Source: a bacterium (lineage in GTDB: Bacteria; UBA8248). Taken from it: a DNA stretch of 64,000 nucleotides. The stretch is taken from the NCBI GenBank assembly GCA_965203325.1, contig OZ241875.1:2912001-2976000 (forward strand), given 5' to 3'. The notes under the pieces were generated by a model that worked only from the letters and a program-made list of their open reading frames with translations, did no database searches and was not told the origin of the DNA. Within the stretch, counting starts at the first letter, position 1, and every line of letters starts with the position of its first letter. Made by a program: the position numbers and the translations under genes. Below, one piece after another: positions 1 to 64,000 of this stretch.

Positions 1-1651
1 GCTCTCCGCCGTCATGGCGCTCGTCGTCACCGGCGTCGGGACGCTCATCCACCTCTACTCGATGGGCTACATGCACGGCGACCGCGGCGTGGTGCGCTAT
101 TTCATCTACCTGAACCTTTTCTCGCTCTCGATGCTCACGCTCGTCCTGGGCGACAACTTCGTGGTCATGTTCGTGGGCTGGGAGGCGGTGGGTCTTTGCA
201 GCTACCTGCTCATCGGCTTCTGGTACGAGCGCAAGGCGGCGGCCGAAGCCGGCAAGAAGGCCTTCATCGTGAACCGGGTGGGTGATTTCTGCTTCCTGAT
301 AGCGCTTTTCTACATCTACAGCGTCGCGGGCTCGCTGGATTTCGCGGCCGTGTTCTCGAAGGCTCCCCAGTTGCTCGGCCCCGAAAGTGCGGCGGCGACG
401 ATCATCTGCCTGTTGCTCTTCGCGGGCGCCACGGGCAAGAGCGCGCAGATTCCGCTTTACGTCTGGCTGCCCGACGCGATGGAAGGCCCCACCCCGGTCA
501 GCGCCCTGATACACGCGGCCACCATGGTGACCGCAGGCGTCTATATGGTGGCGAGAGCGCACGTGCTCTTCGAGTTGTCTTCTACGGCGATGCTGGTGGT
601 GGGCGTCGTCGGCGCGCTCACGCTGTTGATGGCGGCTTCGATCGCCCTGGTCCAGACCGACATCAAGAAGGTGCTCGCCTACAGCACGGTGAGCCAACTC
701 GGCTATATGTTTCTCGCATGCGGCGTGGGGGCGTTCTCTGCGGCGATCTTCCACCTGATGACCCATGCGTTCTTCAAGGCGCTCCTGTTCCTGGGCGCGG
801 GGAGCGTGATTCACGCGCTGGACGGCGAGCAGGACATCCGCAGGATGGGCGGACTCCACGCGGCCCTTCCGCGAACGAGCAACACCTTCGTGGTCGGTGC
901 GCTGGCCATCGCGGGCGTATTTCCCTTCGCCGGTTTTTTCAGCAAGGACGCCATTCTCTACTCGGCCATGACAGCCGAGCGCGGCGGTATTCTCCTGTGG
1001 CTCGCCGGCGCGGCGGGCGCGCTCATGACCGTGTTCTACATGTTCAGGCTCTTGTTCCGCGTGTTCTTCGGCACCTGCAATCTGAGCCTGGAGGAGCAGC
1101 AGAAAGTCCATGAATCTCCCACGAACATGACGCTCCCGCTACAGGCGCTGGCGGCGCTCTCCATCGTCGGCGGCTGGGTGGGGATTCCCGTCATCACGGG
1201 TGCGAACGTATTCGGCGATTTTTTGGCGCCCGCTTTCGGCGGCCACGTGGAGGCGCACCACGAGGTGGTGTTCGAGATACTGATGATGGTCTTCTCGCTC
1301 GCCATCGCCTTCATCGGCATTTACGCGGCCTACAATCTCTACGTGCTGAAGAGCGACGGCGGGAGCGCGTACGCGAAACTCTGGCCGGGCATCCACCGGC
1401 TTTTGGTGAACAAGTATTACGTGGACGAGATATACGACGCCGCAATCGTCCAGCCGGTGAAGCGGGCGTCGATCTGGTGCTGGCGAGCGTTCGAGGACGG
1501 CCTGGTGGACGCGGCCGTGAACGGGGCGGGCTTTTTCGTGCGGTCCCTGGGCGGCGTCCTGAGGCGCCTCCAGACGGGCTACGTGAAGAGCTACGCCGTT
1601 TCGATGCTGGTCGGCGCGCTGGCGATCCTGCTGTATCTCACGGCGCGCTGA
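1..1651 (+). CDS. nuoL: NADH-quinone oxidoreductase subunit L (5'-truncated by window edge), operon 1
   Basis: Motifs GWEAVGLCSYLLIGFW, GKSAQIPLYVWLPDAMEGPTPVSALIHAATMV, KKVLAYSTVSQLG. Frame is open to the window start. Normal-length C-terminal helix with a single VDAAVNG. Confidence 0.97.
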   Translation, partial: LSAVMALVVTGVGTLIHLYSMGYMHGDRGVVRYFIYLNLFSLSMLTLVLGDNFVVMFVGWEAVGLCSYLLIGFWYERKAAAEAGKKAFIVNRVGDFCFLIALFYIYSVAGSLDFAAVFSKAPQLLGPESAAATIICLLLFAGATGKSAQIPLYVWLPDAMEGPTPVSALIHAATMVTAGVYMVARAHVLFELSSTAMLVVGVVGALTLLMAASIALVQTDIKKVLAYSTVSQLGYMFLACGVGAFSAAIFHLMTHAFFKALLFLGAGSVIHALDGEQDIRRMGGLHAALPRTSNTFVVGALAIAGVFPFAGFFSKDAILYSAMTAERGGILLWLAGAAGALMTVFYMFRLLFRVFFGTCNLSLEEQQKVHESPTNMTLPLQALAALSIVGGWVGIPVITGANVFGDFLAPAFGGHVEAHHEVVFEILMMVFSLAIAFIGIYAAYNLYVLKSDGGSAYAKLWPGIHRLLVNKYYVDEIYDAAIVQPVKRASIWCWRAFEDGLVDAAVNGAGFFVRSLGGVLRRLQTGYVKSYAVSMLVGALAILLYLTAR

Positions 1652-1687
1652 TGGTTTTTTCGATTCTTTGAGGAGCGTGAGGGGCGA

Positions 1688-3244
1688 GTGCCTGGAATAA
1701 TCACCTCGATACTGTTTTTGCCCATGCTGGGGGGGCTGCTGCTCCTTCTCCTGCGTGAGGGCGAGGGAAAAGACGGCGGCGGCATCCGCGCGTTCGCGCT
1801 GGCGGCCTCCCTGGTCACGTTCGCCCTCTCGGCGGTGATGTATCTGGGTTTCCGGCCCGATTACGCGGGCATGCAGTTCGTCGAGGAAGCGGCGTGGATT
1901 CCGAGGTTCGGGATTTCCTACAAGGTGGGCGTGGACGGCATCAGCCTGCTGCTCGTGATGCTGACCACCATCCTGACGCCCGTTGCGATCCTCTTCTCCT
2001 TCGACGACGTTCGGAAGAAGACGCGGCTCTACTACATGTCCCTGTTGTTCCTGGAGACGGGGATGCTCGGCGTGTTCTTCGCGCTCGATTTCTTCCTGTT
2101 CTACGTCTTCTGGGAAGGAATGCTGATTCCGATGTACCTCATCATCGGGGTCTGGGGCGGTGGCCGCCGGATTTACGCGGCCGTCAAGTTCTTCCTCTAC
2201 ACCATGGCCGGAAGCGTGCTGATGCTCGTGGCGATCATCTGGCTGTATTTCGCGAGCGGGGTCGGCACGTTCGACATCCTCGCGCATTTCAGAGAACCGG
2301 TGGACGCCGCTCTCCAGCCGTGGCTGTTCGCCGCGTTCGCCATCTCCTTCGCCATCAAGGTGCCGATTTTCCCGTTTCACACCTGGCTGCCCGACGCCCA
2401 CGTGGAAGCGCCCACGGCGGGGAGCGTCATCCTCGCCGGCGTCCTCCTGAAGATGGGCACGTACGGCTTCATGCGGCTGGCGATGCCGCTGTTCCCGACG
2501 GCGGCGCGCGAGTTCGCGTTCCTCATCATTTGCCTGGCGCTGGTGGGGATCATCTACGGGGCGCTCATGGCCATGGTGCAGACCGACGTGAAAAAGCTCG
2601 TGGCCTACTCCTCGGTGAGTCACCTGGGGTTTGTGATGCTGGGGCTTTTCTCCTTCAACCTGCTGGGCGCCTCGGGGAGCGTCATCCAGATGGTGAACCA
2701 CGGCATCAGCAGCGGGGCGCTCTTCCTGATCGTGGGCTTCATCTATTCGAGGCGGCACACGAGGCAAATCGAGGAATTCGGCGGGCTGCTCCGGGTGATG
2801 CCCGTCTTTTCGACGTTTTTCATCATCACCGCACTCAGCAGCATCGGCCTGCCGGGGCTGAACGGCTTCGTGGGTGAGTTCACGATTCTGCTGGGCGCGT
2901 TCGAGCGCAACGCCTGGTTCGCCGTAATCGCGGCCACCGGCGTGGTGCTCTCCGCTGTCTACATGCTCTGGATGCTCCAGCGCGTCCTGTTCGGCGAGGT
3001 GAGCGTGCGGGCGAACCTGGGGCTCGCCGACATGAACAGACGCGAGTGGCTCGTCATGCTGCCCATGGTGGCGCTGATGTTCTGGATCGGGCTGTATCCC
3101 AAGCCGTTGTTCAACCGCATCGAGCCCTCGGCCAAGGCCTGGCTCTCGCAGGTGAACCGCCGCGTGCTGCGCGTGGAGAAGGCGCCTGATCTGAAATTGC
3201 AAAAGAGCGCGCTCGCTTATGCGCAAAGAGTCGAGGTGAAATAG
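1688..3244 (+). CDS. nuoM: NADH-quinone oxidoreductase subunit M, operon 1
   Basis: FYVFWEGMLIPMY, AIKVPIFPFHTWLPDAHVEAPTAGS, KKLVAYSSVSHLG; lies between nuoL and nuoN. Confidence 0.97.
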   Translation: MPGIITSILFLPMLGGLLLLLLREGEGKDGGGIRAFALAASLVTFALSAVMYLGFRPDYAGMQFVEEAAWIPRFGISYKVGVDGISLLLVMLTTILTPVAILFSFDDVRKKTRLYYMSLLFLETGMLGVFFALDFFLFYVFWEGMLIPMYLIIGVWGGGRRIYAAVKFFLYTMAGSVLMLVAIIWLYFASGVGTFDILAHFREPVDAALQPWLFAAFAISFAIKVPIFPFHTWLPDAHVEAPTAGSVILAGVLLKMGTYGFMRLAMPLFPTAAREFAFLIICLALVGIIYGALMAMVQTDVKKLVAYSSVSHLGFVMLGLFSFNLLGASGSVIQMVNHGISSGALFLIVGFIYSRRHTRQIEEFGGLLRVMPVFSTFFIITALSSIGLPGLNGFVGEFTILLGAFERNAWFAVIAATGVVLSAVYMLWMLQRVLFGEVSVRANLGLADMNRREWLVMLPMVALMFWIGLYPKPLFNRIEPSAKAWLSQVNRRVLRVEKAPDLKLQKSALAYAQRVEVK

Positions 3245-3246
3245 CT

Positions 3247-4725
3247 TTGGAAATCGTTCATCCCACCATCCATTGGGGATACCTGCTGCCGGTGATCCTG
3301 CCGGTGTGCGGGGCGGTGCTGGTGTTGATGTGGGACGCCTTTCTCGCCAAAGGGGAGCGCTCCGTCATCGTCATCATCACGCTGGTGACGCTGGCCGCCG
3401 CCCTGGGCGTGACGCTCGGCGCGCGCGCGCTGCCGGGGCTGGCCGCCTCGTTCGGCGGCATGTACCTCTTCGACGGGTTCACGCAGTTCCTCTACGTCGT
3501 CATCCTGTTCGCGAGCATCTTCGCGGTGCTCATCGCCGCGGCCCAGCGCGAGCTGGACGAAACGCCGGCGGGCGAGTATTTCGGCCTCATCCTCTTCGCT
3601 ACCTCGGGCATGATGCTCATGGCGGCGACGCGGAACCTCTTGATGATCTTCGTGGGTCTCGAGGTGTTCTCCCTGTCGCTCTATGTTCTGGCGGGGTATC
3701 TGCGCTCGCGTCCCGAGGGCAACGAGGCGTCGCTCAAATACTTTCTGCTCGGTTCGTTCGCCTCGGGCTTTCTGCTCTACGGCATGGCGCTCATTTATGG
3801 CGCCACCGGCTCGGTCGATCTGATCGAAATCGCCATCCGGCTTCACGAGAACCCCGCATCGCGCGGTGCCGCCTTCCTGATGGGTCTGGGCTTCATGGTG
3901 GTGGGCCTGGGCTTCAAGGTGGCCGCAGCACCTTTCTACATGTGGACGCCCGATGTTTACGAGGGCGCGCCCACCGCGGTGACGGCGTTCATGTCCGTGG
4001 GCCCCAAGGCGGCGGCTTTCGCCGCGTTCTTCCGGGTGTTTCTCTCCGCGGGCGACGCGGGCGGGAGTCTCGATTCGGTCTTGTGGGTCATGGCCGTCCT
4101 CACGATGAGCCTGGCGAACCTGGTCGCCATCTGGCAGTCCTGCGTGAAGCGGATGCTCGCCTATTCCAGCATCGCCCACGCCGGCTATCTCATGGTCGCG
4201 CTCGTGGCCTCGCGCACGAGCGCGGAACTAGCCACGAGCGGGTTTCTCTACTACATGCTCGTCTACGTTTTCATGAACATGGGCGCTTTCTGCGTGCTCA
4301 TCCTCATCTCGAACATGCGCGAGGACGGCGGTACGCAGTTGGACAACCTCGCGGGGCTGGCTTCTTTCCGGCCGGGCCTCGCGGCGGCGATGGCCGTGTT
4401 CATGGTGTCGCTCTCGGGGCTGCCGCCCACCGGGGGTTTCGTGGCGAAATTCCACGTGTTCAGCGCGGCGCTGAACGGCGGCTACGTCTGGCTGACCGTG
4501 ATCGCGGTGCTCAACAGCGTGGTGGCCGTGTATTATTACCTGCGTCTCGTCGTGGTGATGTACATGCGCGAACCGCAAGGCGCAGTGGCGAGCAGCGTTC
4601 CGCATCCGGGCTGGTCCTACGCCGTCGCAGCGCTCGTGCTCGCCGTCGCGAGCACCCTGCAACTGGGGATTTTCCCCTCCTCGGTGCTGGATTTCGCCCA
4701 TCGCTCCACAGTCTTTTTTAATTGA
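3247..4725 (+). CDS. nuoN: NADH-quinone oxidoreductase subunit N, operon 1
   Basis: EASLKYFLLG, GFKVAAAPFYMWTPDVYEGAPT, KRMLAYSSIAHAGY; TTG start 2 nt after the nuoM stop. Confidence 0.96.
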   Translation: MEIVHPTIHWGYLLPVILPVCGAVLVLMWDAFLAKGERSVIVIITLVTLAAALGVTLGARALPGLAASFGGMYLFDGFTQFLYVVILFASIFAVLIAAAQRELDETPAGEYFGLILFATSGMMLMAATRNLLMIFVGLEVFSLSLYVLAGYLRSRPEGNEASLKYFLLGSFASGFLLYGMALIYGATGSVDLIEIAIRLHENPASRGAAFLMGLGFMVVGLGFKVAAAPFYMWTPDVYEGAPTAVTAFMSVGPKAAAFAAFFRVFLSAGDAGGSLDSVLWVMAVLTMSLANLVAIWQSCVKRMLAYSSIAHAGYLMVALVASRTSAELATSGFLYYMLVYVFMNMGAFCVLILISNMREDGGTQLDNLAGLASFRPGLAAAMAVFMVSLSGLPPTGGFVAKFHVFSAALNGGYVWLTVIAVLNSVVAVYYYLRLVVVMYMREPQGAVASSVPHPGWSYAVAALVLAVASTLQLGIFPSSVLDFAHRSTVFFN

Positions 4726-4755
4726 CCTCAGGGGTTGGTTTTTCGGTTCTCGCCA

Positions 4756-4764
4756 TGATATAAG
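4756..4764 (+). promoter_or_regulatory. Possible extended -10 promoter (TGaTATAAG) for nuo operon 2
   Basis: TGnTATAAG in the 170-bp gap between nuoN and nuoA. Confidence 0.35.
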
Positions 4765-4894
4765 TCATGGCGGTTCGCTCGATTTCAGGCTTTTGTTCCA
4801 GGGGTTTTCGAGGGGAATGACCGCCCTGCGGCGACGATGCGGGCGGCGCATTTCTCATCGCCCCGGCGGTTAGCGGTTTTTGTGGGGGCCACGC

Positions 4895-5296
4895 ATGGAT
4901 CCGGTGGAGATTGTAGGCGCATTTTTCAGGGATTATCAGGCCATCAATCCCTACATCCCCATATTTCTGGTCACGCTCATGGCGGCCGCACTCGCCGCGA
5001 GCATTCTCATCTTCGCGCTGATCGTCCGCCCGCACAACCCGGACCCCGAGAAAAACTCCCCCTATGAGTGCGGCATGCCCCCGCTGATGGAGGCGCACGA
5101 GCGCTTCTCCATCCGCTTCTACCTGCTGGGCATACTGTTCCTGCTTTTCGACGTGGAAGCCTTGTTCCTGTTCCCCTGGGCGGTGCAATATGACGCCCTC
5201 GGGTTGTTCGGATTCATCGAGATGATGCTGTTCATCGCCATCCTGTTGGTGGGTTATTTCTACGCTTGGCGAAAAGGAGCGTTGGAGTGGGCATAG
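4895..5296 (+). CDS. nuoA: NADH-quinone oxidoreductase subunit A
   Basis: PYECG loop, [34 protein letters not shown] at 4895. Confidence 0.96.
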
Positions 5297-5763
5297 TCGA
5301 GGGTAAGTTCAGCGACAACTTCATCACGTCGAAGGTCGACAGCCTGGTCGCCTGGGCGAGGAAGAGCGCGCTCTGGCCGATGACCTTCGGCCTGGCGTGC
5401 TGCGCCATCGAAATGATGGCCTCGGGCGCGGCGCGCTACGATTTCGACCGTTTCGGCGTGATCTTCCGGGCCACGCCGCGCCAGTCCGACGTGATCATCG
5501 TGGCGGGCACCGTCACCCACAAGATGGGGGACGCGATTCGCAAGGTCTACGACCAGATGCCCGAGCCGCGCTGGGTGATCGCGATGGGCAACTGCGCCAC
5601 CTGCGGCGGCCCGTACGCGAACTATGCGGTGATGCAGGGAGTGGATGAAATCATCCCGGTGGACGTCTACGTTCCGGGTTGCCCGCCCAGGCCCGAATCC
5701 TTGATGTGGGGCGTCATGCAGCTTCAGAAAAAAATCGAACAGGAAAAATACATCCGCCGGTAA
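5287..5763 (+). CDS. nuoB: NADH-quinone oxidoreductase subunit B (N2 cluster)
   Basis: [27 protein letters not shown] start overlapping the nuoA end. Confidence 0.97.
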
Positions 5764-5789
5764 AAGCCTGCGGCGCACAAGGGAAGAAG

Positions 5790-6380
5790 ATGCCCGACGA
5801 AGTGGTGGAAAACAGCGAAGAAACGAGCGGCGCGCCGGATTCCGGCGAGACCGCCGAAGAGGTGAAGACCCCGCCCGGCGAGGACTTGAAGGAAGTGGTG
5901 GAATCGGCGTTTCCGGGCGCGGTGCTGGAGCAGAGCGCCTATGAGGATGATGAGGACGAGACGACGTTCGTCCTGGGCGTCGATTCGCTCGTCGCCGTCG
6001 CTACGCATCTGCGCGATCACGGCGATTCGCTCTTCAAGCTCCTCACCGATTTGACGGCGGCGCACTACCCGGAGGCCGAGAATCCCTTCGAGATGCTCTA
6101 TCAACTCTACAGCATCGAGCATAACCGCAGGCTGCGTCTCAAGGTGCGGATCAAGGAAGGCCAGGCGGTGCCCACGGTTTCGGGCGTGTGGACCAGCGCG
6201 GACTGGATGGAGCGTGAGGTGTACGATTTGTTCGGTATCGAATTCGAGGATCATCCGGATCTCAGGCGGATTCTTCTGCCCGACAACTGGGGCAGCCATC
6301 CGATGCGGAAGGACTATCCGCTCGAGGGCCGGGGAGAGCGGATTTACACCAAGCCGACGCGCAAGGAAATCGGCGATTAG
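5790..6380 (+). CDS. nuoC: NADH-quinone oxidoreductase subunit C (acidic N-terminal extension)
   Basis: WMEREVYDLFGIEFEDHPDLRRILL, HPMRKDYP. Confidence 0.95.
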   Translation: MPDEVVENSEETSGAPDSGETAEEVKTPPGEDLKEVVESAFPGAVLEQSAYEDDEDETTFVLGVDSLVAVATHLRDHGDSLFKLLTDLTAAHYPEAENPFEMLYQLYSIEHNRRLRLKVRIKEGQAVPTVSGVWTSADWMEREVYDLFGIEFEDHPDLRRILLPDNWGSHPMRKDYPLEGRGERIYTKPTRKEIGD

Positions 6381-6409
6381 AGCGGCATAGCTTTTGAGGG
6401 AATGAGGAA

Positions 6410-7552
6410 ATGGTCGGCGTAGCGAACGTGTCTCGCATCGAGCAGCAGAGCACCCTGCACGGGACCGAAGAACTCGTCATCAACATGGGTCCCCAGCACC
6501 CGAGCACGCATGGCGTGCTCCGCGTCATCCTGAAGCTCGACGGCGAGACGGTGAACGATCTCGACTGCGACATCGGCTACCTCCACCGCGGCACCGAGAA
6601 GATCGGCGAGAACATCACCTACACGATGTTCATCCCCTATACGGACCGCCTCGATTACATCGCGGCGCCCTCGAACAACCTCGCGTGGGTCACGGCGGTG
6701 GAGAAATTCTTCGACTGGGAGATCCCCATGCGGGCGCAGTACATCCGCTCGATGGTGGGGGAGCTCTCCCGCATCGCCAGCCATCTCCTCTGGCTCGCCA
6801 CCCACGCGCTCGACATCGGGGCAATGACGGTGTTCCTGTGGTGCTTCAGGGAGCGCGAGATGGTGCTCGACCTCTTCGAGACGGCCTTCGGCGGCCGCCT
6901 GACGGTGAACGCCTTCCGTCTCGGCGGTCTGCACGAGGACGTGCCGGACAAGTTCCTGCAGCTCACCCAGGAATTCGTCGACATCTTCCCGAGCAGAATC
7001 GACGACTACGAGACGCTGCTCACCAACAACCGCATCTGGCTGCAGAGAACGCGCGACGTGGGCATCATCTCCGCCGAGGACGCGATGGATCTGGGTCTCA
7101 CGGGGCCGATCATCCGGGGCAGCGGGGTGAGTTGGGACTTGAGGCGCGCCAAGCCATACGCGGCGTATCCCTATCTCGATTTCGTCGTGCCCGTCGGCGA
7201 GAACGGCGACATCTACGATCGCTATCTGGTGCGCATCGAGGAGTTGCGCCAGAGCACCCATATCATCCAGCAGTGCCTGGAGCAGCTTCCCGGCGGGCCG
7301 GTGACCTGCAAGACGCCCCGGACCATCAAGCCCCCCGAGGGCGAGATATACCACAGCATCGAGAACCCCAAGGGCGAGTTCGGCTTTTACATCGTGAGCG
7401 ATGGGACGACGACGCCCTATCGCGTCCGCATCCGCCCGCCATCGTTCATCAACCTGGGTGGTCTGAAGAAGCTGTGCGTCGGGCAGCTGGTCGCGGACGT
7501 GGTGGCCATCATCGGAAGCATCGACATCGTTTTGGGCGAATGTGATCGGTAA
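6410..7552 (+). CDS. nuoD: NADH-quinone oxidoreductase subunit D (short, 380 aa)
   Basis: [35 protein letters not shown]-terminal [12 protein letters not shown]; no NiFe-hydrogenase CxxC motifs. Confidence 0.97.
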
Positions 7553-7563
7553 GGAGCAGTTCG

Positions 7564-8535
7564 TTGGACATGGCGCTTGAAATCGCGGTCGCCGCGATAA
7601 AGATATTCATCGTGCTGAACGTGGTGCAGCTCGTGGTGGCGTATACGATCTACGTCGAGCGGAAGGTGATCGCCCACGTTCAGATGCGCATGGGGCCGAT
7701 GCGTGTGGGCTGGCACGGGCTTCTCCAGCCGATAGCGGACGGGCTGAAGCTGTTCTTCAAGGAAGACATCATACCCGACAAGGCGGACCGCATCGTGTTC
7801 GTGCTGGCGCCCGTGATGGTGCTGGTGCCCGCCTTCGTCGTCTACGCGGTGTTGCCCTTCAGCGCGACGTTCTACATCACGCAGATCAACATCGGGCTGT
7901 TCTTCATCCTGGCGATCAGTTCGCTCGGCGTATTCGGCATCGTCATGGCGGGCTGGGCCTCGAACAGCAAGTACTCGCTTCTGGGCGCGCTCAGGAGCGC
8001 GGCGCAGATGCTGAGCTACGAGATTTTCCTGGGCTTCTCCGTCATCGGGCCGCTGATGCTCGCGGGTTCCATGAACTTGCAAGAGATCGTGCACGCGCAG
8101 AGCGACGTGTGGTTCGTGTTCTATCAGCCCATCGCGTTCATCGTCTTCTTCATCGCGGCGATGGCGGAGACGAACCGCGCGCCCTTCGACCTGCCCGAGG
8201 CGGAAACCGAACTCGTGGCGGGCTTTCACACCGAATACAGCGGAATGAAGTTCGCGTTCTTTTTCCTGGCGGAATACGCCAACATGTTTGTCGTATCGAC
8301 GGTGGGCATCGTGCTGTTCTTCGGCGGATGGGATGGGCCGGATTTCATTCCGCTTCCCGGTTTCGTCTGGTACGTCCTGAAGCTCTCCGCATTCATGTTC
8401 GTGTTCATATGGCTGCGGGCGACGCTGCCGCGCTACCGCTACGATCAGCTGATGCGCGTGGGCTGGAAGTTCATGTTCCCGCTCGTGATGCTCAACATTT
8501 TCCTGACCGGATTCCTGAAGTACCTGTTCTTGTAA
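7564..8535 (+). CDS. nuoH: NADH-quinone oxidoreductase subunit H
   Basis: [52 protein letters not shown]. Confidence 0.97.
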
Positions 8536-8554
8536 CTCGCGGGAGAGACGCAGA

Positions 8555-9064
8555 GTGGAGCTATATTTCTTCTATATGTTCTCGGGCGGGATGATCATCG
8601 CCTCCTTGCTGATGATCACGCGCGCGAACGTGATTCACGCGGCCTTGTTGCTGGTGCTGACGTTCTTCTTCCTCGCGGGCATCTTCGTTCTGGCGGGGGC
8701 GGAGTTCCTGGCGGCGGTGCAGATTCTGCTCTACGCGGGCGGCATCATGGTGCTCTACCTGTTCTCGATCATGCTGATGAACGTGGAGGTGGCCGTTCGG
8801 ATGCGGCAATGGCACCGTCAGGGCGTCATGGTGTTCGTGGCGGCCGCCCTGCTGGGTCTGGAAATATGGGCCGTGCTGGCGGGTGTGGATTTCCCGGCGG
8901 CGAAGCAGTGGGAGTGGTCACTGGGCGCCACGCCGGGCAACGTCGAAGCGCTGGGCGCGGTCTTGTATACGAAATTCCTGTTCCCCTTCGAGGTGGCCTC
9001 CGTCCTCCTGCTGGCCGCGATGATCGGCGCCATCGTCCTGGCGAAGCGTACGATAGAGAGATAG
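8555..9064 (+). CDS. nuoJ: NADH-quinone oxidoreductase subunit J
   Basis: [40 protein letters not shown]. Confidence 0.95.
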
Positions 9065-9083
9065 AGGGGAGAGAGTACCCGCG

Positions 9084-9386
9084 ATGATACCGATGACTCA
9101 TTTTCTTATCCTGGGCGCCATATTGTTCCTCATCGGCGCGATGGGCGTTCTGATGCGCCGCAACGCCATCATCATCCTGTTGTCCATCGAGTTGATGCTC
9201 AACGCCGTGAACGTGACCTTCGTGGGCTTCTCGCGCCACCTGGCGGACATGACGGGCCAGGTGTTCGCCATCTTCGTCATCACCGTGGCGGCGTGCGAGG
9301 CGGCCGTGGGACTTGCGATTCTCATCGCGCTCAACCGCGACCGCACGATGGTCAACGTGGACGAAGTCAACCTTTTGAAGTGGTAG
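9084..9386 (+). CDS. nuoK: NADH-quinone oxidoreductase subunit K
   Basis: [31 protein letters not shown]. Confidence 0.96.
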
Positions 9387-9393
9387 GGGAATC

Positions 9394-11415
9394 ATGATCG
9401 AACTGGCTTGGCTCATTCCCGTTTTTCCGGTGATCGGGGTTCTGATCAACGGATTGTTCGGAAGGCACGTGGGCGAGAGGGCGGGCCCCATCGCTTCCGT
9501 CATGGCGGGCTTGTCGCTGCTCGTGGTGCTGGGCATCGCTGTTCAGATGATCTTCGGCGCGGGCGGCAGCCATACTGTGCCGCTCTGGACGTGGGTGGAA
9601 GCGGGGAGCTTCAGCGCCTCGATGAGCTTCCTCATCGACCCGCTGAGCACCATCATGCTGCTCGTGGTGGCGGGCGTGGGTTTTCTGGTGCACGTATACG
9701 CCGTGGGCTACATGCACGGAGACCCGGGCTATCCGCGCTTTTTCACCTATCTCAACCTGTTCATGCTCTCGATGTTCCTGCTGGTGCTGGGGGACAACTA
9801 TCTCGTGATGTTCGTCGGCTGGGAGGGCGTGGGCCTTTGCAGCTACCTGCTCATCGGCTTCTGGTACGAGAAGCAATCCGCGTCCGACGCGGGCAAAAAG
9901 GCGTTCATCGTCAACCGCATCGGCGACGCGGGCTTTCTGCTCGGCATGTTCCTCATCTGGACGCTGACGGGCAGCCTCACCTACACGGAAGTGTTCAAGG
10001 AGGCGCCCGAGATGAGCGCGGCGGCGGCATCGGCCGTCGGTCTTCTGCTGTTCGTCGGCGCCGTCGGCAAAAGCGCGCAGATTCCGCTCTACGTCTGGCT
10101 GCCCGACGCCATGGAAGGTCCGACCCCCGTCAGCGCCCTCATCCACGCCGCCACCATGGTGACGGCAGGCGTCTACATGGTCGCGCGCACGAGCCCCATC
10201 TACGTCATGGGGCCGGACGCGATGAGCGTCATCGCCATCGTCGGCGCGCTCACGGGCCTGTTCGCCGCGAGCATCGGCCTGGTGCAAAACGACATCAAGC
10301 GCGTGCTCGCCTACAGCACGGTCAGCCAGCTCGGCTTCATGTTCATGGCGCTGGGCGTGGGCGCATTCACGGCCGCCATCTTCCATCTGATGACCCACGC
10401 CTTCTTCAAGGGCCTGCTCTTTCTTGGCAGCGGGAGCGTCATCCACGCGCTTCACCATGCGCCGGAAGAGCAGCAGCAGGACATGCGCTACATGGGCGGT
10501 TTGAAGGACAAGATGCCCGTGACGTACTGGACGTTCCTGATAGGCGCTATCGCCATCGCGGGCGTGCCGCCGCTGGCGGGCTTCTGGAGCAAGGACGAGA
10601 TTCTGGCGAACGCCTTCTTCACGGGGCACTACACGGTCTGGATCATGGGCACCGTCGCGGCCTTCATGACGGCCTTCTACATGTTCCGGCTCATCTTCAT
10701 GACGTTTCACGGCGAGATGCGCGTCGATCATCACGCCCGCGAACACATACACGAATCGCCCGCCACGATGACGGTTCCGCTCATCATCCTGGCGGTCCTG
10801 AGCGTCATCGGCGGCGTGATTCCCGGCTTCCCGCCCGAGGCCGGCTGGATACACCGCTTCCTGGCGCCCTCGCTGGCGAAGATGCCGGCCGGCGGCCACG
10901 CCACGGAGCAGGGCGTGCACCTGATGAACGCCGCGGCCGGCGGCGGGCACAGCGGGCCGGCGGTGGTGTTCCTGATCATACTGGCCATCGCCGTCGCCGT
11001 GGGCGGCATCGCCCTGGCGTGGTACATGTACGTCAAGGACACGGAGGCGCCGCGGCGCTTGTACGAGCGCTTTACGGGCTTATATCGTCTGCTTCTGGAA
11101 AAATACTATATCGACGAGATTTACCAAGCCTGCATCGTCGAGCCGGTCTACAAGCTCATGCGCGGCTTGTGGACTTTCGATGCGAAGGTGGTGGACGGGG
11201 CGGTGAACGGCAGTTCGCTCATCACCGTCGTGTCGAGCCGCTTCTCGGGAATTTTCGACCTTCGGACGGTGGACGGGGCGGTGAACGGCACGGCGAGCTT
11301 CATCCGCTTTTTCTCCCAGGTATTCAAATACCTGCAATCCGGAATGGTTCAGAATTATCTTTTCGTGATGCTGTTGGGCATCTTCGTGATGCTGAGCGCC
11401 TACCTTTTCCGCTGA
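9394..11415 (+). CDS. nuoL: NADH-quinone oxidoreductase subunit L, operon 2, with 26-aa duplication in the amphipathic helix
   Basis: All NuoL motifs present; VDGAVNG occurs twice, 26 aa apart, near the C-terminus. Confidence 0.97.
   Translation: MIELAWLIPVFPVIGVLINGLFGRHVGERAGPIASVMAGLSLLVVLGIAVQMIFGAGGSHTVPLWTWVEAGSFSASMSFLIDPLSTIMLLVVAGVGFLVHVYAVGYMHGDPGYPRFFTYLNLFMLSMFLLVLGDNYLVMFVGWEGVGLCSYLLIGFWYEKQSASDAGKKAFIVNRIGDAGFLLGMFLIWTLTGSLTYTEVFKEAPEMSAAAASAVGLLLFVGAVGKSAQIPLYVWLPDAMEGPTPVSALIHAATMVTAGVYMVARTSPIYVMGPDAMSVIAIVGALTGLFAASIGLVQNDIKRVLAYSTVSQLGFMFMALGVGAFTAAIFHLMTHAFFKGLLFLGSGSVIHALHHAPEEQQQDMRYMGGLKDKMPVTYWTFLIGAIAIAGVPPLAGFWSKDEILANAFFTGHYTVWIMGTVAAFMTAFYMFRLIFMTFHGEMRVDHHAREHIHESPATMTVPLIILAVLSVIGGVIPGFPPEAGWIHRFLAPSLAKMPAGGHATEQGVHLMNAAAGGGHSGPAVVFLIILAIAVAVGGIALAWYMYVKDTEAPRRLYERFTGLYRLLLEKYYIDEIYQACIVEPVYKLMRGLWTFDAKVVDGAVNGSSLITVVSSRFSGIFDLRTVDGAVNGTASFIRFFSQVFKYLQSGMVQNYLFVMLLGIFVMLSAYLFR
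11190..11290 (+). repeat. 23-bp identical direct repeat (11190-11212 and 11268-11290), 78-bp period, inside nuoL
   Basis: ggtggacggggcggtgaacggca occurs twice. Confidence 0.95.
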
Positions 11416-11438
11416 TGCGATAAGGTTTTGGAGGAACT

Positions 11439-12986
11439 ATGAGCAACATGCCGCTTCTTACGCTGATCACCTTCCTGCCCGCGGTGGGTGCGGTGATTAT
11501 CATGCTCTTCATGAAGAAAGAGCAGACGAAAGCCATCAAGGGTTTCGCCACGGCGGTGGCGGTCTTGGACTTCCTGATTTCGCTTCCCCTCTGGTTCAAT
11601 TTCGATCAGTCCGAAGCCGGATTCCAGTTCGTGGAGAAGGTGAGCTGGATACCCACCATCGGGGTGAGCTATTTCGTCGGCATCGACGGGATCAGCGTGC
11701 TGCTCGTCCTGCTCACGACGCTCACGATGATCGTGGGGGTCGTGTGCTCGTTCACCGCCATCGAGGAGCGCGAAAAGGAATACTACGTCTGCCTCCTTCT
11801 GCTGGCGACCGGTATGCTGGGCACCTTCATCGCGCTCGACATCTTCCTCTTCTACGTGTTCTTCGAGGTCACCCTGGTGCCGATGTATTTCCTCATCGGC
11901 GTGTGGGGCGGGCCGAGGAAGCTCTACGCGGCGATCAAGTTCTTCCTCTATACGCTGTTCGGCAGCGTGTTGATGCTGTTGGGAATTCTGGCGTTCTACT
12001 TCGCCAACCTGAAAATGGGCACCGGAACCCTTACGTTCGACCTGGTGGAGTTGTACGGCGTGGGGCCGAAGATACCGCTTTCGCTCCAGATATGGATATT
12101 CCTGGCGTTCTTCATCGGCTTCGCCATCAAGGTCCCCATGTTCCCCTTCCACACCTGGCTGCCGGACGCGCACGTGGAAGCCCCGACGGCGGGCAGCGTG
12201 ATCCTGGCGGGCATTCTCCTGAAAATGGGAACCTACGGATTCGTGCGCTTCGCCCTGCCCCTGCTGCCCCAGGCGAGCCAGGTTTTCGTGCCCTTCATGG
12301 TGCTGCTCTCCATCATCGGGATCATTTACGGGGCGCTGGTGGCCATGGCGCAAACGGACATCAAGAAACTGGTGGCCTATTCCTCGGTGAGTCACTTGGG
12401 CTTCGTGATGCTGGGTATTTTCGCCTTAAACGAGCAGGGCGTCCTCGGCGGACAGCTTCAGATGATCAACCACGGAATCAGCACGGGCGCCTTGTTCCTT
12501 CTGGTGGGCGTCGTTTACGAGAGGCGTCATACGCGCCTCATCTCCGATTACGGCGGCCTCTCGAAAATCGTGCCCGTCTATACGGTGCTCTTCGCCATCA
12601 CGATGCTGAGCAGCATCGGGCTTCCGGGGCTGAACGGTTTCGTGGGCGAGTTCCTGATCCTCATCGGCGCGTTCAAGAAGAGCTACGTCTACGCCGCGTT
12701 CGCCGTCATCGGCATCGTTCTGGGAGCGGCGTACATGCTCTGGCTCTTCCAGCGGGTGTTCTTCGGGAATCTGGATAATCCCGAGAACGAGAAGCTCACC
12801 GACTGCAACGCGCGCGAGGTTCTCTATCTGATGCCGCTGATCATCCTGATGTTCTGGATCGGCCTGTATCCCAAGCCGTTCCTGGGGAGGATGGAGGCGA
12901 GCGTGAAGAAAGTCGTGAAGATGGTGAACGTGGCGGAGGCGCCGCAAAAGGCCGCGCTCGGCAAAATGACGAAGCTCGAGAAGTAA
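11439..12986 (+). CDS. nuoM: NADH-quinone oxidoreductase subunit M, operon 2
   Basis: FYVFFEVTLVPMY, AIKVPMFPFHTWLPDAHVEAP, KKLVAYSSVSHLG. Confidence 0.97.
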   Translation: MSNMPLLTLITFLPAVGAVIIMLFMKKEQTKAIKGFATAVAVLDFLISLPLWFNFDQSEAGFQFVEKVSWIPTIGVSYFVGIDGISVLLVLLTTLTMIVGVVCSFTAIEEREKEYYVCLLLLATGMLGTFIALDIFLFYVFFEVTLVPMYFLIGVWGGPRKLYAAIKFFLYTLFGSVLMLLGILAFYFANLKMGTGTLTFDLVELYGVGPKIPLSLQIWIFLAFFIGFAIKVPMFPFHTWLPDAHVEAPTAGSVILAGILLKMGTYGFVRFALPLLPQASQVFVPFMVLLSIIGIIYGALVAMAQTDIKKLVAYSSVSHLGFVMLGIFALNEQGVLGGQLQMINHGISTGALFLLVGVVYERRHTRLISDYGGLSKIVPVYTVLFAITMLSSIGLPGLNGFVGEFLILIGAFKKSYVYAAFAVIGIVLGAAYMLWLFQRVFFGNLDNPENEKLTDCNAREVLYLMPLIILMFWIGLYPKPFLGRMEASVKKVVKMVNVAEAPQKAALGKMTKLEK

Positions 12987-13021
12987 ACAGAGATTTCGCT
13001 TGATTTGATGGAGTCTTTCTG

Positions 13022-14524
13022 ATGGAAGTGGTGATTCCCGACATCGCCTTGTCCCTGGCGCTTCCCGAGATAGGGCTGGCCATTCTCGTCTGCGCGGTTC
13101 TGATACTCGACCTGTTCGTGTCGATAGAGAACAAATCGCGCGTGGGCGTCGTGGCGTTCGTGGGGGTCGTTATCTTGGGGCTCATCGCCTTCGGGCAATG
13201 GGGCGAGGGCGCGAGAACGACGTTCAACGATTTCTACGTGGTCGACAACCTGAGCGTGTTCGTGAAGGTGTGCGTGCTGCTGTGTACGGCCATCTCCATC
13301 CTGTTGCTGCTCCAATACGCCAAGGTCGAGAAGATCAACTACGGCGAGCTCTACGCCATGCTGCTCTTCTCGGTGTTCGGCATGCTGGTGATGGCGTCGG
13401 GCAACGATCTGATTACGATCTATCTGGGTCTGGAGACCATGAGCATCAGCATCTACGTGCTCGTGGCCTTCATGCGGCATGACCCTCTGAGCAGGGAGGC
13501 GGGCCTCAAGTATTTCCTCATGGGCGCTTTCGCCTCGGGCGTTCTCCTCTACGGCATGGCGCTGACCTACGGGTTCACCGGGACGACCTCGATTCGCGGG
13601 ATCGCGGCGGCGTTCTCGGGCGAAGGCGGCGCCGCCATCGCGCAGAACCCGGTGATGATTTTCGGCCTTATTCTCCTGGTCGCAGGCTTCGGGTTCAAGC
13701 TGGCGCTGTCGCCGTTCCACATGTGGCTGCCCGACGCCTACACGGGCGCGCCGACGCCGATAACGGGCTTCATGTCCGTGGCCGTCAAGTTCGCGACCGT
13801 GGCCGCCCTGATGCGGATATTCTTCGTGGCGCTTCCGGCCATGGCGGACAGGTGGAACGCCCTCTTGTGGGCGCTCACGGCGTTCACGCTGGTGTGGGGG
13901 AACGTGGCGGCCATCGCCCAGACGAGCCTGAAGCGCATGCTGGCGTATTCGAGCATCGGGCACGCGGGCTACGTGCTGATGGGCGTGGTGGCCACCATGA
14001 GCGTCGTGGACGGCAAGGTGACGTTCACCGACATCGGCATCAGCGCGGTGGCGTTCTATCTGCTCGCCTATCTGTTCACGAACCTGGGAGCCTTCGGCAT
14101 GCTGATTCTCGTTTGCCGCGACGGCTACCGGGGCGACAACATCGAGGACTGGAAGGGCATCGGCCAGGCGCACCCCTGGGCGGGGATGGCCTTCGTGGTG
14201 TTCCTGCTCTCGCTCGGCGGCATCCCGCCGACGGCCGGCTTCGTCGGCAAGCTCTACCTGTTCGCCGCGGCGGTGCAGAACGAGTACTACTGGCTCGCCG
14301 TGATCGGCCTCGTGATGAGCGCGGTCTCGATGTACTATTACGGGCGCATCATCATGGTGATGTACATGGAGAACCGGGGCGAGAGCCAGGAGGTGATGAG
14401 TTTCTCGAGCGCGCCCTCGCTCTTCTTCGCACTGGTGGTGCTCGTGGTGGCGACGCTGCTGCTGGGCATCTTCCCGGGCAGCTTCCTGGACGCGGCGAAG
14501 GGCACCGTCGCCGGGTTCATCTAG
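13022..14524 (+). CDS. nuoN: NADH-quinone oxidoreductase subunit N, operon 2
   Basis: EAGLKYFLMG, GFKLALSPFHMWLPDAYTGAPT, KRMLAYSSIGHAGY. Confidence 0.96.
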   Translation: MEVVIPDIALSLALPEIGLAILVCAVLILDLFVSIENKSRVGVVAFVGVVILGLIAFGQWGEGARTTFNDFYVVDNLSVFVKVCVLLCTAISILLLLQYAKVEKINYGELYAMLLFSVFGMLVMASGNDLITIYLGLETMSISIYVLVAFMRHDPLSREAGLKYFLMGAFASGVLLYGMALTYGFTGTTSIRGIAAAFSGEGGAAIAQNPVMIFGLILLVAGFGFKLALSPFHMWLPDAYTGAPTPITGFMSVAVKFATVAALMRIFFVALPAMADRWNALLWALTAFTLVWGNVAAIAQTSLKRMLAYSSIGHAGYVLMGVVATMSVVDGKVTFTDIGISAVAFYLLAYLFTNLGAFGMLILVCRDGYRGDNIEDWKGIGQAHPWAGMAFVVFLLSLGGIPPTAGFVGKLYLFAAAVQNEYYWLAVIGLVMSAVSMYYYGRIIMVMYMENRGESQEVMSFSSAPSLFFALVVLVVATLLLGIFPGSFLDAAKGTVAGFI

Positions 14525-14690
14525 CAATCACACGCGACATCTGAAGCAGTACCCCTGACTCTCATGCTTGAGCGGGGCGTGGAAGCGCGTTTTTGCGGAA
14601 TAGGTGCGCTTGTATGGAGTGGCGCACACGGCGACGCTCTTGCCGGTTATGATTCCGGGCGGCACCGAGGAAGAGATGATCACCCTCACC

Positions 14691-14786
14691 GGCTGCGGGA
14701 CGCGGGCGAAGCCGGGGAGGTTTTCCGGATGAAGGAAGGCGGAGTCGCCGGGCTTGTTCGGAAGTGAAGAAAAGCAATTTATGCAA
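14691..14786 (+). repeat. ~96-bp direct repeat, copy 1 (left border of accessory island)
   Basis: ggctgcgggacgcgggcgaagcc...gggaggttttccggatgaa...tcgccgggcttgttcggaagtgaagaaaagcaattt..tgcaa is near-identical to 17265-17361. Confidence 0.93.
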
Positions 14787-14807
14787 GTAACTATATAGAA
14801 AAATATA

Positions 14808-14828
14808 GGGAACTGCGTACGTGACTTG
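14808..14828 (+). mobile_element. Possible IS1595-family terminal inverted repeat remnant
   Basis: gggaactgcgtacgtgacttg resembles IS1595-type ends as I recall them, and sits where similarity to repeat copy 2 stops. Confidence 0.35.
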
Positions 14829-14846
14829 ACGGAACTATCGGGATTC

Positions 14847-14896
14847 ACCGATCCGGACATGCGCGTAATCAAGATATTCAGCAAGTCCGGATCGGT
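14847..14896. repeat. Perfect 12-bp inverted repeat (hairpin) downstream of the peptidase gene
   Basis: accgatccggac-N26-gtccggatcggt. Confidence 0.85.
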
Positions 14897-14913
14897 TGAA
14901 TTTGATGGTGATT

Positions 14914-15837
14914 TCACTTTTTCTTTAAAGACGGGTGGGACTCATACACTCTGATAACAGCATTATGTTCGATGTAATAGGCTGGATTTCCGTCTTTGTC
15001 CCATTGCTCCTTTACCCTTCGTGCACCGGTGACAACCAATTTCGCACGTATTTTAGTCCCGTCGCCAAGAGTGTATTCATTGAATTTCTCGCTTGAATCT
15101 TCTATTGGTATTTCGTATCCGGTCACATTTTTCCCATCTGGCATTGTGATTTGAACTTCAGGGTATTCAATGTCGTCCAAGTTGCTCACTTTCTTTTCTC
15201 CTACGTTAGGGTGGAAGAGGGAGCATAGTTTTTCAATATCTTGAATGCCTGCATCCCTGCGTAAATAAGGTTGAAGTTGCTCCGGTTTAATATCACTAAT
15301 TTTGGTGTTCCCTTCTGTACGAATTTTCTTGACTGCACGGGCTAGCTGCGGCATCAAAGAATTGACTATCCTTTCAGCTTCAATATATTTCTTTTCGACC
15401 TCATCGTTTTTGTTCAATATGTGCTTGTTTTGGGCGAAATAATTTTTAGTGAGCTTAAGATGATGTTCAGGTTGATTTTGAAACCATACGGCCAGCCCTT
15501 CTTCCAGAAAAGTGACATCTTCTATTTTTACCGGGTCGATAAGATGCACGCATTCATGAGCGATTTGCCATGCTGCTTGGTCACAGTAAGCATTGTCCCA
15601 AGCGGTTCTGGAAATATAAATATTAACGGGGCAATTTCCCATGTAATGATGGTTCTCTGGGAAACATATATATGGGCCATCATCACTAATGGCATTCGGT
15701 TTATTTTCAGGAGCCCTAGATATAGAATCTAAATCGAACCTTGTATCTCGCGGCCCGAAAATCCTTTGAATTTTGCTCATATATCGCTGATATTGTTTTT
15801 GTAGGAACATTTCAAATTTTGAATGTTGTGTTTGCAT
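14914..15837 (-). CDS. HExxH zinc-metallopeptidase-like (ImmA/IrrE-like) protein fused to a small conserved beta-rich domain
   Basis: WQIAHECVHL...FLEEGLAVWF; C-terminal FNEYTLGDGTKIRAKLVV...DKDGNPAYYI; AT-rich; start uncertain (15888/15837/15780). Confidence 0.7.
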   Translation of the reverse strand: MQTQHSKFEMFLQKQYQRYMSKIQRIFGPRDTRFDLDSISRAPENKPNAISDDGPYICFPENHHYMGNCPVNIYISRTAWDNAYCDQAAWQIAHECVHLIDPVKIEDVTFLEEGLAVWFQNQPEHHLKLTKNYFAQNKHILNKNDEVEKKYIEAERIVNSLMPQLARAVKKIRTEGNTKISDIKPEQLQPYLRRDAGIQDIEKLCSLFHPNVGEKKVSNLDDIEYPEVQITMPDGKNVTGYEIPIEDSSEKFNEYTLGDGTKIRAKLVVTGARRVKEQWDKDGNPAYYIEHNAVIRVYESHPSLKKK

Positions 15838-15903
15838 TACTCGGAACCGTCCTGATACTCCCGTTAATTGGGGCGGGCATTGTAGCACCTAAGGTGTATG
15901 CGG

Positions 15904-15938
15904 AAAACAAAAAGCCCTTGGCCAAAGCCGGGGGTCTT
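15904..15938 (-). terminator. Intrinsic terminator-like hairpin upstream of the peptidase gene
   Basis: Minus strand AAGACCCCCGGCTTTGGCCAAGGGCTTTTTGTTTT. Confidence 0.55.
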
Positions 15939-16120
15939 GTGTTGTAGCCAATAGAGGTGCCGATTCCATCGGGGTTCGTCTCCGAACGCGGCCTGCCCAC
16001 TGAAAGGACTGTGCAGGTGTACGGGGCCGACATGGCCATTCACGATGTCTGGGACAGGGGCTAATTTCGTTAATCCCTTTCATGGCTTCCCCCACTTTCC
16101 TGTAGATTTGGTGACACCAC

Positions 16121-16155
16121 AAAAAAGACGGGGGCCAAAAAGTCCTCCGTCTTTG
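16121..16155 (-). terminator. Intrinsic terminator after the YHYH and 64-aa genes
   Basis: Minus strand CAAAGACGGAGG-loop-CCCCCGTCTTTTTT. Confidence 0.65.
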
Positions 16156-16220
16156 TCTGGTCTGGCTTCTAAATCCACCGCCGCGAATTCGATTTCCCGA
16201 CCTCCACCGTTCTTGGAATA

Positions 16221-16415
16221 CTATAATTTAGAGGATTTTACCCCATCCTTAAAACCGAGATCATAGATGCAAAAGGGACATTTGCCTTGGGCTATCTGGA
16301 GGCCCATTGGATGATCCTTTAGTTCATCGATCTTTTCCTCGAGGACCCTTATGTCCTCCGGCATATTATCTCGGAATTTAACTTGATGTTTCACACAATA
16401 ATCAGCAAATCCCAT
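16221..16415 (-). CDS. Small hypothetical protein, possible Zn-binding (CxxH...CPFC)
   Basis: 64-aa ORF with GAGGA Shine-Dalgarno; directly follows the YHYH gene. Confidence 0.6.
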   Translation of the reverse strand: MGFADYCVKHQVKFRDNMPEDIRVLEEKIDELKDHPMGLQIAQGKCPFCIYDLGFKDGVKSSKL

Positions 16416-16444
16416 TTACGTTTCCTCTTTTCTCGACAAGCGGC

Positions 16445-16750
16445 TCAGAACCGCAGCTTCCATAAAGTTCCGATCTGGTCAGTTTGGGCCTGAACGGCAG
16501 AGAGGGGGTTCTTCTGTTTTTTCAGCATCCAGCCGATGAGGCCCACGACCACCACGACCCCCAGGACGATGAGCAACGTATCCTTCGAATTGCCGTCATC
16601 GCCACCTCTGTGGCAATGGTATCCACCGGTCGCTGTTTCGTTATGACATCCAGCCCTATTCAGACCTCCTCCGTGAGCACCGGCATGATAGGATGTGACG
16701 ACTAGAAAACACGCTACGAATAAGATGGTGATACAGCGCTTTGCAATCAT
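16445..16750 (-). CDS. YHYH-domain (HxGGLxxxGCH...YHCH) exported/membrane-anchored small protein
   Basis: Signal peptide, AHGGGLNRAGCHNETATGGYHCH, C-terminal TM helix. Confidence 0.85.
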   Translation of the reverse strand: MIAKRCITILFVACFLVVTSYHAGAHGGGLNRAGCHNETATGGYHCHRGGDDGNSKDTLLIVLGVVVVVGLIGWMLKKQKNPLSAVQAQTDQIGTLWKLRF

Positions 16751-16870
16751 GGTTGGGTCCTCTGATTTTGGGTGTGCAAATTATTCCTCGTGCGTCAAAT
16801 AGTGGCATTACTTATGAAAAATCCCTCCCGGTCTATATCAAAGGTGACTTAGTGAGTAGAAATAGTTAGC

Positions 16871-17070
16871 GCGAAGACCGATCCTCAATAATTTTCACTT
16901 CTCAAATTCTTTACAAATTCCCGGATCAAAATGCGGCCAGGACGTGGTTCGAGGAAATGCGCAGGACATCGCAGTTGCCCGAAGCGCGGATCCACGACCA
17001 CGGCGAACATGCAAACGAGAAATTGCAGTCCTACCAGTGATGCAAATACTAGAGATAACTCTCGGTCATG
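16871..17070 (+). pseudogene. Decayed IS1595-family transposase N-terminus
   Basis: Across frameshifts and stops it reads AKTDPQ*FSLLKFF / FPDQNAARTWFEEMR / CPKRGS / SYQ*CKY*R*LSV, matching the IS1595 N-terminal FPDxxxAxxWFExxRW and zinc-ribbon pattern. Confidence 0.7.
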
Positions 17071-17264
17071 ATTCGCATCATCGCCGTATGAGCCGGTATT
17101 TGGAATGAAGGGAGTTTGTCCGAACAGGACGGATCCCGAATTACAGGGATCCCTTACACATTCCTATACCCGTGTTTATGTGTCGCATGAGCACCGTGGC
17201 ATGCAGGCGATTGGGTGTCAAGACGGACGAGCCAGACGTTTGTGAAGTGACGGCCGGCTTCGTG

Positions 17265-17361
17265 GGCTGCGGGACGCGGGCGAAGCCAGGGAGGTTTTCC
17301 GGATGAAAACAAGCGAAATCGCCGGGCTTGTTCGGAAGTGAAGAAAAGCAATTTAATGCAA
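17265..17361 (+). repeat. ~96-bp direct repeat, copy 2 (right border of island)
   Basis: Near-identical to 14691-14786. Confidence 0.93.
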
Positions 17362-17366
17362 ATAAT

Positions 17367-17535
17367 AATTTCTGAAAAATACGATAAAATATGATAAATT
17401 CACGGTGTTTTTCGATAAAAAACTGAAAATTTATTTTCCTGGGAGATGACGCCGCGGGATCCGGACGCAGGGTGATTCTGCCACGGCCCGCGCTTTACGC
17501 GATGACGCCAATTGCGCGGAAATGCGGGGAGTTGC
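17367..17535 (+). repeat. ~168-bp dispersed non-coding repeat, copy A (inverted relative to 21195-21362)
   Basis: aatttctgaaaaatacga...ttcgataaaaaactgaaaatttattttcc.gggagatg...tgcgcggaaatgcgggga.ttgc aligns end-to-end with the reverse complement of 21195-21362. Confidence 0.92.
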
Positions 17536-17596
17536 GAGGGTTTTTTTCGTTATGAGCACTTTAGGGTTTTTCGTGGGACTTACCCGAGTCCCTGAT

Positions 17597-17609
17597 TGAC
17601 ATTTTGTCA
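17597..17609. promoter_or_regulatory. Palindrome TGACA-TTT-TGTCA, candidate enhancer (UAS) for a sigma54 activator
   Basis: Perfect 5-bp dyad ~190 bp upstream of the predicted sigma54 start. Confidence 0.45.
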
Positions 17610-17769
17610 GACGAAAACCGACGGTTCCCGAAAAATCGTCAAAGGGTGATGCCGCTCTGCTGAGACCGAAAGGCGCTTTCCGGAAATTTCCGCGTTGAGC
17701 AGGCTCTATATCTCATTGAAATGCATATGGTTATGGGCAGAGTTTATTTTCGGCGCAGAGTGCTCCGTT

Positions 17770-17786
17770 TTGGCACGATTTATGCT
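17770..17786 (+). promoter_or_regulatory. sigma54 (-24/-12) promoter
   Basis: TTGGCACGATTTATGCT matches TGGCACG-N4-TTGCW with exact GG-N10-GC spacing. Confidence 0.75.
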
Positions 17787-17796
17787 CATTTAAATA

Positions 17797-17975
17797 AGTG
17801 TGAGAACCGTTTGCCCTCAATGGGCGCCTTTTATAGAGGAGCCTTTTCTCCCCGGTGGTCAGTTGAAGGATCCCCCGATACTGATTCACTGACATCTCGC
17901 CAAGTGATTCGCCCGAGTTGGGCGGATTCCTTCCTGAATGGGGCATGTCTTTCGGGGCGTGCCCCAAGTCTTTAT
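17797..17975 (+). ncRNA. Putative sigma54-dependent structured small RNA (~170 nt)
   Basis: Downstream of the sigma54 promoter with no credible ORF. Hairpins ATTCGCCC-GAGTT-GGGCGGAT and GGGGCATGTCT-TTCG-GGGCGTGCCCC have G-U pairs only on the + strand. Confidence 0.5.
17940..17975 (+). terminator. UUCG-capped hairpin/terminator between the putative sRNA and the convergent HAD gene
   Basis: 11-bp stem at 17940-17965 followed by a T-rich tract. Confidence 0.6.
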
Positions 17976-18556
17976 TTATCAAGGAGTTGATCGAGAAGGG
18001 CAGGCGCCTCCCGGAGGGTGGGAAGGGTCAGGTCACTGGGAATCGAGGAGGGTTCCGCCAGGTGGACAGACAACATTCCGGCCGCTTCGGCCGCCATCAT
18101 GTCGTATTTCCCGTCCCCGATGACGACGCATTTCGGGGGCGATACGCCGATCGCCTTGGCGCCCGCCAGCAAGGGCCGGGGGTCCGGCTTCCAGTAGCCG
18201 ATATCCCGGGTGATCAGAACCTCGAACGAGACGTTGATTTTTTTCACCATTTTCAGGACATGCCGCTCCGCGTTGTTCGTCACGACCCCGAAGGGGATTC
18301 TTTTCGTTCTCAGGTAAGCGAGCAAATCATGCGCGCCTTCATTCGCCTCAGCCATGTCGGCGGCTCTAAGTTCATGTTTATCAAGGATATCCGATATTTC
18401 ACGCGCACGTTCAGTAGGGAGAGTGGGGAGCAGATCCAGAATGGATACATCTCCGTCGAGCAAGCCCATCTCCTCTTTCATGGCGGGCCAGTCGAAGGCG
18501 GGTTTCGTGAGGGTGCCGTCAAAATCGAGCAGCACACCCTCCATGGTTCGTTTCAT
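17972..18556 (-). CDS. HAD-superfamily hydrolase (phosphatase)
   Basis: LLDFDGTL, VVTNN, KPDP, IGDGKYD. Confidence 0.92.
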   Translation of the reverse strand: MKRTMEGVLLDFDGTLTKPAFDWPAMKEEMGLLDGDVSILDLLPTLPTERAREISDILDKHELRAADMAEANEGAHDLLAYLRTKRIPFGVVTNNAERHVLKMVKKINVSFEVLITRDIGYWKPDPRPLLAGAKAIGVSPPKCVVIGDGKYDMMAAEAAGMLSVHLAEPSSIPSDLTLPTLREAPALLDQLLDK

Positions 18557-18566
18557 TCTAGTTTCC

Positions 18567-19580
18567 TCACAGCACTTTTGAGATTTCATCAGAATCAAAG
18601 CGTTTCAGCGGCGAGGTTTCATCTCCGCGCCGAATCATGATTCCCGATTCAGGCGCGCAGAATTTGCCGATGCGAACACCCGTCGCGCCCGTCGCCGTGA
18701 GCGCTTCCCGAACGATTTCTTCGCCTTCCGCCGGAACCGCCAACAGAAGCGCTCCCGACGTAATGACGCCCAATGGGTTGATATCCAACGCTTTACAAAT
18801 CTCTCCACCCTCAAGGGATATGGGGATACGGCTCTCCTCCACGAGCGCCCCCAAACCCGCTGCCCCCGCCATTTCATGGACGCCGGTGGCGAGGCCGCCC
18901 TCGGTCGGGTCGTGCATCGCGTGTACGGAGCCGGTTCCGGCCGCCGCCAGAGCTTGCGCCACCACGCTGATGCCGGGAGATTCCAGGTATTTTTTCGCAT
19001 TCTCCAGTATCTCGACATCCAGGATGTTTTTCAGAAAATCGTATTTCGCATCCGCCAGGATCGCCGTTCCCTCGACGGGTACAGGGCGCGTAACCAAAAT
19101 AAAATCATCTGCTTGCGCGTCGGCTCCGCGTATCAGATTCTCCTTCGAGACTTCCCCCAGCATGTGGCCCGAGAGAATCGGGAATTCCAGGCCTGAGGTA
19201 ATCTCCGTATGTCCGCCGCATAAGGTGACCCCCAGATCGGCGCATGCGTCTCCCACTTCCTGCCAAATGCGGCTTACCATCGACTCGTCAGTGCGCCCTT
19301 CGGGCAGGAGAAGCGTCATCAGGAACCACAGAGGGGTTGCGCCCATGCAAGCGACGTCGTTCGCGTTCACGTGTACGGCATAGCGTCCGATATGACGCTC
19401 CACGAACGTAATGGGGTCTGATTTCGCGACGAGATAACGCTTTCCCATATCGATGACGGCCGCGTCTTCTCCAACCTGTGGACCCACTACCAGACGCGGA
19501 TGCGAAGTCGTGTTCTTGAGCAGAGCGCCCAGTACGTCCGGCGGAAGCTTGCCTACGGGATATGGAGATCGCTTCACCAT
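18567..19580 (-). CDS. AIR synthase-related (PurM/HypE/ThiL-fold) family protein
   Basis: GKLPP, GEDAAV, KSDPI, VNANDVACMGA, GGHTE, MHDPTEGGL. Confidence 0.88.
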   Translation of the reverse strand: MVKRSPYPVGKLPPDVLGALLKNTTSHPRLVVGPQVGEDAAVIDMGKRYLVAKSDPITFVERHIGRYAVHVNANDVACMGATPLWFLMTLLLPEGRTDESMVSRIWQEVGDACADLGVTLCGGHTEITSGLEFPILSGHMLGEVSKENLIRGADAQADDFILVTRPVPVEGTAILADAKYDFLKNILDVEILENAKKYLESPGISVVAQALAAAGTGSVHAMHDPTEGGLATGVHEMAGAAGLGALVEESRIPISLEGGEICKALDINPLGVITSGALLLAVPAEGEEIVREALTATGATGVRIGKFCAPESGIMIRRGDETSPLKRFDSDEISKVL

Positions 19581-19647
19581 CCTCTTACCATAGGGAGGAG
19601 GTTTCCTCGCATCAAGTCCCGCATCAAGGATGCAAGGCGTTTTCATG

Positions 19648-19676
19648 TTGACGCCTGAGATTGCGCGTTTTAGAAT
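19648..19676 (+). promoter_or_regulatory. sigma70 promoter of tRNA-Phe
   Basis: TTGACG-N17-TAGAAT. Confidence 0.75.
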
Positions 19677-19772
19677 CCCGGCTTCCTGATAAGGGCATGG
19701 AAACGCTTGCCTTTCCGGGAAATGAGCCGATAGGGAACAACCCTTGGTTGTCCGTTGGTTGCTCCACATACT

Positions 19773-19848
<76 letters not shown>

Positions 19849-19866
19849 GAAACGCCCTCGTTCACG

Positions 19867-20430
19867 TCAATCTGCGGCCGTGATTCCCCCGAGTTCGATG
19901 TTTTCGCCGTTCAGTTCAACCGTGCTCGTGAGCGGCACCGCCGTCTGAACCATCTGCTCGGCATAGCAGCCCTGTTTCGCCAACCGGATGATGTTCAGGA
20001 TTTTCTCTTCCGAATCGCTCGATTCGACTTTGAAATGGGTGCGTACCCTTCGGCATCCCGAGTTCACGTCGCCTTTCAGGACGGAACCTTTCAGGAAATA
20101 ATCGAATTCCACGCGGCAGGCGGCCTTCTCGAAGGTCGTTTTCGTCATATGGGCGTACCGCCCAAGCTGGGTCAGCAGTCAGAAGCCGACCCCCATGGCG
20201 ATATACGTGAGAGGTTGCGGATACCTGTCCTCCCCACCGATGCGGGGCGGCTCGTCGCTGAACACCTCGAAATGCCGGAATCGCCCGATTTTGAGCTGCC
20301 CGTCGTCCATCGTCTCCGTCTCCGCGAGCATGGTGATCTCGTAACCGTCTTTGGGTAGTTCTGGCTTGTCGATCGGCCGCTCGCCGGGCACGGTGCTCTC
20401 ATGCCAGGGATAATTGATGCTCTCCACCAT
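19867..20430 (-). CDS. OsmC/Ohr-like protein with in-frame UGA (probable selenocysteine), 187 aa
   Basis: The two listed ORFs are one frame: SDEPPRIGGEDRYPQPLTYIAMGVGF-[TGA 20181-20179]-LLTQLGRYA...AKQGCYAE. The UGA is at the first OsmC catalytic Cys position; GGAGG Shine-Dalgarno before ATG 20430. Confidence 0.82.
20150..20178 (-). promoter_or_regulatory. Bacterial SECIS-like hairpin
   Basis: TGGGCG-GTA-CGCCCA stem-loop with an apical G about 20 nt 3' of the UGA. Confidence 0.65.
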
Positions 20431-20497
20431 GTTTGTCTGTCCTCCCGGGTTTGGATGCGAATGGTTCCATTCACGCAAATGATTGTTTGCAGGGGCG

Positions 20498-21169
20498 TTA
20501 CTCCCATTTCAGCACGCCGATGTAACCCTCCTGCGGAATCCGGACGAGCGGTTCCAGGCCTTCCTCTTTCTTGTGCATCTGGATGGTGTTGAGGTGTGCG
20601 TACGCCTCCCAGAGGATGTGGCGGAACGTGTATTCGAGGTTGAAGTGAAACAGTTCCGTATCTTCGGGGTCGATCCACACGCCGGTGCGGTGGGCTTTCA
20701 GGGTGACGTTTTCGCGCCACCTGCGCACGTCCTCGCCGGTTCCGGGCCGTACCATGCCTTGCGGCACGCGCTCGGTGATGTTTCTCCCGTCGCGGATGGA
20801 TTCGCCCGTCTCGGCTCCCAGCACCTCCCAGGCGAGGCCGAACGAGTCCCGCATGACGCCGATAAGGTCTTGAATTTTCGGGCAATACGCGTCCTTCATC
20901 ATCCGCCCGTCGAAGCGGGTGAGGAGCGCCTCATCGCGCGGGAGGTCGTCTCCGAAGAGGATCGCCCCCCAGCGGACCAGCAGCCACCGATAGGGCAGGG
21001 AAGCCACGTGGCTCACCTGATCGCGGATCGACCAGGCGCCCCAGCCCTTCTCCTCCCTCGTTCTGCGCAAGACCGCCTCGGAGAGGCCTTCCGTCTCTGC
21101 CTCATATAAATCAGCGACTTGGCGGATTTCAGGGAAAAGCGCGCGCGCTGGATTCTCTCGTTCCTGCAT
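20498..21169 (-). CDS. DinB/YfiT-like protein
   Basis: WSIRDQVSHVAS and RHILWEAYAHLNTI His-motifs; GGAGG Shine-Dalgarno. Confidence 0.7.
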   Translation of the reverse strand: MQERENPARALFPEIRQVADLYEAETEGLSEAVLRRTREEKGWGAWSIRDQVSHVASLPYRWLLVRWGAILFGDDLPRDEALLTRFDGRMMKDAYCPKIQDLIGVMRDSFGLAWEVLGAETGESIRDGRNITERVPQGMVRPGTGEDVRRWRENVTLKAHRTGVWIDPEDTELFHFNLEYTFRHILWEAYAHLNTIQMHKKEEGLEPLVRIPQEGYIGVLKWE

Positions 21170-21194
21170 CTTATGGATTCCTCCGGTCGAACGT

Positions 21195-21362
21195 GCAATT
21201 CCCCGCATTTCCGCGCATTTGCCGTTATCGCGGGAGTGGCGGGCCATGGCAGTATTCCCCTGCGCCCCGGTTCGCCGGCGCCATCTCCCGGAAAATAAAT
21301 TTTCAGTTTTTTATCGAATTACCCCGTTAATTTATCGAATTTTCTCGTATTTTTCAGAAATT
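21195..21362 (-). repeat. ~168-bp dispersed non-coding repeat, copy B
   Basis: Reverse complement aligns to 17367-17535. A further gcaaatgcgggctaatgcgc motif at ~21428-21447 could form an imperfect inverted end. Confidence 0.92.
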
Positions 21363-21518
21363 CATTTTTCCCGTTCGATTTCTTCCCGAAGCGCCACCAT
21401 ACCCGACCCGGGACTTCGCCGCCACGCGCAAATGCGGGCTAATGCGCCATCCGCCCCCGTCGGACGCGGGAGGGCGGGGCCCGAACCAGGCCGTCTTCCC
21501 GGAGTCCCGAATGCGGTT

Positions 21519-22265
21519 TCAGCCGCCGAACGCGCGGGCGGCGAGGTAGGCGCCCAGCGCGAGGAGGGAGAGGAAGAAGATTCTGCGGAACAGCCCCTCG
21601 GAGAGCCTCTTCCGGATGCGCTGCCCGGCGGCCATCCCCGCCGTCGCGGGCGCGAGCGCCAGGGTGGAGAGCGCGCCGTGCTCGAGCCGCAGCAGGTCGT
21701 TCGCCTGGAGCGAGAAGGCAAGCGCGAGCGTCGAAACCGTGAAGAGCATCCCCATCGCCTGGATGAGCGCGTCCCGCGGGAGGCCGAGCGCCTGTAAGTA
21801 CATCACCCCCGGCACGACGAACGAACCCGTCATACCCGTCAGGACGCCGTTCACGAGCCCGGCCAGCGGGCCCGCCCACTTCTCGCGGTGCGCTTCGACG
21901 CGGAACCCGAGCCCGAGCAGGTTCGCGGCGGCGTAGGCCGCGAGCAGCAGACCGAGGAGTGCGGAGAGCAGCGCGAAGTCGACGCGCGTCAGCGCGGACG
22001 CTCCGAGCCGCACGGTGACCGCCGCCACCAGCAGGAAGGGCCATATCCGGCGCAGGAGGTCCCGTCCGTGGCCGCCGACGGCCCCCTGCCAGACGTTGGT
22101 CACGAACGATGGGACCAGGAGCAGGGCCATCGCGGTCGGCAGGTCGATCGCCACCGCCAGGACGGCGAGGCTGACCGTCGGGAGACCCAGGCCGATGACT
22201 CCCTTGACCGCGCCCGCGAGCAGGAAGGTCCCGGCGATTACGAGGATGGTGCCGGCGTCGAACAT
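21519..22265 (-). CDS. Sulfite exporter TauE/SafE family membrane protein
   Basis: AGAVKGVIGLGLP, GLVNGVLTGMTG; about 8 TM helices. Confidence 0.9.
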   Translation of the reverse strand: MFDAGTILVIAGTFLLAGAVKGVIGLGLPTVSLAVLAVAIDLPTAMALLLVPSFVTNVWQGAVGGHGRDLLRRIWPFLLVAAVTVRLGASALTRVDFALLSALLGLLLAAYAAANLLGLGFRVEAHREKWAGPLAGLVNGVLTGMTGSFVVPGVMYLQALGLPRDALIQAMGMLFTVSTLALAFSLQANDLLRLEHGALSTLALAPATAGMAAGQRIRKRLSEGLFRRIFFLSLLALGAYLAARAFGG

Positions 22266-22641
22266 CGGGTCCTTCCTTTAGGTCGTTCGCAGAGTTGCCT
22301 GGAGCGGTGCGTTCTCCCCGTCGGATAATGGTTTCACCGTCTCAGTATCGCACGGCCGACGCGGCGGCGCTCCTCTTGCGCGGTTACGATTTTCGGGAGT
22401 ATGATCCGCCTCAACACGAGGTACAGGCCCGAAAAAACAGGTGGAAACGGAAGGCCCAGACACTGGCGCGACCGCAGCCGGTGAGACCGTTTTTCCCTTC
22501 GGCTCGTCCATCCGACGAGCGTTTCCCCACGATACATTTGAACGCATGTCCTCGTTCACGGCGCGAGCCGAGCCATAGGCTCCGATTCGATGAGGACAAA
22601 TACGACATGGCAACTCTCCGGTCACATCAGGGACGTTCGCC

Positions 22642-25600
22642 ATGAAGGCGGAGGGCGCGCCGGCTTCAGGTCGGAACGATTCCTTTCGGCCCCGCTGCCT
22701 GTCGGTGGACCTGGAGGTCAGCAGGAATGGCGTTATCCACGCCTTGGGCGCGGTGCGCTCGGACACCGGCGAGAGCCTGACGCATTCCGGCGGCGGCCTG
22801 ACGGCTGCACTGGCGAAACTCGACGAGCTCGCCGAGGGGGCGTTGTTCATCCTGGGCCACAACCTGATCGCCTTCGACCTGCCGCATCTCATGGCGGCGA
22901 AACCCGATCTGCGGCTGTTGAAGCTGCCGATGGTGGATACGCTGCGCCTCAGCCCCCTCGCCTTTCCCCGCAATCCCTATCATCATCTTGTCAAGCACTA
23001 CCAGGACGGCGGTCTCAAGCGCGGGCGAGTCAACGACCCCGAACTCGACGCCCGCCTCGCGCTGGAGGTCTTCGGCGATCAAGTGAAAGAGCTGCGGAAG
23101 GCGCATCCGGATCTGCTGGTGGCATGGCACTGGCTGACCACACCGGAGCCCGATGGCGCGGACCGCGCCCTGGACGATCTGTTTTCCGGGTTTCGCCGCT
23201 CGCGCCGCCCCTCTGACGCCGAAGCGCGCGCGGCGATAGGCCAGCGGCTCGAAGGCGTTGCCTGCGCGACTTGGGGGCGTGAGATACTGGCGAAAGCAGC
23301 CAGTTTCGGATGGCCGCTTGCCTACGTGCTGGCGTGGCTTTCGGTGGCCGGCGACAACTCGGGCTCGGTCATGCCGCCTTGGGTGCGCCACCAGTTCCCG
23401 GAAGCGGGCGAGCTGGTGCGCCGTCTCCGGGACACCGCATGCGCCGATCCCGCCTGCGTCTGGTGCCGCGAGATGCACGACGCCCGCAAGGAGCTTGCGC
23501 GCCGGTTCGGTCCCAAGATCAAGAATTTTCGGCCGAAGCCGGCGGTCGACGATGGACGTCCCATGCAGCGCGCCATCGTCGAGGCGGCGATGGCGGGGGA
23601 GCACGTCCTCGGCATCCTGCCCACGGGAACCGGCAAGTCGATCTGCTACCAGGTTCCCGCGCTCTCGCGCTACGAGAAGACGGGCACGCTCACGGTGGTC
23701 ATCTCGCCCCTGGTCGCGCTGATGAAAGATCAGGTGGACGGGCTGGAAAAGAAAAAGCGCGGCGTCGGCTGCTGCGTGACCATCAACGGGCTGCTGTCGA
23801 TGCCCGAACGGGCGAACGCGCTCGACCAGGTGCGGCTGGGGGAGGCGGCCATCCTGATAATCTCGCCCGAGCAGCTCCGCTCCCGCTCCCTCCGCCGGGC
23901 GATCGACCAGCGCGAGATCGGCGGCTGGGTGGTGGACGAGGCCCACTGCGTGTCGCAGTGGGGTCACGACTTCCGTCCCGACTACCGTTACGTGGGCCGA
24001 TTCATCCGGGAGAAGGCGGGCGAAGGGTCGGTTCCTCCCGTGCTGTGCCTGACCGCCACCGCCAGGCCCGGCGTCGTCGAGGACGTCAAGCGGCAGTTCC
24101 GGGAGAAGGTCGGGGTCGAGCTCGATGTGTTCGACGGCGGCGCAGAGAGGCCCAACCTGACGTTCGAGGTCATCCCGACCACGGGGGGCGAGAAGTTCGC
24201 CCACGTCCAACAGGTGCTGGAGTCGCACCTGCCGTCCGATGCGCCCGGCGGCGCCATCGTCTATTGCGCGACGCGGCGGGGCAGCGAGGATATCGCCGAA
24301 TTCCTGAAACAGAAAGGCTTGGCGGCGGAGCATTTCCACGCGGGCCTCTCGCCGGAGATCAAGAAGGACGCGCAACAGCGCTTCATCGAGGGCGAGCTGC
24401 GCGTCATCGCGGCGACCAACGCCTTCGGCATGGGGATCGACAAGCCGGACGTGCGCCTGGTCGTCCACGCCGACATACCGGGGTCGCTAGAGAACTATTT
24501 CCAAGAGGCGGGCCGCGCCGGGCGGGATGGGGCGCCGGCGCGGTGCGTGTTGCTCTACACGGCGGAAGACGTGGAAAACAGGTTTGGCATGTCGGCGCGT
24601 TCGCGTCTTACCCGGCGGGAGATACACGGCATTCTCCGGGCCTTGCGCAGCCTGGACCGCAAGAAACGCTCCGGCGGCGAAGTGGTGGCCACGGAGGGCG
24701 AGATACTGGGGGAGGACGAGGAGAACGCGTTCGAGCGCGACTCGGCCACCGACGACACGCGGGTGCGCACCGCCGTCGCATGGCTGGAGGAATCCGAACT
24801 TCTGGCCCGAGAGGAGAACGTGGTGCATGTGTTCCCCTCCTCGCTCCGGGTGGGTTCGGTAGAAGAGGCCAAAGAACGGCTTGCGAAAGCGAACATTACC
24901 CAAGCCTATCGCGGCCAGTTGCTGCGCATCGTCGAAGCGCTTATTGACGCTCCCCCGGACGATGGCGTCAGCACCGACGAATTGATGGGGGTCTCGGGGT
25001 TGAGTTCCGAGGGCGTGCGGGGCGCATTGCACGATCTGGAGCGGCTGGGCATCGCCAGCAACGACACCGCGCTCACCGCGTTCGTCCATGCCGGCGTGGA
25101 GCGCCATTCCCAAAAGCGCCTCGAAGAAGCGGTGGCGTTGGAGGCCGCTCTGATCAGGCACATGCGCGAGGCGGCGCCGGATATGAGGAAGGGAGAGGCG
25201 TGGACGCTGCATCTGCGCATCGCCGCCCAGAAGCTGAGGGATGAGGGCTTGCCCGACCCGCTGCCGGAACGGCTCTGGCGCATCCTCCGAGGTATCGCCC
25301 GGGACGGCCGCGGCGAGGACGGCGCGGGCGGGAGCCTGACGGTGCGGAAACGGGACGCGGAGACGGCGCAGGTGACGCTGCGGCGGGAATGGGGAGACTT
25401 GGAGGAGACGGCGGAACTCAGGCGCGCGGCGGCCTCACGGCTGCTGGAGCATCTGCTCGCCTGCCTGCCGCCGGGGAGCCGCGGCGTGGATCTGCTGGCG
25501 GCAACCACGCTCGGCAAGCTGTTGGAGGCGATCCAGTCCGACCTGATCCTGAAGAGCAGGGCCCGCCACCCCGACAAACTCCTGGACCGCGCCCTGCTGT

Positions 25601-27798
25601 GGCTGCACGAGATGGAGGCCATCCGCCTGAACAAGGGCCTCGCCGTGTTCCGACGCGCCATGACCATCCGCCTGGAAAACCGGCAGCGGCGCGGCTTCAC
25701 GAACGCGGATTTCGAGCCCTTGGCCCATCATTACAAGGGACAGACCCTCCACGTCCACGTGATGGCGGAGTTCGCCGAGCGCGGCCGCGACGCCATACGC
25801 GATGCGGAGCGTCTGGCGATGGACTACTTCACGCTGAAAGAGGAGGCGTTTCTCGCACGCTGGCTGCCGGGCCGGGACAGGGAGATCGGACGCCAGACCA
25901 CGCCCGCATCGTGGCGGGCCATCGTTGAGAGCCTGAAGAACCCCCACCAGCAGCGCATCGTCGCGGACGACCGGGAGCAGACGAACGTGCTGGTGCTCGC
26001 GGGTCCCGGATCGGGCAAGACCCGGGTGCTGGTGCACCGCCTCGCCTGGCTGATCCGCGTGAGGCGGGAGAACCCCCGCAGCATCCTGGCCCTGGCCTAC
26101 AACCGCCATGCGGCGGTCGAGATACGCCGCCGTCTTAAAGAGTTGATCGGCGACGACGCCCGAGGCGTGACCGTCCTCACCTGCCACGCCTTGGCGATGC
26201 GCCTGGCCGGGTTCAGTTTCCTGAACCGGGCGGAACGCCCTGACGAGGAGGTGTTCAAGGAGATGCTCCGCCGCGCCGCGGAATTGCTGCGCGGAGAAGG
26301 CCTGCCGCCCGAGGAAGCGGACGAGCAGCGCGAGCGATTGCTGGCGGGCTTCCGCTGGATACTGGTGGACGAATATCAGGACGTCGGGAAAGAAGAGTAC
26401 GCGTTGATCTCGGCCCTGGCCGGGCGGACGCTCGCGGATGAGGACGGCAAGCTCACCCTGTTCGCGGTCGGCGACGACGACCAGAACATCTACGCCTTCA
26501 CCGGCGCCTCGGTGGAATTCATCCGCCGCTTCGAGGAGGACTATAAAGCCCGCCCCACCTATCTCACGGCGAACTACCGTTCCACGGCCCACGTCGTGGC
26601 GGCGGCCAACGCGGTGATCGAACAGGCCCGCGAACGAATGAAAGCCGCCCACCCCATCCATGTCGACCGCGCGCGCCAGAATGACCCGCCGGGCGGGGCG
26701 TGGGAAAAGCGGGACCCGGTCTCGCGGGGCCGGGTGCAGATACTGCCTGCGGGCCGCGACCCGATCCATCAGGCGCGGGCCGTCATGGCGGAGTTGCTGC
26801 GTCTTGCGTCGGTTGCGCGGGAGGATTGGGACTGGTCGCGCTGCTCGGTGCTCGCGCGCGAGTGGAAGTATCTATTCCCCATGCGCGCTTTCTGCGAAGC
26901 GAAGGGCGTTCCGGTTCAGATGGGGGACGAGGAGATTCCGGGCTTCTGGCATCTGCGGGAGACCCGTGCATTCCTCGAATGGCTGCGCGGGCGCAGACCC
27001 CGCGTGGTCGACGGGGCGGCTCTCGCCGGTTGGGCAGAAGCGCGCCCGCCCGGTGCTTGGAACGACCTTCTTCGCCAGGCGGTCGAGGAGCACGCGCTCG
27101 AAACCGGCGGAGCGGAGACGCCGGTGGATCATTTTTTCGAATGGCTGGCGGAGTGGGGCCGGGAGGTGCGCAGGCGGCAGCGTGGCCTCCTGTTATCGAC
27201 CGCCCATGGCGCCAAGGGGCTGGAGTTCGACCACGTGGCCGTGCTGGACGGCGGCTGGAGCCGCGTCGGGCAAAACGAGGATGAAGACGCGCCGCGCCGT
27301 CTATACTACGTGGCCATGACGCGCGCCCGGCATACCCTGACGCTTGCGCGTTTCGAAGACGCCAACGGGTTCCCGGATGAATTGGCGGGTCATCCCGCCG
27401 TCATACGCCGCGAGCCAGCCGATCTTCCGCCGCCCTCTGCGGAACTCGGATATCACTACGTCCGCCCGAGTCTTAAGGAAGTGGACCTGGGCTTCGCCGG
27501 ACGGCGGGCTGCCCGCGATCCGGTTCACCGCGCCATCGCCGGACTCTCGGCGGGCGATCCGCTCGAGACGCGCATCACGGCTCAGGGGCGCTGGGAGTTG
27601 TTGGACAAGACGGGTGGGGTGGTGGGACGCCTCGCCGCTTCTTTCCAGTCGCCGCCCGAAACCCGTTGCCGCTCCGCCGAAGTATGGGCCGTCACCGGGT
27701 GGAGCCGTGAAGCCTCGAAACCCGAGTATCACGACTCCATACGATGCGACGCCTGGGAAGTGATCGTGCCGGAACTCGTATTCGAGCCGGTTCGTTAG
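22642..27798 (+). CDS. Fused DEDD-exonuclease-like / RecQ (SF2) helicase / UvrD-like (SF1) helicase protein, 1718 aa
   Basis: VDLEV, GHNLIAFD; PTGTGKS, DEAHCVSQWGHDFRPDY, LTATA, QEAGRAGRDG; AGPGSGKT, VDEYQD, VGDDDQNIYAF, NYRS, TAHGAKGLEF, YVAMTRAR. Confidence 0.93.
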   Translation: MKAEGAPASGRNDSFRPRCLSVDLEVSRNGVIHALGAVRSDTGESLTHSGGGLTAALAKLDELAEGALFILGHNLIAFDLPHLMAAKPDLRLLKLPMVDTLRLSPLAFPRNPYHHLVKHYQDGGLKRGRVNDPELDARLALEVFGDQVKELRKAHPDLLVAWHWLTTPEPDGADRALDDLFSGFRRSRRPSDAEARAAIGQRLEGVACATWGREILAKAASFGWPLAYVLAWLSVAGDNSGSVMPPWVRHQFPEAGELVRRLRDTACADPACVWCREMHDARKELARRFGPKIKNFRPKPAVDDGRPMQRAIVEAAMAGEHVLGILPTGTGKSICYQVPALSRYEKTGTLTVVISPLVALMKDQVDGLEKKKRGVGCCVTINGLLSMPERANALDQVRLGEAAILIISPEQLRSRSLRRAIDQREIGGWVVDEAHCVSQWGHDFRPDYRYVGRFIREKAGEGSVPPVLCLTATARPGVVEDVKRQFREKVGVELDVFDGGAERPNLTFEVIPTTGGEKFAHVQQVLESHLPSDAPGGAIVYCATRRGSEDIAEFLKQKGLAAEHFHAGLSPEIKKDAQQRFIEGELRVIAATNAFGMGIDKPDVRLVVHADIPGSLENYFQEAGRAGRDGAPARCVLLYTAEDVENRFGMSARSRLTRREIHGILRALRSLDRKKRSGGEVVATEGEILGEDEENAFERDSATDDTRVRTAVAWLEESELLAREENVVHVFPSSLRVGSVEEAKERLAKANITQAYRGQLLRIVEALIDAPPDDGVSTDELMGVSGLSSEGVRGALHDLERLGIASNDTALTAFVHAGVERHSQKRLEEAVALEAALIRHMREAAPDMRKGEAWTLHLRIAAQKLRDEGLPDPLPERLWRILRGIARDGRGEDGAGGSLTVRKRDAETAQVTLRREWGDLEETAELRRAAASRLLEHLLACLPPGSRGVDLLAATTLGKLLEAIQSDLILKSRARHPDKLLDRALLWLHEMEAIRLNKGLAVFRRAMTIRLENRQRRGFTNADFEPLAHHYKGQTLHVHVMAEFAERGRDAIRDAERLAMDYFTLKEEAFLARWLPGRDREIGRQTTPASWRAIVESLKNPHQQRIVADDREQTNVLVLAGPGSGKTRVLVHRLAWLIRVRRENPRSILALAYNRHAAVEIRRRLKELIGDDARGVTVLTCHALAMRLAGFSFLNRAERPDEEVFKEMLRRAAELLRGEGLPPEEADEQRERLLAGFRWILVDEYQDVGKEEYALISALAGRTLADEDGKLTLFAVGDDDQNIYAFTGASVEFIRRFEEDYKARPTYLTANYRSTAHVVAAANAVIEQARERMKAAHPIHVDRARQNDPPGGAWEKRDPVSRGRVQILPAGRDPIHQARAVMAELLRLASVAREDWDWSRCSVLAREWKYLFPMRAFCEAKGVPVQMGDEEIPGFWHLRETRAFLEWLRGRRPRVVDGAALAGWAEARPPGAWNDLLRQAVEEHALETGGAETPVDHFFEWLAEWGREVRRRQRGLLLSTAHGAKGLEFDHVAVLDGGWSRVGQNEDEDAPRRLYYVAMTRARHTLTLARFEDANGFPDELAGHPAVIRREPADLPPPSAELGYHYVRPSLKEVDLGFAGRRAARDPVHRAIAGLSAGDPLETRITAQGRWELLDKTGGVVGRLAASFQSPPETRCRSAEVWAVTGWSREASKPEYHDSIRCDAWEVIVPELVFEPVR

Positions 27799-27837
27799 GC
27801 GGCTTTCGCGCGACCCCCGACCTCCCTCTTTGAAACG

Positions 27838-28004
27838 AACCCCCCTACCCCCCTTGTCAGGGGGGTATGAAAAGGCGATGCGTCCCGGCCGGGTCGAGGG
27901 GTTTGCTTTTTTTTGTCCCTCTTGCCAAGGGGTATTGCTTTTACCCTCCCATCAAAGGGGCGTTGTTTTTCTTGCCCCCCTGACAAGGGGGGGTAGGGGG
28001 GGTT
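27838..28004. repeat. Palindromic MITE/REP-like element, copy 1
   Basis: Arms of the form AAC-C(n)-TA-C(n)-TTGTCA-G(n) ... C(n)-TGACAA-G(n)-TA-G(n)-TT. Confidence 0.9.
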
Positions 28005-28150
28005 GCTCTTTTGGCAAAGGCTTTTCAACGCCCCCTGCTCGCTCGGAATTGCCCCCCCCGATTTCGTGGACAAACGCCGTCCGAGCATGTAGATTGACGC
28101 TCATTCATCGACTTATCATTTCGCGGTTCTCTTCTCATCAGGAGCATGCC

Positions 28151-30445
28151 ATGGCGGAAGCCAAAGACATGGGCGGCGCCGTAGTCGGCGAGTCTCTTCC
28201 CTTTCTGGACGACCCCGAAAAGGCGGCGGGCACAGCGGATTACCTCGACGACCTCCAGCTTCCGGGGATGCTGGTGGGCAAGGCGCTTCGCAGCGAACAC
28301 GCGCACGCCGAGATAGTATCGCTCGACGCGAGCGAGGCGCTGCGCGTCCCCGGCGTCGTCGCCGTACTCACGGGAGACGACCTGGCCGAGCATCCCTGCA
28401 TCACCGCCCACGTGCGGGCCATGCCCGTCATCGCCCACGACAGGGTGCGCTACACGGGCGAGGTGGTCGCGCTCGTCGCGGCGGAGACGCTCGAGGCGGC
28501 CGAGGCGGCGACGCGGCTGATACGGGTCGAATACCGGCCCCTGCCCGTCGTCTCCTGTCCGCGCGAGGCGATGGAAGAGGGCGCGGAAATCATCTTTCCC
28601 GGCGGGAACGTGCTCAACCAGGCGAAGATACGGAAAGGGGATATCGAGGAGGGCTTCGGGAAGGCCGACGTGATCGTCGAGAACGAATACTCCACACCCG
28701 CCGTCGATCACCTCTATCTCGAAGTGGAGGCGGCGTGCGCGAGCCCGAACCCCGGCGGCGGGATCCAGATATGGGGTTCGACCCAGCAGCCCTTCCTGGT
28801 GCGGCAGAACGTCGCCCGGATACTGGGCCTCAGGGGCGAGAGTTCGGTCCGTTTCGTCCAGACGACCACCGGCGGGGCTTTCGGCGGGAAGAGCGAGGCG
28901 AGCCTCGACGTGTGCCTGCGCGCCGCCGTCCTCGCCCGCGCCGCCGGCAGGCCGGTGAAGCTCGTCTATTCGCGCGAGGAGAGCATGATCGCCTCCACCA
29001 AGCGCCACGCGGCGTTCATCCGCTCGAAAACCGGGGCGACGAAGGACGGACGCCTGGTGGCCGTCCAAGTGGAGGTTTGGCTCGACAAGGGGGCGTACGT
29101 GGCCAACGGGGGGGACAACCCGCCCGCGTTCAAGCGCGCGACCTACCATGCCGCGGGCCCCTACCAGGCGCCCAACGCGAAGGTGGACGTCCACTGCGTG
29201 CACACGAACCACCCCTACGGGGGACAGATGCGCGGGCCGGGCTGTCCCCAGGTGCACTTCGCGGGCGAGCAGCAGATGGACGCACTCGCCAGGGCGCTTG
29301 AGATGGACCCCATCGAGATCAGGCGCGTGAACGGGCTCAGGGTCGGCGCCCGGACGGCGTGGAACCAGCACCTGCCCGAGAGCGTCGGTTTTCTCGATAC
29401 GCTGAGCGAGGTGGAGCGGGCCTCTTCCTGGGGAGGCTGTGGAAACGGGAGAGCCGCGGACGGCCGCTTGCGCGGGCGCGGCGTGGCGAGTTGTCTCTAC
29501 GGGACGGGCAACGCCTATTCCCCGGCGGAGGCGCACGTCTTCTTGACGGCAGAGGGCAAGGTGCAGGTGGCTGCAGGCGTCGTGGATTTCGGCCAGGGCA
29601 GCAAGACGGTGCTTTGCCAGATCGCCGCCGAGACGCTGGACATCCCGTATCCTGAGTTCCTGATGGATAGCGTGGACACAGCCATCGACCCCTTCGGCGG
29701 AACGAGTTCGAGTTCGCGCATCACCATGCAGGGCGGAAAGGCGGTCTACAACGCCGCCCTCAAGGCGCGCGAGGAGTTGCTGCGCCTCGGCGGGATCCTG
29801 CTGGAGGCGGACCCCGAAGACCTGGAGCTTCGCGGCGGCGTGGTTCGCTCGCGCTCGCATGAGGAAACGCGGGTCACGCTCGCCGAGATCGCGGGCGCCT
29901 TCGTCGCCGATGAACTCAAGCAGATCGGCGCCGCGGACAGCATCCCGCCGCCCGCCAGGACCGACAAGGAGACCGGCCAGGGCGAGCCTTATGAAATCTA
30001 CGGGTTCGGCAGCCAGGTGGCCGAGGTGCTCGTGGACGAGGAGACGGGCGAGGTGGAGGTGACCGGCGTCTGGGCCGCGCACGACGTGGGCCGGGCCATC
30101 AGCCCCATGGGCGTGGAGCAGCAGATCGAGGGTGGCGTCTACATGGGTATCGGGTTCTGCATGATGGAGGAGGTCGTCCAGCGCGAGGGCCTGATGCAGA
30201 ACCCCGACATGCACGGCTACCTCGCTCCCACGGTCGAAGACGTGCCGGACCGGGTGGCGTCCCTCATCGTGGAGGATGCCTACTCGAACGGCCCTTACGG
30301 GGCGAAGGGCGTCGGCGAGCAGGTGACCGTGCCCACGGCGGCGGCCATCGCCAACGCGATCTACGACGCCACGGGCGTGCGGTTCCACGACCTGCCCCTG
30401 ACGCCGGACAGGGTCGCGATGGCGCTCCTGAAGGCGAGGTCGTGA
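28151..30445 (+). CDS. Xanthine dehydrogenase-family molybdopterin-binding (large) subunit
   Basis: GGAFGGK, QMRGPG, DFGQG, SSSR, QQIEGG, AKGVGE; ATG 28151 after AGGAG. Confidence 0.93.
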   Translation: MAEAKDMGGAVVGESLPFLDDPEKAAGTADYLDDLQLPGMLVGKALRSEHAHAEIVSLDASEALRVPGVVAVLTGDDLAEHPCITAHVRAMPVIAHDRVRYTGEVVALVAAETLEAAEAATRLIRVEYRPLPVVSCPREAMEEGAEIIFPGGNVLNQAKIRKGDIEEGFGKADVIVENEYSTPAVDHLYLEVEAACASPNPGGGIQIWGSTQQPFLVRQNVARILGLRGESSVRFVQTTTGGAFGGKSEASLDVCLRAAVLARAAGRPVKLVYSREESMIASTKRHAAFIRSKTGATKDGRLVAVQVEVWLDKGAYVANGGDNPPAFKRATYHAAGPYQAPNAKVDVHCVHTNHPYGGQMRGPGCPQVHFAGEQQMDALARALEMDPIEIRRVNGLRVGARTAWNQHLPESVGFLDTLSEVERASSWGGCGNGRAADGRLRGRGVASCLYGTGNAYSPAEAHVFLTAEGKVQVAAGVVDFGQGSKTVLCQIAAETLDIPYPEFLMDSVDTAIDPFGGTSSSSRITMQGGKAVYNAALKAREELLRLGGILLEADPEDLELRGGVVRSRSHEETRVTLAEIAGAFVADELKQIGAADSIPPPARTDKETGQGEPYEIYGFGSQVAEVLVDEETGEVEVTGVWAAHDVGRAISPMGVEQQIEGGVYMGIGFCMMEEVVQREGLMQNPDMHGYLAPTVEDVPDRVASLIVEDAYSNGPYGAKGVGEQVTVPTAAAIANAIYDATGVRFHDLPLTPDRVAMALLKARS

Positions 30446-30464
30446 TTCCGGAACGCGTTGGTCC

Positions 30465-30568
30465 GTAGGGGTGTCGAACTTCCCCGAGGAGGGGGAGTTC
30501 GAGTGTGCCCGCCCGATTCAAGTAGTTCGGCAATCCGGTTGCAGGGGTCGTTCGCGAACGACTCCTAC
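30465..30568. repeat. GTAG-type REP-like palindromes
   Basis: GTAGGGG... and GCAGGGGTCGTTCGCGAACGACTCCTAC. Confidence 0.6.
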
Positions 30569-30591
30569 GGAAACTTGCGGTTCTCGCCCTG

Positions 30592-30746
30592 AAAACCAAC
30601 CCCCCTACCCCCCTTGTCAGGGGGGCAAACGCGAGTGATGAACGAGCGTTTGCATGAGCCATTGACGAGAAACACATCGTCTTGCAAAACCTCCCTCTTC
30701 GGTCGGTTTTGACCCCTGACAAGGGGGGGTAGGGGGGGTTGGTTTC
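30592..30746. repeat. Palindromic MITE/REP-like element, copy 2
   Basis: Same arms as 27838-28004 with a different spacer. Confidence 0.9.
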
Positions 30747-30823
30747 AAGACGAGGGAGGACTAGGGACGCAAAATACCTCATCCCGAGTAGGCCCCGAAG
30801 GGGCCGTATCGAGGGGCCCCCCG

Positions 30824-33103
30824 TCAATCCTTCCGGTCGAGGGCCATCAGCAGGGTCGGCAGAAGCAGGAAATCGGCCAGGAGCGCGAAGGAGATCGTGA
30901 TCGCCACCATCAGGCCGAGCGCCCAGCTGACCTCGAACCCCGATGAGGCGAACACCAGAAAACCGAGTGACAAGACCGCGGTCGTGGTCCACAGCGCATG
31001 GCCCACCGTGCGGAATACGGCGCGCACGGACTCGGTCGCGGAGAGGCCCTCGCGGCGGAATCTCAGATACTTGCTCAAGAAGTGGATCGTGTCGTCCACG
31101 ATGATCCCGAATGCGATGGCGGTCATCACCGAGCCGGCGAGACCCAGGCGGCCGACCAGATGGCCCCACAGGCCGAAGGTCATGGCGGCGGGGAGGAAGT
31201 TCGGCACGAGGCTGATGAGACCGATGCGCACGTTCTTGAAGACCAGGATGAGAATGAGTGAAATGAGGGCCATCGCGATTATCGTGCCGCGCAGCATGCT
31301 GTGGATGTTCCTGAGCGTGAGGTGAGCGAAGACCATGGTGATCCCCGACGCCTCGGCCGCGAACTCGGGTATGTTGGCGCGGAGCCAGGCTTGCGCGTGT
31401 TCGTCGAAATCGCGCTGGTCCTTGGAGGATAGGCTGCGGATCACGACGGTCATGCGCGTCGTGGATTTCGCGACGTCGATGCGGTTGTTCAGGTCCATGC
31501 CGAAGGGGAGCGAAAACTCGTAGAGCAGCAGATATTGCGCGGCGAGCCTGGGGTCGTCGGGGATTTTGTAGAAGGCCGGGTCGTCGCCGTGCATGTTCTT
31601 GTTCAGGCGCTTCATGACGTCCGGGAAGGCCCTCACGTGGCTCACCTTGGGCTGCTTCCGGCACCATTCGGCGAAAGCCTCGACTTTCTTCAGGTACTCA
31701 GGATCGGTGATGCCGCCCTCGCGCCCCGATTTGAGCGAGTATTCCAGCGAATCCAGGCCGGTCAGGTTCTCGAACACGAAATCCGTATCGCGGCGGAACT
31801 CGTAGCGCTCGTCGAAGTAGTGCGCCCACCGCTCGGTGAGCTCGTTGCGGGGAATGCCGCTGATGAGAACGAGCGTCAGAACCGCGACGAACGCGAGCAG
31901 AACCGCACGGCGCTCGACGACGAAGGCGCCGAGGCGGTCGAAAACGGAGGATTTCTCGGGCGGAATCCGGCGCGCGCGCAGCGGGAGGATCGAAAGCAGC
32001 GCCGGCAGCAGCGTCATGGCGTAGACGAAAGAAAACAGCACGCCCAGCGCCACGAGATTGCCCAGGACGTGGAAGGGCGGCGAGTCCGACGTGTTCAGGC
32101 TCAGGAAACCGATCACGGTCGTGAGCGAGGTCAGAAACACCGGCCAGGCGTTGCTCCGGAGCGATTCGGCGATCGACGCGTTCTTGTCGAGCCCGCGCCC
32201 CATGCCAAACAGGGTGGCCGTGACGATGTGGACCGAGTTCGCGACGGAGATCGCCATGATGATGATCGGCACGCCGGAATTGGTGGGGCTGAACACCGCC
32301 CCAATCCAGCCGGCGATCCCCAGCGTGTTTATCAGGATGAATACGATGGAGACGACGATGGCCAGCGTGCCCAGCACCGAGCGCAAAAGGAGCGCGGTCG
32401 TGATGATGATCATGAGAAAGACGAGCGGCATGAGCGTTTCCAGCTCTTCTTTCGTCACGTCGGCGAAGGCGCGGTGCATGATGACGTCGCCGGTCAGGTA
32501 AAAGGAGATGTCCGGGTATTTCGCGCGGGCCTTCTGGAGAACGCCGTTCAGATAATCGCTTATCTCGATCACCGCGGCGTCGAGGTCTTCGGGCAGGATG
32601 AAAGTGATCGCCAGCCCGCCCACGCGTCCGTCATGAGAGACGAGGCGTCCGGCGATTTCCTTGGCGCCCAGCGCGATTTTCCGGATTCGCGCGACCTCCG
32701 CTTCGCTCAGCGCGCTCGCGTCGTCGACGAGCGGCTCGACGATCAGGTCATCCCCCTCCGCGCGGCTGTGGTTGTAGTTGGTGAGGGAGTCGACGCGGCT
32801 CGAATGAGGCGCCTTCCACCCGGCTTCGGTCAACTCCTCGAGCGCGCCGAGCGCCTCTTTGGTGAACACCGAACCGCCCTTGGGCGCGACGGCGATGAGC
32901 GCGGTGTCGGACGTGGAGAAGGTTTTCTCCAGCGCCCGGAAGGCGGCGAACTGGGGGTTGTCTTCGCCGAACATGATGCGGTAGTCGTTCGTGGTCTTGA
33001 TGAAGCGCCCGCCCGCTCCCGTGATGAGCAGGATCACGACGGCCAGCGCGACGACCAGCCACCGCCGGCTCAGAACGGCGTCGATATAGCGATCCAGTTG
33101 CAC
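30824..33103 (-). CDS. MMPL/RND-family lipid transporter (paralog B)
   Basis: Two-repeat RND topology, ISLVPN, FGIIVDDTIHF, DFLLLP. Confidence 0.92.
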   Translation of the reverse strand: MQLDRYIDAVLSRRWLVVALAVVILLITGAGGRFIKTTNDYRIMFGEDNPQFAAFRALEKTFSTSDTALIAVAPKGGSVFTKEALGALEELTEAGWKAPHSSRVDSLTNYNHSRAEGDDLIVEPLVDDASALSEAEVARIRKIALGAKEIAGRLVSHDGRVGGLAITFILPEDLDAAVIEISDYLNGVLQKARAKYPDISFYLTGDVIMHRAFADVTKEELETLMPLVFLMIIITTALLLRSVLGTLAIVVSIVFILINTLGIAGWIGAVFSPTNSGVPIIIMAISVANSVHIVTATLFGMGRGLDKNASIAESLRSNAWPVFLTSLTTVIGFLSLNTSDSPPFHVLGNLVALGVLFSFVYAMTLLPALLSILPLRARRIPPEKSSVFDRLGAFVVERRAVLLAFVAVLTLVLISGIPRNELTERWAHYFDERYEFRRDTDFVFENLTGLDSLEYSLKSGREGGITDPEYLKKVEAFAEWCRKQPKVSHVRAFPDVMKRLNKNMHGDDPAFYKIPDDPRLAAQYLLLYEFSLPFGMDLNNRIDVAKSTTRMTVVIRSLSSKDQRDFDEHAQAWLRANIPEFAAEASGITMVFAHLTLRNIHSMLRGTIIAMALISLILILVFKNVRIGLISLVPNFLPAAMTFGLWGHLVGRLGLAGSVMTAIAFGIIVDDTIHFLSKYLRFRREGLSATESVRAVFRTVGHALWTTTAVLSLGFLVFASSGFEVSWALGLMVAITISFALLADFLLLPTLLMALDRKD

Positions 33104-33181
33104 GGGGGTTATCGCTTCATCGTCACGGGCCGGGCGCGGCTGCGGGCTGGTTTTTCTGTGTGCGCCGAATCACCGGGTCTC

Positions 33182-34345
33182 TTACCATTTGCTTGATTCC
33201 GACGCTTTGACGCGGTCGGGCATCCGGTAGCTGATTCCACCCTCGTCGTACACGGAAATCTGCAAAAGCTGCGAAAAATTCTGGGATTTGACGAGCTGTT
33301 TGCTGTTCAAGAATCGCAGGACGCGTTGTTTTATCCGGAAACTGTAGAGCGTAATCATCGTGTTGAGGCGGGAGTGCTTCGGATACCCGAACTGCTCCGC
33401 GAGTTCCTGGCCTATCAGCGCTCTCGAAAGGCGGTAGGCCAGATCCGTCAAATCTTCTTGCTCCTTCGGGTCCGTCACGCCGGCGACCGGCGCGATGGCC
33501 TTGATCAGCGCGTTCGACATGGCCACCGAATCTTCGCCGGGCGGCGGTTCGCACATGTAGGCGATGTTGTGTTTTCTCTCTGCATCCGCGCCGTCGGTGT
33601 AGAGGATGGTCTCGGGTATCCCCATGAGGTAGCCCGCGTAGCGCCAGACGGCGAGAACGCTCTCTTGTTCCTCGATGCTGAAGCTCGTCCCGACGAGTTT
33701 CGAGTATCTGAGCAGTTGCATCGAGAAGATGGCGATGGCCAGGCCCAGGTTCGCCGCGCTCAGCGGCGCGCCCCAGGTTTCCTGATCCCAGTTGCCTGAT
33801 TTCGTCAGCAGTTGCCTGATGCGCGCGTGCACGAACCGGACGCGCATGGAGAGTTTCCAGCCGTCGCCGTTTCTGTGCAGGCCGCCGGGATAGAATATCT
33901 CCATCAACTGGCGGTTGTTCTGCATGAGGCGCCTGGGGGTCGCCGCCACCCGCCCGGTCGTGTTGAAGGACTTGGCGATGAGCGTCGAAAAGCCCTCCAC
34001 CAGCACCCCCGTCACGAATGCGACGAGCATGAGGTCGACGTTTACGTTGAAGCAGCGGATCCCCGGTTTGAACGCTTCGTGGTCGAGCCAGGAAGGCTCT
34101 TCGAAATTCCAGAAGAAATCGCGCAGGGGTTGCGGCGCTTCCTGCAGAACACGGTCATGCCCTTCGATGCCGGCCTCGATGAACGCGTGCAGGTCATAGA
34201 CCGGGATGGAAGATATCTCCTCCATGATCGGGTCGAGAACGGGATCGCCGATGGTAGTGTGCCGGATGTAGAGGTCCGCCAGTTCCTGATCGTGAAGATG
34301 AGCCTTTCGCTCGTAGCCTTCAACGTAGGCGGATGGTATTTGCAT
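33182..34345 (-). CDS. MpaB/Lcp (rubber oxygenase)-like heme oxygenase (DUF2236)
   Basis: GDPVLD, RRLMQN, RVRFVHARIR, WDQETWGAPLS, WRYAGYLMGI; GAGGAG Shine-Dalgarno. Confidence 0.85.
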   Translation of the reverse strand: MQIPSAYVEGYERKAHLHDQELADLYIRHTTIGDPVLDPIMEEISSIPVYDLHAFIEAGIEGHDRVLQEAPQPLRDFFWNFEEPSWLDHEAFKPGIRCFNVNVDLMLVAFVTGVLVEGFSTLIAKSFNTTGRVAATPRRLMQNNRQLMEIFYPGGLHRNGDGWKLSMRVRFVHARIRQLLTKSGNWDQETWGAPLSAANLGLAIAIFSMQLLRYSKLVGTSFSIEEQESVLAVWRYAGYLMGIPETILYTDGADAERKHNIAYMCEPPPGEDSVAMSNALIKAIAPVAGVTDPKEQEDLTDLAYRLSRALIGQELAEQFGYPKHSRLNTMITLYSFRIKQRVLRFLNSKQLVKSQNFSQLLQISVYDEGGISYRMPDRVKASESSKW

Positions 34346-34714
34346 CGCCGTAAGGTCTCCTCGAAAGTTCATTCAGCGGTTCTAGGAATTTCCGGTGAGA
34401 CGAAGAATGAATCCATCTTTGTAGAAAGCATGTCCGTCTACCCGTTGAGTCCTGCGAAAACAACGCAGCAAGTAAACTTTCGGAAAAATCGTTCAAACCC
34501 TCTCTCAAATGCCTATCTGCAACACTTTGTTTCAATTTCCTTTATGGTTTTTCACAATTTCTTGAATATACTGTCAAAACCATTCATTGCGCAAGAGATA
34601 TTTCAGCTGATTCAGAGTGCGCTTTCTGAGCCTTTATTTGCTTCAAATCCCTCGGGCGGAGATTCACTCGCAATCTCGAACCCTTTGTCTCTCGCGTGAG
34701 ATGGAAGCACTGCG

Positions 34715-37003
34715 TTATTTCTTCCGGTCGAGAGCCATCAGCAGGGTCGGCAGAAGCAGGAAATCGGCCAGGAGCGCGAAGACGAGCGTGATCGCGACCA
34801 TCAGGCCGAGCGTCTTGCTGCCATGGAATCCCGATGTGGCGAACACCAGGAAGCTCAGCGACAAAACCGCCGTCGTCGTCCATAGCGCCTGACCCACGAT
34901 TCGAAAGGCGGCGCGCACGGCCTCGGGCGCGGGGAGGCCCATCCGGCGGGCTTTCAGATATCGGCTCATAAAGTGGACCGTATCGTCCACGATGATCCCG
35001 AACGCGATGGCGGTCATCAACGAGCCGGCAAAGTCCACCTGGCCGACCAGGTAGCCCCACAGGCCGAAGGTCATGGCGGCGGGGATGAAGTTGGGCACGA
35101 GGCTGATGAGGCCCAGCCGAACGCTTTTGAAAACCCAGATCAGGAGTAAAGAGATAATCAGCATGGCGATGATCGTGCCGCGCAGCATGCTGTGGATGTT
35201 GCGTAGTGAAAGATGCGCGAAGATCATGGTGATGCCCGACGCTTCGGTCGCAAACTCGGGTATGTTGGCGCGGAGCCAGGCTTTGGCGCGCTCGTCGAGT
35301 TCGCGCTGGTCCCTGGAGGAGCGGTTGCGAACCATGACGCTCATTCGCGTCGTGGACTTGGCGACGTCGATGCGGTCGTTCAAGTCCATGCCGAAGGGGA
35401 GCGATAACTCATAGAGCAGGAGATATTGTGCGGCGAGCTTGGGATCCTGAGGGAGCTTGTAGAAAGCCGGGTCGTTACCGTGCAAGTTCTTGTTCAAACG
35501 CTTCATGATGTCCGAAAAAGCCTGGACGTGGCTCACTTCCGGCTGGGCGCGGTACCATTCGGCGAAAGTCTCGACTTTTTTCAGGTATTCGGGATCGGTG
35601 ATGCCGCCTTCGCGCCCCGCTTTCAGTGCGTATTCTAGGAAGTTCATGCTGTTCAGGTTATCAAAGATGAAATCCGAATCGCGCCGGAACCGGTAGCGCT
35701 CGTCGAAATAGTGCGCCCATCTGTCGGTCAACTCGTTGCGGGGAATGCCTGTGATGAGAACAGCCGTCAGAACAGCGACGAAACAGAGCAGAAACGCGTG
35801 GCGCTTGACCACGAAAGCGCCGAAGCGGACGAAAAAAGGGGGTTTGCCGGAGGGTATTCTGCGCGCGCGCAACGGTAGAATCGAGAGGACGGCCGGCAGC
35901 AGGGTCATCGAGTAGACGAAGGCCCAGAGCACGCCGAGCGCCACGAGATTTCCCAGAATACGGGCGGGAGGCGAATCCGAGGAGTTCAGACTCAGGAATC
36001 CGATTGCGGTCGTGATCGAGGTCAGAAACACCGGCCAGGCGTTGGTCCGAAGCGATTCGGCAACCGCCTTGTCCTTGTCCAGCCCATGGCCCATGCCTAG
36101 CAGGGTGGTCGTGATGATGTGGATCGAGTGGGCGACGCATGTCGCCATGACGATGGTCGGTACGCCGGCATTGACGGGACTGAACACCGTGCCGAGCCAG
36201 CCCGCAATCCCCATCGTGTTGAAGATGACGAACCCGATCACGACAATGATGGAAAACGTGCCGAGAAACGAGCGCAGGAGAAGTGTGCTGATGACGACGA
36301 TCATGATGAACACGATTGGAGCCAGGAAGACGAAATCATTGTAAGTCGCCACGGAGAAAGTGCGGTTACTGATCACGTCGCCGCTCAGATAATAGGCGAT
36401 CTCCGGGTATCTCGGACCGGCTTTCTTCAACAGAGCGTTCAGATAGTCGTTTATCGAGACTACCGCAGCGTCCATGTCGTCGGGCAGGACGAAAGTGATC
36501 ACCAGCCCGGCCACATGCCCCTTCCGGGAGACGAGACGACCGGGCAGATCGCGCGACTCGAGGGCGATTTTCCTGATTCGCGCGAGATCGGCATTGCTCA
36601 GCGAGCGCGCGTCATCGACGAGCGGCTCGACGATCAGTTCATCTCCCTGCGCCCGGCTATGGAGATAGTTCGTAAGGGAGTCGACTCGTCTGGAGTGGGG
36701 TGTTCGCCAAGCGGCTTCCGTCAATTCCTCGAGCGCGCCGAGCGCTTCGCGGGTGAAAACCGAACCTCCCCGGGGCGCGATGGCGATGAAAGCCATGTTG
36801 GATGTGGAAAAAATGTTCTCGAGCGCCTTGAAATCGGCGTACTGTGGATTCTCTTCGCTGAACATGATGCGGTAGTCGTTCGTGACGCCGATGAGGCGCG
36901 ACCCCGCTCCCGTGATCAGCGTGAGCAATGTGGCGAGTGTGACCACCAGCCACCGGTATCGAAGAATCACCTCGATATAACGGTCGAGTAGTAGAGATAT
37001 CAT
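34715..37003 (-). CDS. MMPL/RND-family lipid transporter (paralog A)
   Basis: Colinear and highly similar to 30824-33103; FGIIVDDTVHF. Confidence 0.92.
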   Translation of the reverse strand: MISLLLDRYIEVILRYRWLVVTLATLLTLITGAGSRLIGVTNDYRIMFSEENPQYADFKALENIFSTSNMAFIAIAPRGGSVFTREALGALEELTEAAWRTPHSRRVDSLTNYLHSRAQGDELIVEPLVDDARSLSNADLARIRKIALESRDLPGRLVSRKGHVAGLVITFVLPDDMDAAVVSINDYLNALLKKAGPRYPEIAYYLSGDVISNRTFSVATYNDFVFLAPIVFIMIVVISTLLLRSFLGTFSIIVVIGFVIFNTMGIAGWLGTVFSPVNAGVPTIVMATCVAHSIHIITTTLLGMGHGLDKDKAVAESLRTNAWPVFLTSITTAIGFLSLNSSDSPPARILGNLVALGVLWAFVYSMTLLPAVLSILPLRARRIPSGKPPFFVRFGAFVVKRHAFLLCFVAVLTAVLITGIPRNELTDRWAHYFDERYRFRRDSDFIFDNLNSMNFLEYALKAGREGGITDPEYLKKVETFAEWYRAQPEVSHVQAFSDIMKRLNKNLHGNDPAFYKLPQDPKLAAQYLLLYELSLPFGMDLNDRIDVAKSTTRMSVMVRNRSSRDQRELDERAKAWLRANIPEFATEASGITMIFAHLSLRNIHSMLRGTIIAMLIISLLLIWVFKSVRLGLISLVPNFIPAAMTFGLWGYLVGQVDFAGSLMTAIAFGIIVDDTVHFMSRYLKARRMGLPAPEAVRAAFRIVGQALWTTTAVLSLSFLVFATSGFHGSKTLGLMVAITLVFALLADFLLLPTLLMALDRKK

Positions 37004-37234
37004 CGTCCTGGCATCGCTGTCGGGTGTGGCGGCGGGTTTGTCGATTCAGGCCACGGCGCTGTCGTCGCGACCTGGTTTCTTCGGGTGGTGTGGAGAGGAG
37101 CACCAGGGTCGGAACTCATTTCCCTGTACGAAACCTGGAGAACCCTCCTTGGAAGGGTCTCTTCATTCGTTGCTCGGCTTCCACCACAACGACACGAGAA
37201 TACGATGAAAGGGTTCTGTTGTGCGAGGGTTTTT

Positions 37235-37945
<711 letters not shown>

Positions 37946-37946
37946 G

Positions 37947-38702
37947 TCACTCCGCCTTTCCGAGATAGATTTCCTGCACCTTGGGGTCGTTGCGGATATC
38001 TTCGCTGGGTCCTTCGGCGAGCACCTCGCCGTAGTGCAGAACGCTGATGTGGGAGACAACCTCGAATATCACGTCCAGATCGTGTTCGATCAGAAGAATG
38101 GCGATTCCGGGGTCGAGTGATTTCAGGAAATCGGCCATCTCGTGGGATTCGCCCGTGGCCAGGCCGGCGGAGGGTTCGTCGAGGAGCAACACTTTGGGGT
38201 CGCTCGCCAGAGCCAGGACGATCTCGAGTTGGCGCTGCTCACCGTGGGAGAGGTTGCGGACTTCCTGATCCCTCAAGTGCCAGAAGTTCACGTCGGTGAG
38301 CAGTTTTTCGGCTTTTTCGTACACGTCCTTGTATTTGTAGAGGGGTTTGAGCATCATCATCTTCATCTTCCGCAATCCCTGCACGGCGAGAAGGACGTTT
38401 TCGAGCACAGTGAGCTTGGGAAACAGGCTGGTGATCTGAAAGGTGCGCGCCATCCCCAAAGCCACGCGCTTATGTGTTGGCCACCCCGAGACGTCCTGCC
38501 CGAAAAGGCGGATGCGGCCCGAGGTGAGCGGAAGCACGCCCGTTATCAGGTGAAAGAGCGTGGTCTTCCCGGCTCCGTTCGGCCCCAGGATTCCCCGCCG
38601 TTCGCCGAGGTTCAGGCGCAGGTTCACGTCCTCGACGGCGTGCAGGCCGCCGAAATGCTTCGTGACGCTCTCCAGCTCCAGCCCTTGTTGCCCGTTCTCC
38701 AA
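37947..38702 (-). CDS. livG: ABC transporter ATPase (LivG-like)
   Basis: GPNGAGKTT, LSHGEQR, LLDEP, IEHD. Confidence 0.9.
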   Translation of the reverse strand: MENGQQGLELESVTKHFGGLHAVEDVNLRLNLGERRGILGPNGAGKTTLFHLITGVLPLTSGRIRLFGQDVSGWPTHKRVALGMARTFQITSLFPKLTVLENVLLAVQGLRKMKMMMLKPLYKYKDVYEKAEKLLTDVNFWHLRDQEVRNLSHGEQRQLEIVLALASDPKVLLLDEPSAGLATGESHEMADFLKSLDPGIAILLIEHDLDVIFEVVSHISVLHYGEVLAEGPSEDIRNDPKVQEIYLGKAE

Positions 38703-38781
38703 AACCTGGTTGCTCCTATAGGAAGCCCGGCGCGAATCCGCCGCCCGGGCGGTGAAGCCCGGACGGCGGGAAAATTCGCTC

Positions 38782-40035
38782 TTACTTACAATGCGGGCAC
38801 GGCGGGTACTTCTTGCTGTACACGGGTTGTTTCAGGAATTCCTTCGCCGGCCACTTCCAGAACTGACCCACCGCGGGGTAGGTCTTTATCACGAGGTTCC
38901 AGAGCGAGTCCGACTTCACGCCCAGACCCAGGCGGTCGCCCTTCACGCGCGTCACCCGACGGATGTAGCTGTTGTGCACCGGGTTTCCGTAAGCGTCCAG
39001 ATACACCGGCCCCCTGATGGCGTTGATGCGGATGGTCTTGAACGCCTCGAGGAACGCATCGGTGTTGTCCGGCTTGTAGCCGATCTTCTTGAGCGTGAGG
39101 TCCACCCACTGACCCGTGGTGTAGCAGGACTCCGAGTAGTAGGAGGCCATCTTCCCGTAGCGCTGCTGATACTCCTTGACGAACGCCTTATTCTTGTCCG
39201 TCGTGAGAGCGGCGCTGTACTGCGAGGCCGTCACGTAGCCGAGCGCTTCATCGCCCATGCTGGGCAGGATGAACTCGTCCGCGCTCGTCACGCCGCCGAG
39301 CATCGGCATCTTGAAGCCCGCTGCGCGGAACTGCTTCGGGAAGGCCAGGGACATGGGGCCGACCATCAGGGTGAAGATGGCGTCGGCGTCCTTGGGGATC
39401 TGCGGCAGATAGGGACCGAAGTCCTTCGTGCCGAGCTTCGCCCAGATCTTCTTGACGATCTTGCCGCCGCGCGCCTCGAAGGCCTTGTGGAAGCCGCCCA
39501 CCGTCTCGTAGCCGAACGCGTAATCCGCGCCGATGGTGACCACGTTGCGGTAGCCCTGGTCGTAGGCCCACTCGGCGAGCGGATGGCTGTTCTGGCTGCT
39601 CGTGAAGCCGCTGCGCAGGAAGTGTTTGAAGAGCTTGCGCTGGGTGAGGTCGTCCGCCGCCGGCACGGGCGAGATGTAGGGCACCTTGAAGCGGTTGGAC
39701 ACCGGCGCGAGCGCATATCCGGTGCTGGCGAGCAGGCCGCCGATGAACATGTGCACCTTGTCGCGCTTGATGAGCTTGAGCGCCTTGCGCACGTTCACGG
39801 CCGGCTTGCCGGTCGAGTCCTCGAGGATGAACTTGACGTCCAGGGGACCCATCTTGTTCTTCGTGTGCGCTAGGTACATCTTGAAGCCGTTGCTCATGTC
39901 CTTGCCGATCTGGGCGAAGATGCCCGTCATCGGCGCGATGAACCCGATGCGCACCTCGGCGGCCTGTGCGCCGCCGGTTCCGGCGGCGAAGGCGATGCCG
40001 AGCGCTGCGATGATGGTGATCAGTTTTCGTTTCAT
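38782..40035 (-). CDS. Liv-type ABC transporter substrate-binding protein
   Basis: Signal peptide, VRIGFIAPMTG, ADYAFG (periplasmic binding protein type 1). Confidence 0.9.
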   Translation of the reverse strand: MKRKLITIIAALGIAFAAGTGGAQAAEVRIGFIAPMTGIFAQIGKDMSNGFKMYLAHTKNKMGPLDVKFILEDSTGKPAVNVRKALKLIKRDKVHMFIGGLLASTGYALAPVSNRFKVPYISPVPAADDLTQRKLFKHFLRSGFTSSQNSHPLAEWAYDQGYRNVVTIGADYAFGYETVGGFHKAFEARGGKIVKKIWAKLGTKDFGPYLPQIPKDADAIFTLMVGPMSLAFPKQFRAAGFKMPMLGGVTSADEFILPSMGDEALGYVTASQYSAALTTDKNKAFVKEYQQRYGKMASYYSESCYTTGQWVDLTLKKIGYKPDNTDAFLEAFKTIRINAIRGPVYLDAYGNPVHNSYIRRVTRVKGDRLGLGVKSDSLWNLVIKTYPAVGQFWKWPAKEFLKQPVYSKKYPPCPHCK

Positions 40036-40088
40036 CTTTTTTCCTCCCTCGTTTCGTCTCGACGAAGAGACGCGGTGCCGCGCCGTCC

Positions 40089-41114
40089 TCAACCCTCCGG
40101 GGTTTCAGGCGAAGCGGCGGGTTTTCGAAACTTGCCGAATAATCCGAGTATTCCCTCGACGCCGTAGAGGCGTCCCAACATGATGGTGATGATGTAGATG
40201 GCGCCCAGAATCAGCGGCCATCGTTCCACGTAGATGCTGATGAACTGCTGCAGCGACCGGATGATGGCCGAGCCGATCACCGGGCCGACCAGCGTGGCGG
40301 GGCCGCCCAGCGCCACCATGAAAAGCGCCTCGGCCGAGGTGATGAGTTCGATGTCCGGCGGACTCACGAAAAGGTTGAACAGTGTCCACAAGACGCCCGA
40401 GACGCCGCTGAAAACGCCTGCGATGATGAAAGCGAGGTATTTGTGGAGCCAGATGTTGTAGCCGAGCATCTGCATGCGCTCCTCGCGCTCCCTGATGCCG
40501 ACCAGCGTTTTCCCGAAGGGGCTTCTCACGAACATGTACATCAACCCCAGGCAGATGAGGAACACCGCGAGCGTGAAGTAGAAGAACGGAATTTCCGATT
40601 CGAGCGATATGCCGAACAGGGACGGTCTCCCCAGCACGTTGATTCCGTTGTCCCCTTCGGTCACGGCGCTCCAGCGATACGCCAGGCCCCAGATGACCAT
40701 GGCGAGCGAGAGGGTGATCATCAGGAAGTACACCCCCACGGCGCGGATGGCCAGAAAACCGAAGAACGCGGCGAAGGCCAGCGCCACGACGAGCCCGAAG
40801 ATGAAGATGTAGAATAGGCCCAGCCCCAGCGAATCCGCCCACTGGAAGGCGGCGAAGGTCCACGTCCAGTCTTCTTTCGTCATGATGATGGCCGTGGTGT
40901 ATGAGGCGACGCCGAAATAGGCGGCGTGCCCCAAGGAGGCCAGTCCGGTGAACCCCAGCAGGAGGTCCAGGCTCATCGCCAGGATTCCGAATACCAGGAT
41001 CTCCGTCACCAGGCTCTGCATGAAGAGGTCGAGAAACGGCGTGACGACGCCGAGAGCGACGAAAGCGCCCAGCACGATGAGCACCCTTCTTTTCTCCGCC
41101 AGGTTCTCCACCAT
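40089..41114 (-). CDS. livM: ABC transporter permease (LivM-like)
   Basis: GFTGLASLGHAAYFG, GVYFLMITL, RSPFGKTLVGIRE. Confidence 0.9.
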   Translation of the reverse strand: MVENLAEKRRVLIVLGAFVALGVVTPFLDLFMQSLVTEILVFGILAMSLDLLLGFTGLASLGHAAYFGVASYTTAIIMTKEDWTWTFAAFQWADSLGLGLFYIFIFGLVVALAFAAFFGFLAIRAVGVYFLMITLSLAMVIWGLAYRWSAVTEGDNGINVLGRPSLFGISLESEIPFFYFTLAVFLICLGLMYMFVRSPFGKTLVGIREREERMQMLGYNIWLHKYLAFIIAGVFSGVSGVLWTLFNLFVSPPDIELITSAEALFMVALGGPATLVGPVIGSAIIRSLQQFISIYVERWPLILGAIYIITIMLGRLYGVEGILGLFGKFRKPAASPETPEG

Positions 41115-41117
41115 GGC

Positions 41118-42215
41118 TCAACCCTTTCCGAACAGGCCGGTCGGCTTGATCGCCAGAATGATGGCCATGGGCGCGAAGAGCGCGAAATAGGAGAGTTCGG
41201 GAAACAGCGCGGTCCCGAAGTTCTCGATGAAACCGACCACGATACTGCCGAGGACGGCGCCGCCCAGGCTGCCGAGCCCTCCGATGATCACCACGGCGAA
41301 CGCGTAGGGGAGGATCTCGAAATCGAGCCCCGGGTAGACGCCGAAGAATGCGCCCCCCACCACGCCGCCCGTGGCGGCCAGCAGCGCTCCGATGGCGAAT
41401 ATCGCCATTTGCACGACGTTGGTGTTGATGCCGATGCCGCGCGCCATTTCGGGGTCGTCCACCGCCGCGCGCATGATGGCGCCGAGGCGGGTGCGCTCTA
41501 TCCCCAGGAACAGAGCCGCGGCCACCACGACGGCGATGACGATCATGAAGGCGCGGTACTGGGGCAGCGAGAGGCCCCAGACGACAGCGCTGAAATTGAG
41601 GGGCCAGGGCTGTTTGAGCATGAAGTTGTCCCCGCCCCAGGTGTAGAGCGAGCCGTCTTGCAGGATAAACGCGAAGCCGATGGTCACCAGCACCTGGGAG
41701 AGAGTGTCCTGCCCGAGGCGGCGCAGGAAAAAGCGCTCGATGAACATTCCGCACAATGCCGCGATGGCGAGGGCGACGACGATGGCGGCCAACATGCCCG
41801 GGAAATTGATCCGGTCGACCGGTTTGACGGGAACGTGCGGGAAGAAGAGTTCGAAGAATCTGAAGCCCCATACCAGGCTGCACAAGGTTTCCAGTACGAC
41901 ATAGGCGAGAAGCAGTGCCAGCGCGGCGTGTCTGGGAGCGACGTACAAGTTGAGTCCCCGCCATGCGAAATAGAGCAGTGTCCACGAGACGAGCTGGATG
42001 ATTCGGGGCATCAGGCTCAGGGAGCCGAAAATGATGTTGTAGAATTCCAGGGCGAGATAGCCGGCGAAGAGGAAAAAAGCGGCGTGCGCGAGGTTCACGA
42101 TGCGCATCACGCCGAAGATGAGCGAGAGCCCGCTCGCCAGAAGAAACAGAATCGCGGCGTAGGAGAGGGAGTTAAAACTAAGAACGACAATGTTCGTGAA
42201 GCTCAGGGTGGTCAT
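41118..42215 (-). CDS. livH: ABC transporter permease (LivH-like) with ~70-aa insertion
   Basis: GLSLIFGVMRIVNLAH, RTRLGAIMRA, IIGGLGSLGG. Confidence 0.88.
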   Translation of the reverse strand: MTTLSFTNIVVLSFNSLSYAAILFLLASGLSLIFGVMRIVNLAHAAFFLFAGYLALEFYNIIFGSLSLMPRIIQLVSWTLLYFAWRGLNLYVAPRHAALALLLAYVVLETLCSLVWGFRFFELFFPHVPVKPVDRINFPGMLAAIVVALAIAALCGMFIERFFLRRLGQDTLSQVLVTIGFAFILQDGSLYTWGGDNFMLKQPWPLNFSAVVWGLSLPQYRAFMIVIAVVVAAALFLGIERTRLGAIMRAAVDDPEMARGIGINTNVVQMAIFAIGALLAATGGVVGGAFFGVYPGLDFEILPYAFAVVIIGGLGSLGGAVLGSIVVGFIENFGTALFPELSYFALFAPMAIILAIKPTGLFGKG

Positions 42216-42512
42216 CCATGTCTCTCTTTTATCCGCAAAAGGCGCGCCTCAAAAACAAATCCCCCACTGCGCGTCGCCAAGTCGTAAATCCGCACGGAAA
42301 CACTCATGCTATATGATCCTGAGTCTTTCATTATGTTCCCGATTCGAGGTATGGGTCAAGTTGATGCGAAACGGGGTTTTTCCCGCTTTCTCCTTCTCCG
42401 GTGGCGAAAACCGGCGCGGAAAGATAGAGTTCGCAATATCTGAACTTCCCATTTTACGACTATGGGCGGTGCGCGTTTCGTTTCTGTTAGGGTGATATTT
42501 CATTCCGGTTAA

Positions 42513-43772
42513 ATGGCCATGCGTGCAGAGACTCCCGAGGATAGAATTTTCAGGAATGCCAGAATTGGCTCTCAAGACGCATTGGTGGATTTTTGCGTCA
42601 CTGAAGGCCTTTTTTCGAGAATTTCACCGGGTCTGAGCAACGATGCCGGCTGTGAAGAAGTCGATTTGGGCGGCCGCGTCGTGCTGCCGACGTTCGTGGA
42701 GAGCCACATCCATCTCGACAAGGCGTTTTTGGAAGAACGCGAGCCCAATCGTTCCGGTACGCTCGAAGACGCCATTTCCATCACGCTGGCGCTCAAAAAA
42801 GGCGTAACGAAACAAGACATCATGGAGCGCGCCGAGCGCGCGCTGCGCATGTGCATCCGGCACGGCGCCACGTGGTTTCGCGCACAGGTGGAGGTCGACC
42901 CCATCGTCGGCCTCAAGGGAGTGGAAGTCGCTCTGGCGCTCAAGGAGAAGTACGCAGGTCTGGCGGATTTTCAACTCGTCGTTTTCCCGCAGGAAGGCAT
43001 CGAGCAGCAGCCGGGCACGGAGGATTTGATGCGCGAGGCCATGCGGATGGGCGGGGACCTCGTGGGCGGAATCCCCTACAACGACCTCGACCCCGAGCGG
43101 CATCTGGACATCGTTTTCGGAATGGCCGAGACGTTCGGCTGCGGCCTGGATTTTCATCTCGATTTCGCGGACGACCCCCGGGTGAGGAATATCGACTCCG
43201 TAGCCGCCCGCACGATGGCCGCAGGCTTGCAGGGCCGGGTGGCCGCCGGTCATTTAACCTCCCTGGGCGCCATGGCGCCGGATGATGCCGCGCGGGTCAT
43301 CGAGAAGATTCTCGAAGCGGGCATCTCCGTCCTGCCCTTGCCGGCGACGGATCTGTTCCTGGGCGGTAGGGGGGAGGAACCGCCTCGCTTCAGAAGCCTC
43401 GCTCCCGTCAAGGAGCTGTTGAGCGCAGGCGTCAACGTCGCCATTTCATCGAACAACATCAGAAACGCCTTTACGCCCTCGGGACGCGGGGATTTGCTCG
43501 AAATCGGCCTTCTCCTCGCCCATGCGCTCCACATGAGCGGCGCATCGGAGAGGAGCGTGGTTCCCGAGCTTTTCACGACAAACGGCGCAAAGGCGCTGGG
43601 GGTGGAGGAGGGCTACGGCTTAAGACCCGGCTGCGCGGCCGATTTCGTGGTTCTCGATTCCGTGAATTTCGACGACGTCCTCATCGATCAACCCGAGAAG
43701 CGATTCGTGGTGAAAGGCGGGCGCATCGTCGTGGAGAACGTCTCGGAAACGACCTGGCGGGAGGGGACTTGA
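42513..43772 (+). CDS. Amidohydrolase, cytosine-deaminase (CodA/AtzC)-like
   Basis: ESHIHLDK, FPQEG, FHLD, GHLTSL, SSNNIRNAFTP. Confidence 0.88.
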   Translation: MAMRAETPEDRIFRNARIGSQDALVDFCVTEGLFSRISPGLSNDAGCEEVDLGGRVVLPTFVESHIHLDKAFLEEREPNRSGTLEDAISITLALKKGVTKQDIMERAERALRMCIRHGATWFRAQVEVDPIVGLKGVEVALALKEKYAGLADFQLVVFPQEGIEQQPGTEDLMREAMRMGGDLVGGIPYNDLDPERHLDIVFGMAETFGCGLDFHLDFADDPRVRNIDSVAARTMAAGLQGRVAAGHLTSLGAMAPDDAARVIEKILEAGISVLPLPATDLFLGGRGEEPPRFRSLAPVKELLSAGVNVAISSNNIRNAFTPSGRGDLLEIGLLLAHALHMSGASERSVVPELFTTNGAKALGVEEGYGLRPGCAADFVVLDSVNFDDVLIDQPEKRFVVKGGRIVVENVSETTWREGT

Positions 43773-45022
43773 TGGGCGTGATCACGGACGCGAACGCGGA
43801 GGCGCTCTCCCGCATCACCGAAGCCGAACCCGTCCTGGTGGACGTACGCCCGGCGGGCGAGGTGATACCGGGTCTGGAGGAGGGCGTTCTCCTGCACGCC
43901 GGCCCGCCGATCGAGTGGGCGCGGATGTGCGGCCCCCTGCGCGGGGCGATTGCGGGGGCGGTCGTCCTGGAGGGCTGGGCGGGAGATTTGGCCTCGGGCG
44001 AGGCGCTCGCCGCCTCGGGCGGTATCGCCTTCCACCCCAATCATCATTTCGACGCCGTCGGCCCCATGACGGGCATCACCACGCGCTCGATGCCGGTGAT
44101 GATCGTTGAGAACAGAAAATTCGGAAACCGCGCCTATTGCACCCTGAACGAAGGTCTGGGGAAGGTGATGCGCTTCGGCGGAAACGACGAGGAGGTGCTG
44201 AACCGGCTTCGCTGGCTGGCGGAGCGCCTGGCGCCCGCGCTGTCAGACGCCCTTGAGATCACCGGAGGGCTGCCGCTCAAGAGCATCATCGCGCGCGGGC
44301 TTTCGATGGGAGACGAGATGCACCAGCGCAACGTGGCCTGCACGAGCCTCTTCATGCGCGAGGCGGCGCCCGCGCTGGCGCGCGTCGTGGGGGATGGCAA
44401 GGCGCTGGAGGAGGTATTGTCGTTCATCGGCGGTAACGATCAGTTTTTCCTGAACGTCGCGATGGCGACCGGCAAGGCGGTGATGGACCCGGTGCGCGAT
44501 ATCGGGGCGTCTAGCATCGTTACGGCGATGTGCCGCAACGGAACGGACTTCGGGGTCCGGGTGAGCGCGACGGGCGATGAGTGGTTCACGGCGCCGGTGG
44601 AGATGCCCGAGGGGTTGTATTTCCCCGGTTTCGGCGAGGACGACGCGAATCCGGATATGGGTGATTCCACGATTATCGAGACCATGGGACTGGGCGGATT
44701 CGCCATGGCCGCAGCGCCCGCCGTCGTCGGGTTCGTGGGTGCGGGAAGCGCGGCTGATGCGCTGAATTACTCCCGCGCCATGTACGAGATCACCCAGGGC
44801 CGAAACCCCGAGTGGACGATCCCCGCCCTCGATTTTGAGGGTGTTCCCACAGGGATAGACGTCACCAAGGTCGTGAAGCTGGGCGTCACGCCCGTCATCA
44901 ACACAGGCATCGCGCATAAAGAACCGGGCGTCGGTCAGGTGGGCGCGGGCGTCGTTCGCGCGCCGCTCGCCTGTTTCGAGCAGGCGCTCGAAGCCTATGG
45001 CGCGAAGATGGGCGTGGTTTAA
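43769..45022 (+). CDS. DUF1116 / YlbE (AllG-like) protein
   Basis: LLHAGPP, AVGPMTG, MGDEMHQRN, NDQFFLN, RNGTDFG, DMGDS, INTGIAH. Confidence 0.9.
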   Translation: MMGVITDANAEALSRITEAEPVLVDVRPAGEVIPGLEEGVLLHAGPPIEWARMCGPLRGAIAGAVVLEGWAGDLASGEALAASGGIAFHPNHHFDAVGPMTGITTRSMPVMIVENRKFGNRAYCTLNEGLGKVMRFGGNDEEVLNRLRWLAERLAPALSDALEITGGLPLKSIIARGLSMGDEMHQRNVACTSLFMREAAPALARVVGDGKALEEVLSFIGGNDQFFLNVAMATGKAVMDPVRDIGASSIVTAMCRNGTDFGVRVSATGDEWFTAPVEMPEGLYFPGFGEDDANPDMGDSTIIETMGLGGFAMAAAPAVVGFVGAGSAADALNYSRAMYEITQGRNPEWTIPALDFEGVPTGIDVTKVVKLGVTPVINTGIAHKEPGVGQVGAGVVRAPLACFEQALEAYGAKMGVV

Positions 45023-45030
45023 GAGCCCCT

Positions 45031-46704
45031 TTAGTTCTCCAGGCGTTCGTATTCGATGTGGGCGTCGATCAGGTACGGCTTGCCGCCCGCCAGTCCTTTC
45101 CCCATGGCCTCTTTGAGTTCCGCTGGCGTCTTTGCCCGGATGGCGTCCACGCCCATGGATTGGGCCATCTGGATGAAATCGAGTTCGGGCTCCTTGAAAT
45201 CCATGGCGACGAATTGCCGGTGCTCCTGCGTCTTGCCGTCGAGCCTCAGGACCCGCTCTTTGAGAATCCGGTAGCTCTTGTTGTTCAGAATCACGAACAC
45301 GGCGTCGAGATCGTATTTCGCGGCGCTCCAGAGCGCCTGGATGGCGTACATCGCGGAGCCGTCTCCCGAGAGGCAGACCACAGGGGTGTCGGGCAGAGCT
45401 TTCTTGACGCCCAGCGCGCTGGGCAGCCCGAGACCGATGCCGCCTCCCTTCATGCCGAAGATGGAATCTATCTTCCCTGCGACCGCGCTTTTCAAGCCTC
45501 CCCCGTGCCCCATGGTGAGGGATTCATCCACCAGCGCCGTCCCGTGAGGCAGGGCCTCACCGAATGCGGCCTGGAAAGTCTCTTTCGTCAAGGGGCCGCC
45601 ATCCTCGCCTGTCTTGGGGGCGATCTCCCTTCTCGAGGCTGCCAGTTCCTTCTCGATCCAAGCGCGGCGCTCGCCTGCGCTTTGAAGGCCCGCTTCGCCC
45701 ATTTTTTTCTCCACCGCCCCGGTGAGTTCTGTGAGCGTGGTCTTGGGGTCTCCCAGCATGGCGACGTCGACGGGGAAGTTTTTGCCGATCTCCCAGGGGT
45801 CGAGATCGAGATGGATGATCCGCGCGCTGCGCGGCGCAAGCGGCCCCTCCGGCGGGAAGGAGAAGGTGTAGGTCTCCGTGCCGATGAAGAACACGACGTC
45901 CGCCTCTTCTATCTGATCCAGCAGCGGTTCGATCGTGTTCAGGAGTTCTCCCGCATACAGGGGATGGGTGAGGGAGACCGAGAGGGAGTTCGGGCGGTTG
46001 TCGGAAAACACCTTCGCCCCGATGCGCTCGGCCAGCCGGGTGACTGCGCCCACCGCGCCCGAGCGGGTGACGCGCGAGCCGGTGACGATGTAGGGGTTCT
46101 CGGCTTCGGCGAGGGTCTGCGCCGCGCGCTCGATGGATTCGGCAGGTGCGGGAAACGCGCTCGAAAGCCGCGTGGGGCGGCCCGTAAGTCCTCCCGTCTC
46201 GGCGAGCATGACGTCGCCGGGAAGCGAGAGGAAGACCGGACCCGTCGGCGGCGTGAGCGCGTGTTTGATCGCCCGGCGGACGCTTTGCTCCAGATCCTCC
46301 ACCCGGCGCACCTCGTAGGACCATTTGGTGAGCGGCTCCGCCATGCGCGGCAGATCGTCCCAGAGCACGGGTTCTGAGAGTTGGCCGCGCTGGCCCTGGT
46401 TGCCCGCCGTGACGATGAGTGGCGTGCCGGCCCGCTTGATGTTGTAGAGCATGCCCATGGCGTTGCCCAGACCGGGCGCGACGTGGAGATTCACCACACC
46501 CACGCCGCCCGTGGCGTAGGCGTAGCCCTCCGCCGCGCCGATGGTGACGGACTCCTGAAGGCAGAGGATGTAATCGAGCCTGCTCTCGTTCACCAGCGCG
46601 TCCATGAGGGGAAGTTCGGTGGTGCCCGGGTTGCCGAACATGCAGCCGACGCCCTCGTCGATGAGTGTTTCCAAAAACAGGTCCGAGCCGTTACCACTAT
46701 TCAT
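45031..46704 (-). CDS. ThDP-dependent enzyme, benzoylformate decarboxylase-like
   Basis: FGNPGTTEL, LQES, NLHVAPGLGN, GDGS...ILNN. Confidence 0.9.
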   Translation of the reverse strand: MNSGNGSDLFLETLIDEGVGCMFGNPGTTELPLMDALVNESRLDYILCLQESVTIGAAEGYAYATGGVGVVNLHVAPGLGNAMGMLYNIKRAGTPLIVTAGNQGQRGQLSEPVLWDDLPRMAEPLTKWSYEVRRVEDLEQSVRRAIKHALTPPTGPVFLSLPGDVMLAETGGLTGRPTRLSSAFPAPAESIERAAQTLAEAENPYIVTGSRVTRSGAVGAVTRLAERIGAKVFSDNRPNSLSVSLTHPLYAGELLNTIEPLLDQIEEADVVFFIGTETYTFSFPPEGPLAPRSARIIHLDLDPWEIGKNFPVDVAMLGDPKTTLTELTGAVEKKMGEAGLQSAGERRAWIEKELAASRREIAPKTGEDGGPLTKETFQAAFGEALPHGTALVDESLTMGHGGGLKSAVAGKIDSIFGMKGGGIGLGLPSALGVKKALPDTPVVCLSGDGSAMYAIQALWSAAKYDLDAVFVILNNKSYRILKERVLRLDGKTQEHRQFVAMDFKEPELDFIQMAQSMGVDAIRAKTPAELKEAMGKGLAGGKPYLIDAHIEYERLEN

Positions 46705-46734
46705 GCGCTCTCCCTCGCGAGAAATTTATTGGAC

Positions 46735-47910
46735 TTAGAAGATGGATGCCGCCTCATTTTGACTCAAAACGAAGTTCGACGCCATTTGCAGGCACTTCTC
46801 CGTGCTGGGCGGCATCACCAGCGCGGCCCTGGCGTCGCGGTGAAACCGCTGCAGCGGCTTGTCGTTCAGCAGGCCGGGCCCGCCCGCAATTTTGAGCGCC
46901 TTTTCCGTCATGGAAGCCGCCGCTTCGGAAGCGGTGTATTTCGCCTCGTTGATGAAGGGAATGGCCTTGGCAGCACCCTCGGTCTCCAGCACCCAGGCGG
47001 CTTTCTGGATCATGATGAGCGCGGTCTCATAAGCGATTTTCATCTCCCCGATCTGGCGCTGAATCGCGGGGTAGCTCGCAATGGGGGCGTTGTCGGGCAG
47101 GAGTTTGCGCTTGAGCGCGTAGTCGACAATCCAGTCCAGCGCAGCGACGCCCGCACCCAGATAGACGGCGGCGTAGCCCAGGCCGAACCTGGGCACGAAA
47201 TCGGGCTGGAGGATACCCTCGCCCGTGCCCACGATGTTGCGCGCCGGAACCCTTACGTCCTCATAGGCGAGCGCGTGGCTGGCCGTGCCCCGCATGGCGA
47301 AGGCGTCCCAGCGGCTCGGGATGGTGATGCCGCCCAAGTTCTTGTCCAGCACCGCCCAGCGCAGACCGGCCTGAAGTTCCTCGACTTCTTCGAGCAGGCA
47401 CCAGAGCACGTAATAGTCCGCCTCCCCGGCCATGGAGCAGAAATACTTCTGGCCGTTGATGATGTATTCCTCGCCCTCTTTGCGCGCGCGCGTGGTGATG
47501 GTGCGGTTCCACTGGGGGCTGGAGGCCGCCTCGCCCGCGTGGCTGCCGAAGATGGCGCCGTTTCGGGCCGCCTCGGCGAAGCGGTGCTTTTGCTCTTCAT
47601 CGGAGAGCGTGAGGAGAAAGTATAGAATCGAACTGTGCATGTGGAGCGTCATGGCGGTGTTCGTACAGCCCTTGCTCAGTTCGTGGAACACCATGGTGTA
47701 GCAGACCGGGTCGCTCCAGAGCGCCCGCCCTCCGTAGGACTCGGGCAGCGTGAGGCGCGTGAAGCCCTCCCGGATCAAGGCGTCGAAACTCTCTCTCGGG
47801 AAGCGTTGTTCCTGATCGCATTCGTCCGCGTAGGTAGCCAGTACGTCTCGGGCGATATCTCGGGCCTTGTCGATCAGAGCCTCGTTTTCCGGGTTCAGGC
47901 GTAGGTCCAT
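46735..47910 (-). CDS. Acyl-CoA dehydrogenase-family flavoprotein (non-canonical, paralog 1)
   Basis: INGQKYFCS, AMRGTAS, GGPG, QRFHRDARA; lacks the IYEGT motif. Confidence 0.88.
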   Translation of the reverse strand: MDLRLNPENEALIDKARDIARDVLATYADECDQEQRFPRESFDALIREGFTRLTLPESYGGRALWSDPVCYTMVFHELSKGCTNTAMTLHMHSSILYFLLTLSDEEQKHRFAEAARNGAIFGSHAGEAASSPQWNRTITTRARKEGEEYIINGQKYFCSMAGEADYYVLWCLLEEVEELQAGLRWAVLDKNLGGITIPSRWDAFAMRGTASHALAYEDVRVPARNIVGTGEGILQPDFVPRFGLGYAAVYLGAGVAALDWIVDYALKRKLLPDNAPIASYPAIQRQIGEMKIAYETALIMIQKAAWVLETEGAAKAIPFINEAKYTASEAAASMTEKALKIAGGPGLLNDKPLQRFHRDARAALVMPPSTEKCLQMASNFVLSQNEAASIF

Positions 47911-47948
47911 GAATTCTCGTAGTAGTGCTCGATAATGAAAATGGTCTT

Positions 47949-49520
47949 TTACGTTTTCTCTTTCAGTAAACGGCGCAGTATTTTTCCGCTGCCCGACTTC
48001 GGGATGGCGTCGATGAAGGCCACCGCGCGAATGTGCTTGTAGCCCGCAACCTTTTGGTTCACGAAATCCATCAGGGCCACCTCATTGATCTGGACGCCTT
48101 CTTTGGGCACCACGAAGGCCATGGGGACCTCACCGGCTTCCGGGTCCTCACGGGGGACGACGGCCGCGTCCGCAACGTCGGGGTGCAGGTGCAGGCACGC
48201 TTCGAGCTCGGCCGGTGCGACGGCGAAGCCCTTGTATTTGATCATCTCTTTTTTCCTGTCCATCAGATAGACGTAGCCCCCCTCGTCCACCCGCCCGATG
48301 TCGCCCGTATGGAGCCAGCCGTCGCGCAGCGCCTCGGCGGTGGCCTCGGGCGCGTTCCAGTAGCCCTTCATGATGTGGGGTCCCTTGATGATCAACTCGC
48401 CCGCCTCGCCGACGGGCAGTTCCGTCGTTCCCGTTTCCACGTCGACGATTTTCTGCTCCTGATCGGAGACGGGAGGCCCCACGGACTCCTCCCGGATGAG
48501 GGCCTCCACCGGCGGGTTCATGTGCGTGAGCGGCGAGGCTTCGGTGAGACCGTAGCCCATGAAGGTGAGCACGCCCGTTCTCTCCTGCACGATGCGTCTT
48601 ACTTCGGGCGGCAGGGGGGCGGCGCCGCTCATGATGTATCTCAAGGAGGAAAGGTCGTAGTCGCCCAGGTTTTCATGGTGCGCGATGGCCAGGAGCGCGG
48701 GCGGAACACCGAAGAAAAGCGTGAGCTTGTGTTCCTGCACGAGACGCAGGGCGTCAGGCACGGTGAAGCGTTTCATCAGCACGTGGGTGGCCCCGGCGAG
48801 AATCAGCGCGCCCATGATCAGCGCGCCGTAGATGTGATAAAGCGGCAAAAACAGGAGCCCCGAATCCCGGTCCGTAATGTGATGGTTCGCCACGCACTGG
48901 TGGTAGTTCGACACCAGATTCCTGTGGGTCAGCATCACGCCCTTGGGAAGACCCGTCGTGCCGCTCGAATAGGGCAGGGCGATTAAGTCCTCGGCGGTGT
49001 CGATTTGCGGCTCCGGCAGATTTTCCGGCGAGTGCGCGCCTATCCAGTCTCCGAAGCGGGCGTCGCCTCCGTCGTCATCCGTGACGATGACGGATTCGAG
49101 CATCGAGAGTTCTTTCTGCACTTCCCGAATTACGGCGGCGCCCTCGGCAGTCGTGATCAGAATCTTCGCACCCGAATCGCCCAGCTGGTACGCGGCTTCT
49201 GCTTCCTTGTAGGCGGGGTTCATCGGCGTGAAGACGGCGCCTATCTTCGATGCGCCGAAAGCGGCGATTTCGAATTCTGCCGAATTGGGGAGAAACAGGC
49301 CGACGCGGTCCCCGACCCCAATGCCCGAAGCGAGCATGGCGCGGGCGCAGGCGTTCGAGAGCACGTCGAGTTCCCGGAAACTCATGTGGATATCCCCGTC
49401 CACCAAGGCGACGGCGTCGGGGCGGCGCGCGCACGCCGTTTTGAGCAGTCCGTGGAACGCGTAATCGGGATATTCGAGCGGGGGACGGAAATAGGGAGGA
49501 AGATTTGCGCTTTCACTCAT
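47949..49520 (-). CDS. AMP-dependent acyl/aryl-CoA ligase
   Basis: YSSGTTGLPKG, GYGLTE, TGDIG, DRKKEMIK, PKSGSGKILR. Confidence 0.93.
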   Translation of the reverse strand: MSESANLPPYFRPPLEYPDYAFHGLLKTACARRPDAVALVDGDIHMSFRELDVLSNACARAMLASGIGVGDRVGLFLPNSAEFEIAAFGASKIGAVFTPMNPAYKEAEAAYQLGDSGAKILITTAEGAAVIREVQKELSMLESVIVTDDDGGDARFGDWIGAHSPENLPEPQIDTAEDLIALPYSSGTTGLPKGVMLTHRNLVSNYHQCVANHHITDRDSGLLFLPLYHIYGALIMGALILAGATHVLMKRFTVPDALRLVQEHKLTLFFGVPPALLAIAHHENLGDYDLSSLRYIMSGAAPLPPEVRRIVQERTGVLTFMGYGLTEASPLTHMNPPVEALIREESVGPPVSDQEQKIVDVETGTTELPVGEAGELIIKGPHIMKGYWNAPEATAEALRDGWLHTGDIGRVDEGGYVYLMDRKKEMIKYKGFAVAPAELEACLHLHPDVADAAVVPREDPEAGEVPMAFVVPKEGVQINEVALMDFVNQKVAGYKHIRAVAFIDAIPKSGSGKILRRLLKEKT

Positions 49521-49540
49521 CGGCGATGTTCCTCCATCCG

Positions 49541-50716
49541 TTATGAGCCCAGCACGTTCGCGCTGCCCTCGAGCACGGTTTTGGCGGTGAGTTCCAGGCA
49601 CTTTTCCGTGTTGGGCGGCATGATGAGGCCTGCCCTCGCCTCGCGGTGGAAGCGCTGGAGCGGGTTGTGGCGGAACAGTCCCGGTCCGCCGGCCACCTTG
49701 AGCGCTTTTTCCGTGATGAAGGCGGAGGCTTCCGCGCAAACGTATTTCGCTTCGTTGATGGCGCCGTAGGCCTTGTCCGCACCGTGGGCGTTGATCATCC
49801 ACCCCGCTCTCTGGAGCATGAGAATCGCGCCTTCGAGTGCGATTTTCATCTCCCCGATCTGGCGCTGTATGGCGGGGTATGAGGCGATGGGCACGTTGTC
49901 GGGCATGAGCTTACGGGTTTGCGCGTAGTTGACCACCCAGTCGAAGGCGCCTCCGCCCGCGCCGAGGTAGACGGCGGAATAGCCGAAACCGAACTTGGGC
50001 AGAACGTCGGGGCGTATCGGGTCTCCACCCCGGCCCACCAGATCCTCCACCGGTATCTTCACGTCGTCGTATATCATCGAGTGGCTTATCGTTCCGCGCA
50101 TGGCGAAGGAGTTCCACTCCTGATCTATCTTGAAGCCGGGGTTGTCCGAGGGCGCAATGAGCAGCCCCAGGCTTTTCGTGAGTTCTTCCTCGTCTTCGAG
50201 CTGCACCCAGAGCACGTAGTAATCCGCCTCGCCGGCCATGGAACAGAAGTATTTCCTGCCGTTGATCCGGTAGACGTCACCGTCTCGTATCGCCTTCGTC
50301 TCCATGCGCCAGACGCCGTGGAGGCTCGAGGTGTTCTCGCTCGCGTAGCTCGCGATGATTTTTCCGCTTCTTATGATTTCGCCGTACCTGCGTTTTTGCT
50401 CATCCGTTCCCAGGTAGGTGATGACGTGCGAGATGGAACTGTGCATGTGAAAGAGCATGGCCGTGTTCGTACAGCCTTTCGACAACTCGTAGAGGACCAT
50501 CGAGTAGGTGGCGGTGTCCTCGTAGAGGTCTCTGCCGCCCTGGTCTTTCGGAAGCGTCAGGGAGGTGAAGCCCTCCTTTGCCAAATCGTTGAAATTCTCG
50601 CGGGGAAAAATTCCTTCCTGGTCGATTTTCTCGGCTCTCGGGGCCAGGATTTCCTTCGCGTAGATTTTCGCGCGTTCGAGCAAATCTTCATTTTCAGGGT
50701 TGATCCGAAAATCCAC
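49541..50716 (-). CDS. Acyl-CoA dehydrogenase-family flavoprotein (non-canonical, paralog 2)
   Basis: Close paralog of 46735-47910 (ELSKGCTNTAM, YPAIQRQIGEMKIA, MPPxTEKCL). Confidence 0.88.
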   Translation of the reverse strand: MDFRINPENEDLLERAKIYAKEILAPRAEKIDQEGIFPRENFNDLAKEGFTSLTLPKDQGGRDLYEDTATYSMVLYELSKGCTNTAMLFHMHSSISHVITYLGTDEQKRRYGEIIRSGKIIASYASENTSSLHGVWRMETKAIRDGDVYRINGRKYFCSMAGEADYYVLWVQLEDEEELTKSLGLLIAPSDNPGFKIDQEWNSFAMRGTISHSMIYDDVKIPVEDLVGRGGDPIRPDVLPKFGFGYSAVYLGAGGGAFDWVVNYAQTRKLMPDNVPIASYPAIQRQIGEMKIALEGAILMLQRAGWMINAHGADKAYGAINEAKYVCAEASAFITEKALKVAGGPGLFRHNPLQRFHREARAGLIMPPNTEKCLELTAKTVLEGSANVLGS

Positions 50717-50748
50717 CTGCTTCTTCCTTACCGTTCACGAAATGGAAT

Positions 50749-51906
50749 CTACGCGCCGCCTCGGTTCCAGCCCCGCCCTTCGTCGCCGTAGCCTATCGAG
50801 CCGTCTTCGGTGACGACCACGGTATCCTCGAGCTTCACGAAGCCGACCTCAGGGTTTTTCATGTCGGTTTCGATAGACACCACCATGCCGGGTTCGAGGC
50901 CCCTGGTTTCATAGGTGGCGGGGTAGGGCACGACACCCGAGGAGGTGAGATGCGGTGCTTCGTGCTGGATGATGCCCATGCCGTGGGCGAGGAAGACCAT
51001 CTGATCGTCGTGCTCGCATCTGGCCTGCTCTTTGAGGGCGGCTTCGTAGATTTCCTGTCCCGTGACTCCCGGACGCACGACCGCGCGCGCGGCCGTCTGC
51101 ACCGCCTGGATTTCGCCGAGCAAATCCTCCATGAGCGGCGTGGGCTCGCCCATGACGGCCATGCGGCACAGATCGCCCAGGTATCCCTGCTTGTTCCCGC
51201 CCGAATCGAGCGAGAGAATGTTCCCCTCATCCCAGGTGGCGTTCGAGGGGGCGCGGTTGTAGCTCGGCCCCGTGCAGGTGAGGCAGTACTCGAAGTCGAG
51301 TCCTCTTTGGGTCTCGAGTTTTTTCATCTCATCGGCGACCTCGTACATGGTGGTGCCCGGAGGCGTGCTCTTCATGACGTCGAGCATGCACTCGACGATG
51401 ACTTCCGAGGCCTCTTTCAGCAGGGTGAGTTCGTGGGGCTGCTTCACGGCCCGGAGTTCCTCGAGCAGGTAGACCGCGTCGATGAACTTCGCGTCGGGCA
51501 ACTCCTCCTGAAGCGCCTCGTACGAGTCCGCCGGCAGAAAGCATTTCTCCACCGCCACGGTGCCTTTCTCGTGGCCGAGCCTGCGGATGAAATCGGCCGC
51601 GTCCTTGCCGGCCTGATCGGTGTGCCACTGGTTGTTTCTCTTCTCGGGCACCCACAGGGGTTCGACTTCCTGCTGCCAGCCTTCCATGATGTTCCCGATG
51701 TAGAACGCCTTGTCGGGCGCGCCCTTCGGCAGACCCACTATCGGCTGGTAGCGGCTGACGCCGATGGCGTCCTTGTGGGCGAAGAAAAAGAATTGATAGC
51801 CGCCGAGCAGGTAGCGGACGTTTTCCTTAGAAGTAGCGAGGACGACGTCCGCTCCCTGATCTTCCATCAGGGTGCTGAGCTTGTTGTCATCAAAGGGCAG
51901 GTTCAT
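50749..51906 (-). CDS. M24-family (Xaa-Pro peptidase/creatinase-fold) hydrolase
   Basis: SLDSG...GDLCR, AHGMG..HE, SIET, KLEDT. Confidence 0.87.
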   Translation of the reverse strand: MNLPFDDNKLSTLMEDQGADVVLATSKENVRYLLGGYQFFFFAHKDAIGVSRYQPIVGLPKGAPDKAFYIGNIMEGWQQEVEPLWVPEKRNNQWHTDQAGKDAADFIRRLGHEKGTVAVEKCFLPADSYEALQEELPDAKFIDAVYLLEELRAVKQPHELTLLKEASEVIVECMLDVMKSTPPGTTMYEVADEMKKLETQRGLDFEYCLTCTGPSYNRAPSNATWDEGNILSLDSGGNKQGYLGDLCRMAVMGEPTPLMEDLLGEIQAVQTAARAVVRPGVTGQEIYEAALKEQARCEHDDQMVFLAHGMGIIQHEAPHLTSSGVVPYPATYETRGLEPGMVVSIETDMKNPEVGFVKLEDTVVVTEDGSIGYGDEGRGWNRGGA

Positions 51907-52170
51907 GGCGGTTTCCTCTCGAATATGGGATATCCCGGATTCGGTTTTCTGATTTCATGCCGAGAAAGTACAGATACTCATCTCCTGAAAAGTGCATGAA
52001 GCGGTGGAGAGAGCGCTATCTCGACCATTGGTGGAACAGTGATTCATGAACAGGAAAGGGTGTCATGCAGGACGGAAAAATGCAAGCGGAGCGTTGGAGC
52101 GCGTAGTGTTTCGACCGATGCGCACGAAAGGAAAGAAATGATGAGGCGCGGGTTTTCGCCTAGATGAAAA

Positions 52171-52920
52171 TCAACCGCCCATGGCGATGCCGCCGTTCAC
52201 GTCCAGGCAGACGCCCGTGATGTATTCCGCCTCATCCGAGGCCAGGAAAAGCGCGGCGTTGGCCACGTCCAGAGGTTTGCCCACGCGACCGAGGGGGATC
52301 TGCTTCACAATCTCTTCCTGGCGGGCGGGGAGCCATCCGTCGGTGAGCGGCGTGGCCGTGGGGCCGGGGGCGATGGCGTTCACGGTGACGCCGTAGGGAC
52401 CCAGCGTCTTGGCGAGTGCGCGCGTAAGACCGATGACGCCCGCTTTGGCCGACGTGTAGGGAATCCCGCCCGCGAAGCCGCCCGAGCGCCATGCGGATGA
52501 GGAGAGGTTGACGATGCGGCCGTAACGTCTCTCTATCATGTGCTCGGAGACGGCGCGGGCGCAGAGGTATTCTCCTTTCAGGTTCACGTCGATCACGGCG
52601 TCCCAGTCATCTTCGGTGTATTCGAGGTATCCCTTCTTGGGAGAGATGCCCGCGTTGTTGATGAGGATGTCGATTCGCCCGAATGCTTTCAGGCAGGATT
52701 CGGCCATTTCTTGTACGGCAGCGGAATCTGAAACGTCGGCCTCACACGCCAGAACGCCGTATGGGTGCGTGGAGAGTTCATTCGAGAGGGCTTCCACGGC
52801 TTGCGCGTTTCGGTCGCAGACGAGCAGGGACGCGCCCTCCGCCGCGAAGCGCCTGGCGATGGCCTCGCCCAGACCGCTTCCCGATCCCGTGATGATGGCT
52901 GCCTTGTTCTTCATCCGCAT
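52171..52920 (-). CDS. SDR oxidoreductase (FabG-like)
   Basis: TGSGSGLG, NNAG, YTSAK. Confidence 0.92.
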   Translation of the reverse strand: MRMKNKAAIITGSGSGLGEAIARRFAAEGASLLVCDRNAQAVEALSNELSTHPYGVLACEADVSDSAAVQEMAESCLKAFGRIDILINNAGISPKKGYLEYTEDDWDAVIDVNLKGEYLCARAVSEHMIERRYGRIVNLSSSAWRSGGFAGGIPYTSAKAGVIGLTRALAKTLGPYGVTVNAIAPGPTATPLTDGWLPARQEEIVKQIPLGRVGKPLDVANAALFLASDEAEYITGVCLDVNGGIAMGG

Positions 52921-52933
52921 GCGGGTCTCCTGT

Positions 52934-53710
52934 TCAGAATTGAACGAAGCCGCCGTCCACGTTGATGGCCTGGCCGGTGATGCCGCCCGAATCCTCACAC
53001 GCCAGAAGGAGCGCCAGCGGAGCGCATTCTTCCGATTCGATGAAGCGCTTCATCGGCACCCGGTTTCTCAGCTCTTCCGATTGTTCCTCAAAGGTCTTGC
53101 CCGTCTCGTCGGCCCATTTCTGGATGCTCTCCTCGAACATGCCGGTGGAGACGAATGTGGGGCAGATGCAGTTCGCCGTGATGCCGAACGGGGCGACTTC
53201 CGCCGAGAGCGCCTTGGTGAGGCCCAGTACGGCGTGTTTCGACGCGGCGTAGGCGCTCCGGTAGGCCAGGCCGATTTTGCCCGATACCGACGCCACGTTG
53301 ATGATCTTTCCCGATTTTCTCTCGAGCATCGAAGGCAAAACTTCGCGGATCGCCGTGAACGGCGCCTTCGCGTTGATTTGCATGGTGCGCTCCCACACCG
53401 CATCGGGAAGCTCGTGCACGGCTTCGAAGCTCACGATTCCTGCGTTGTTCACGAGGATGTCGATCGGGCCAAGCGCGTCGACCGTTTTGCGCAGCGAGTC
53501 GAGGATGTCCTCGTCCTTCATGACGTCGCACGGGCAGACGAGCGCCTTTCGCCCCATGGCCTCTATCTCTTTGGCGAGCGCTTCGAGCTTGTCCACCGAG
53601 CGGGCGGCCAGGGCGAGGTTCGCCCCCTCACTGGCGTAGGTGCGCGCGATGGCGCCGCCAATGCCGCCGGATGCGCCCGTGATGAATGCGACTTTGCCTT
53701 CCAGTTTCAT
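52934..53710 (-). CDS. SDR oxidoreductase (3-hydroxybutyrate/acetoin dehydrogenase-like)
   Basis: TGASGGIG, NNAG, YAASK. Confidence 0.92.
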   Translation of the reverse strand: MKLEGKVAFITGASGGIGGAIARTYASEGANLALAARSVDKLEALAKEIEAMGRKALVCPCDVMKDEDILDSLRKTVDALGPIDILVNNAGIVSFEAVHELPDAVWERTMQINAKAPFTAIREVLPSMLERKSGKIINVASVSGKIGLAYRSAYAASKHAVLGLTKALSAEVAPFGITANCICPTFVSTGMFEESIQKWADETGKTFEEQSEELRNRVPMKRFIESEECAPLALLLACEDSGGITGQAINVDGGFVQF

Positions 53711-53771
53711 GTTTTCTCCTTACCAGGTAATCATTTCGGAGGCTTTATACGCCTTCCCCGAATGATATTTC

Positions 53772-55034
53772 TCAGCAAACTTCCCGAACGATGGCCTCGA
53801 ATTCCTCGTTTCCAAGCTGCCGCTTGCGCCAGCGAATCTCCGCCCGCACGCGCTCGACCACGTCTTTTTCCTTCTCCTGCGGGAGGTCGAGTCCCAGCTC
53901 CCGCGCCTTGGTGCGTATGGCCCACTCGCCCGAATAATGGCCCAGCAGGTTGTGCATGCCGTTTCCGAACATCCCGGGCTTCATGCACGAATAGGCCCAG
54001 AAGCCCTCCTCCGTATCGGGCACACAGTAGTGCACCTCGACCAGGTGTGAGAACGCCGTCTTGCCGACGAAGGGCATGGTGTCCGTCATGGGCCACTTCA
54101 TGATGTCGGAGACGAGTCTGGAGAGTTCATACATTTTCTCGAGTTTAATCCCGCAGTCGATGCCGTAGTAGAGCTGAATCACGGCGGCGACTTCGGCGAG
54201 AGGCGCAATGTGCGCGCGCTCGCCCAAGCCGTTCACGCAGGCGTCGATGAGTTCGGCTCCCCCTTCAAGACCGGCGTACAGGGCGGCGCAGGCCAGGCCG
54301 ATGTCGTTGTGGGTGTGAAGGCCGATTTGCGTGCCGGGCAAAAGGCGCTTCATCTCTCGGACGACGTAGGTGTAGACCGGCGTGATCGCCATGCCGTTGA
54401 TGTCGTCGAGCTTGATCATGTCGGCGCCTGCGTCCACGAGTTTTCCGCACACCTCGGCCAGCCGCTCGATGGGGATGCGCGTGCAGTCCTGGATCAGGCA
54501 GCCCACTTTTTTGTCGGGGCCCGATTTCTCGCGCGCGTAAGCCACCGAACCGCAGGCGCGCTCGATGGCTTGTTCGATGGTGATGTCCGGGTCGCCCGCC
54601 ATCGACTCGAACAGGCACATCTGGTTGGGCGAGAAGGAAAAGCAAAGGGTCGTGTAGTCCGCACCGTGCTCCACGTTGAGATCCACTTCCACCTTCGCGA
54701 GTTCGGGATTGAGCACGGCGGTGGGATGCACGAGCGCCTCCACGATGAGGTCGGGGTGGCGTTTTTTGATTTCTTCCATCTCCAGCGGGTCGTCGTGGTG
54801 CATCTGCACCATGCTCACGCCGGCGTCGACGAGCGCATCGGCGATGCGGATCACTTCATCGCGCCGCAGGGACACGCCGGGCAGCTGTCTGCCTTCCCGC
54901 AGGGTGATGTCGCAGAGCTGGAATTTCTCGGGAAGCGTCATCTGCGAGCGGATTTCGTCTGAGAAACAATGCTGCGATATCCGCCAGTTCTCGGTGGTGG
55001 GCTCCAAATTACTGTTCACGGGATAGCCGGGCAT
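53772..55034 (-). CDS. DRE-TIM metallolyase, homocitrate/isopropylmalate synthase-like, no regulatory domain
   Basis: DITLREGRQ, HTHNDIG, NGLGERA, TAFSH. Confidence 0.85.
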   Translation of the reverse strand: MPGYPVNSNLEPTTENWRISQHCFSDEIRSQMTLPEKFQLCDITLREGRQLPGVSLRRDEVIRIADALVDAGVSMVQMHHDDPLEMEEIKKRHPDLIVEALVHPTAVLNPELAKVEVDLNVEHGADYTTLCFSFSPNQMCLFESMAGDPDITIEQAIERACGSVAYAREKSGPDKKVGCLIQDCTRIPIERLAEVCGKLVDAGADMIKLDDINGMAITPVYTYVVREMKRLLPGTQIGLHTHNDIGLACAALYAGLEGGAELIDACVNGLGERAHIAPLAEVAAVIQLYYGIDCGIKLEKMYELSRLVSDIMKWPMTDTMPFVGKTAFSHLVEVHYCVPDTEEGFWAYSCMKPGMFGNGMHNLLGHYSGEWAIRTKARELGLDLPQEKEKDVVERVRAEIRWRKRQLGNEEFEAIVREVC

Positions 55035-55155
55035 TACAACCTCCTTGTATGGATTATCATCACCTGTTGCGGGATCGGAAAAAAAGAGAACTTCAATTCA
55101 CTCTCAGCTTTGCGCCTTCTCGAAAGATATACCAATGTTTGTTTTTTTCTGCCTT

Positions 55156-56247
55156 TCAGGGGTCGGGCAGAATCACCGGCGCCACGTCCTCGAGCAGCGG
55201 CAAGACCTCGCGCCCGAAAATCTGCGTTTCCTCCAGATACGGCCAGCCGTGCATGATGAAATGCGTCACGCCGGCGTCGATGTATTCACGGAACTGATTC
55301 GCCACCATCTCCGGCGTGCCCACGAACGTCGTGGCCCCGCCGGCGCGCACCTTGTTCACGCCCATCCAGATGGTGTCGGTGAGCCAGAGGGATTCTCTTG
55401 AGGCCATCTCGTTGATTCGCGACTGGCTCGTGGATTCGCTCAGGCGAACCGAATCTGCCCAGGTGGCGGTATTGCCGATGTCGCTGTCGTTCAGCCAGCC
55501 CTCCACGGTGCGCCTCGCTTCTTGTCTTGTCTCCCGCACGCAGACGCAGTGGCGCACTCCGAATTCGAGAGGGGCGTTGCGCTCGAACTCATTTTCCAGC
55601 TTTTTGACCTCTTCGATTTCCTTCGCCACGGTTTCCGGTTCATAGGCGAAGTAGACGTGAACGTCGCCGAAACGCGCGGCGACACGCTTCCCGCCGGGGG
55701 AACTCCCCGCCAGAAAGATGGTGGGATGGGGGTCCGAGTGGCGTTTCGGCCAGACGTGGGCGTCTTCTAAGTGGAAAAAGCGGCCTTTGTAATTCACGGG
55801 TCCATCTTCCCGCCAGAGGCGGTGCACGACCTCGAGAAATTCCTCGGTCACCTCGTATCTTTCATCATGAGGCGCGTGGTAGCCGTAACGCCTCAGATCC
55901 GCTGAGTTCGCGCCCGAGACGACGTTCAAGGACAAGCGGCCTTTCGTGAAGTAATCGAGCGTGTTCGCCTGCTGGGCGGCGTAGACCGGCCCCACGAGAC
56001 CGGGGCGGAAGGCGACCAGAAACTTGATTTTCTTCGTTTGGGTCGCCAGGGCGGAGGCCGTCTGCCAGGCATCCAGGCAGTGTGTGCCCGTCGGCACCAG
56101 AATGTTGACGCACCCGGCGTCTTCGGCTGCTTGCGTGACCCGGGCCAGATAATCCAGCTTTGCGGGACGCTCGGGAACGGCGGGGTTGATTTGATGGCCG
56201 TCGCCCGCGTTGAACGAGCACAATGCCCAATGAAACTGAACGGACAA
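55156..56247 (-). CDS. Luciferase-like (LLM) flavin monooxygenase, SsuD-like
   Basis: LVPTG..CLDAW, KFLVAFRPG, GRLSLNVVSG, AGSS, VGTPEMVA. Confidence 0.88.
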   Translation of the reverse strand: MSVQFHWALCSFNAGDGHQINPAVPERPAKLDYLARVTQAAEDAGCVNILVPTGTHCLDAWQTASALATQTKKIKFLVAFRPGLVGPVYAAQQANTLDYFTKGRLSLNVVSGANSADLRRYGYHAPHDERYEVTEEFLEVVHRLWREDGPVNYKGRFFHLEDAHVWPKRHSDPHPTIFLAGSSPGGKRVAARFGDVHVYFAYEPETVAKEIEEVKKLENEFERNAPLEFGVRHCVCVRETRQEARRTVEGWLNDSDIGNTATWADSVRLSESTSQSRINEMASRESLWLTDTIWMGVNKVRAGGATTFVGTPEMVANQFREYIDAGVTHFIMHGWPYLEETQIFGREVLPLLEDVAPVILPDP

Positions 56248-56478
56248 GTCGTCTCCAGCAGTTTGAATGCGCGCCGGATTTCTCCGAAGCTTCGAACGGG
56301 AAGGCCCGCTTTCAAGGACGCACCCGGCGCTTTTTGTCGTGAATACTACACCATCGTCGATTCACAATGAATGCGCAAAGAGTTCGAAGCATTCCGAACA
56401 TCCAGCCATGCGTTCAACCAGTGGGTGTACAGAGAGAACGTATGCGGCGTGGTGTTTTTGCATGTGCCTTGATTCCGT

Positions 56479-57684
56479 TCACCACCGCCTGGGATGATCC
56501 TCAGGAACGGGGCCGCTCAAGGCGCCGCGGCCCGATTTTTGTCTGATGTAGACGGTCTTGTCGTGGTCTTCGGGAATTTCTCCATGGAGCGCTTTTTTCA
56601 GCCAATCCACGGCCCAGGGGTTCAGGTCCAGGTTGCCGAGTCCCTGCATTCCCCACACTCTGTGGAACTCGTTTTCCAGCACCCATAACTCCTTGGGCGC
56701 CGTGATCTCCTCGAAAAAGCGGAAAGCGTCTTCCAGGTGGCTCAGCGGGTCGAATTCTCCCGTGGCCAACAGCGTCGGGCAGGAGATTTTCGCCCCGCAA
56801 CCGTTGAGCGTCATCTTTGCGGCCATCTCGTCGAAGGCGTCTTCGTCGGTGTACCCGGCCATGTACATGAAAATTTGCTTGAAGCGCGGAGACGCTTCGC
56901 CGAAGATCACGTGCTTGTCCGAAAAAGTGGCGCTGCCGCCCGCGCAGGCCTTGATCCTCTCGTCGATCGCTGCGGCGAGCGGCGCCCAGTAAGAACCCAT
57001 GCTGATGCCGAATACGCCGATTTTATCCGGGTCGATTTCCTCGCGGGTCACCAGATAATCGACCACCGCCGAAACAGCGCGCTCATAATTGTTTTCGGTC
57101 ACGCGAATCTTGCGCATGTTCGAGATGCCTTGTCCGGGGCCGTCGATGGCGCAGGCGTGCATGCCGCGCCGGATCATGTCGTTCTGCAGGATGTAGGGAT
57201 AGAATTCTTTCGTCTGGTCCATGCCGGGGATGTAGATGACGCAAGGGGCTTTTCTCCTGCCCGGCAGGAGATGGAGGATGATTTGAATTTCCCGGCCCTC
57301 GAAGGGGACTTCGACCCGCTCCCCCGGGTAATCGGCCAGGGCCATCGCGCGGTCGTAGCAGCGGATCAACCCGGCGTGAAGCTTGATCTTCTGCGGGTGG
57401 TCGTCCTCGAAGATCACGTGTTGTCCCTTGCGGTATGATTCCGACGCCTGGAGGTAGAGTTCGAGCGCCGTTTCCCGCATGCCGGCCTCTTCCGCCGCCC
57501 GGGCGATCTGTTCTTTGTGTTGCGCATCCTCGCCCTGGAGCTTGCTGATCATCTTGTAGTTCTTCACGCCCTTGGGAAGCTCGAACTTGTCGTCTTCGAA
57601 GTTCTGGACCATGCCCGCCGTCTTGGCGATGTAATCCAGAATCCATTGCTGGTTGTCGCGTCGGCGAACGTGTTTCAGAGACAT
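56479..57684 (-). CDS. Alpha/beta hydrolase (2,6-dihydroxypseudooxynicotine hydrolase/FrsA-like)
   Basis: PGMDQTKE, DGPGQG, GISMG nucleophile elbow, GEFD, FH. Confidence 0.82.
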   Translation of the reverse strand: MSLKHVRRRDNQQWILDYIAKTAGMVQNFEDDKFELPKGVKNYKMISKLQGEDAQHKEQIARAAEEAGMRETALELYLQASESYRKGQHVIFEDDHPQKIKLHAGLIRCYDRAMALADYPGERVEVPFEGREIQIILHLLPGRRKAPCVIYIPGMDQTKEFYPYILQNDMIRRGMHACAIDGPGQGISNMRKIRVTENNYERAVSAVVDYLVTREEIDPDKIGVFGISMGSYWAPLAAAIDERIKACAGGSATFSDKHVIFGEASPRFKQIFMYMAGYTDEDAFDEMAAKMTLNGCGAKISCPTLLATGEFDPLSHLEDAFRFFEEITAPKELWVLENEFHRVWGMQGLGNLDLNPWAVDWLKKALHGEIPEDHDKTVYIRQKSGRGALSGPVPEDHPRRW

Positions 57685-57743
57685 ATTTATCCTCGCTTGC
57701 TCAAGTTGTATGAGTGCCCATGATTACCGAGCCATCTCGAAAT

Positions 57744-58844
57744 TCAGCATCCGCTTTTTCCGTCGTTCGGGATGGTGAGAATTTCCGCCGATTTCAGCAC
57801 TTCGTTGTCGGTTGCGCCTCCTGTGATGAGAACCCGCCCTCCTCCCAGCGAAGTGGCCGTATGGAGGCGTCTGGGGAATTTCATTTCGACGCCCACGGAC
57901 CAGAAGCATCCATTCCCGGGCTCATACACTTCCGCGGCTGCCAGGGTCCGCCCCTCACCGCCCCAGCCGCCGATCAGGACGACCCTGCCGTCAGGCATCA
58001 GCGTGGCGGTGTGCTGCTGGCGCTTGACGCGCAGTTTGCCTTTCAGGGGGATGAATTTTTCCGTCGCCGGGTCATAGATTTCAGCGCCGGCGAGCGTTTT
58101 TTCCTTGCCCAGGCCGCCTGCGATGAGCACCCTCCCGTCCAGAAGCCGTGTAGCGCTGTGGCGGCTCCTTTGCGTCGTGAGGCTTCGGACCAGCCGTGTT
58201 CTTCCTTGCGAGGGCAGGTAAAGCTCCGCGTAGCGCGCCCCCTTTCCTTCCGCGCCGCCCAAGATAAGGACGTTCCCTCCGGATAGCGCGGTGGCGCTGT
58301 GCTGCTGGCGCGCCATGAGCATGGGTCTCCGCGCCGGGAGGAAGCGCTTTTTGCCGGGCGCGTAAATCTCCAGATGGCGTATGGCGCGCTTCCCGTCGTT
58401 GCCGCCGGCGATGAGTACGTCTCCGGCGGGCAGCTTCGTCATCGTGTGATCATAGCGGCCATACTTCATCATGGCCCGTGCGCGGACTCCCGCGCCGGGT
58501 TGTATGAGAAAAGAGTCTCTGAGCGCCTCTCCTCCGTTCGTCCAGCCACCGGTAATCAGCACGGCGTCTTTTAAGAGAATCGCCTTGTGCCACCCTCGCG
58601 CCCGCAGGCCTTGAATCTTGTGGGGTTTGAAGGTCCCCTGGGTTGGGTCGTATATCTCGAAATCATCCAAGGGAGAGGTTTTCGTGAGACCCGCGGCGAT
58701 GAGTATTTCGCCGGTTTCGAGTTTTGTGGCTGTATGCCCGTGCCGGGGGGCGTTCATATTCCCCGACGAGGAGAAATCTCCCTCACCGCCGCAGGCGGCC
58801 AGGGCCATGCCGAACAGCAAACAAATTATCGTTCGTATTCCCAT
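57744..58844 (-). CDS. Kelch-repeat beta-propeller lipoprotein
   Basis: Lipobox LAAC; about 7 repeats of H(T/S)ATxLxxGxVLIxGG. Confidence 0.88.
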   Translation of the reverse strand: MGIRTIICLLFGMALAACGGEGDFSSSGNMNAPRHGHTATKLETGEILIAAGLTKTSPLDDFEIYDPTQGTFKPHKIQGLRARGWHKAILLKDAVLITGGWTNGGEALRDSFLIQPGAGVRARAMMKYGRYDHTMTKLPAGDVLIAGGNDGKRAIRHLEIYAPGKKRFLPARRPMLMARQQHSATALSGGNVLILGGAEGKGARYAELYLPSQGRTRLVRSLTTQRSRHSATRLLDGRVLIAGGLGKEKTLAGAEIYDPATEKFIPLKGKLRVKRQQHTATLMPDGRVVLIGGWGGEGRTLAAAEVYEPGNGCFWSVGVEMKFPRRLHTATSLGGGRVLITGGATDNEVLKSAEILTIPNDGKSGC

Positions 58845-58965
58845 CCATTCTCCCCTGGGCTTCACGATTCAGGCGGGAGGCTTCCGCAAGACCTCATGGC
58901 CTCGAAAACCCGCCTGTGATACATTTTCGCCCATACCTTGAGTCCATTCCATACCGGGAGCCATT

Positions 58966-59916
58966 ATGCGCGAGACGGGCGATATCCGAAACGTCGCTGT
59001 CATCGGGGGTGGATATGTGGGCCGGGGCGTGGCGCTGCAGTTCGCCCTCGCGGATTTTCGCGTCTCGATGTTCAACCGAAGCCCCGAGAGCGCTGCGCGC
59101 GCGCGTGCCGAGATCGAAAAAAGCCTTGATATACTTGTCGATGCGGACGCGCTGGAAGGAGAAGGCGCGCGCGGTGTTGCAGAGCGCATCGCCCTGACGC
59201 AGGATTTCCGGGAAGCCGTGGGTGGCGGCGATTTCGTCGTCGAGGCGGTGAGTGAAATTTTATCGCTCAAACAAGATGTTTTCGAGAAGATGGACGCGAT
59301 AGCCCCACCCGACGTGATACTGGCGAGCGAGACCTCGGGTCTGGGGATGACGGATATTTCCGCGCGAACGAGTCATCCCGAACGCTGCATCGTCACCCAC
59401 AACTACACCCCGCCTCATCTCATACCCGTCGTGGAGGTGGCGGCCGGCCGCCGGACGAGCCCGGATACGACGCGGATCACCTGTGAGTTGCTCGAAAAAT
59501 CGGGCAAGGAGCCCATCGTCTGCCGGGAGGTGCCCGGACACATCGGGGTGAGGCTCACGACGGCGCTCAGGCGCGAGGCTTATCATATCGTGGAACGAGG
59601 CTACGCGCGCCCCGAGGACGTCGACGCCGTATGGCGCTCTATCGCACCTCTTTTTCCCGCGCTGGGGCTGTGCAAGCTCAACGATTTCTCGGGAATGGAC
59701 GTGCTGCGCGACGTGCACCGCAATATCCAGCCCACGCTCGATCACCGCCCGGAACCCGGTCCTCTGATGGACGAGATGGTGGAGAAGAACCTGCTCGGCA
59801 TCAAGAGCGGCGAGGGGTTTTACAAGTGGACGGCGGAATCGGCCCGCGAGGCGGCGCGCCTGCGGGACGAGGCATTGATTCGGTTGTACCGGGATCGAAA
59901 AAACGAGGTTTCGTGA
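58966..59916 (+). CDS. 3-hydroxyacyl-CoA dehydrogenase family protein
   Basis: GGGYVG, VEAVSE..LKQ, SETSGL, THNYTPPHLIPVVE, KSGEGFY. Confidence 0.9.
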   Translation: MRETGDIRNVAVIGGGYVGRGVALQFALADFRVSMFNRSPESAARARAEIEKSLDILVDADALEGEGARGVAERIALTQDFREAVGGGDFVVEAVSEILSLKQDVFEKMDAIAPPDVILASETSGLGMTDISARTSHPERCIVTHNYTPPHLIPVVEVAAGRRTSPDTTRITCELLEKSGKEPIVCREVPGHIGVRLTTALRREAYHIVERGYARPEDVDAVWRSIAPLFPALGLCKLNDFSGMDVLRDVHRNIQPTLDHRPEPGPLMDEMVEKNLLGIKSGEGFYKWTAESAREAARLRDEALIRLYRDRKNEVS

Positions 59917-59967
59917 CGGAAACGGAGCGGAATTCAGGTTCGTGAACCTTCATGCGGAGGAGCCGAC

Positions 59968-61185
59968 ATGGTGGATTACATTCTGGACGACGAACTGAAA
60001 GCCTGGCAGGGCAAGATCGCCGAATTCTCGAAAAACGAATTGCGGCCCTACGCGGCCGAGTGGGACCGTCAAAACGGGATCGACCCGACGAGTCCGTTTC
60101 CCATGGACGCGCTCAGGAAAGCTTCCGCGGCGGGCATCCGGACGCTCACGACGCCCAAAGAGATGGGCGGGGAGGGTTTCGGGATATTCGCGCACGTGGT
60201 CCTGCTGGAGGAGCTGTTCCAGGGCGAGGCGGGCTTCGCCTCCGTCATCCACCAGAACTGGAAGCTCGCCAAGATGCTCTGCCACTTCACCACCGAGGAG
60301 CAGCGCGCGGAGTTCCTGCCCCGCTACATGGACGTGGACACCTCCACCATGGCCATCGGCATGACGGAGCCCCAGGCGGGCACGGACAACATCATGCCCG
60401 CCACGAACGTCGACGGCGGCGCGCGGCTCTCCGCCGTCAGGCAGGGCGATACCTGGATTCTGAACGGCAAGAAGCACTTCATCGCCTGCGCGTCGATGAG
60501 CAACATCAATTTCATTGTGGCGAGAACCAACCCGAACGTCCCCGTGAACGAGGGGACCACCATGTTCATCATGACGGACGAGATACCCGGCTTTAGGCAC
60601 GGAATCATCCACGGCAAGCTCGGCGCGCGCCTTCTGATGAACGGGGAGCTCATCTTCGAGAACGCCGAAGTGCCTGAAAAATGGCGGCTCAGCGAGGTGG
60701 ACGGCGGCCTGCCCTACATGGCCCGCGTCTTCTCGCGCCACTCGCCCACCACGGCCACCTTCGGGGTCGGCATCGCGCGCGCCGCCTTCGAGGACGCCCG
60801 CGCCTATGCGCGGGAGCGCGTCCAGGGCGGTAAGCCCATCATCGAGCACGCGCGGATACGCGAGATTCTCGCCGACATGTACGTGAGCATCACCGTCGCG
60901 CGCGACGCCGTCTGGCATGCCGCCTGGCACGCGGATACGGCGGGCGACGATGAATACGACCACAAGCAGGGTATGCGCGCCGCCCTGTTCGCCTCCGAGA
61001 TGGCGCCCCAGGTCTGCATCAAGGGGATGAACATCTTCGGCGGCAACGGCTACATGGACACCCACCCGGCCGAGCGCCACCTGCGCGACGCGATGATGTG
61101 CTACCACATCGACGGGCTGAACGACACGACGCGCTTGAAGCTCGGCGGCCTGCTGGCGGGAGAGGCCTTCGCGGGCGCGCTCTAG
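59968..61185 (+). CDS. Acyl-CoA dehydrogenase family protein
   Basis: MTEPQAGTD, LNGKKHFI, RVQGGKPI, FGGNGY, ERHLRD. Confidence 0.9.
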   Translation: MVDYILDDELKAWQGKIAEFSKNELRPYAAEWDRQNGIDPTSPFPMDALRKASAAGIRTLTTPKEMGGEGFGIFAHVVLLEELFQGEAGFASVIHQNWKLAKMLCHFTTEEQRAEFLPRYMDVDTSTMAIGMTEPQAGTDNIMPATNVDGGARLSAVRQGDTWILNGKKHFIACASMSNINFIVARTNPNVPVNEGTTMFIMTDEIPGFRHGIIHGKLGARLLMNGELIFENAEVPEKWRLSEVDGGLPYMARVFSRHSPTTATFGVGIARAAFEDARAYARERVQGGKPIIEHARIREILADMYVSITVARDAVWHAAWHADTAGDDEYDHKQGMRAALFASEMAPQVCIKGMNIFGGNGYMDTHPAERHLRDAMMCYHIDGLNDTTRLKLGGLLAGEAFAGAL

Positions 61186-61199
61186 GGGCCCTGCGCCGG

Positions 61200-61678
61200 G
61201 GGCAAGTGCGGGCAATTGCGGGGAAATGCGGGGGCCGGCGGAAAACTTTTTTTGCCGCTTTATTTGAGTGTCCTGCGCTCAGATTTGAATGATAACTCTT
61301 TTTATTACAACCGGTTAAGCGATCAGGAATTGTCATCTATTTATCGAAAAACCCCGTAAATTTATTGAATTTTTCAGGAATTCCCGAGGCGGCCCGAGAG
61401 ATGTGCCCGTGTGCCCATGGATGGCGCCGGGAATCGCCGGTGAACCGGCTCGTCTCATGGCGTGCTCCCGTTCGGTGACGACGCGCAGGGCCGGCCCGGA
61501 GGTCGCCTGGAATCTTCTTCGCCGGACTCGCATGGTTTCGGATACCCCCCCTTTCGCCGGATGCGCCGTCTCGCTCCCGGCCTGTAAAACCCGTCCCTTT
61601 CTCGGGACGCGGGCCGTGGTGTATTCTGGGCGCTGCGCGGAATCGCCGCGACGCGCAAATGCGGGCAAATGCGCGCGC
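61200..61678. repeat. Partial third copy / fragments of the 17367 and 21195 repeat family
   Basis: tttatcgaaaaaccccgtaaatttattgaatttttcaggaattc (61340-61383) matches copy B; gcaaatgcggg-type decamers at 61200-61235 and 61655-61678. Confidence 0.7.
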
Positions 61679-61758
61679 GGGAGAATCCGGGTGGGGAGGG
61701 GGAATGTTCAAAAAGCCCGATTAGCGAGGATTTGACGCGACCGGGGAGGGTCGGTTTT

Positions 61759-61840
61759 GTAGGGGCCGCATACATGCGGCCCATGACGGGCGGCGAAAAA
61801 CCAGGGACGCATATATGTCGGACATATATGTCCGACCTAC
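61759..61840. repeat. GTAG-type REP doublet
   Basis: GTAG-GGGCCGCATACATGCGGCCC ... GTCGGACATATATGTCCGAC-CTAC. Confidence 0.75.
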
Positions 61841-61932
61841 ACAAACAAATTTCCTCTCTCTGGGTTTTTCAACAGCCCCCTCAAGGGGGGAGTTGATTCG
61901 AAATTCTCGGCGGGGCCGCATCGCCTTTTCTT

Positions 61933-61963
61933 ACCCCCCTGTTAAGGGGGGGTAGGGGGGGGT
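61933..61963. repeat. Single arm of the C-rich/G-rich palindromic element
   Basis: C(n)TGTTAAG(n)TAG(n), similar to the arms at 27975 and 30713. Confidence 0.7.
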
Positions 61964-62017
61964 GACTGAATGGTGTTTCCCTTCAGACGGTAAAACCGAA
62001 GCCCCCGGGAGTATGAA

Positions 62018-62431
62018 ATGCTCATCGTGAACGAGAGGCTCAAAATCCCGCTGCGCGAAATCCACTTCCAGTTCGCGCGCGCGGGCGGCCCCGGCGGGCA
62101 GAACGTCAACAAGGTCTCGACCAAGGCGGTGCTGCGCTGGAACATGGCGGCGTCAAAGAGCGCGCCCGAGGACGTGAAGGCGAGGCTCAGGACGCTCCAC
62201 CCGCGCCGCGTGACGCGGGAGGGAGAGGTCGTCATCGCGAGCAGCCGCTTCCGCGATCAGGGCCGGAACGTCGCCGACTGCCTCGAAAAGCTCCGCGCCG
62301 CCCTGGCCGCCGCCGCCGACCCGCCCAAGCCGCGCCGCCCCACGCGCCCCACCCGTCTTTCCAAGGAAAAACGCCTCAAGGACAAGCGCGAACGCGCCGA
62401 GAAGAAGAAGTTGAGGGGGAAGGTGGGGTAG
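62018..62431 (+). CDS. arfB: Alternative ribosome rescue factor B (peptidyl-tRNA hydrolase)
   Basis: GGPGGQNVNKV, R.Q..N, basic C-terminal tail. Confidence 0.95.
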   Translation: MLIVNERLKIPLREIHFQFARAGGPGGQNVNKVSTKAVLRWNMAASKSAPEDVKARLRTLHPRRVTREGEVVIASSRFRDQGRNVADCLEKLRAALAAAADPPKPRRPTRPTRLSKEKRLKDKRERAEKKKLRGKVG

Positions 62432-62450
62432 GGGGGACAGGTAGCGGAGG

Positions 62451-62906
62451 TTATTCGTTCGCTTCGGGCGACAGGAAATCAATGAGTCGAGATTCGAGTT
62501 CGGACTCGTCTTCCGTTTCACACTCCCACACGACCAGCGCATTCCAACCGAGCTTTTGGAGGTCGTCTATTTTCCGACGATCACGGGCGACGTTCTGCCG
62601 GAATTTCTCTTCCCAGAAGTCGGTTCGTGTTTTCGGCGTGGTCGTTCGTCGGCATCCTTCGTGCCTGTGCCAGAAACAGCCGTGAACGAAAATCACCTTC
62701 TTGCGCGAGGAGAAACAAATATCGGGTGTTCCGGGCAGGTTCTTTCTGTGCAGACGATAGCGGTAGCCGAGGCCGTGCAACAACTTTCGAACGATCAACT
62801 CCGGTTTGGTATTCTTCTGGCCGACTCGCGCCATGAGCGCGCTGCGCTCCGGCGACGGTTTGGTTTCAATCGGCGGCTTCTTCCGGGGTCGACGGGGCAT
62901 AGTCAT
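62451..62906 (-). CDS. vsr: Very short patch repair endonuclease
   Basis: RSALMARV..KNTKPE, LPGTPD, FVHGCFWHRH, VVWEC. Confidence 0.95.
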   Translation of the reverse strand: MTMPRRPRKKPPIETKPSPERSALMARVGQKNTKPELIVRKLLHGLGYRYRLHRKNLPGTPDICFSSRKKVIFVHGCFWHRHEGCRRTTTPKTRTDFWEEKFRQNVARDRRKIDDLQKLGWNALVVWECETEDESELESRLIDFLSPEANE

Positions 62907-63999
62907 CTATGGCCTGAATGACTTTGGCGAGAGAATCTACAACAGTTCTTTTTTCCAAATAGTCCTTGTATGCCTCATAGGCATCATTGAGAAGTTGGTC
63001 ATAGAAAACAATCCTGCCGTTATATAGTTTTAATGATTCGACTGCTTTTTCTTTGCGAACCGTATCTTGCCATTCCTGAGGTTCCTTACCCAAAAGCAAC
63101 ACGATTTCAATCGGTTCATTCGAGAGCTGTTGTCTATCCAGAATCTTGCGCATTCCCGAATAGTATTTTTCTATCTGTTCCCTGATCACATCTAGTATTC
63201 GAATGACTCTTTCCGGTCTCTTGAGCTCAATGATGACGTGCTGTCCTGCCGTCTTTCGATATTTGATGTCGAGTCGTCCATTCTTTTCTTCTTCAGACAA
63301 ACCTGCATCTACGTCGTCAAAAAGAGCCTGTACCCTGGTTTCCATGAATTCACTACTCTCGGTGCGCTCCCAAGAGGGATCCAGTAACCAGAGATGATCG
63401 AACAAATATCTCTGTATGGCTTTTTCAAGGGAGTTTTCGTCGATTTTGTCTTGTAGCGTGCGAATGACTTGTATTCTTTGTTGGACGATTTGACCGTAGA
63501 GCGTAAACTCGAGACTGTCCAGTTCGCCGAATACTTCGAGCGCCGCTTGTAGATTATCGTCGTCGATGTCTTCCAAGTTATCGAGGTTCTCATTGACACG
63601 ATGAAACTCGAAAGCAAGCACGGCGTGTTTGATCAATTGTTTCTGTTCATCGACTTCGTCAATCCTTATCCGGTTGAGCCTGCCGAGCCATTTCCTCGCT
63701 TTTTTGCTTGCCGCCGGTTTGAGTTGCTCTACCCAAGACTTTACTTCCGGTATTTCCAAAGCCTTCTTTTCCCCTTGCTCTGCCCGGAGTTCGGCCCACT
63801 TGTTCTGGATATGTTTTAATTCTGTGCTGATAATTTCACGAAGTTTTCGATATCTTTCATCATCTTCAACAATCCGCTGACGACTGCTCGTGGCGGCATC
63901 ATCATCTTCATCCGTTCCTGGGCCGTCGTATTTGTCTAGCTCGTCTATACGAAGTTCACCGATGAGGTAGTTGGCGTAGACACCTCGCTCCGAGAAATC
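62866..63999 (-). CDS. HgiDII/BbrUII-like restriction protein, 3' part (ATPase N-terminus presumably beyond window) with C-terminal PD-(D/E)xK nuclease
   Basis: Frame open to the window edge: YLIGELRIDELD...DAATSSRQRI; FDHLWLLDPSWE, GRLDI...IIELKRP; AT-rich; adjacent to vsr. Confidence 0.72.
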   Translation of the reverse strand, partial: DFSERGVYANYLIGELRIDELDKYDGPGTDEDDDAATSSRQRIVEDDERYRKLREIISTELKHIQNKWAELRAEQGEKKALEIPEVKSWVEQLKPAASKKARKWLGRLNRIRIDEVDEQKQLIKHAVLAFEFHRVNENLDNLEDIDDDNLQAALEVFGELDSLEFTLYGQIVQQRIQVIRTLQDKIDENSLEKAIQRYLFDHLWLLDPSWERTESSEFMETRVQALFDDVDAGLSEEEKNGRLDIKYRKTAGQHVIIELKRPERVIRILDVIREQIEKYYSGMRKILDRQQLSNEPIEIVLLLGKEPQEWQDTVRKEKAVESLKLYNGRIVFYDQLLNDAYEAYKDYLEKRTVVDSLAKVIQAIDDYAPSTPEEAAD

Positions 64000-64000
64000 A

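What the first reader, a model, noticed from the sequence alone, without database searches (positions are those of the whole stretch)
9394..12986. '2M-type' elongated NuoL in an operon with only one nuoM: candidate hybrid or homo-2M complex I
Seen: NuoL of operon 2 has FDAKVVDGAVNG...FDLRTVDGAVNG, an exact 26-aa (78-bp) period in the C-terminal amphipathic helix, while NuoL of operon 1 has a single VDAAVNG. Known: ~26-aa insertions in this helix mark 2M complexes, where the longer helix spans a second NuoM and may add a proton-pumping module; those operons normally encode two nuoM genes. Here the order is nuoL-nuoM-nuoN with no room for a second M, but another nuoM lies in the adjacent operon (1688-3244). 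Inference: the long NuoL may incorporate NuoM1 in trans or two copies of NuoM2, allowing mix-and-match proton stoichiometry.
Basis: partly seen in the sequence, partly recalled or inferred. Interest (0 to 1): 0.82.

Follow-up and report, generated by a model that had tools for sequence, protein, structure and literature searches.

The report
Lengthened NuoL strap, one nuoM
The strap helix of one complex I pump subunit is lengthened by exactly one pump-width although only one middle-pump gene is present, a widespread and still unexplained mismatch that may mean the same pump protein is used twice.

Summary
NuoL of the second nuo operon (9394-11415) carries a 26-residue tandem duplication in its lateral helix (aa 595-620 and 621-646). 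The operon order is nuoL-nuoM-nuoN, and the genome has only two true nuoM genes, both in the window.

The same type (no nuoEFG, long helix, one nuoM) occurs in 48 of 51 genomes of the window's phylum group. It also occurs in 116 of 201 sampled Acidobacteriota and 29 of 81 sampled Methylomirabilota. None of 40 acidobacterial operons inspected has a second nuoM. The NuoM proteins of these operons form one clade.

Two relatives (2.1 Mb, 95% complete) have only three antiporter-like genes in the whole genome. Borrowing NuoM1 from the neighbouring operon therefore cannot be the general explanation.

My best reading, at about 0.4, is an L-M-M-N arm with two copies of the single NuoM, the helix acting as a ruler. 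A three-pump complex whose longer helix does something else is nearly as likely.

The mismatch was already noted in one sentence for 'Ca. Manganitrophaceae' (Yu 2022). Earlier notes of this scan saw it on other DNA. No tool here could settle the stoichiometry.

The parts
2..1651 (+). nuoL1, 3' part (cut by the window start); canonical lateral helix with one VDAAVNG
   Evidence: the full gene is 634 aa in the genome
1688..3244 (+). nuoM1 of the canonical 14-gene operon 1
   Evidence: TIGR01972 634 bits; groups with canonical NuoM in the trees
3247..4725 (+). nuoN1
   Evidence: TIGR01770 427 bits
4880..5296 (+). nuoA2, first gene of operon 2 (start codon not settled)
   Evidence: NF005839 and related NuoA models
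5266..5763 (+). nuoB2
   Evidence: NF005012 253 bits
5679..6380 (+). nuoC2 (longest ORF; the true start is probably further downstream, since the family match begins at aa 101)
   Evidence: TIGR01961 140 bits
6410..7552 (+). nuoD2
   Evidence: TIGR01962 512 bits
7564..8535 (+). nuoH2; it follows nuoD2 directly, so there is no nuoE, F or G
   Evidence: NF004741 402 bits; ORF list
8555..9064 (+). nuoJ2; it starts 19 bp after nuoH2, so there is no nuoI in the operon
   Evidence: NF005164; the only other nuoI above cut-off besides that of operon 1 is an orphan gene at genome 2427479-2428033
9084..9386 (+). nuoK2
   Evidence: NF004322 and NF004320
9394..11415 (+). nuoL2, 673 aa, with a long lateral helix
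   Evidence: NF005141 765 bits; key residues E144, D178, K229, H334, H338, K342, K399 and D400 (E. coli numbering) are kept; the AF2 model best matches solved NuoL/ND5/NdhF chains
11176..11253 (+). lateral-helix unit 1 (aa 595-620, FDAKVVDGAVNG...)
11254..11331 (+). lateral-helix unit 2 (aa 621-646, FDLRTVDGAVNG...); in the 51-row alignment it aligns with the single unit of canonical NuoL
11439..12986 (+). nuoM2, the only nuoM of operon 2; member of the NuoM clade that goes with long-helix NuoL
   Evidence: TIGR01972 645 bits; trees; E144, K234, K265 and E407 are kept
13022..14524 (+). nuoN2, last gene of operon 2
   Evidence: TIGR01770 440 bits against 154 bits for the NuoM model

Best explanation
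Shown: operon 2 (nuoA B C D H J K L M N, without E, F, G or I) belongs to a coherent, widespread subfamily of complex-I-like enzymes. In this subfamily the NuoL lateral helix carries a tandem duplicate of one 26-residue unit. That unit holds the [F/W]Dxx(V/I)(V/I)DGxVN block, which aligns with the kink of the E. coli helix that touches NuoM. The operon's single NuoM belongs to a clade of its own.

Inferred: 26 helical residues span about 39 A (26 x 1.5 A), which I recall to be roughly the width of one antiporter-like subunit. The extra unit repeats the NuoM-docking block. The assembled membrane arm is therefore most likely L-M-M-N, with the one nuoM product present twice. The helix and its terminal TM16 anchor would act as a ruler that fixes the number of M modules. 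Such a complex would move one more proton per two electrons than a canonical complex.

The enzyme lacks the NADH-input genes, and the record titles of its closest relatives name Nitrospinota MAGs. I therefore infer that it links the quinone pool to a low-potential carrier such as ferredoxin, possibly running in reverse. Its NuoI is supplied by the orphan gene elsewhere in the genome.
For: 1. The duplication is real and in register with canonical NuoL.
2. Both units are kept. Mean pairwise identity among 17 NuoL2-clade sequences is 0.65 for unit 1 and 0.60 for unit 2, against 0.67 for the whole protein and 0.33 for a variable loop. There are no indels in aa 590-650.
3. The state is stable. Full-length long tails occur in 48 of 51 genomes of the window's phylum group, 116 of 201 sampled Acidobacteriota and 29 of 81 sampled Methylomirabilota.
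4. True two-nuoM operons (H J K L M M N; L140-L144) have a NuoL extended by the same amount.
5. E. coli residues P564-N566 are described as the helix kink that contacts NuoM (Belevich 2011, PMC3274701, passages read). They align with the repeated block.
6. No other antiporter-like gene exists in G005 or G006, which have L, M and N only.
7. NuoM of long-helix, one-nuoM operons is one clade: 66 of 66 in a FastTree tree and 24 of 24 in an IQ-TREE tree, support 99 in both.
8. The pump residues of NuoM2 and NuoL2 are intact.
Against: No result here shows two NuoM per complex. The AF2 monomer model of NuoL2 has pLDDT 40-54 across aa 599-653 and a 7-residue non-helical break (615-621) at the unit boundary. 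The NuoL1 control is modelled as one helix, with block-mean pLDDT of 58-86 over aa 531-634. A continuous longer helix is therefore not demonstrated. None of the 66 long-helix, one-nuoM operons I collected has a two-gene version, and the two-gene operons I found are a distant lineage on long branches. There is thus no observed transition from one gene to two genes inside this subfamily. No solved structure has the duplicated unit. The width of a pump subunit is recalled, not measured here.
Confidence: 0.4

Rival explanations
1. Three-pump complex. The enzyme has one NuoM, and the 26 extra residues serve another purpose. TM16 might dock further along the arm, over NuoK, J, A or H. The unit might fold back as a hairpin or loop. 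It might bridge a lipid gap or a small unrecognised subunit.
For: Gene content is 1 L: 1 M: 1 N in all 66 operons of this type that I collected. The AF2 model puts a non-helical break at 615-621 with low confidence. In E. coli, 6-residue insertions at some helix positions are tolerated (Belevich 2011, passages read). An earlier scan note reports unit numbers that only loosely follow nuoM gene numbers in another NuoL-like family (e1-7429242; unchecked).
Against: The insert is exactly one copy of the unit that holds the NuoM-contact block, and both copies stay conserved. It has the same length as in true two-nuoM operons. No conserved extra gene follows nuoN2: the ORFs at 14528-16750 have no Pfam family and no match in 23 relatives' loci.
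Confidence: 0.33
2. Hybrid complex. The long NuoL2 recruits NuoM1 from the adjacent canonical operon as its second M.
For: The two operons are adjacent in 13 of 15 close relatives' loci and in more distant members of the phylum group. Of 113 long-helix Acidobacteriota genomes, 83 have two nuoM. Operon 2 already depends on a trans-encoded NuoI.
Against: G005 and G006 have the long-helix operon and no other antiporter-like gene. In Acidobacteriota, 27 of 113 long-helix genomes have one nuoM; in G099, G128 and G165 the hit contig is nearly the whole genome. In the five genomes inspected (G051-G055) each further nuoM sits in its own L-M-N cluster. NuoM2-type and NuoM1-type proteins are separate clades.
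Confidence: 0.07
3. A fourth module that is not NuoM. A second NuoN, or an unrelated membrane protein encoded elsewhere, fills the extra space.
For: Nothing tested here distinguishes a second M from a second N. G099, G128 and G165 also carry an Mrp-like cluster elsewhere in the genome.
Against: Known four-pump cassettes duplicate M (passages of PMC6606698, PMC9040806 and PMC12342949 read; operons L140-L144). G005 and G006 have no Mrp genes. The repeated block aligns with the NuoM-contact site.
Confidence: 0.1
4. Relic or transition state. The insertion is left over from a lost second nuoM, or precedes its gain, and has no function now. Yu et al. 2022 raise this option.
For: Yu et al. 2022 (PMC9040806, passages read) name 'evolutionary transition' as one possibility.
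Against: The state is conserved across a whole phylum group and more than 100 acidobacterial species. Both units evolve about as slowly as the rest of the protein, and there are no indels.
Confidence: 0.03

Closest known systems
2M complex I (Chadwick, Hemp, Fischer, Orphan 2018, ISME J 12:2668; the paper was not readable here and is known only through citing papers PMC6606698, PMC9040806, PMC12342949 and PMC7419157)
   Same: An insertion of about 26 aa in the NuoL lateral helix. No nuoEFG, as in the Nitrospira type. The proposed role is a higher proton stoichiometry for reverse electron flow to ferredoxin.
   Different: The defining second nuoM gene is missing here. The true two-nuoM operons I found in Acidobacteriota (L140-L144) are a distant lineage in both the NuoL and NuoM trees.
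NuoL of Complex_I_1 and Complex_I_2 of 'Ca. Manganitrophaceae' (Yu et al. 2022, mBio, PMC9040806; passages read)
   Same: A 26-aa helix insertion in a cluster with a single nuoM. The authors call it curious and leave it unexplained.
   Different: Those clusters are described as canonical in gene content and order, whereas operon 2 lacks nuoE, F, G and I. They belong to another phylum. I could not fetch their sequences, so homology of the insertion was not tested.
Canonical NuoL / Nqo12 / ND5 / NdhF of solved complex I and NDH-1 (for example 8qby_L, 3rko, 4he8, 6hum_F)
   Same: The fold and pump residues match. Foldseek gives E 3e-46 and TM 0.82 to 8qby_L; the residues are checked.
   Different: All 11 PDB sequences that match the long-tail profile at E 0.01 or better hold one copy of the unit. 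In the four of the five printed alignments that match both repeats, both repeats of the profile hit the same stretch of the chain.
Earlier notes of this scan on other genomes (e1-5477383, e1-2117301, e1-7429242)
   Same: A 26-27 aa tandem duplication in a NuoL-type lateral helix. In two of the three notes the number of units does not match the number of nuoM genes.
   Different: The organisms and enzyme families differ (an Asgard hydrogenase-like complex, a true 2M operon, and a DabA-linked NuoL). These are unchecked AI notes.

Membership tests
NuoL (NADH-quinone oxidoreductase subunit L) | Match to the curated family model above its cut-off | tested here: met
   NF005141 scores 764.7 bits (cut-off 556) and TIGR01974 scores 762.3 bits (cut-off 407.5)
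NuoL (NADH-quinone oxidoreductase subunit L) | Conserved charged residues of the proton path (E. coli E144, D178, K229, H334, H338, K342, K399, D400; the residue list is recalled) | tested here: met
   All eight are identical in NuoL2 and NuoL1 when aligned with E. coli NuoL
NuoL (NADH-quinone oxidoreductase subunit L) | A C-terminal lateral helix followed by a last transmembrane helix | tested here: met
   The AF2 model has helices 570-614, 622-647 and 652-672. The tail aligns with canonical tails
2M complex I | Insertion of about 26 residues in the NuoL lateral helix | tested here: met
   The helix is 25-26 aa longer than in NuoL1 and in the canonical homologues of the alignment. True two-nuoM operons have the same extra length
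2M complex I | A second nuoM gene in the cassette | tested here: not met
   The order is L-M-N with gaps of 23 and 35 bp. There are only two nuoM in the genome, and the other belongs to operon 1
2M complex I | Four antiporter-like subunits in the assembled enzyme | not testable with these tools
   The complex tool takes at most 1000 residues, and the L-M-M-N arm alone is about 2200
Helix-extended NuoL with a single nuoM (as noted by Yu et al. 2022) | A 26-aa helix insertion together with one nuoM in the cluster | tested here: met
Helix-extended NuoL with a single nuoM (as noted by Yu et al. 2022) | Homology of the insertion and of NuoM with the Manganitrophaceae clusters | not tested

The most novel reading that the evidence does not exclude
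The NuoL lateral helix is a molecular ruler. One 78-bp tandem duplication of its NuoM-docking unit would be enough to turn a three-pump arm into a four-pump arm, by recruiting a second copy of the same NuoM polypeptide and without any new gene. On this reading a large, unrecognised share of environmental bacteria run a five-proton complex I encoded by a normal-looking L-M-N operon. In the samples here that share is more than half of Acidobacteriota, a third of Methylomirabilota and nearly all of the window's phylum group. The two-gene '2M' operons would be the later, subfunctionalised form of the same idea.
Probability: 0.38. Interest if true: 0.85.

Novelty: new member of a known kind. Interest (0 to 1): 0.58.

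Why it matters
If the single NuoM is used twice, proton stoichiometry cannot be read from gene counts. The energy budgets assumed for many soil and marine bacteria would then need revision, including nitrite oxidisers and nitrite-dependent methane oxidisers that must push electrons uphill to ferredoxin. It would also give a one-mutation route from three to four pumps.

If the complex has only three pumps, the accepted logic that a 26-residue helix insertion proves a fourth subunit is unsafe. Published '2M' inferences would then need structural checks.

Either answer is reachable with one purified complex. The genomes with a sole long-helix operon (G005, G006, G099, G128, G165) point to the cleanest kind of test organism.

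Tried and rejected
- Tandem Repeats Finder on nuoL2 finds no 78-bp repeat. The duplication is too old (44 of 78 bases identical), so it was shown at the protein level instead.
- Complex prediction with two copies of NuoM2 (aa 1-498, 37-row alignment) gave 'no answer', score 0.00 in both runs. This is no evidence either way. The full L-M-M-N arm exceeds the 1000-residue limit.
- AF2 monomer models of NuoL2 and of the NuoL1 control do not settle whether the longer helix is continuous. NuoL2 has pLDDT 40-54 over the duplicated part.
- Chadwick et al. 2018 could not be read by DOI or PMC id and was not found by a title search. Whether it already lists one-nuoM cases is therefore unknown to me.
- Full-text searches for the mismatch found only Yu et al. 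2022.
- The NuoL trees split the long-helix, one-nuoM proteins into 4-6 groups, which I first read as repeated origins. An AU test does not reject a single clade (p 0.287), so the number of origins stays open.
- The downstream ORFs as candidate extra subunits were rejected. They have no Pfam family and no match in 23 relatives' loci.
- Nitrospira 2M sequences for a direct comparison could not be fetched with the remaining caps.
- A slow first script for the shuffle test timed out and was rerun in faster form.
Full report
**What is in the window**

The first 14.5 kb hold the end of one nuo operon and the whole of a second. Operon 1 ends with nuoL1 (2-1651, cut by the window start), nuoM1 (1688-3244) and nuoN1 (3247-4725). 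ORFs in the canonical A-to-K order lie directly upstream in the genome; I did not scan them against family models, apart from nuoI and nuoL. Operon 2 is nuoA, B, C, D, H, J, K, L, M, N (4880-14524). NCBIfam names every gene.

In operon 2, nuoH follows nuoD directly and nuoJ starts 19 bp after nuoH. The operon therefore has no nuoE, F, G or I. The genome holds one further nuoI above the family cut-off. It is an orphan 184-aa gene at genome position 2427479-2428033, next to a thioredoxin-reductase-like flavoprotein gene. A whole-genome search with the NuoM model finds only two genes above the cut-off, both in the window. It also finds an Mrp-like pair near 890 kb.

**The observation**

NuoL2 (673 aa) contains FDAKVVDGAVNG at residue 595 and FDLRTVDGAVNG at residue 621. 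The two 26-residue units (window 11176-11253 and 11254-11331) share 10 of 26 residues.

The best 26-residue self-diagonal in the last 140 residues scores 43, at offset 26. Shuffled tails give 16.5 +/- 5.3 with a maximum of 40, so 0 of 1000 reach the observed score. The NuoL1 control scores 14. At the DNA level 44 of 78 bases agree, and Tandem Repeats Finder reports no repeat there. The duplication is therefore old.

NuoL1 has one copy of the block. The distance from the YYxDExY motif to the QxG motif is 52 residues in NuoL1 and in the canonical homologues where both motifs were found. It is 77-78 in NuoL2. In a 51-sequence alignment the extra 26 residues appear as a clean insertion.

**What the repeated unit is**

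Long tails from four groups were aligned on their own: the window's phylum group, a Methylomirabilis MAG, and two acidobacterial groups. They are almost colinear, with only single-residue gaps. Two copies of [F/W]Dxx(V/I)(V/I)DG lie 26-27 residues apart, and D56, D61, G62, V64, N65, D82, D87 and G88 are invariant. All carry the same kind of duplication.

In E. coli the helix kink at P564-N566 is reported to be the place closest to NuoM (Belevich et al. 2011, PMC3274701, passages read). The E. coli stretch D563-N570 aligns with the repeated block. The unit that was duplicated is therefore the one that carries the NuoM contact. This is an inference from an alignment and a paper, not from a structure of this protein.

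A profile of the long tails matches 11 distinct PDB sequences at E 0.01 or better. In four of the five alignments printed, both repeats of the profile hit the same stretch of the chain; the fifth matched only the second repeat. No solved NuoL, ND5 or NdhF has the duplicated unit.

**Distribution in close relatives and the phylum group**

Of 80 loci related to NuoL2, 15 are close relatives (76-98% identity). Their record titles, where they name a phylum, name Nitrospinota MAGs. Thirteen of the 15 show operon 1 followed directly by operon 2. All 13 full-length NuoL2-type proteins have two copies of the block, followed by one nuoM and then nuoN.

A search of the 51 genomes that the tool groups as the window's phylum finds a full-length long tail (51-100% identity) in 48. 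The three without are G011 (67% complete), G020 (79% complete) and G009.

Among 17 diverse sequences of this clade, mean pairwise identity is 0.65 for unit 1 and 0.60 for unit 2. It is 0.67 for the whole protein and 0.33 for a variable loop. There is no indel in residues 590-650. The insertion is under selection and is not a relic.

**Distribution in other phyla**

In a sample of 201 Acidobacteriota genomes, 116 have such a tail at E of 1e-20 or better. In 81 Methylomirabilota genomes, 29 have one at E of 1e-25 or better. Among 1.84 billion cluster representatives, 223 match the tail profile at E of 1e-30 or better and 4516 at 1e-10 or better. The weaker matches probably include canonical tails.

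I fetched 40 of the acidobacterial operons, picked down the ranking from contigs with enough flank and leaving out the genomes flagged as unpublished. None has a second nuoM. Thirty-six show L-M-N, three show L-M with nothing recognised after it, and one is cut by its contig end.

I inspected the upstream regions of 19 of these operons. Seventeen show A/B C D H (I) J K, and none of the 17 has nuoE, F or G. Four lack nuoI between H and J.

**The test of the 'NuoM1 in trans' idea**

Genomes G005 and G006 are 2.1 Mb, 95% complete, and in 2 and 6 contigs. They carry the long-helix operon (A B C D H J K L M N, with VDGAVNG twice). They have only three matches to the antiporter-like family in the whole genome, namely that L, M and N.

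In the acidobacterial sample I crossed the two searches by hand:

| Genome class | n | 0 nuoM | 1 nuoM | 2 nuoM | 3 nuoM |
|---|---|---|---|---|---|
| Unambiguous long tail | 113 | 0 | 27 | 83 | 3 |
| No long tail | 85 | 20 | 52 | 8 | 5 |

Three further genomes were ambiguous.

These tallies include three genomes flagged as unpublished (G079, G207, G104). Without them, the long-tail total of 116 of 201 becomes 114 of 198. The long-tail row becomes 26, 83 and 2 of 111, and the no-tail row becomes 20, 51, 8 and 5 of 84.

In G099, G128 and G165 the hit contig is nearly the whole genome. The only nuo L-M-N set is the long-helix one, with an Mrp-like cluster elsewhere. Where a second nuoM exists and was inspected (G051-G055), it sits in its own L-M-N cluster.

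Borrowing a paralogous NuoM is therefore not required for this type of enzyme. These genomes are related to one another, so the counts are not independent trials. A single nuoM in an incomplete MAG is weak evidence. The closed or nearly closed genomes carry the argument.

**True two-nuoM operons**

The five acidobacterial genomes with three nuoM and no long-tail hit hold operons H J K L M M N. Their NuoL is 682-702 aa. It has the same extra length but degenerate copies of the block.

In the NuoL tree these five sit on a long separate branch. In the NuoM trees the first M and the second M each form their own long branch. Within what I could sample, the two-gene operons and the one-gene long-helix operons are different lineages that share the same helix length.

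**A coherent subfamily**

In a FastTree tree of 140 NuoM proteins, all 66 that follow a long-helix NuoL in a one-nuoM operon lie on one side of a single branch (support 99). In an IQ-TREE quick tree of 65 proteins the same holds for all 24 (support 99). They are separate from the NuoM1 type of the same genomes.

The NuoL trees need 4-6 changes of the label. An AU test does not reject one clade (log-likelihood difference 24.4, p 0.287). The label comes from NuoL and the tree from NuoM, but the two genes are linked. The result therefore shows that the operon type is one lineage. It does not show independent co-evolution.

NuoM2, NuoM1 and the NuoM of G005 keep E144, K234, K265 and E407. NuoL2 and NuoL1 keep eight path residues (the residue lists are recalled).

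**How it most likely works**

Shown:
- A conserved duplication of one unit, which holds the block that aligns with the NuoM contact.
- The same length as in two-gene operons.
- A dedicated NuoM clade.
- No other antiporter-like gene in some carriers.

Inferred:
- Twenty-six helical residues add about 39 A (26 x 1.5 A), which I recall to be roughly one pump width. The arm is then L-M-M-N, with the single NuoM present twice and the helix acting as a ruler. I put this at about 0.4.
- The main rival, at about 0.33, is a three-pump enzyme in which the extra unit folds back, or in which TM16 docks further along the arm.
- The hybrid with NuoM1 is at about 0.07, another fourth module at about 0.1, and a functionless relic at about 0.03.
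- The absence of nuoEFG fits the role proposed in the literature for such enzymes: quinol-to-ferredoxin electron flow driven by the proton gradient (passages of PMC3578206 and PMC6606698 read). Nothing here tests that role.

**What the models say**

The AF2 model of NuoL2 (mean pLDDT 83) has helices 570-614, 622-647 and 652-672. It has a 7-residue break at the unit boundary and pLDDT 40-54 over residues 599-653. The NuoL1 control (mean pLDDT 87) is modelled as a single helix from 556 to 633, with block-mean pLDDT of 58-86 over residues 531-634.

The insertion is mostly helical in the model, but the confidence is too low to decide whether it is continuous. The best structural matches of the model are NuoL, ND5 and NdhF chains.

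**Comparison with what is known**

The 2M complex I of Chadwick et al. 2018 is defined by the helix insertion together with a second nuoM. The first feature is met and the second is not, so I do not file operon 2 as a 2M complex. I could not read that paper.

Yu et al. 2022 (PMC9040806, passages read) report the same mismatch in Complex_I_1 and _2 of 'Ca. Manganitrophaceae'. They say these are either already able to take extra pumps or are in evolutionary transition. Four full-text searches found no other treatment.

Earlier notes of this scan report the same kind of duplication on other DNA. One of them calls the mismatch common and unexplained.

The window's case is therefore a new member of a kind that is already noted but unexplained. 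Four results appear to go beyond the passages I read:
- the prevalence across three phyla;
- the single NuoM clade;
- the consistent lack of nuoEFG;
- carriers with only three antiporter-like genes.

**Verdict**

The trans-NuoM1 reading is unlikely. The two-copy reading is the best of several unproven ones. Interest is moderate to high, because one stoichiometry measurement would settle a question that bears on many environmental bacteria.

Noticed in passing
window 7564-9064, and genome position 2427479-2428033 (L010:7479-8033): Operon 2 has no nuoI between nuoH and nuoJ. A stand-alone nuoI (184 aa) lies 485 kb away, next to a thioredoxin-reductase-like flavoprotein gene (318 aa, Pyr_redox_2), which may be a ferredoxin-linked partner. 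G005, G006, G099, G128 and G165 likewise have a single nuoI-like gene away from the operon.
   Followed up: partly
window 14528-18600: Directly after nuoN2 the G+C content drops from about 0.61 to 0.49-0.51. ORFs there (14528-14917, 14914-15888, 16445-16750, 17918-18640) have no Pfam family. Three of them (14528-14917, 14914-15888, 16445-16750) were searched and have no match in 23 relatives' loci. A tRNA gene lies at 19773-19845. This may be a strain-specific island.
   Followed up: partly
window 22642-27798: A 1718-aa ORF joins a DEAD/Helicase_C module (aa 306-630) to a UvrD-type helicase module (aa 1100-1570).
   Followed up: no
L063 (Methylomirabilis MAG); G118, G130 and G186 (Acidobacteriota): The long-helix operon and a second nuo operon are often neighbours in other phyla too. 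They are in tandem in L063. In G118, G130 and G186 two nuoM lie 4-7 kb apart on opposite strands of one contig.
   Followed up: no
L104, L134, L138 (Acidobacteriota): In three long-helix operons no nuoN was recognised after nuoM within the fetched 12 kb.
   Followed up: no
P0007, P0052, P0013, P0154 (cluster representatives): Some tails match the two-unit profile in 2-4 separate stretches, which may mean three or more helix units.
   Followed up: no
L018 and L067: The nuoM of a canonical operon is split into two ORFs (104 + 419 aa in L018, 220 + 290 aa in L067). This is probably a frameshift or an assembly error, not a second nuoM.
   Followed up: no
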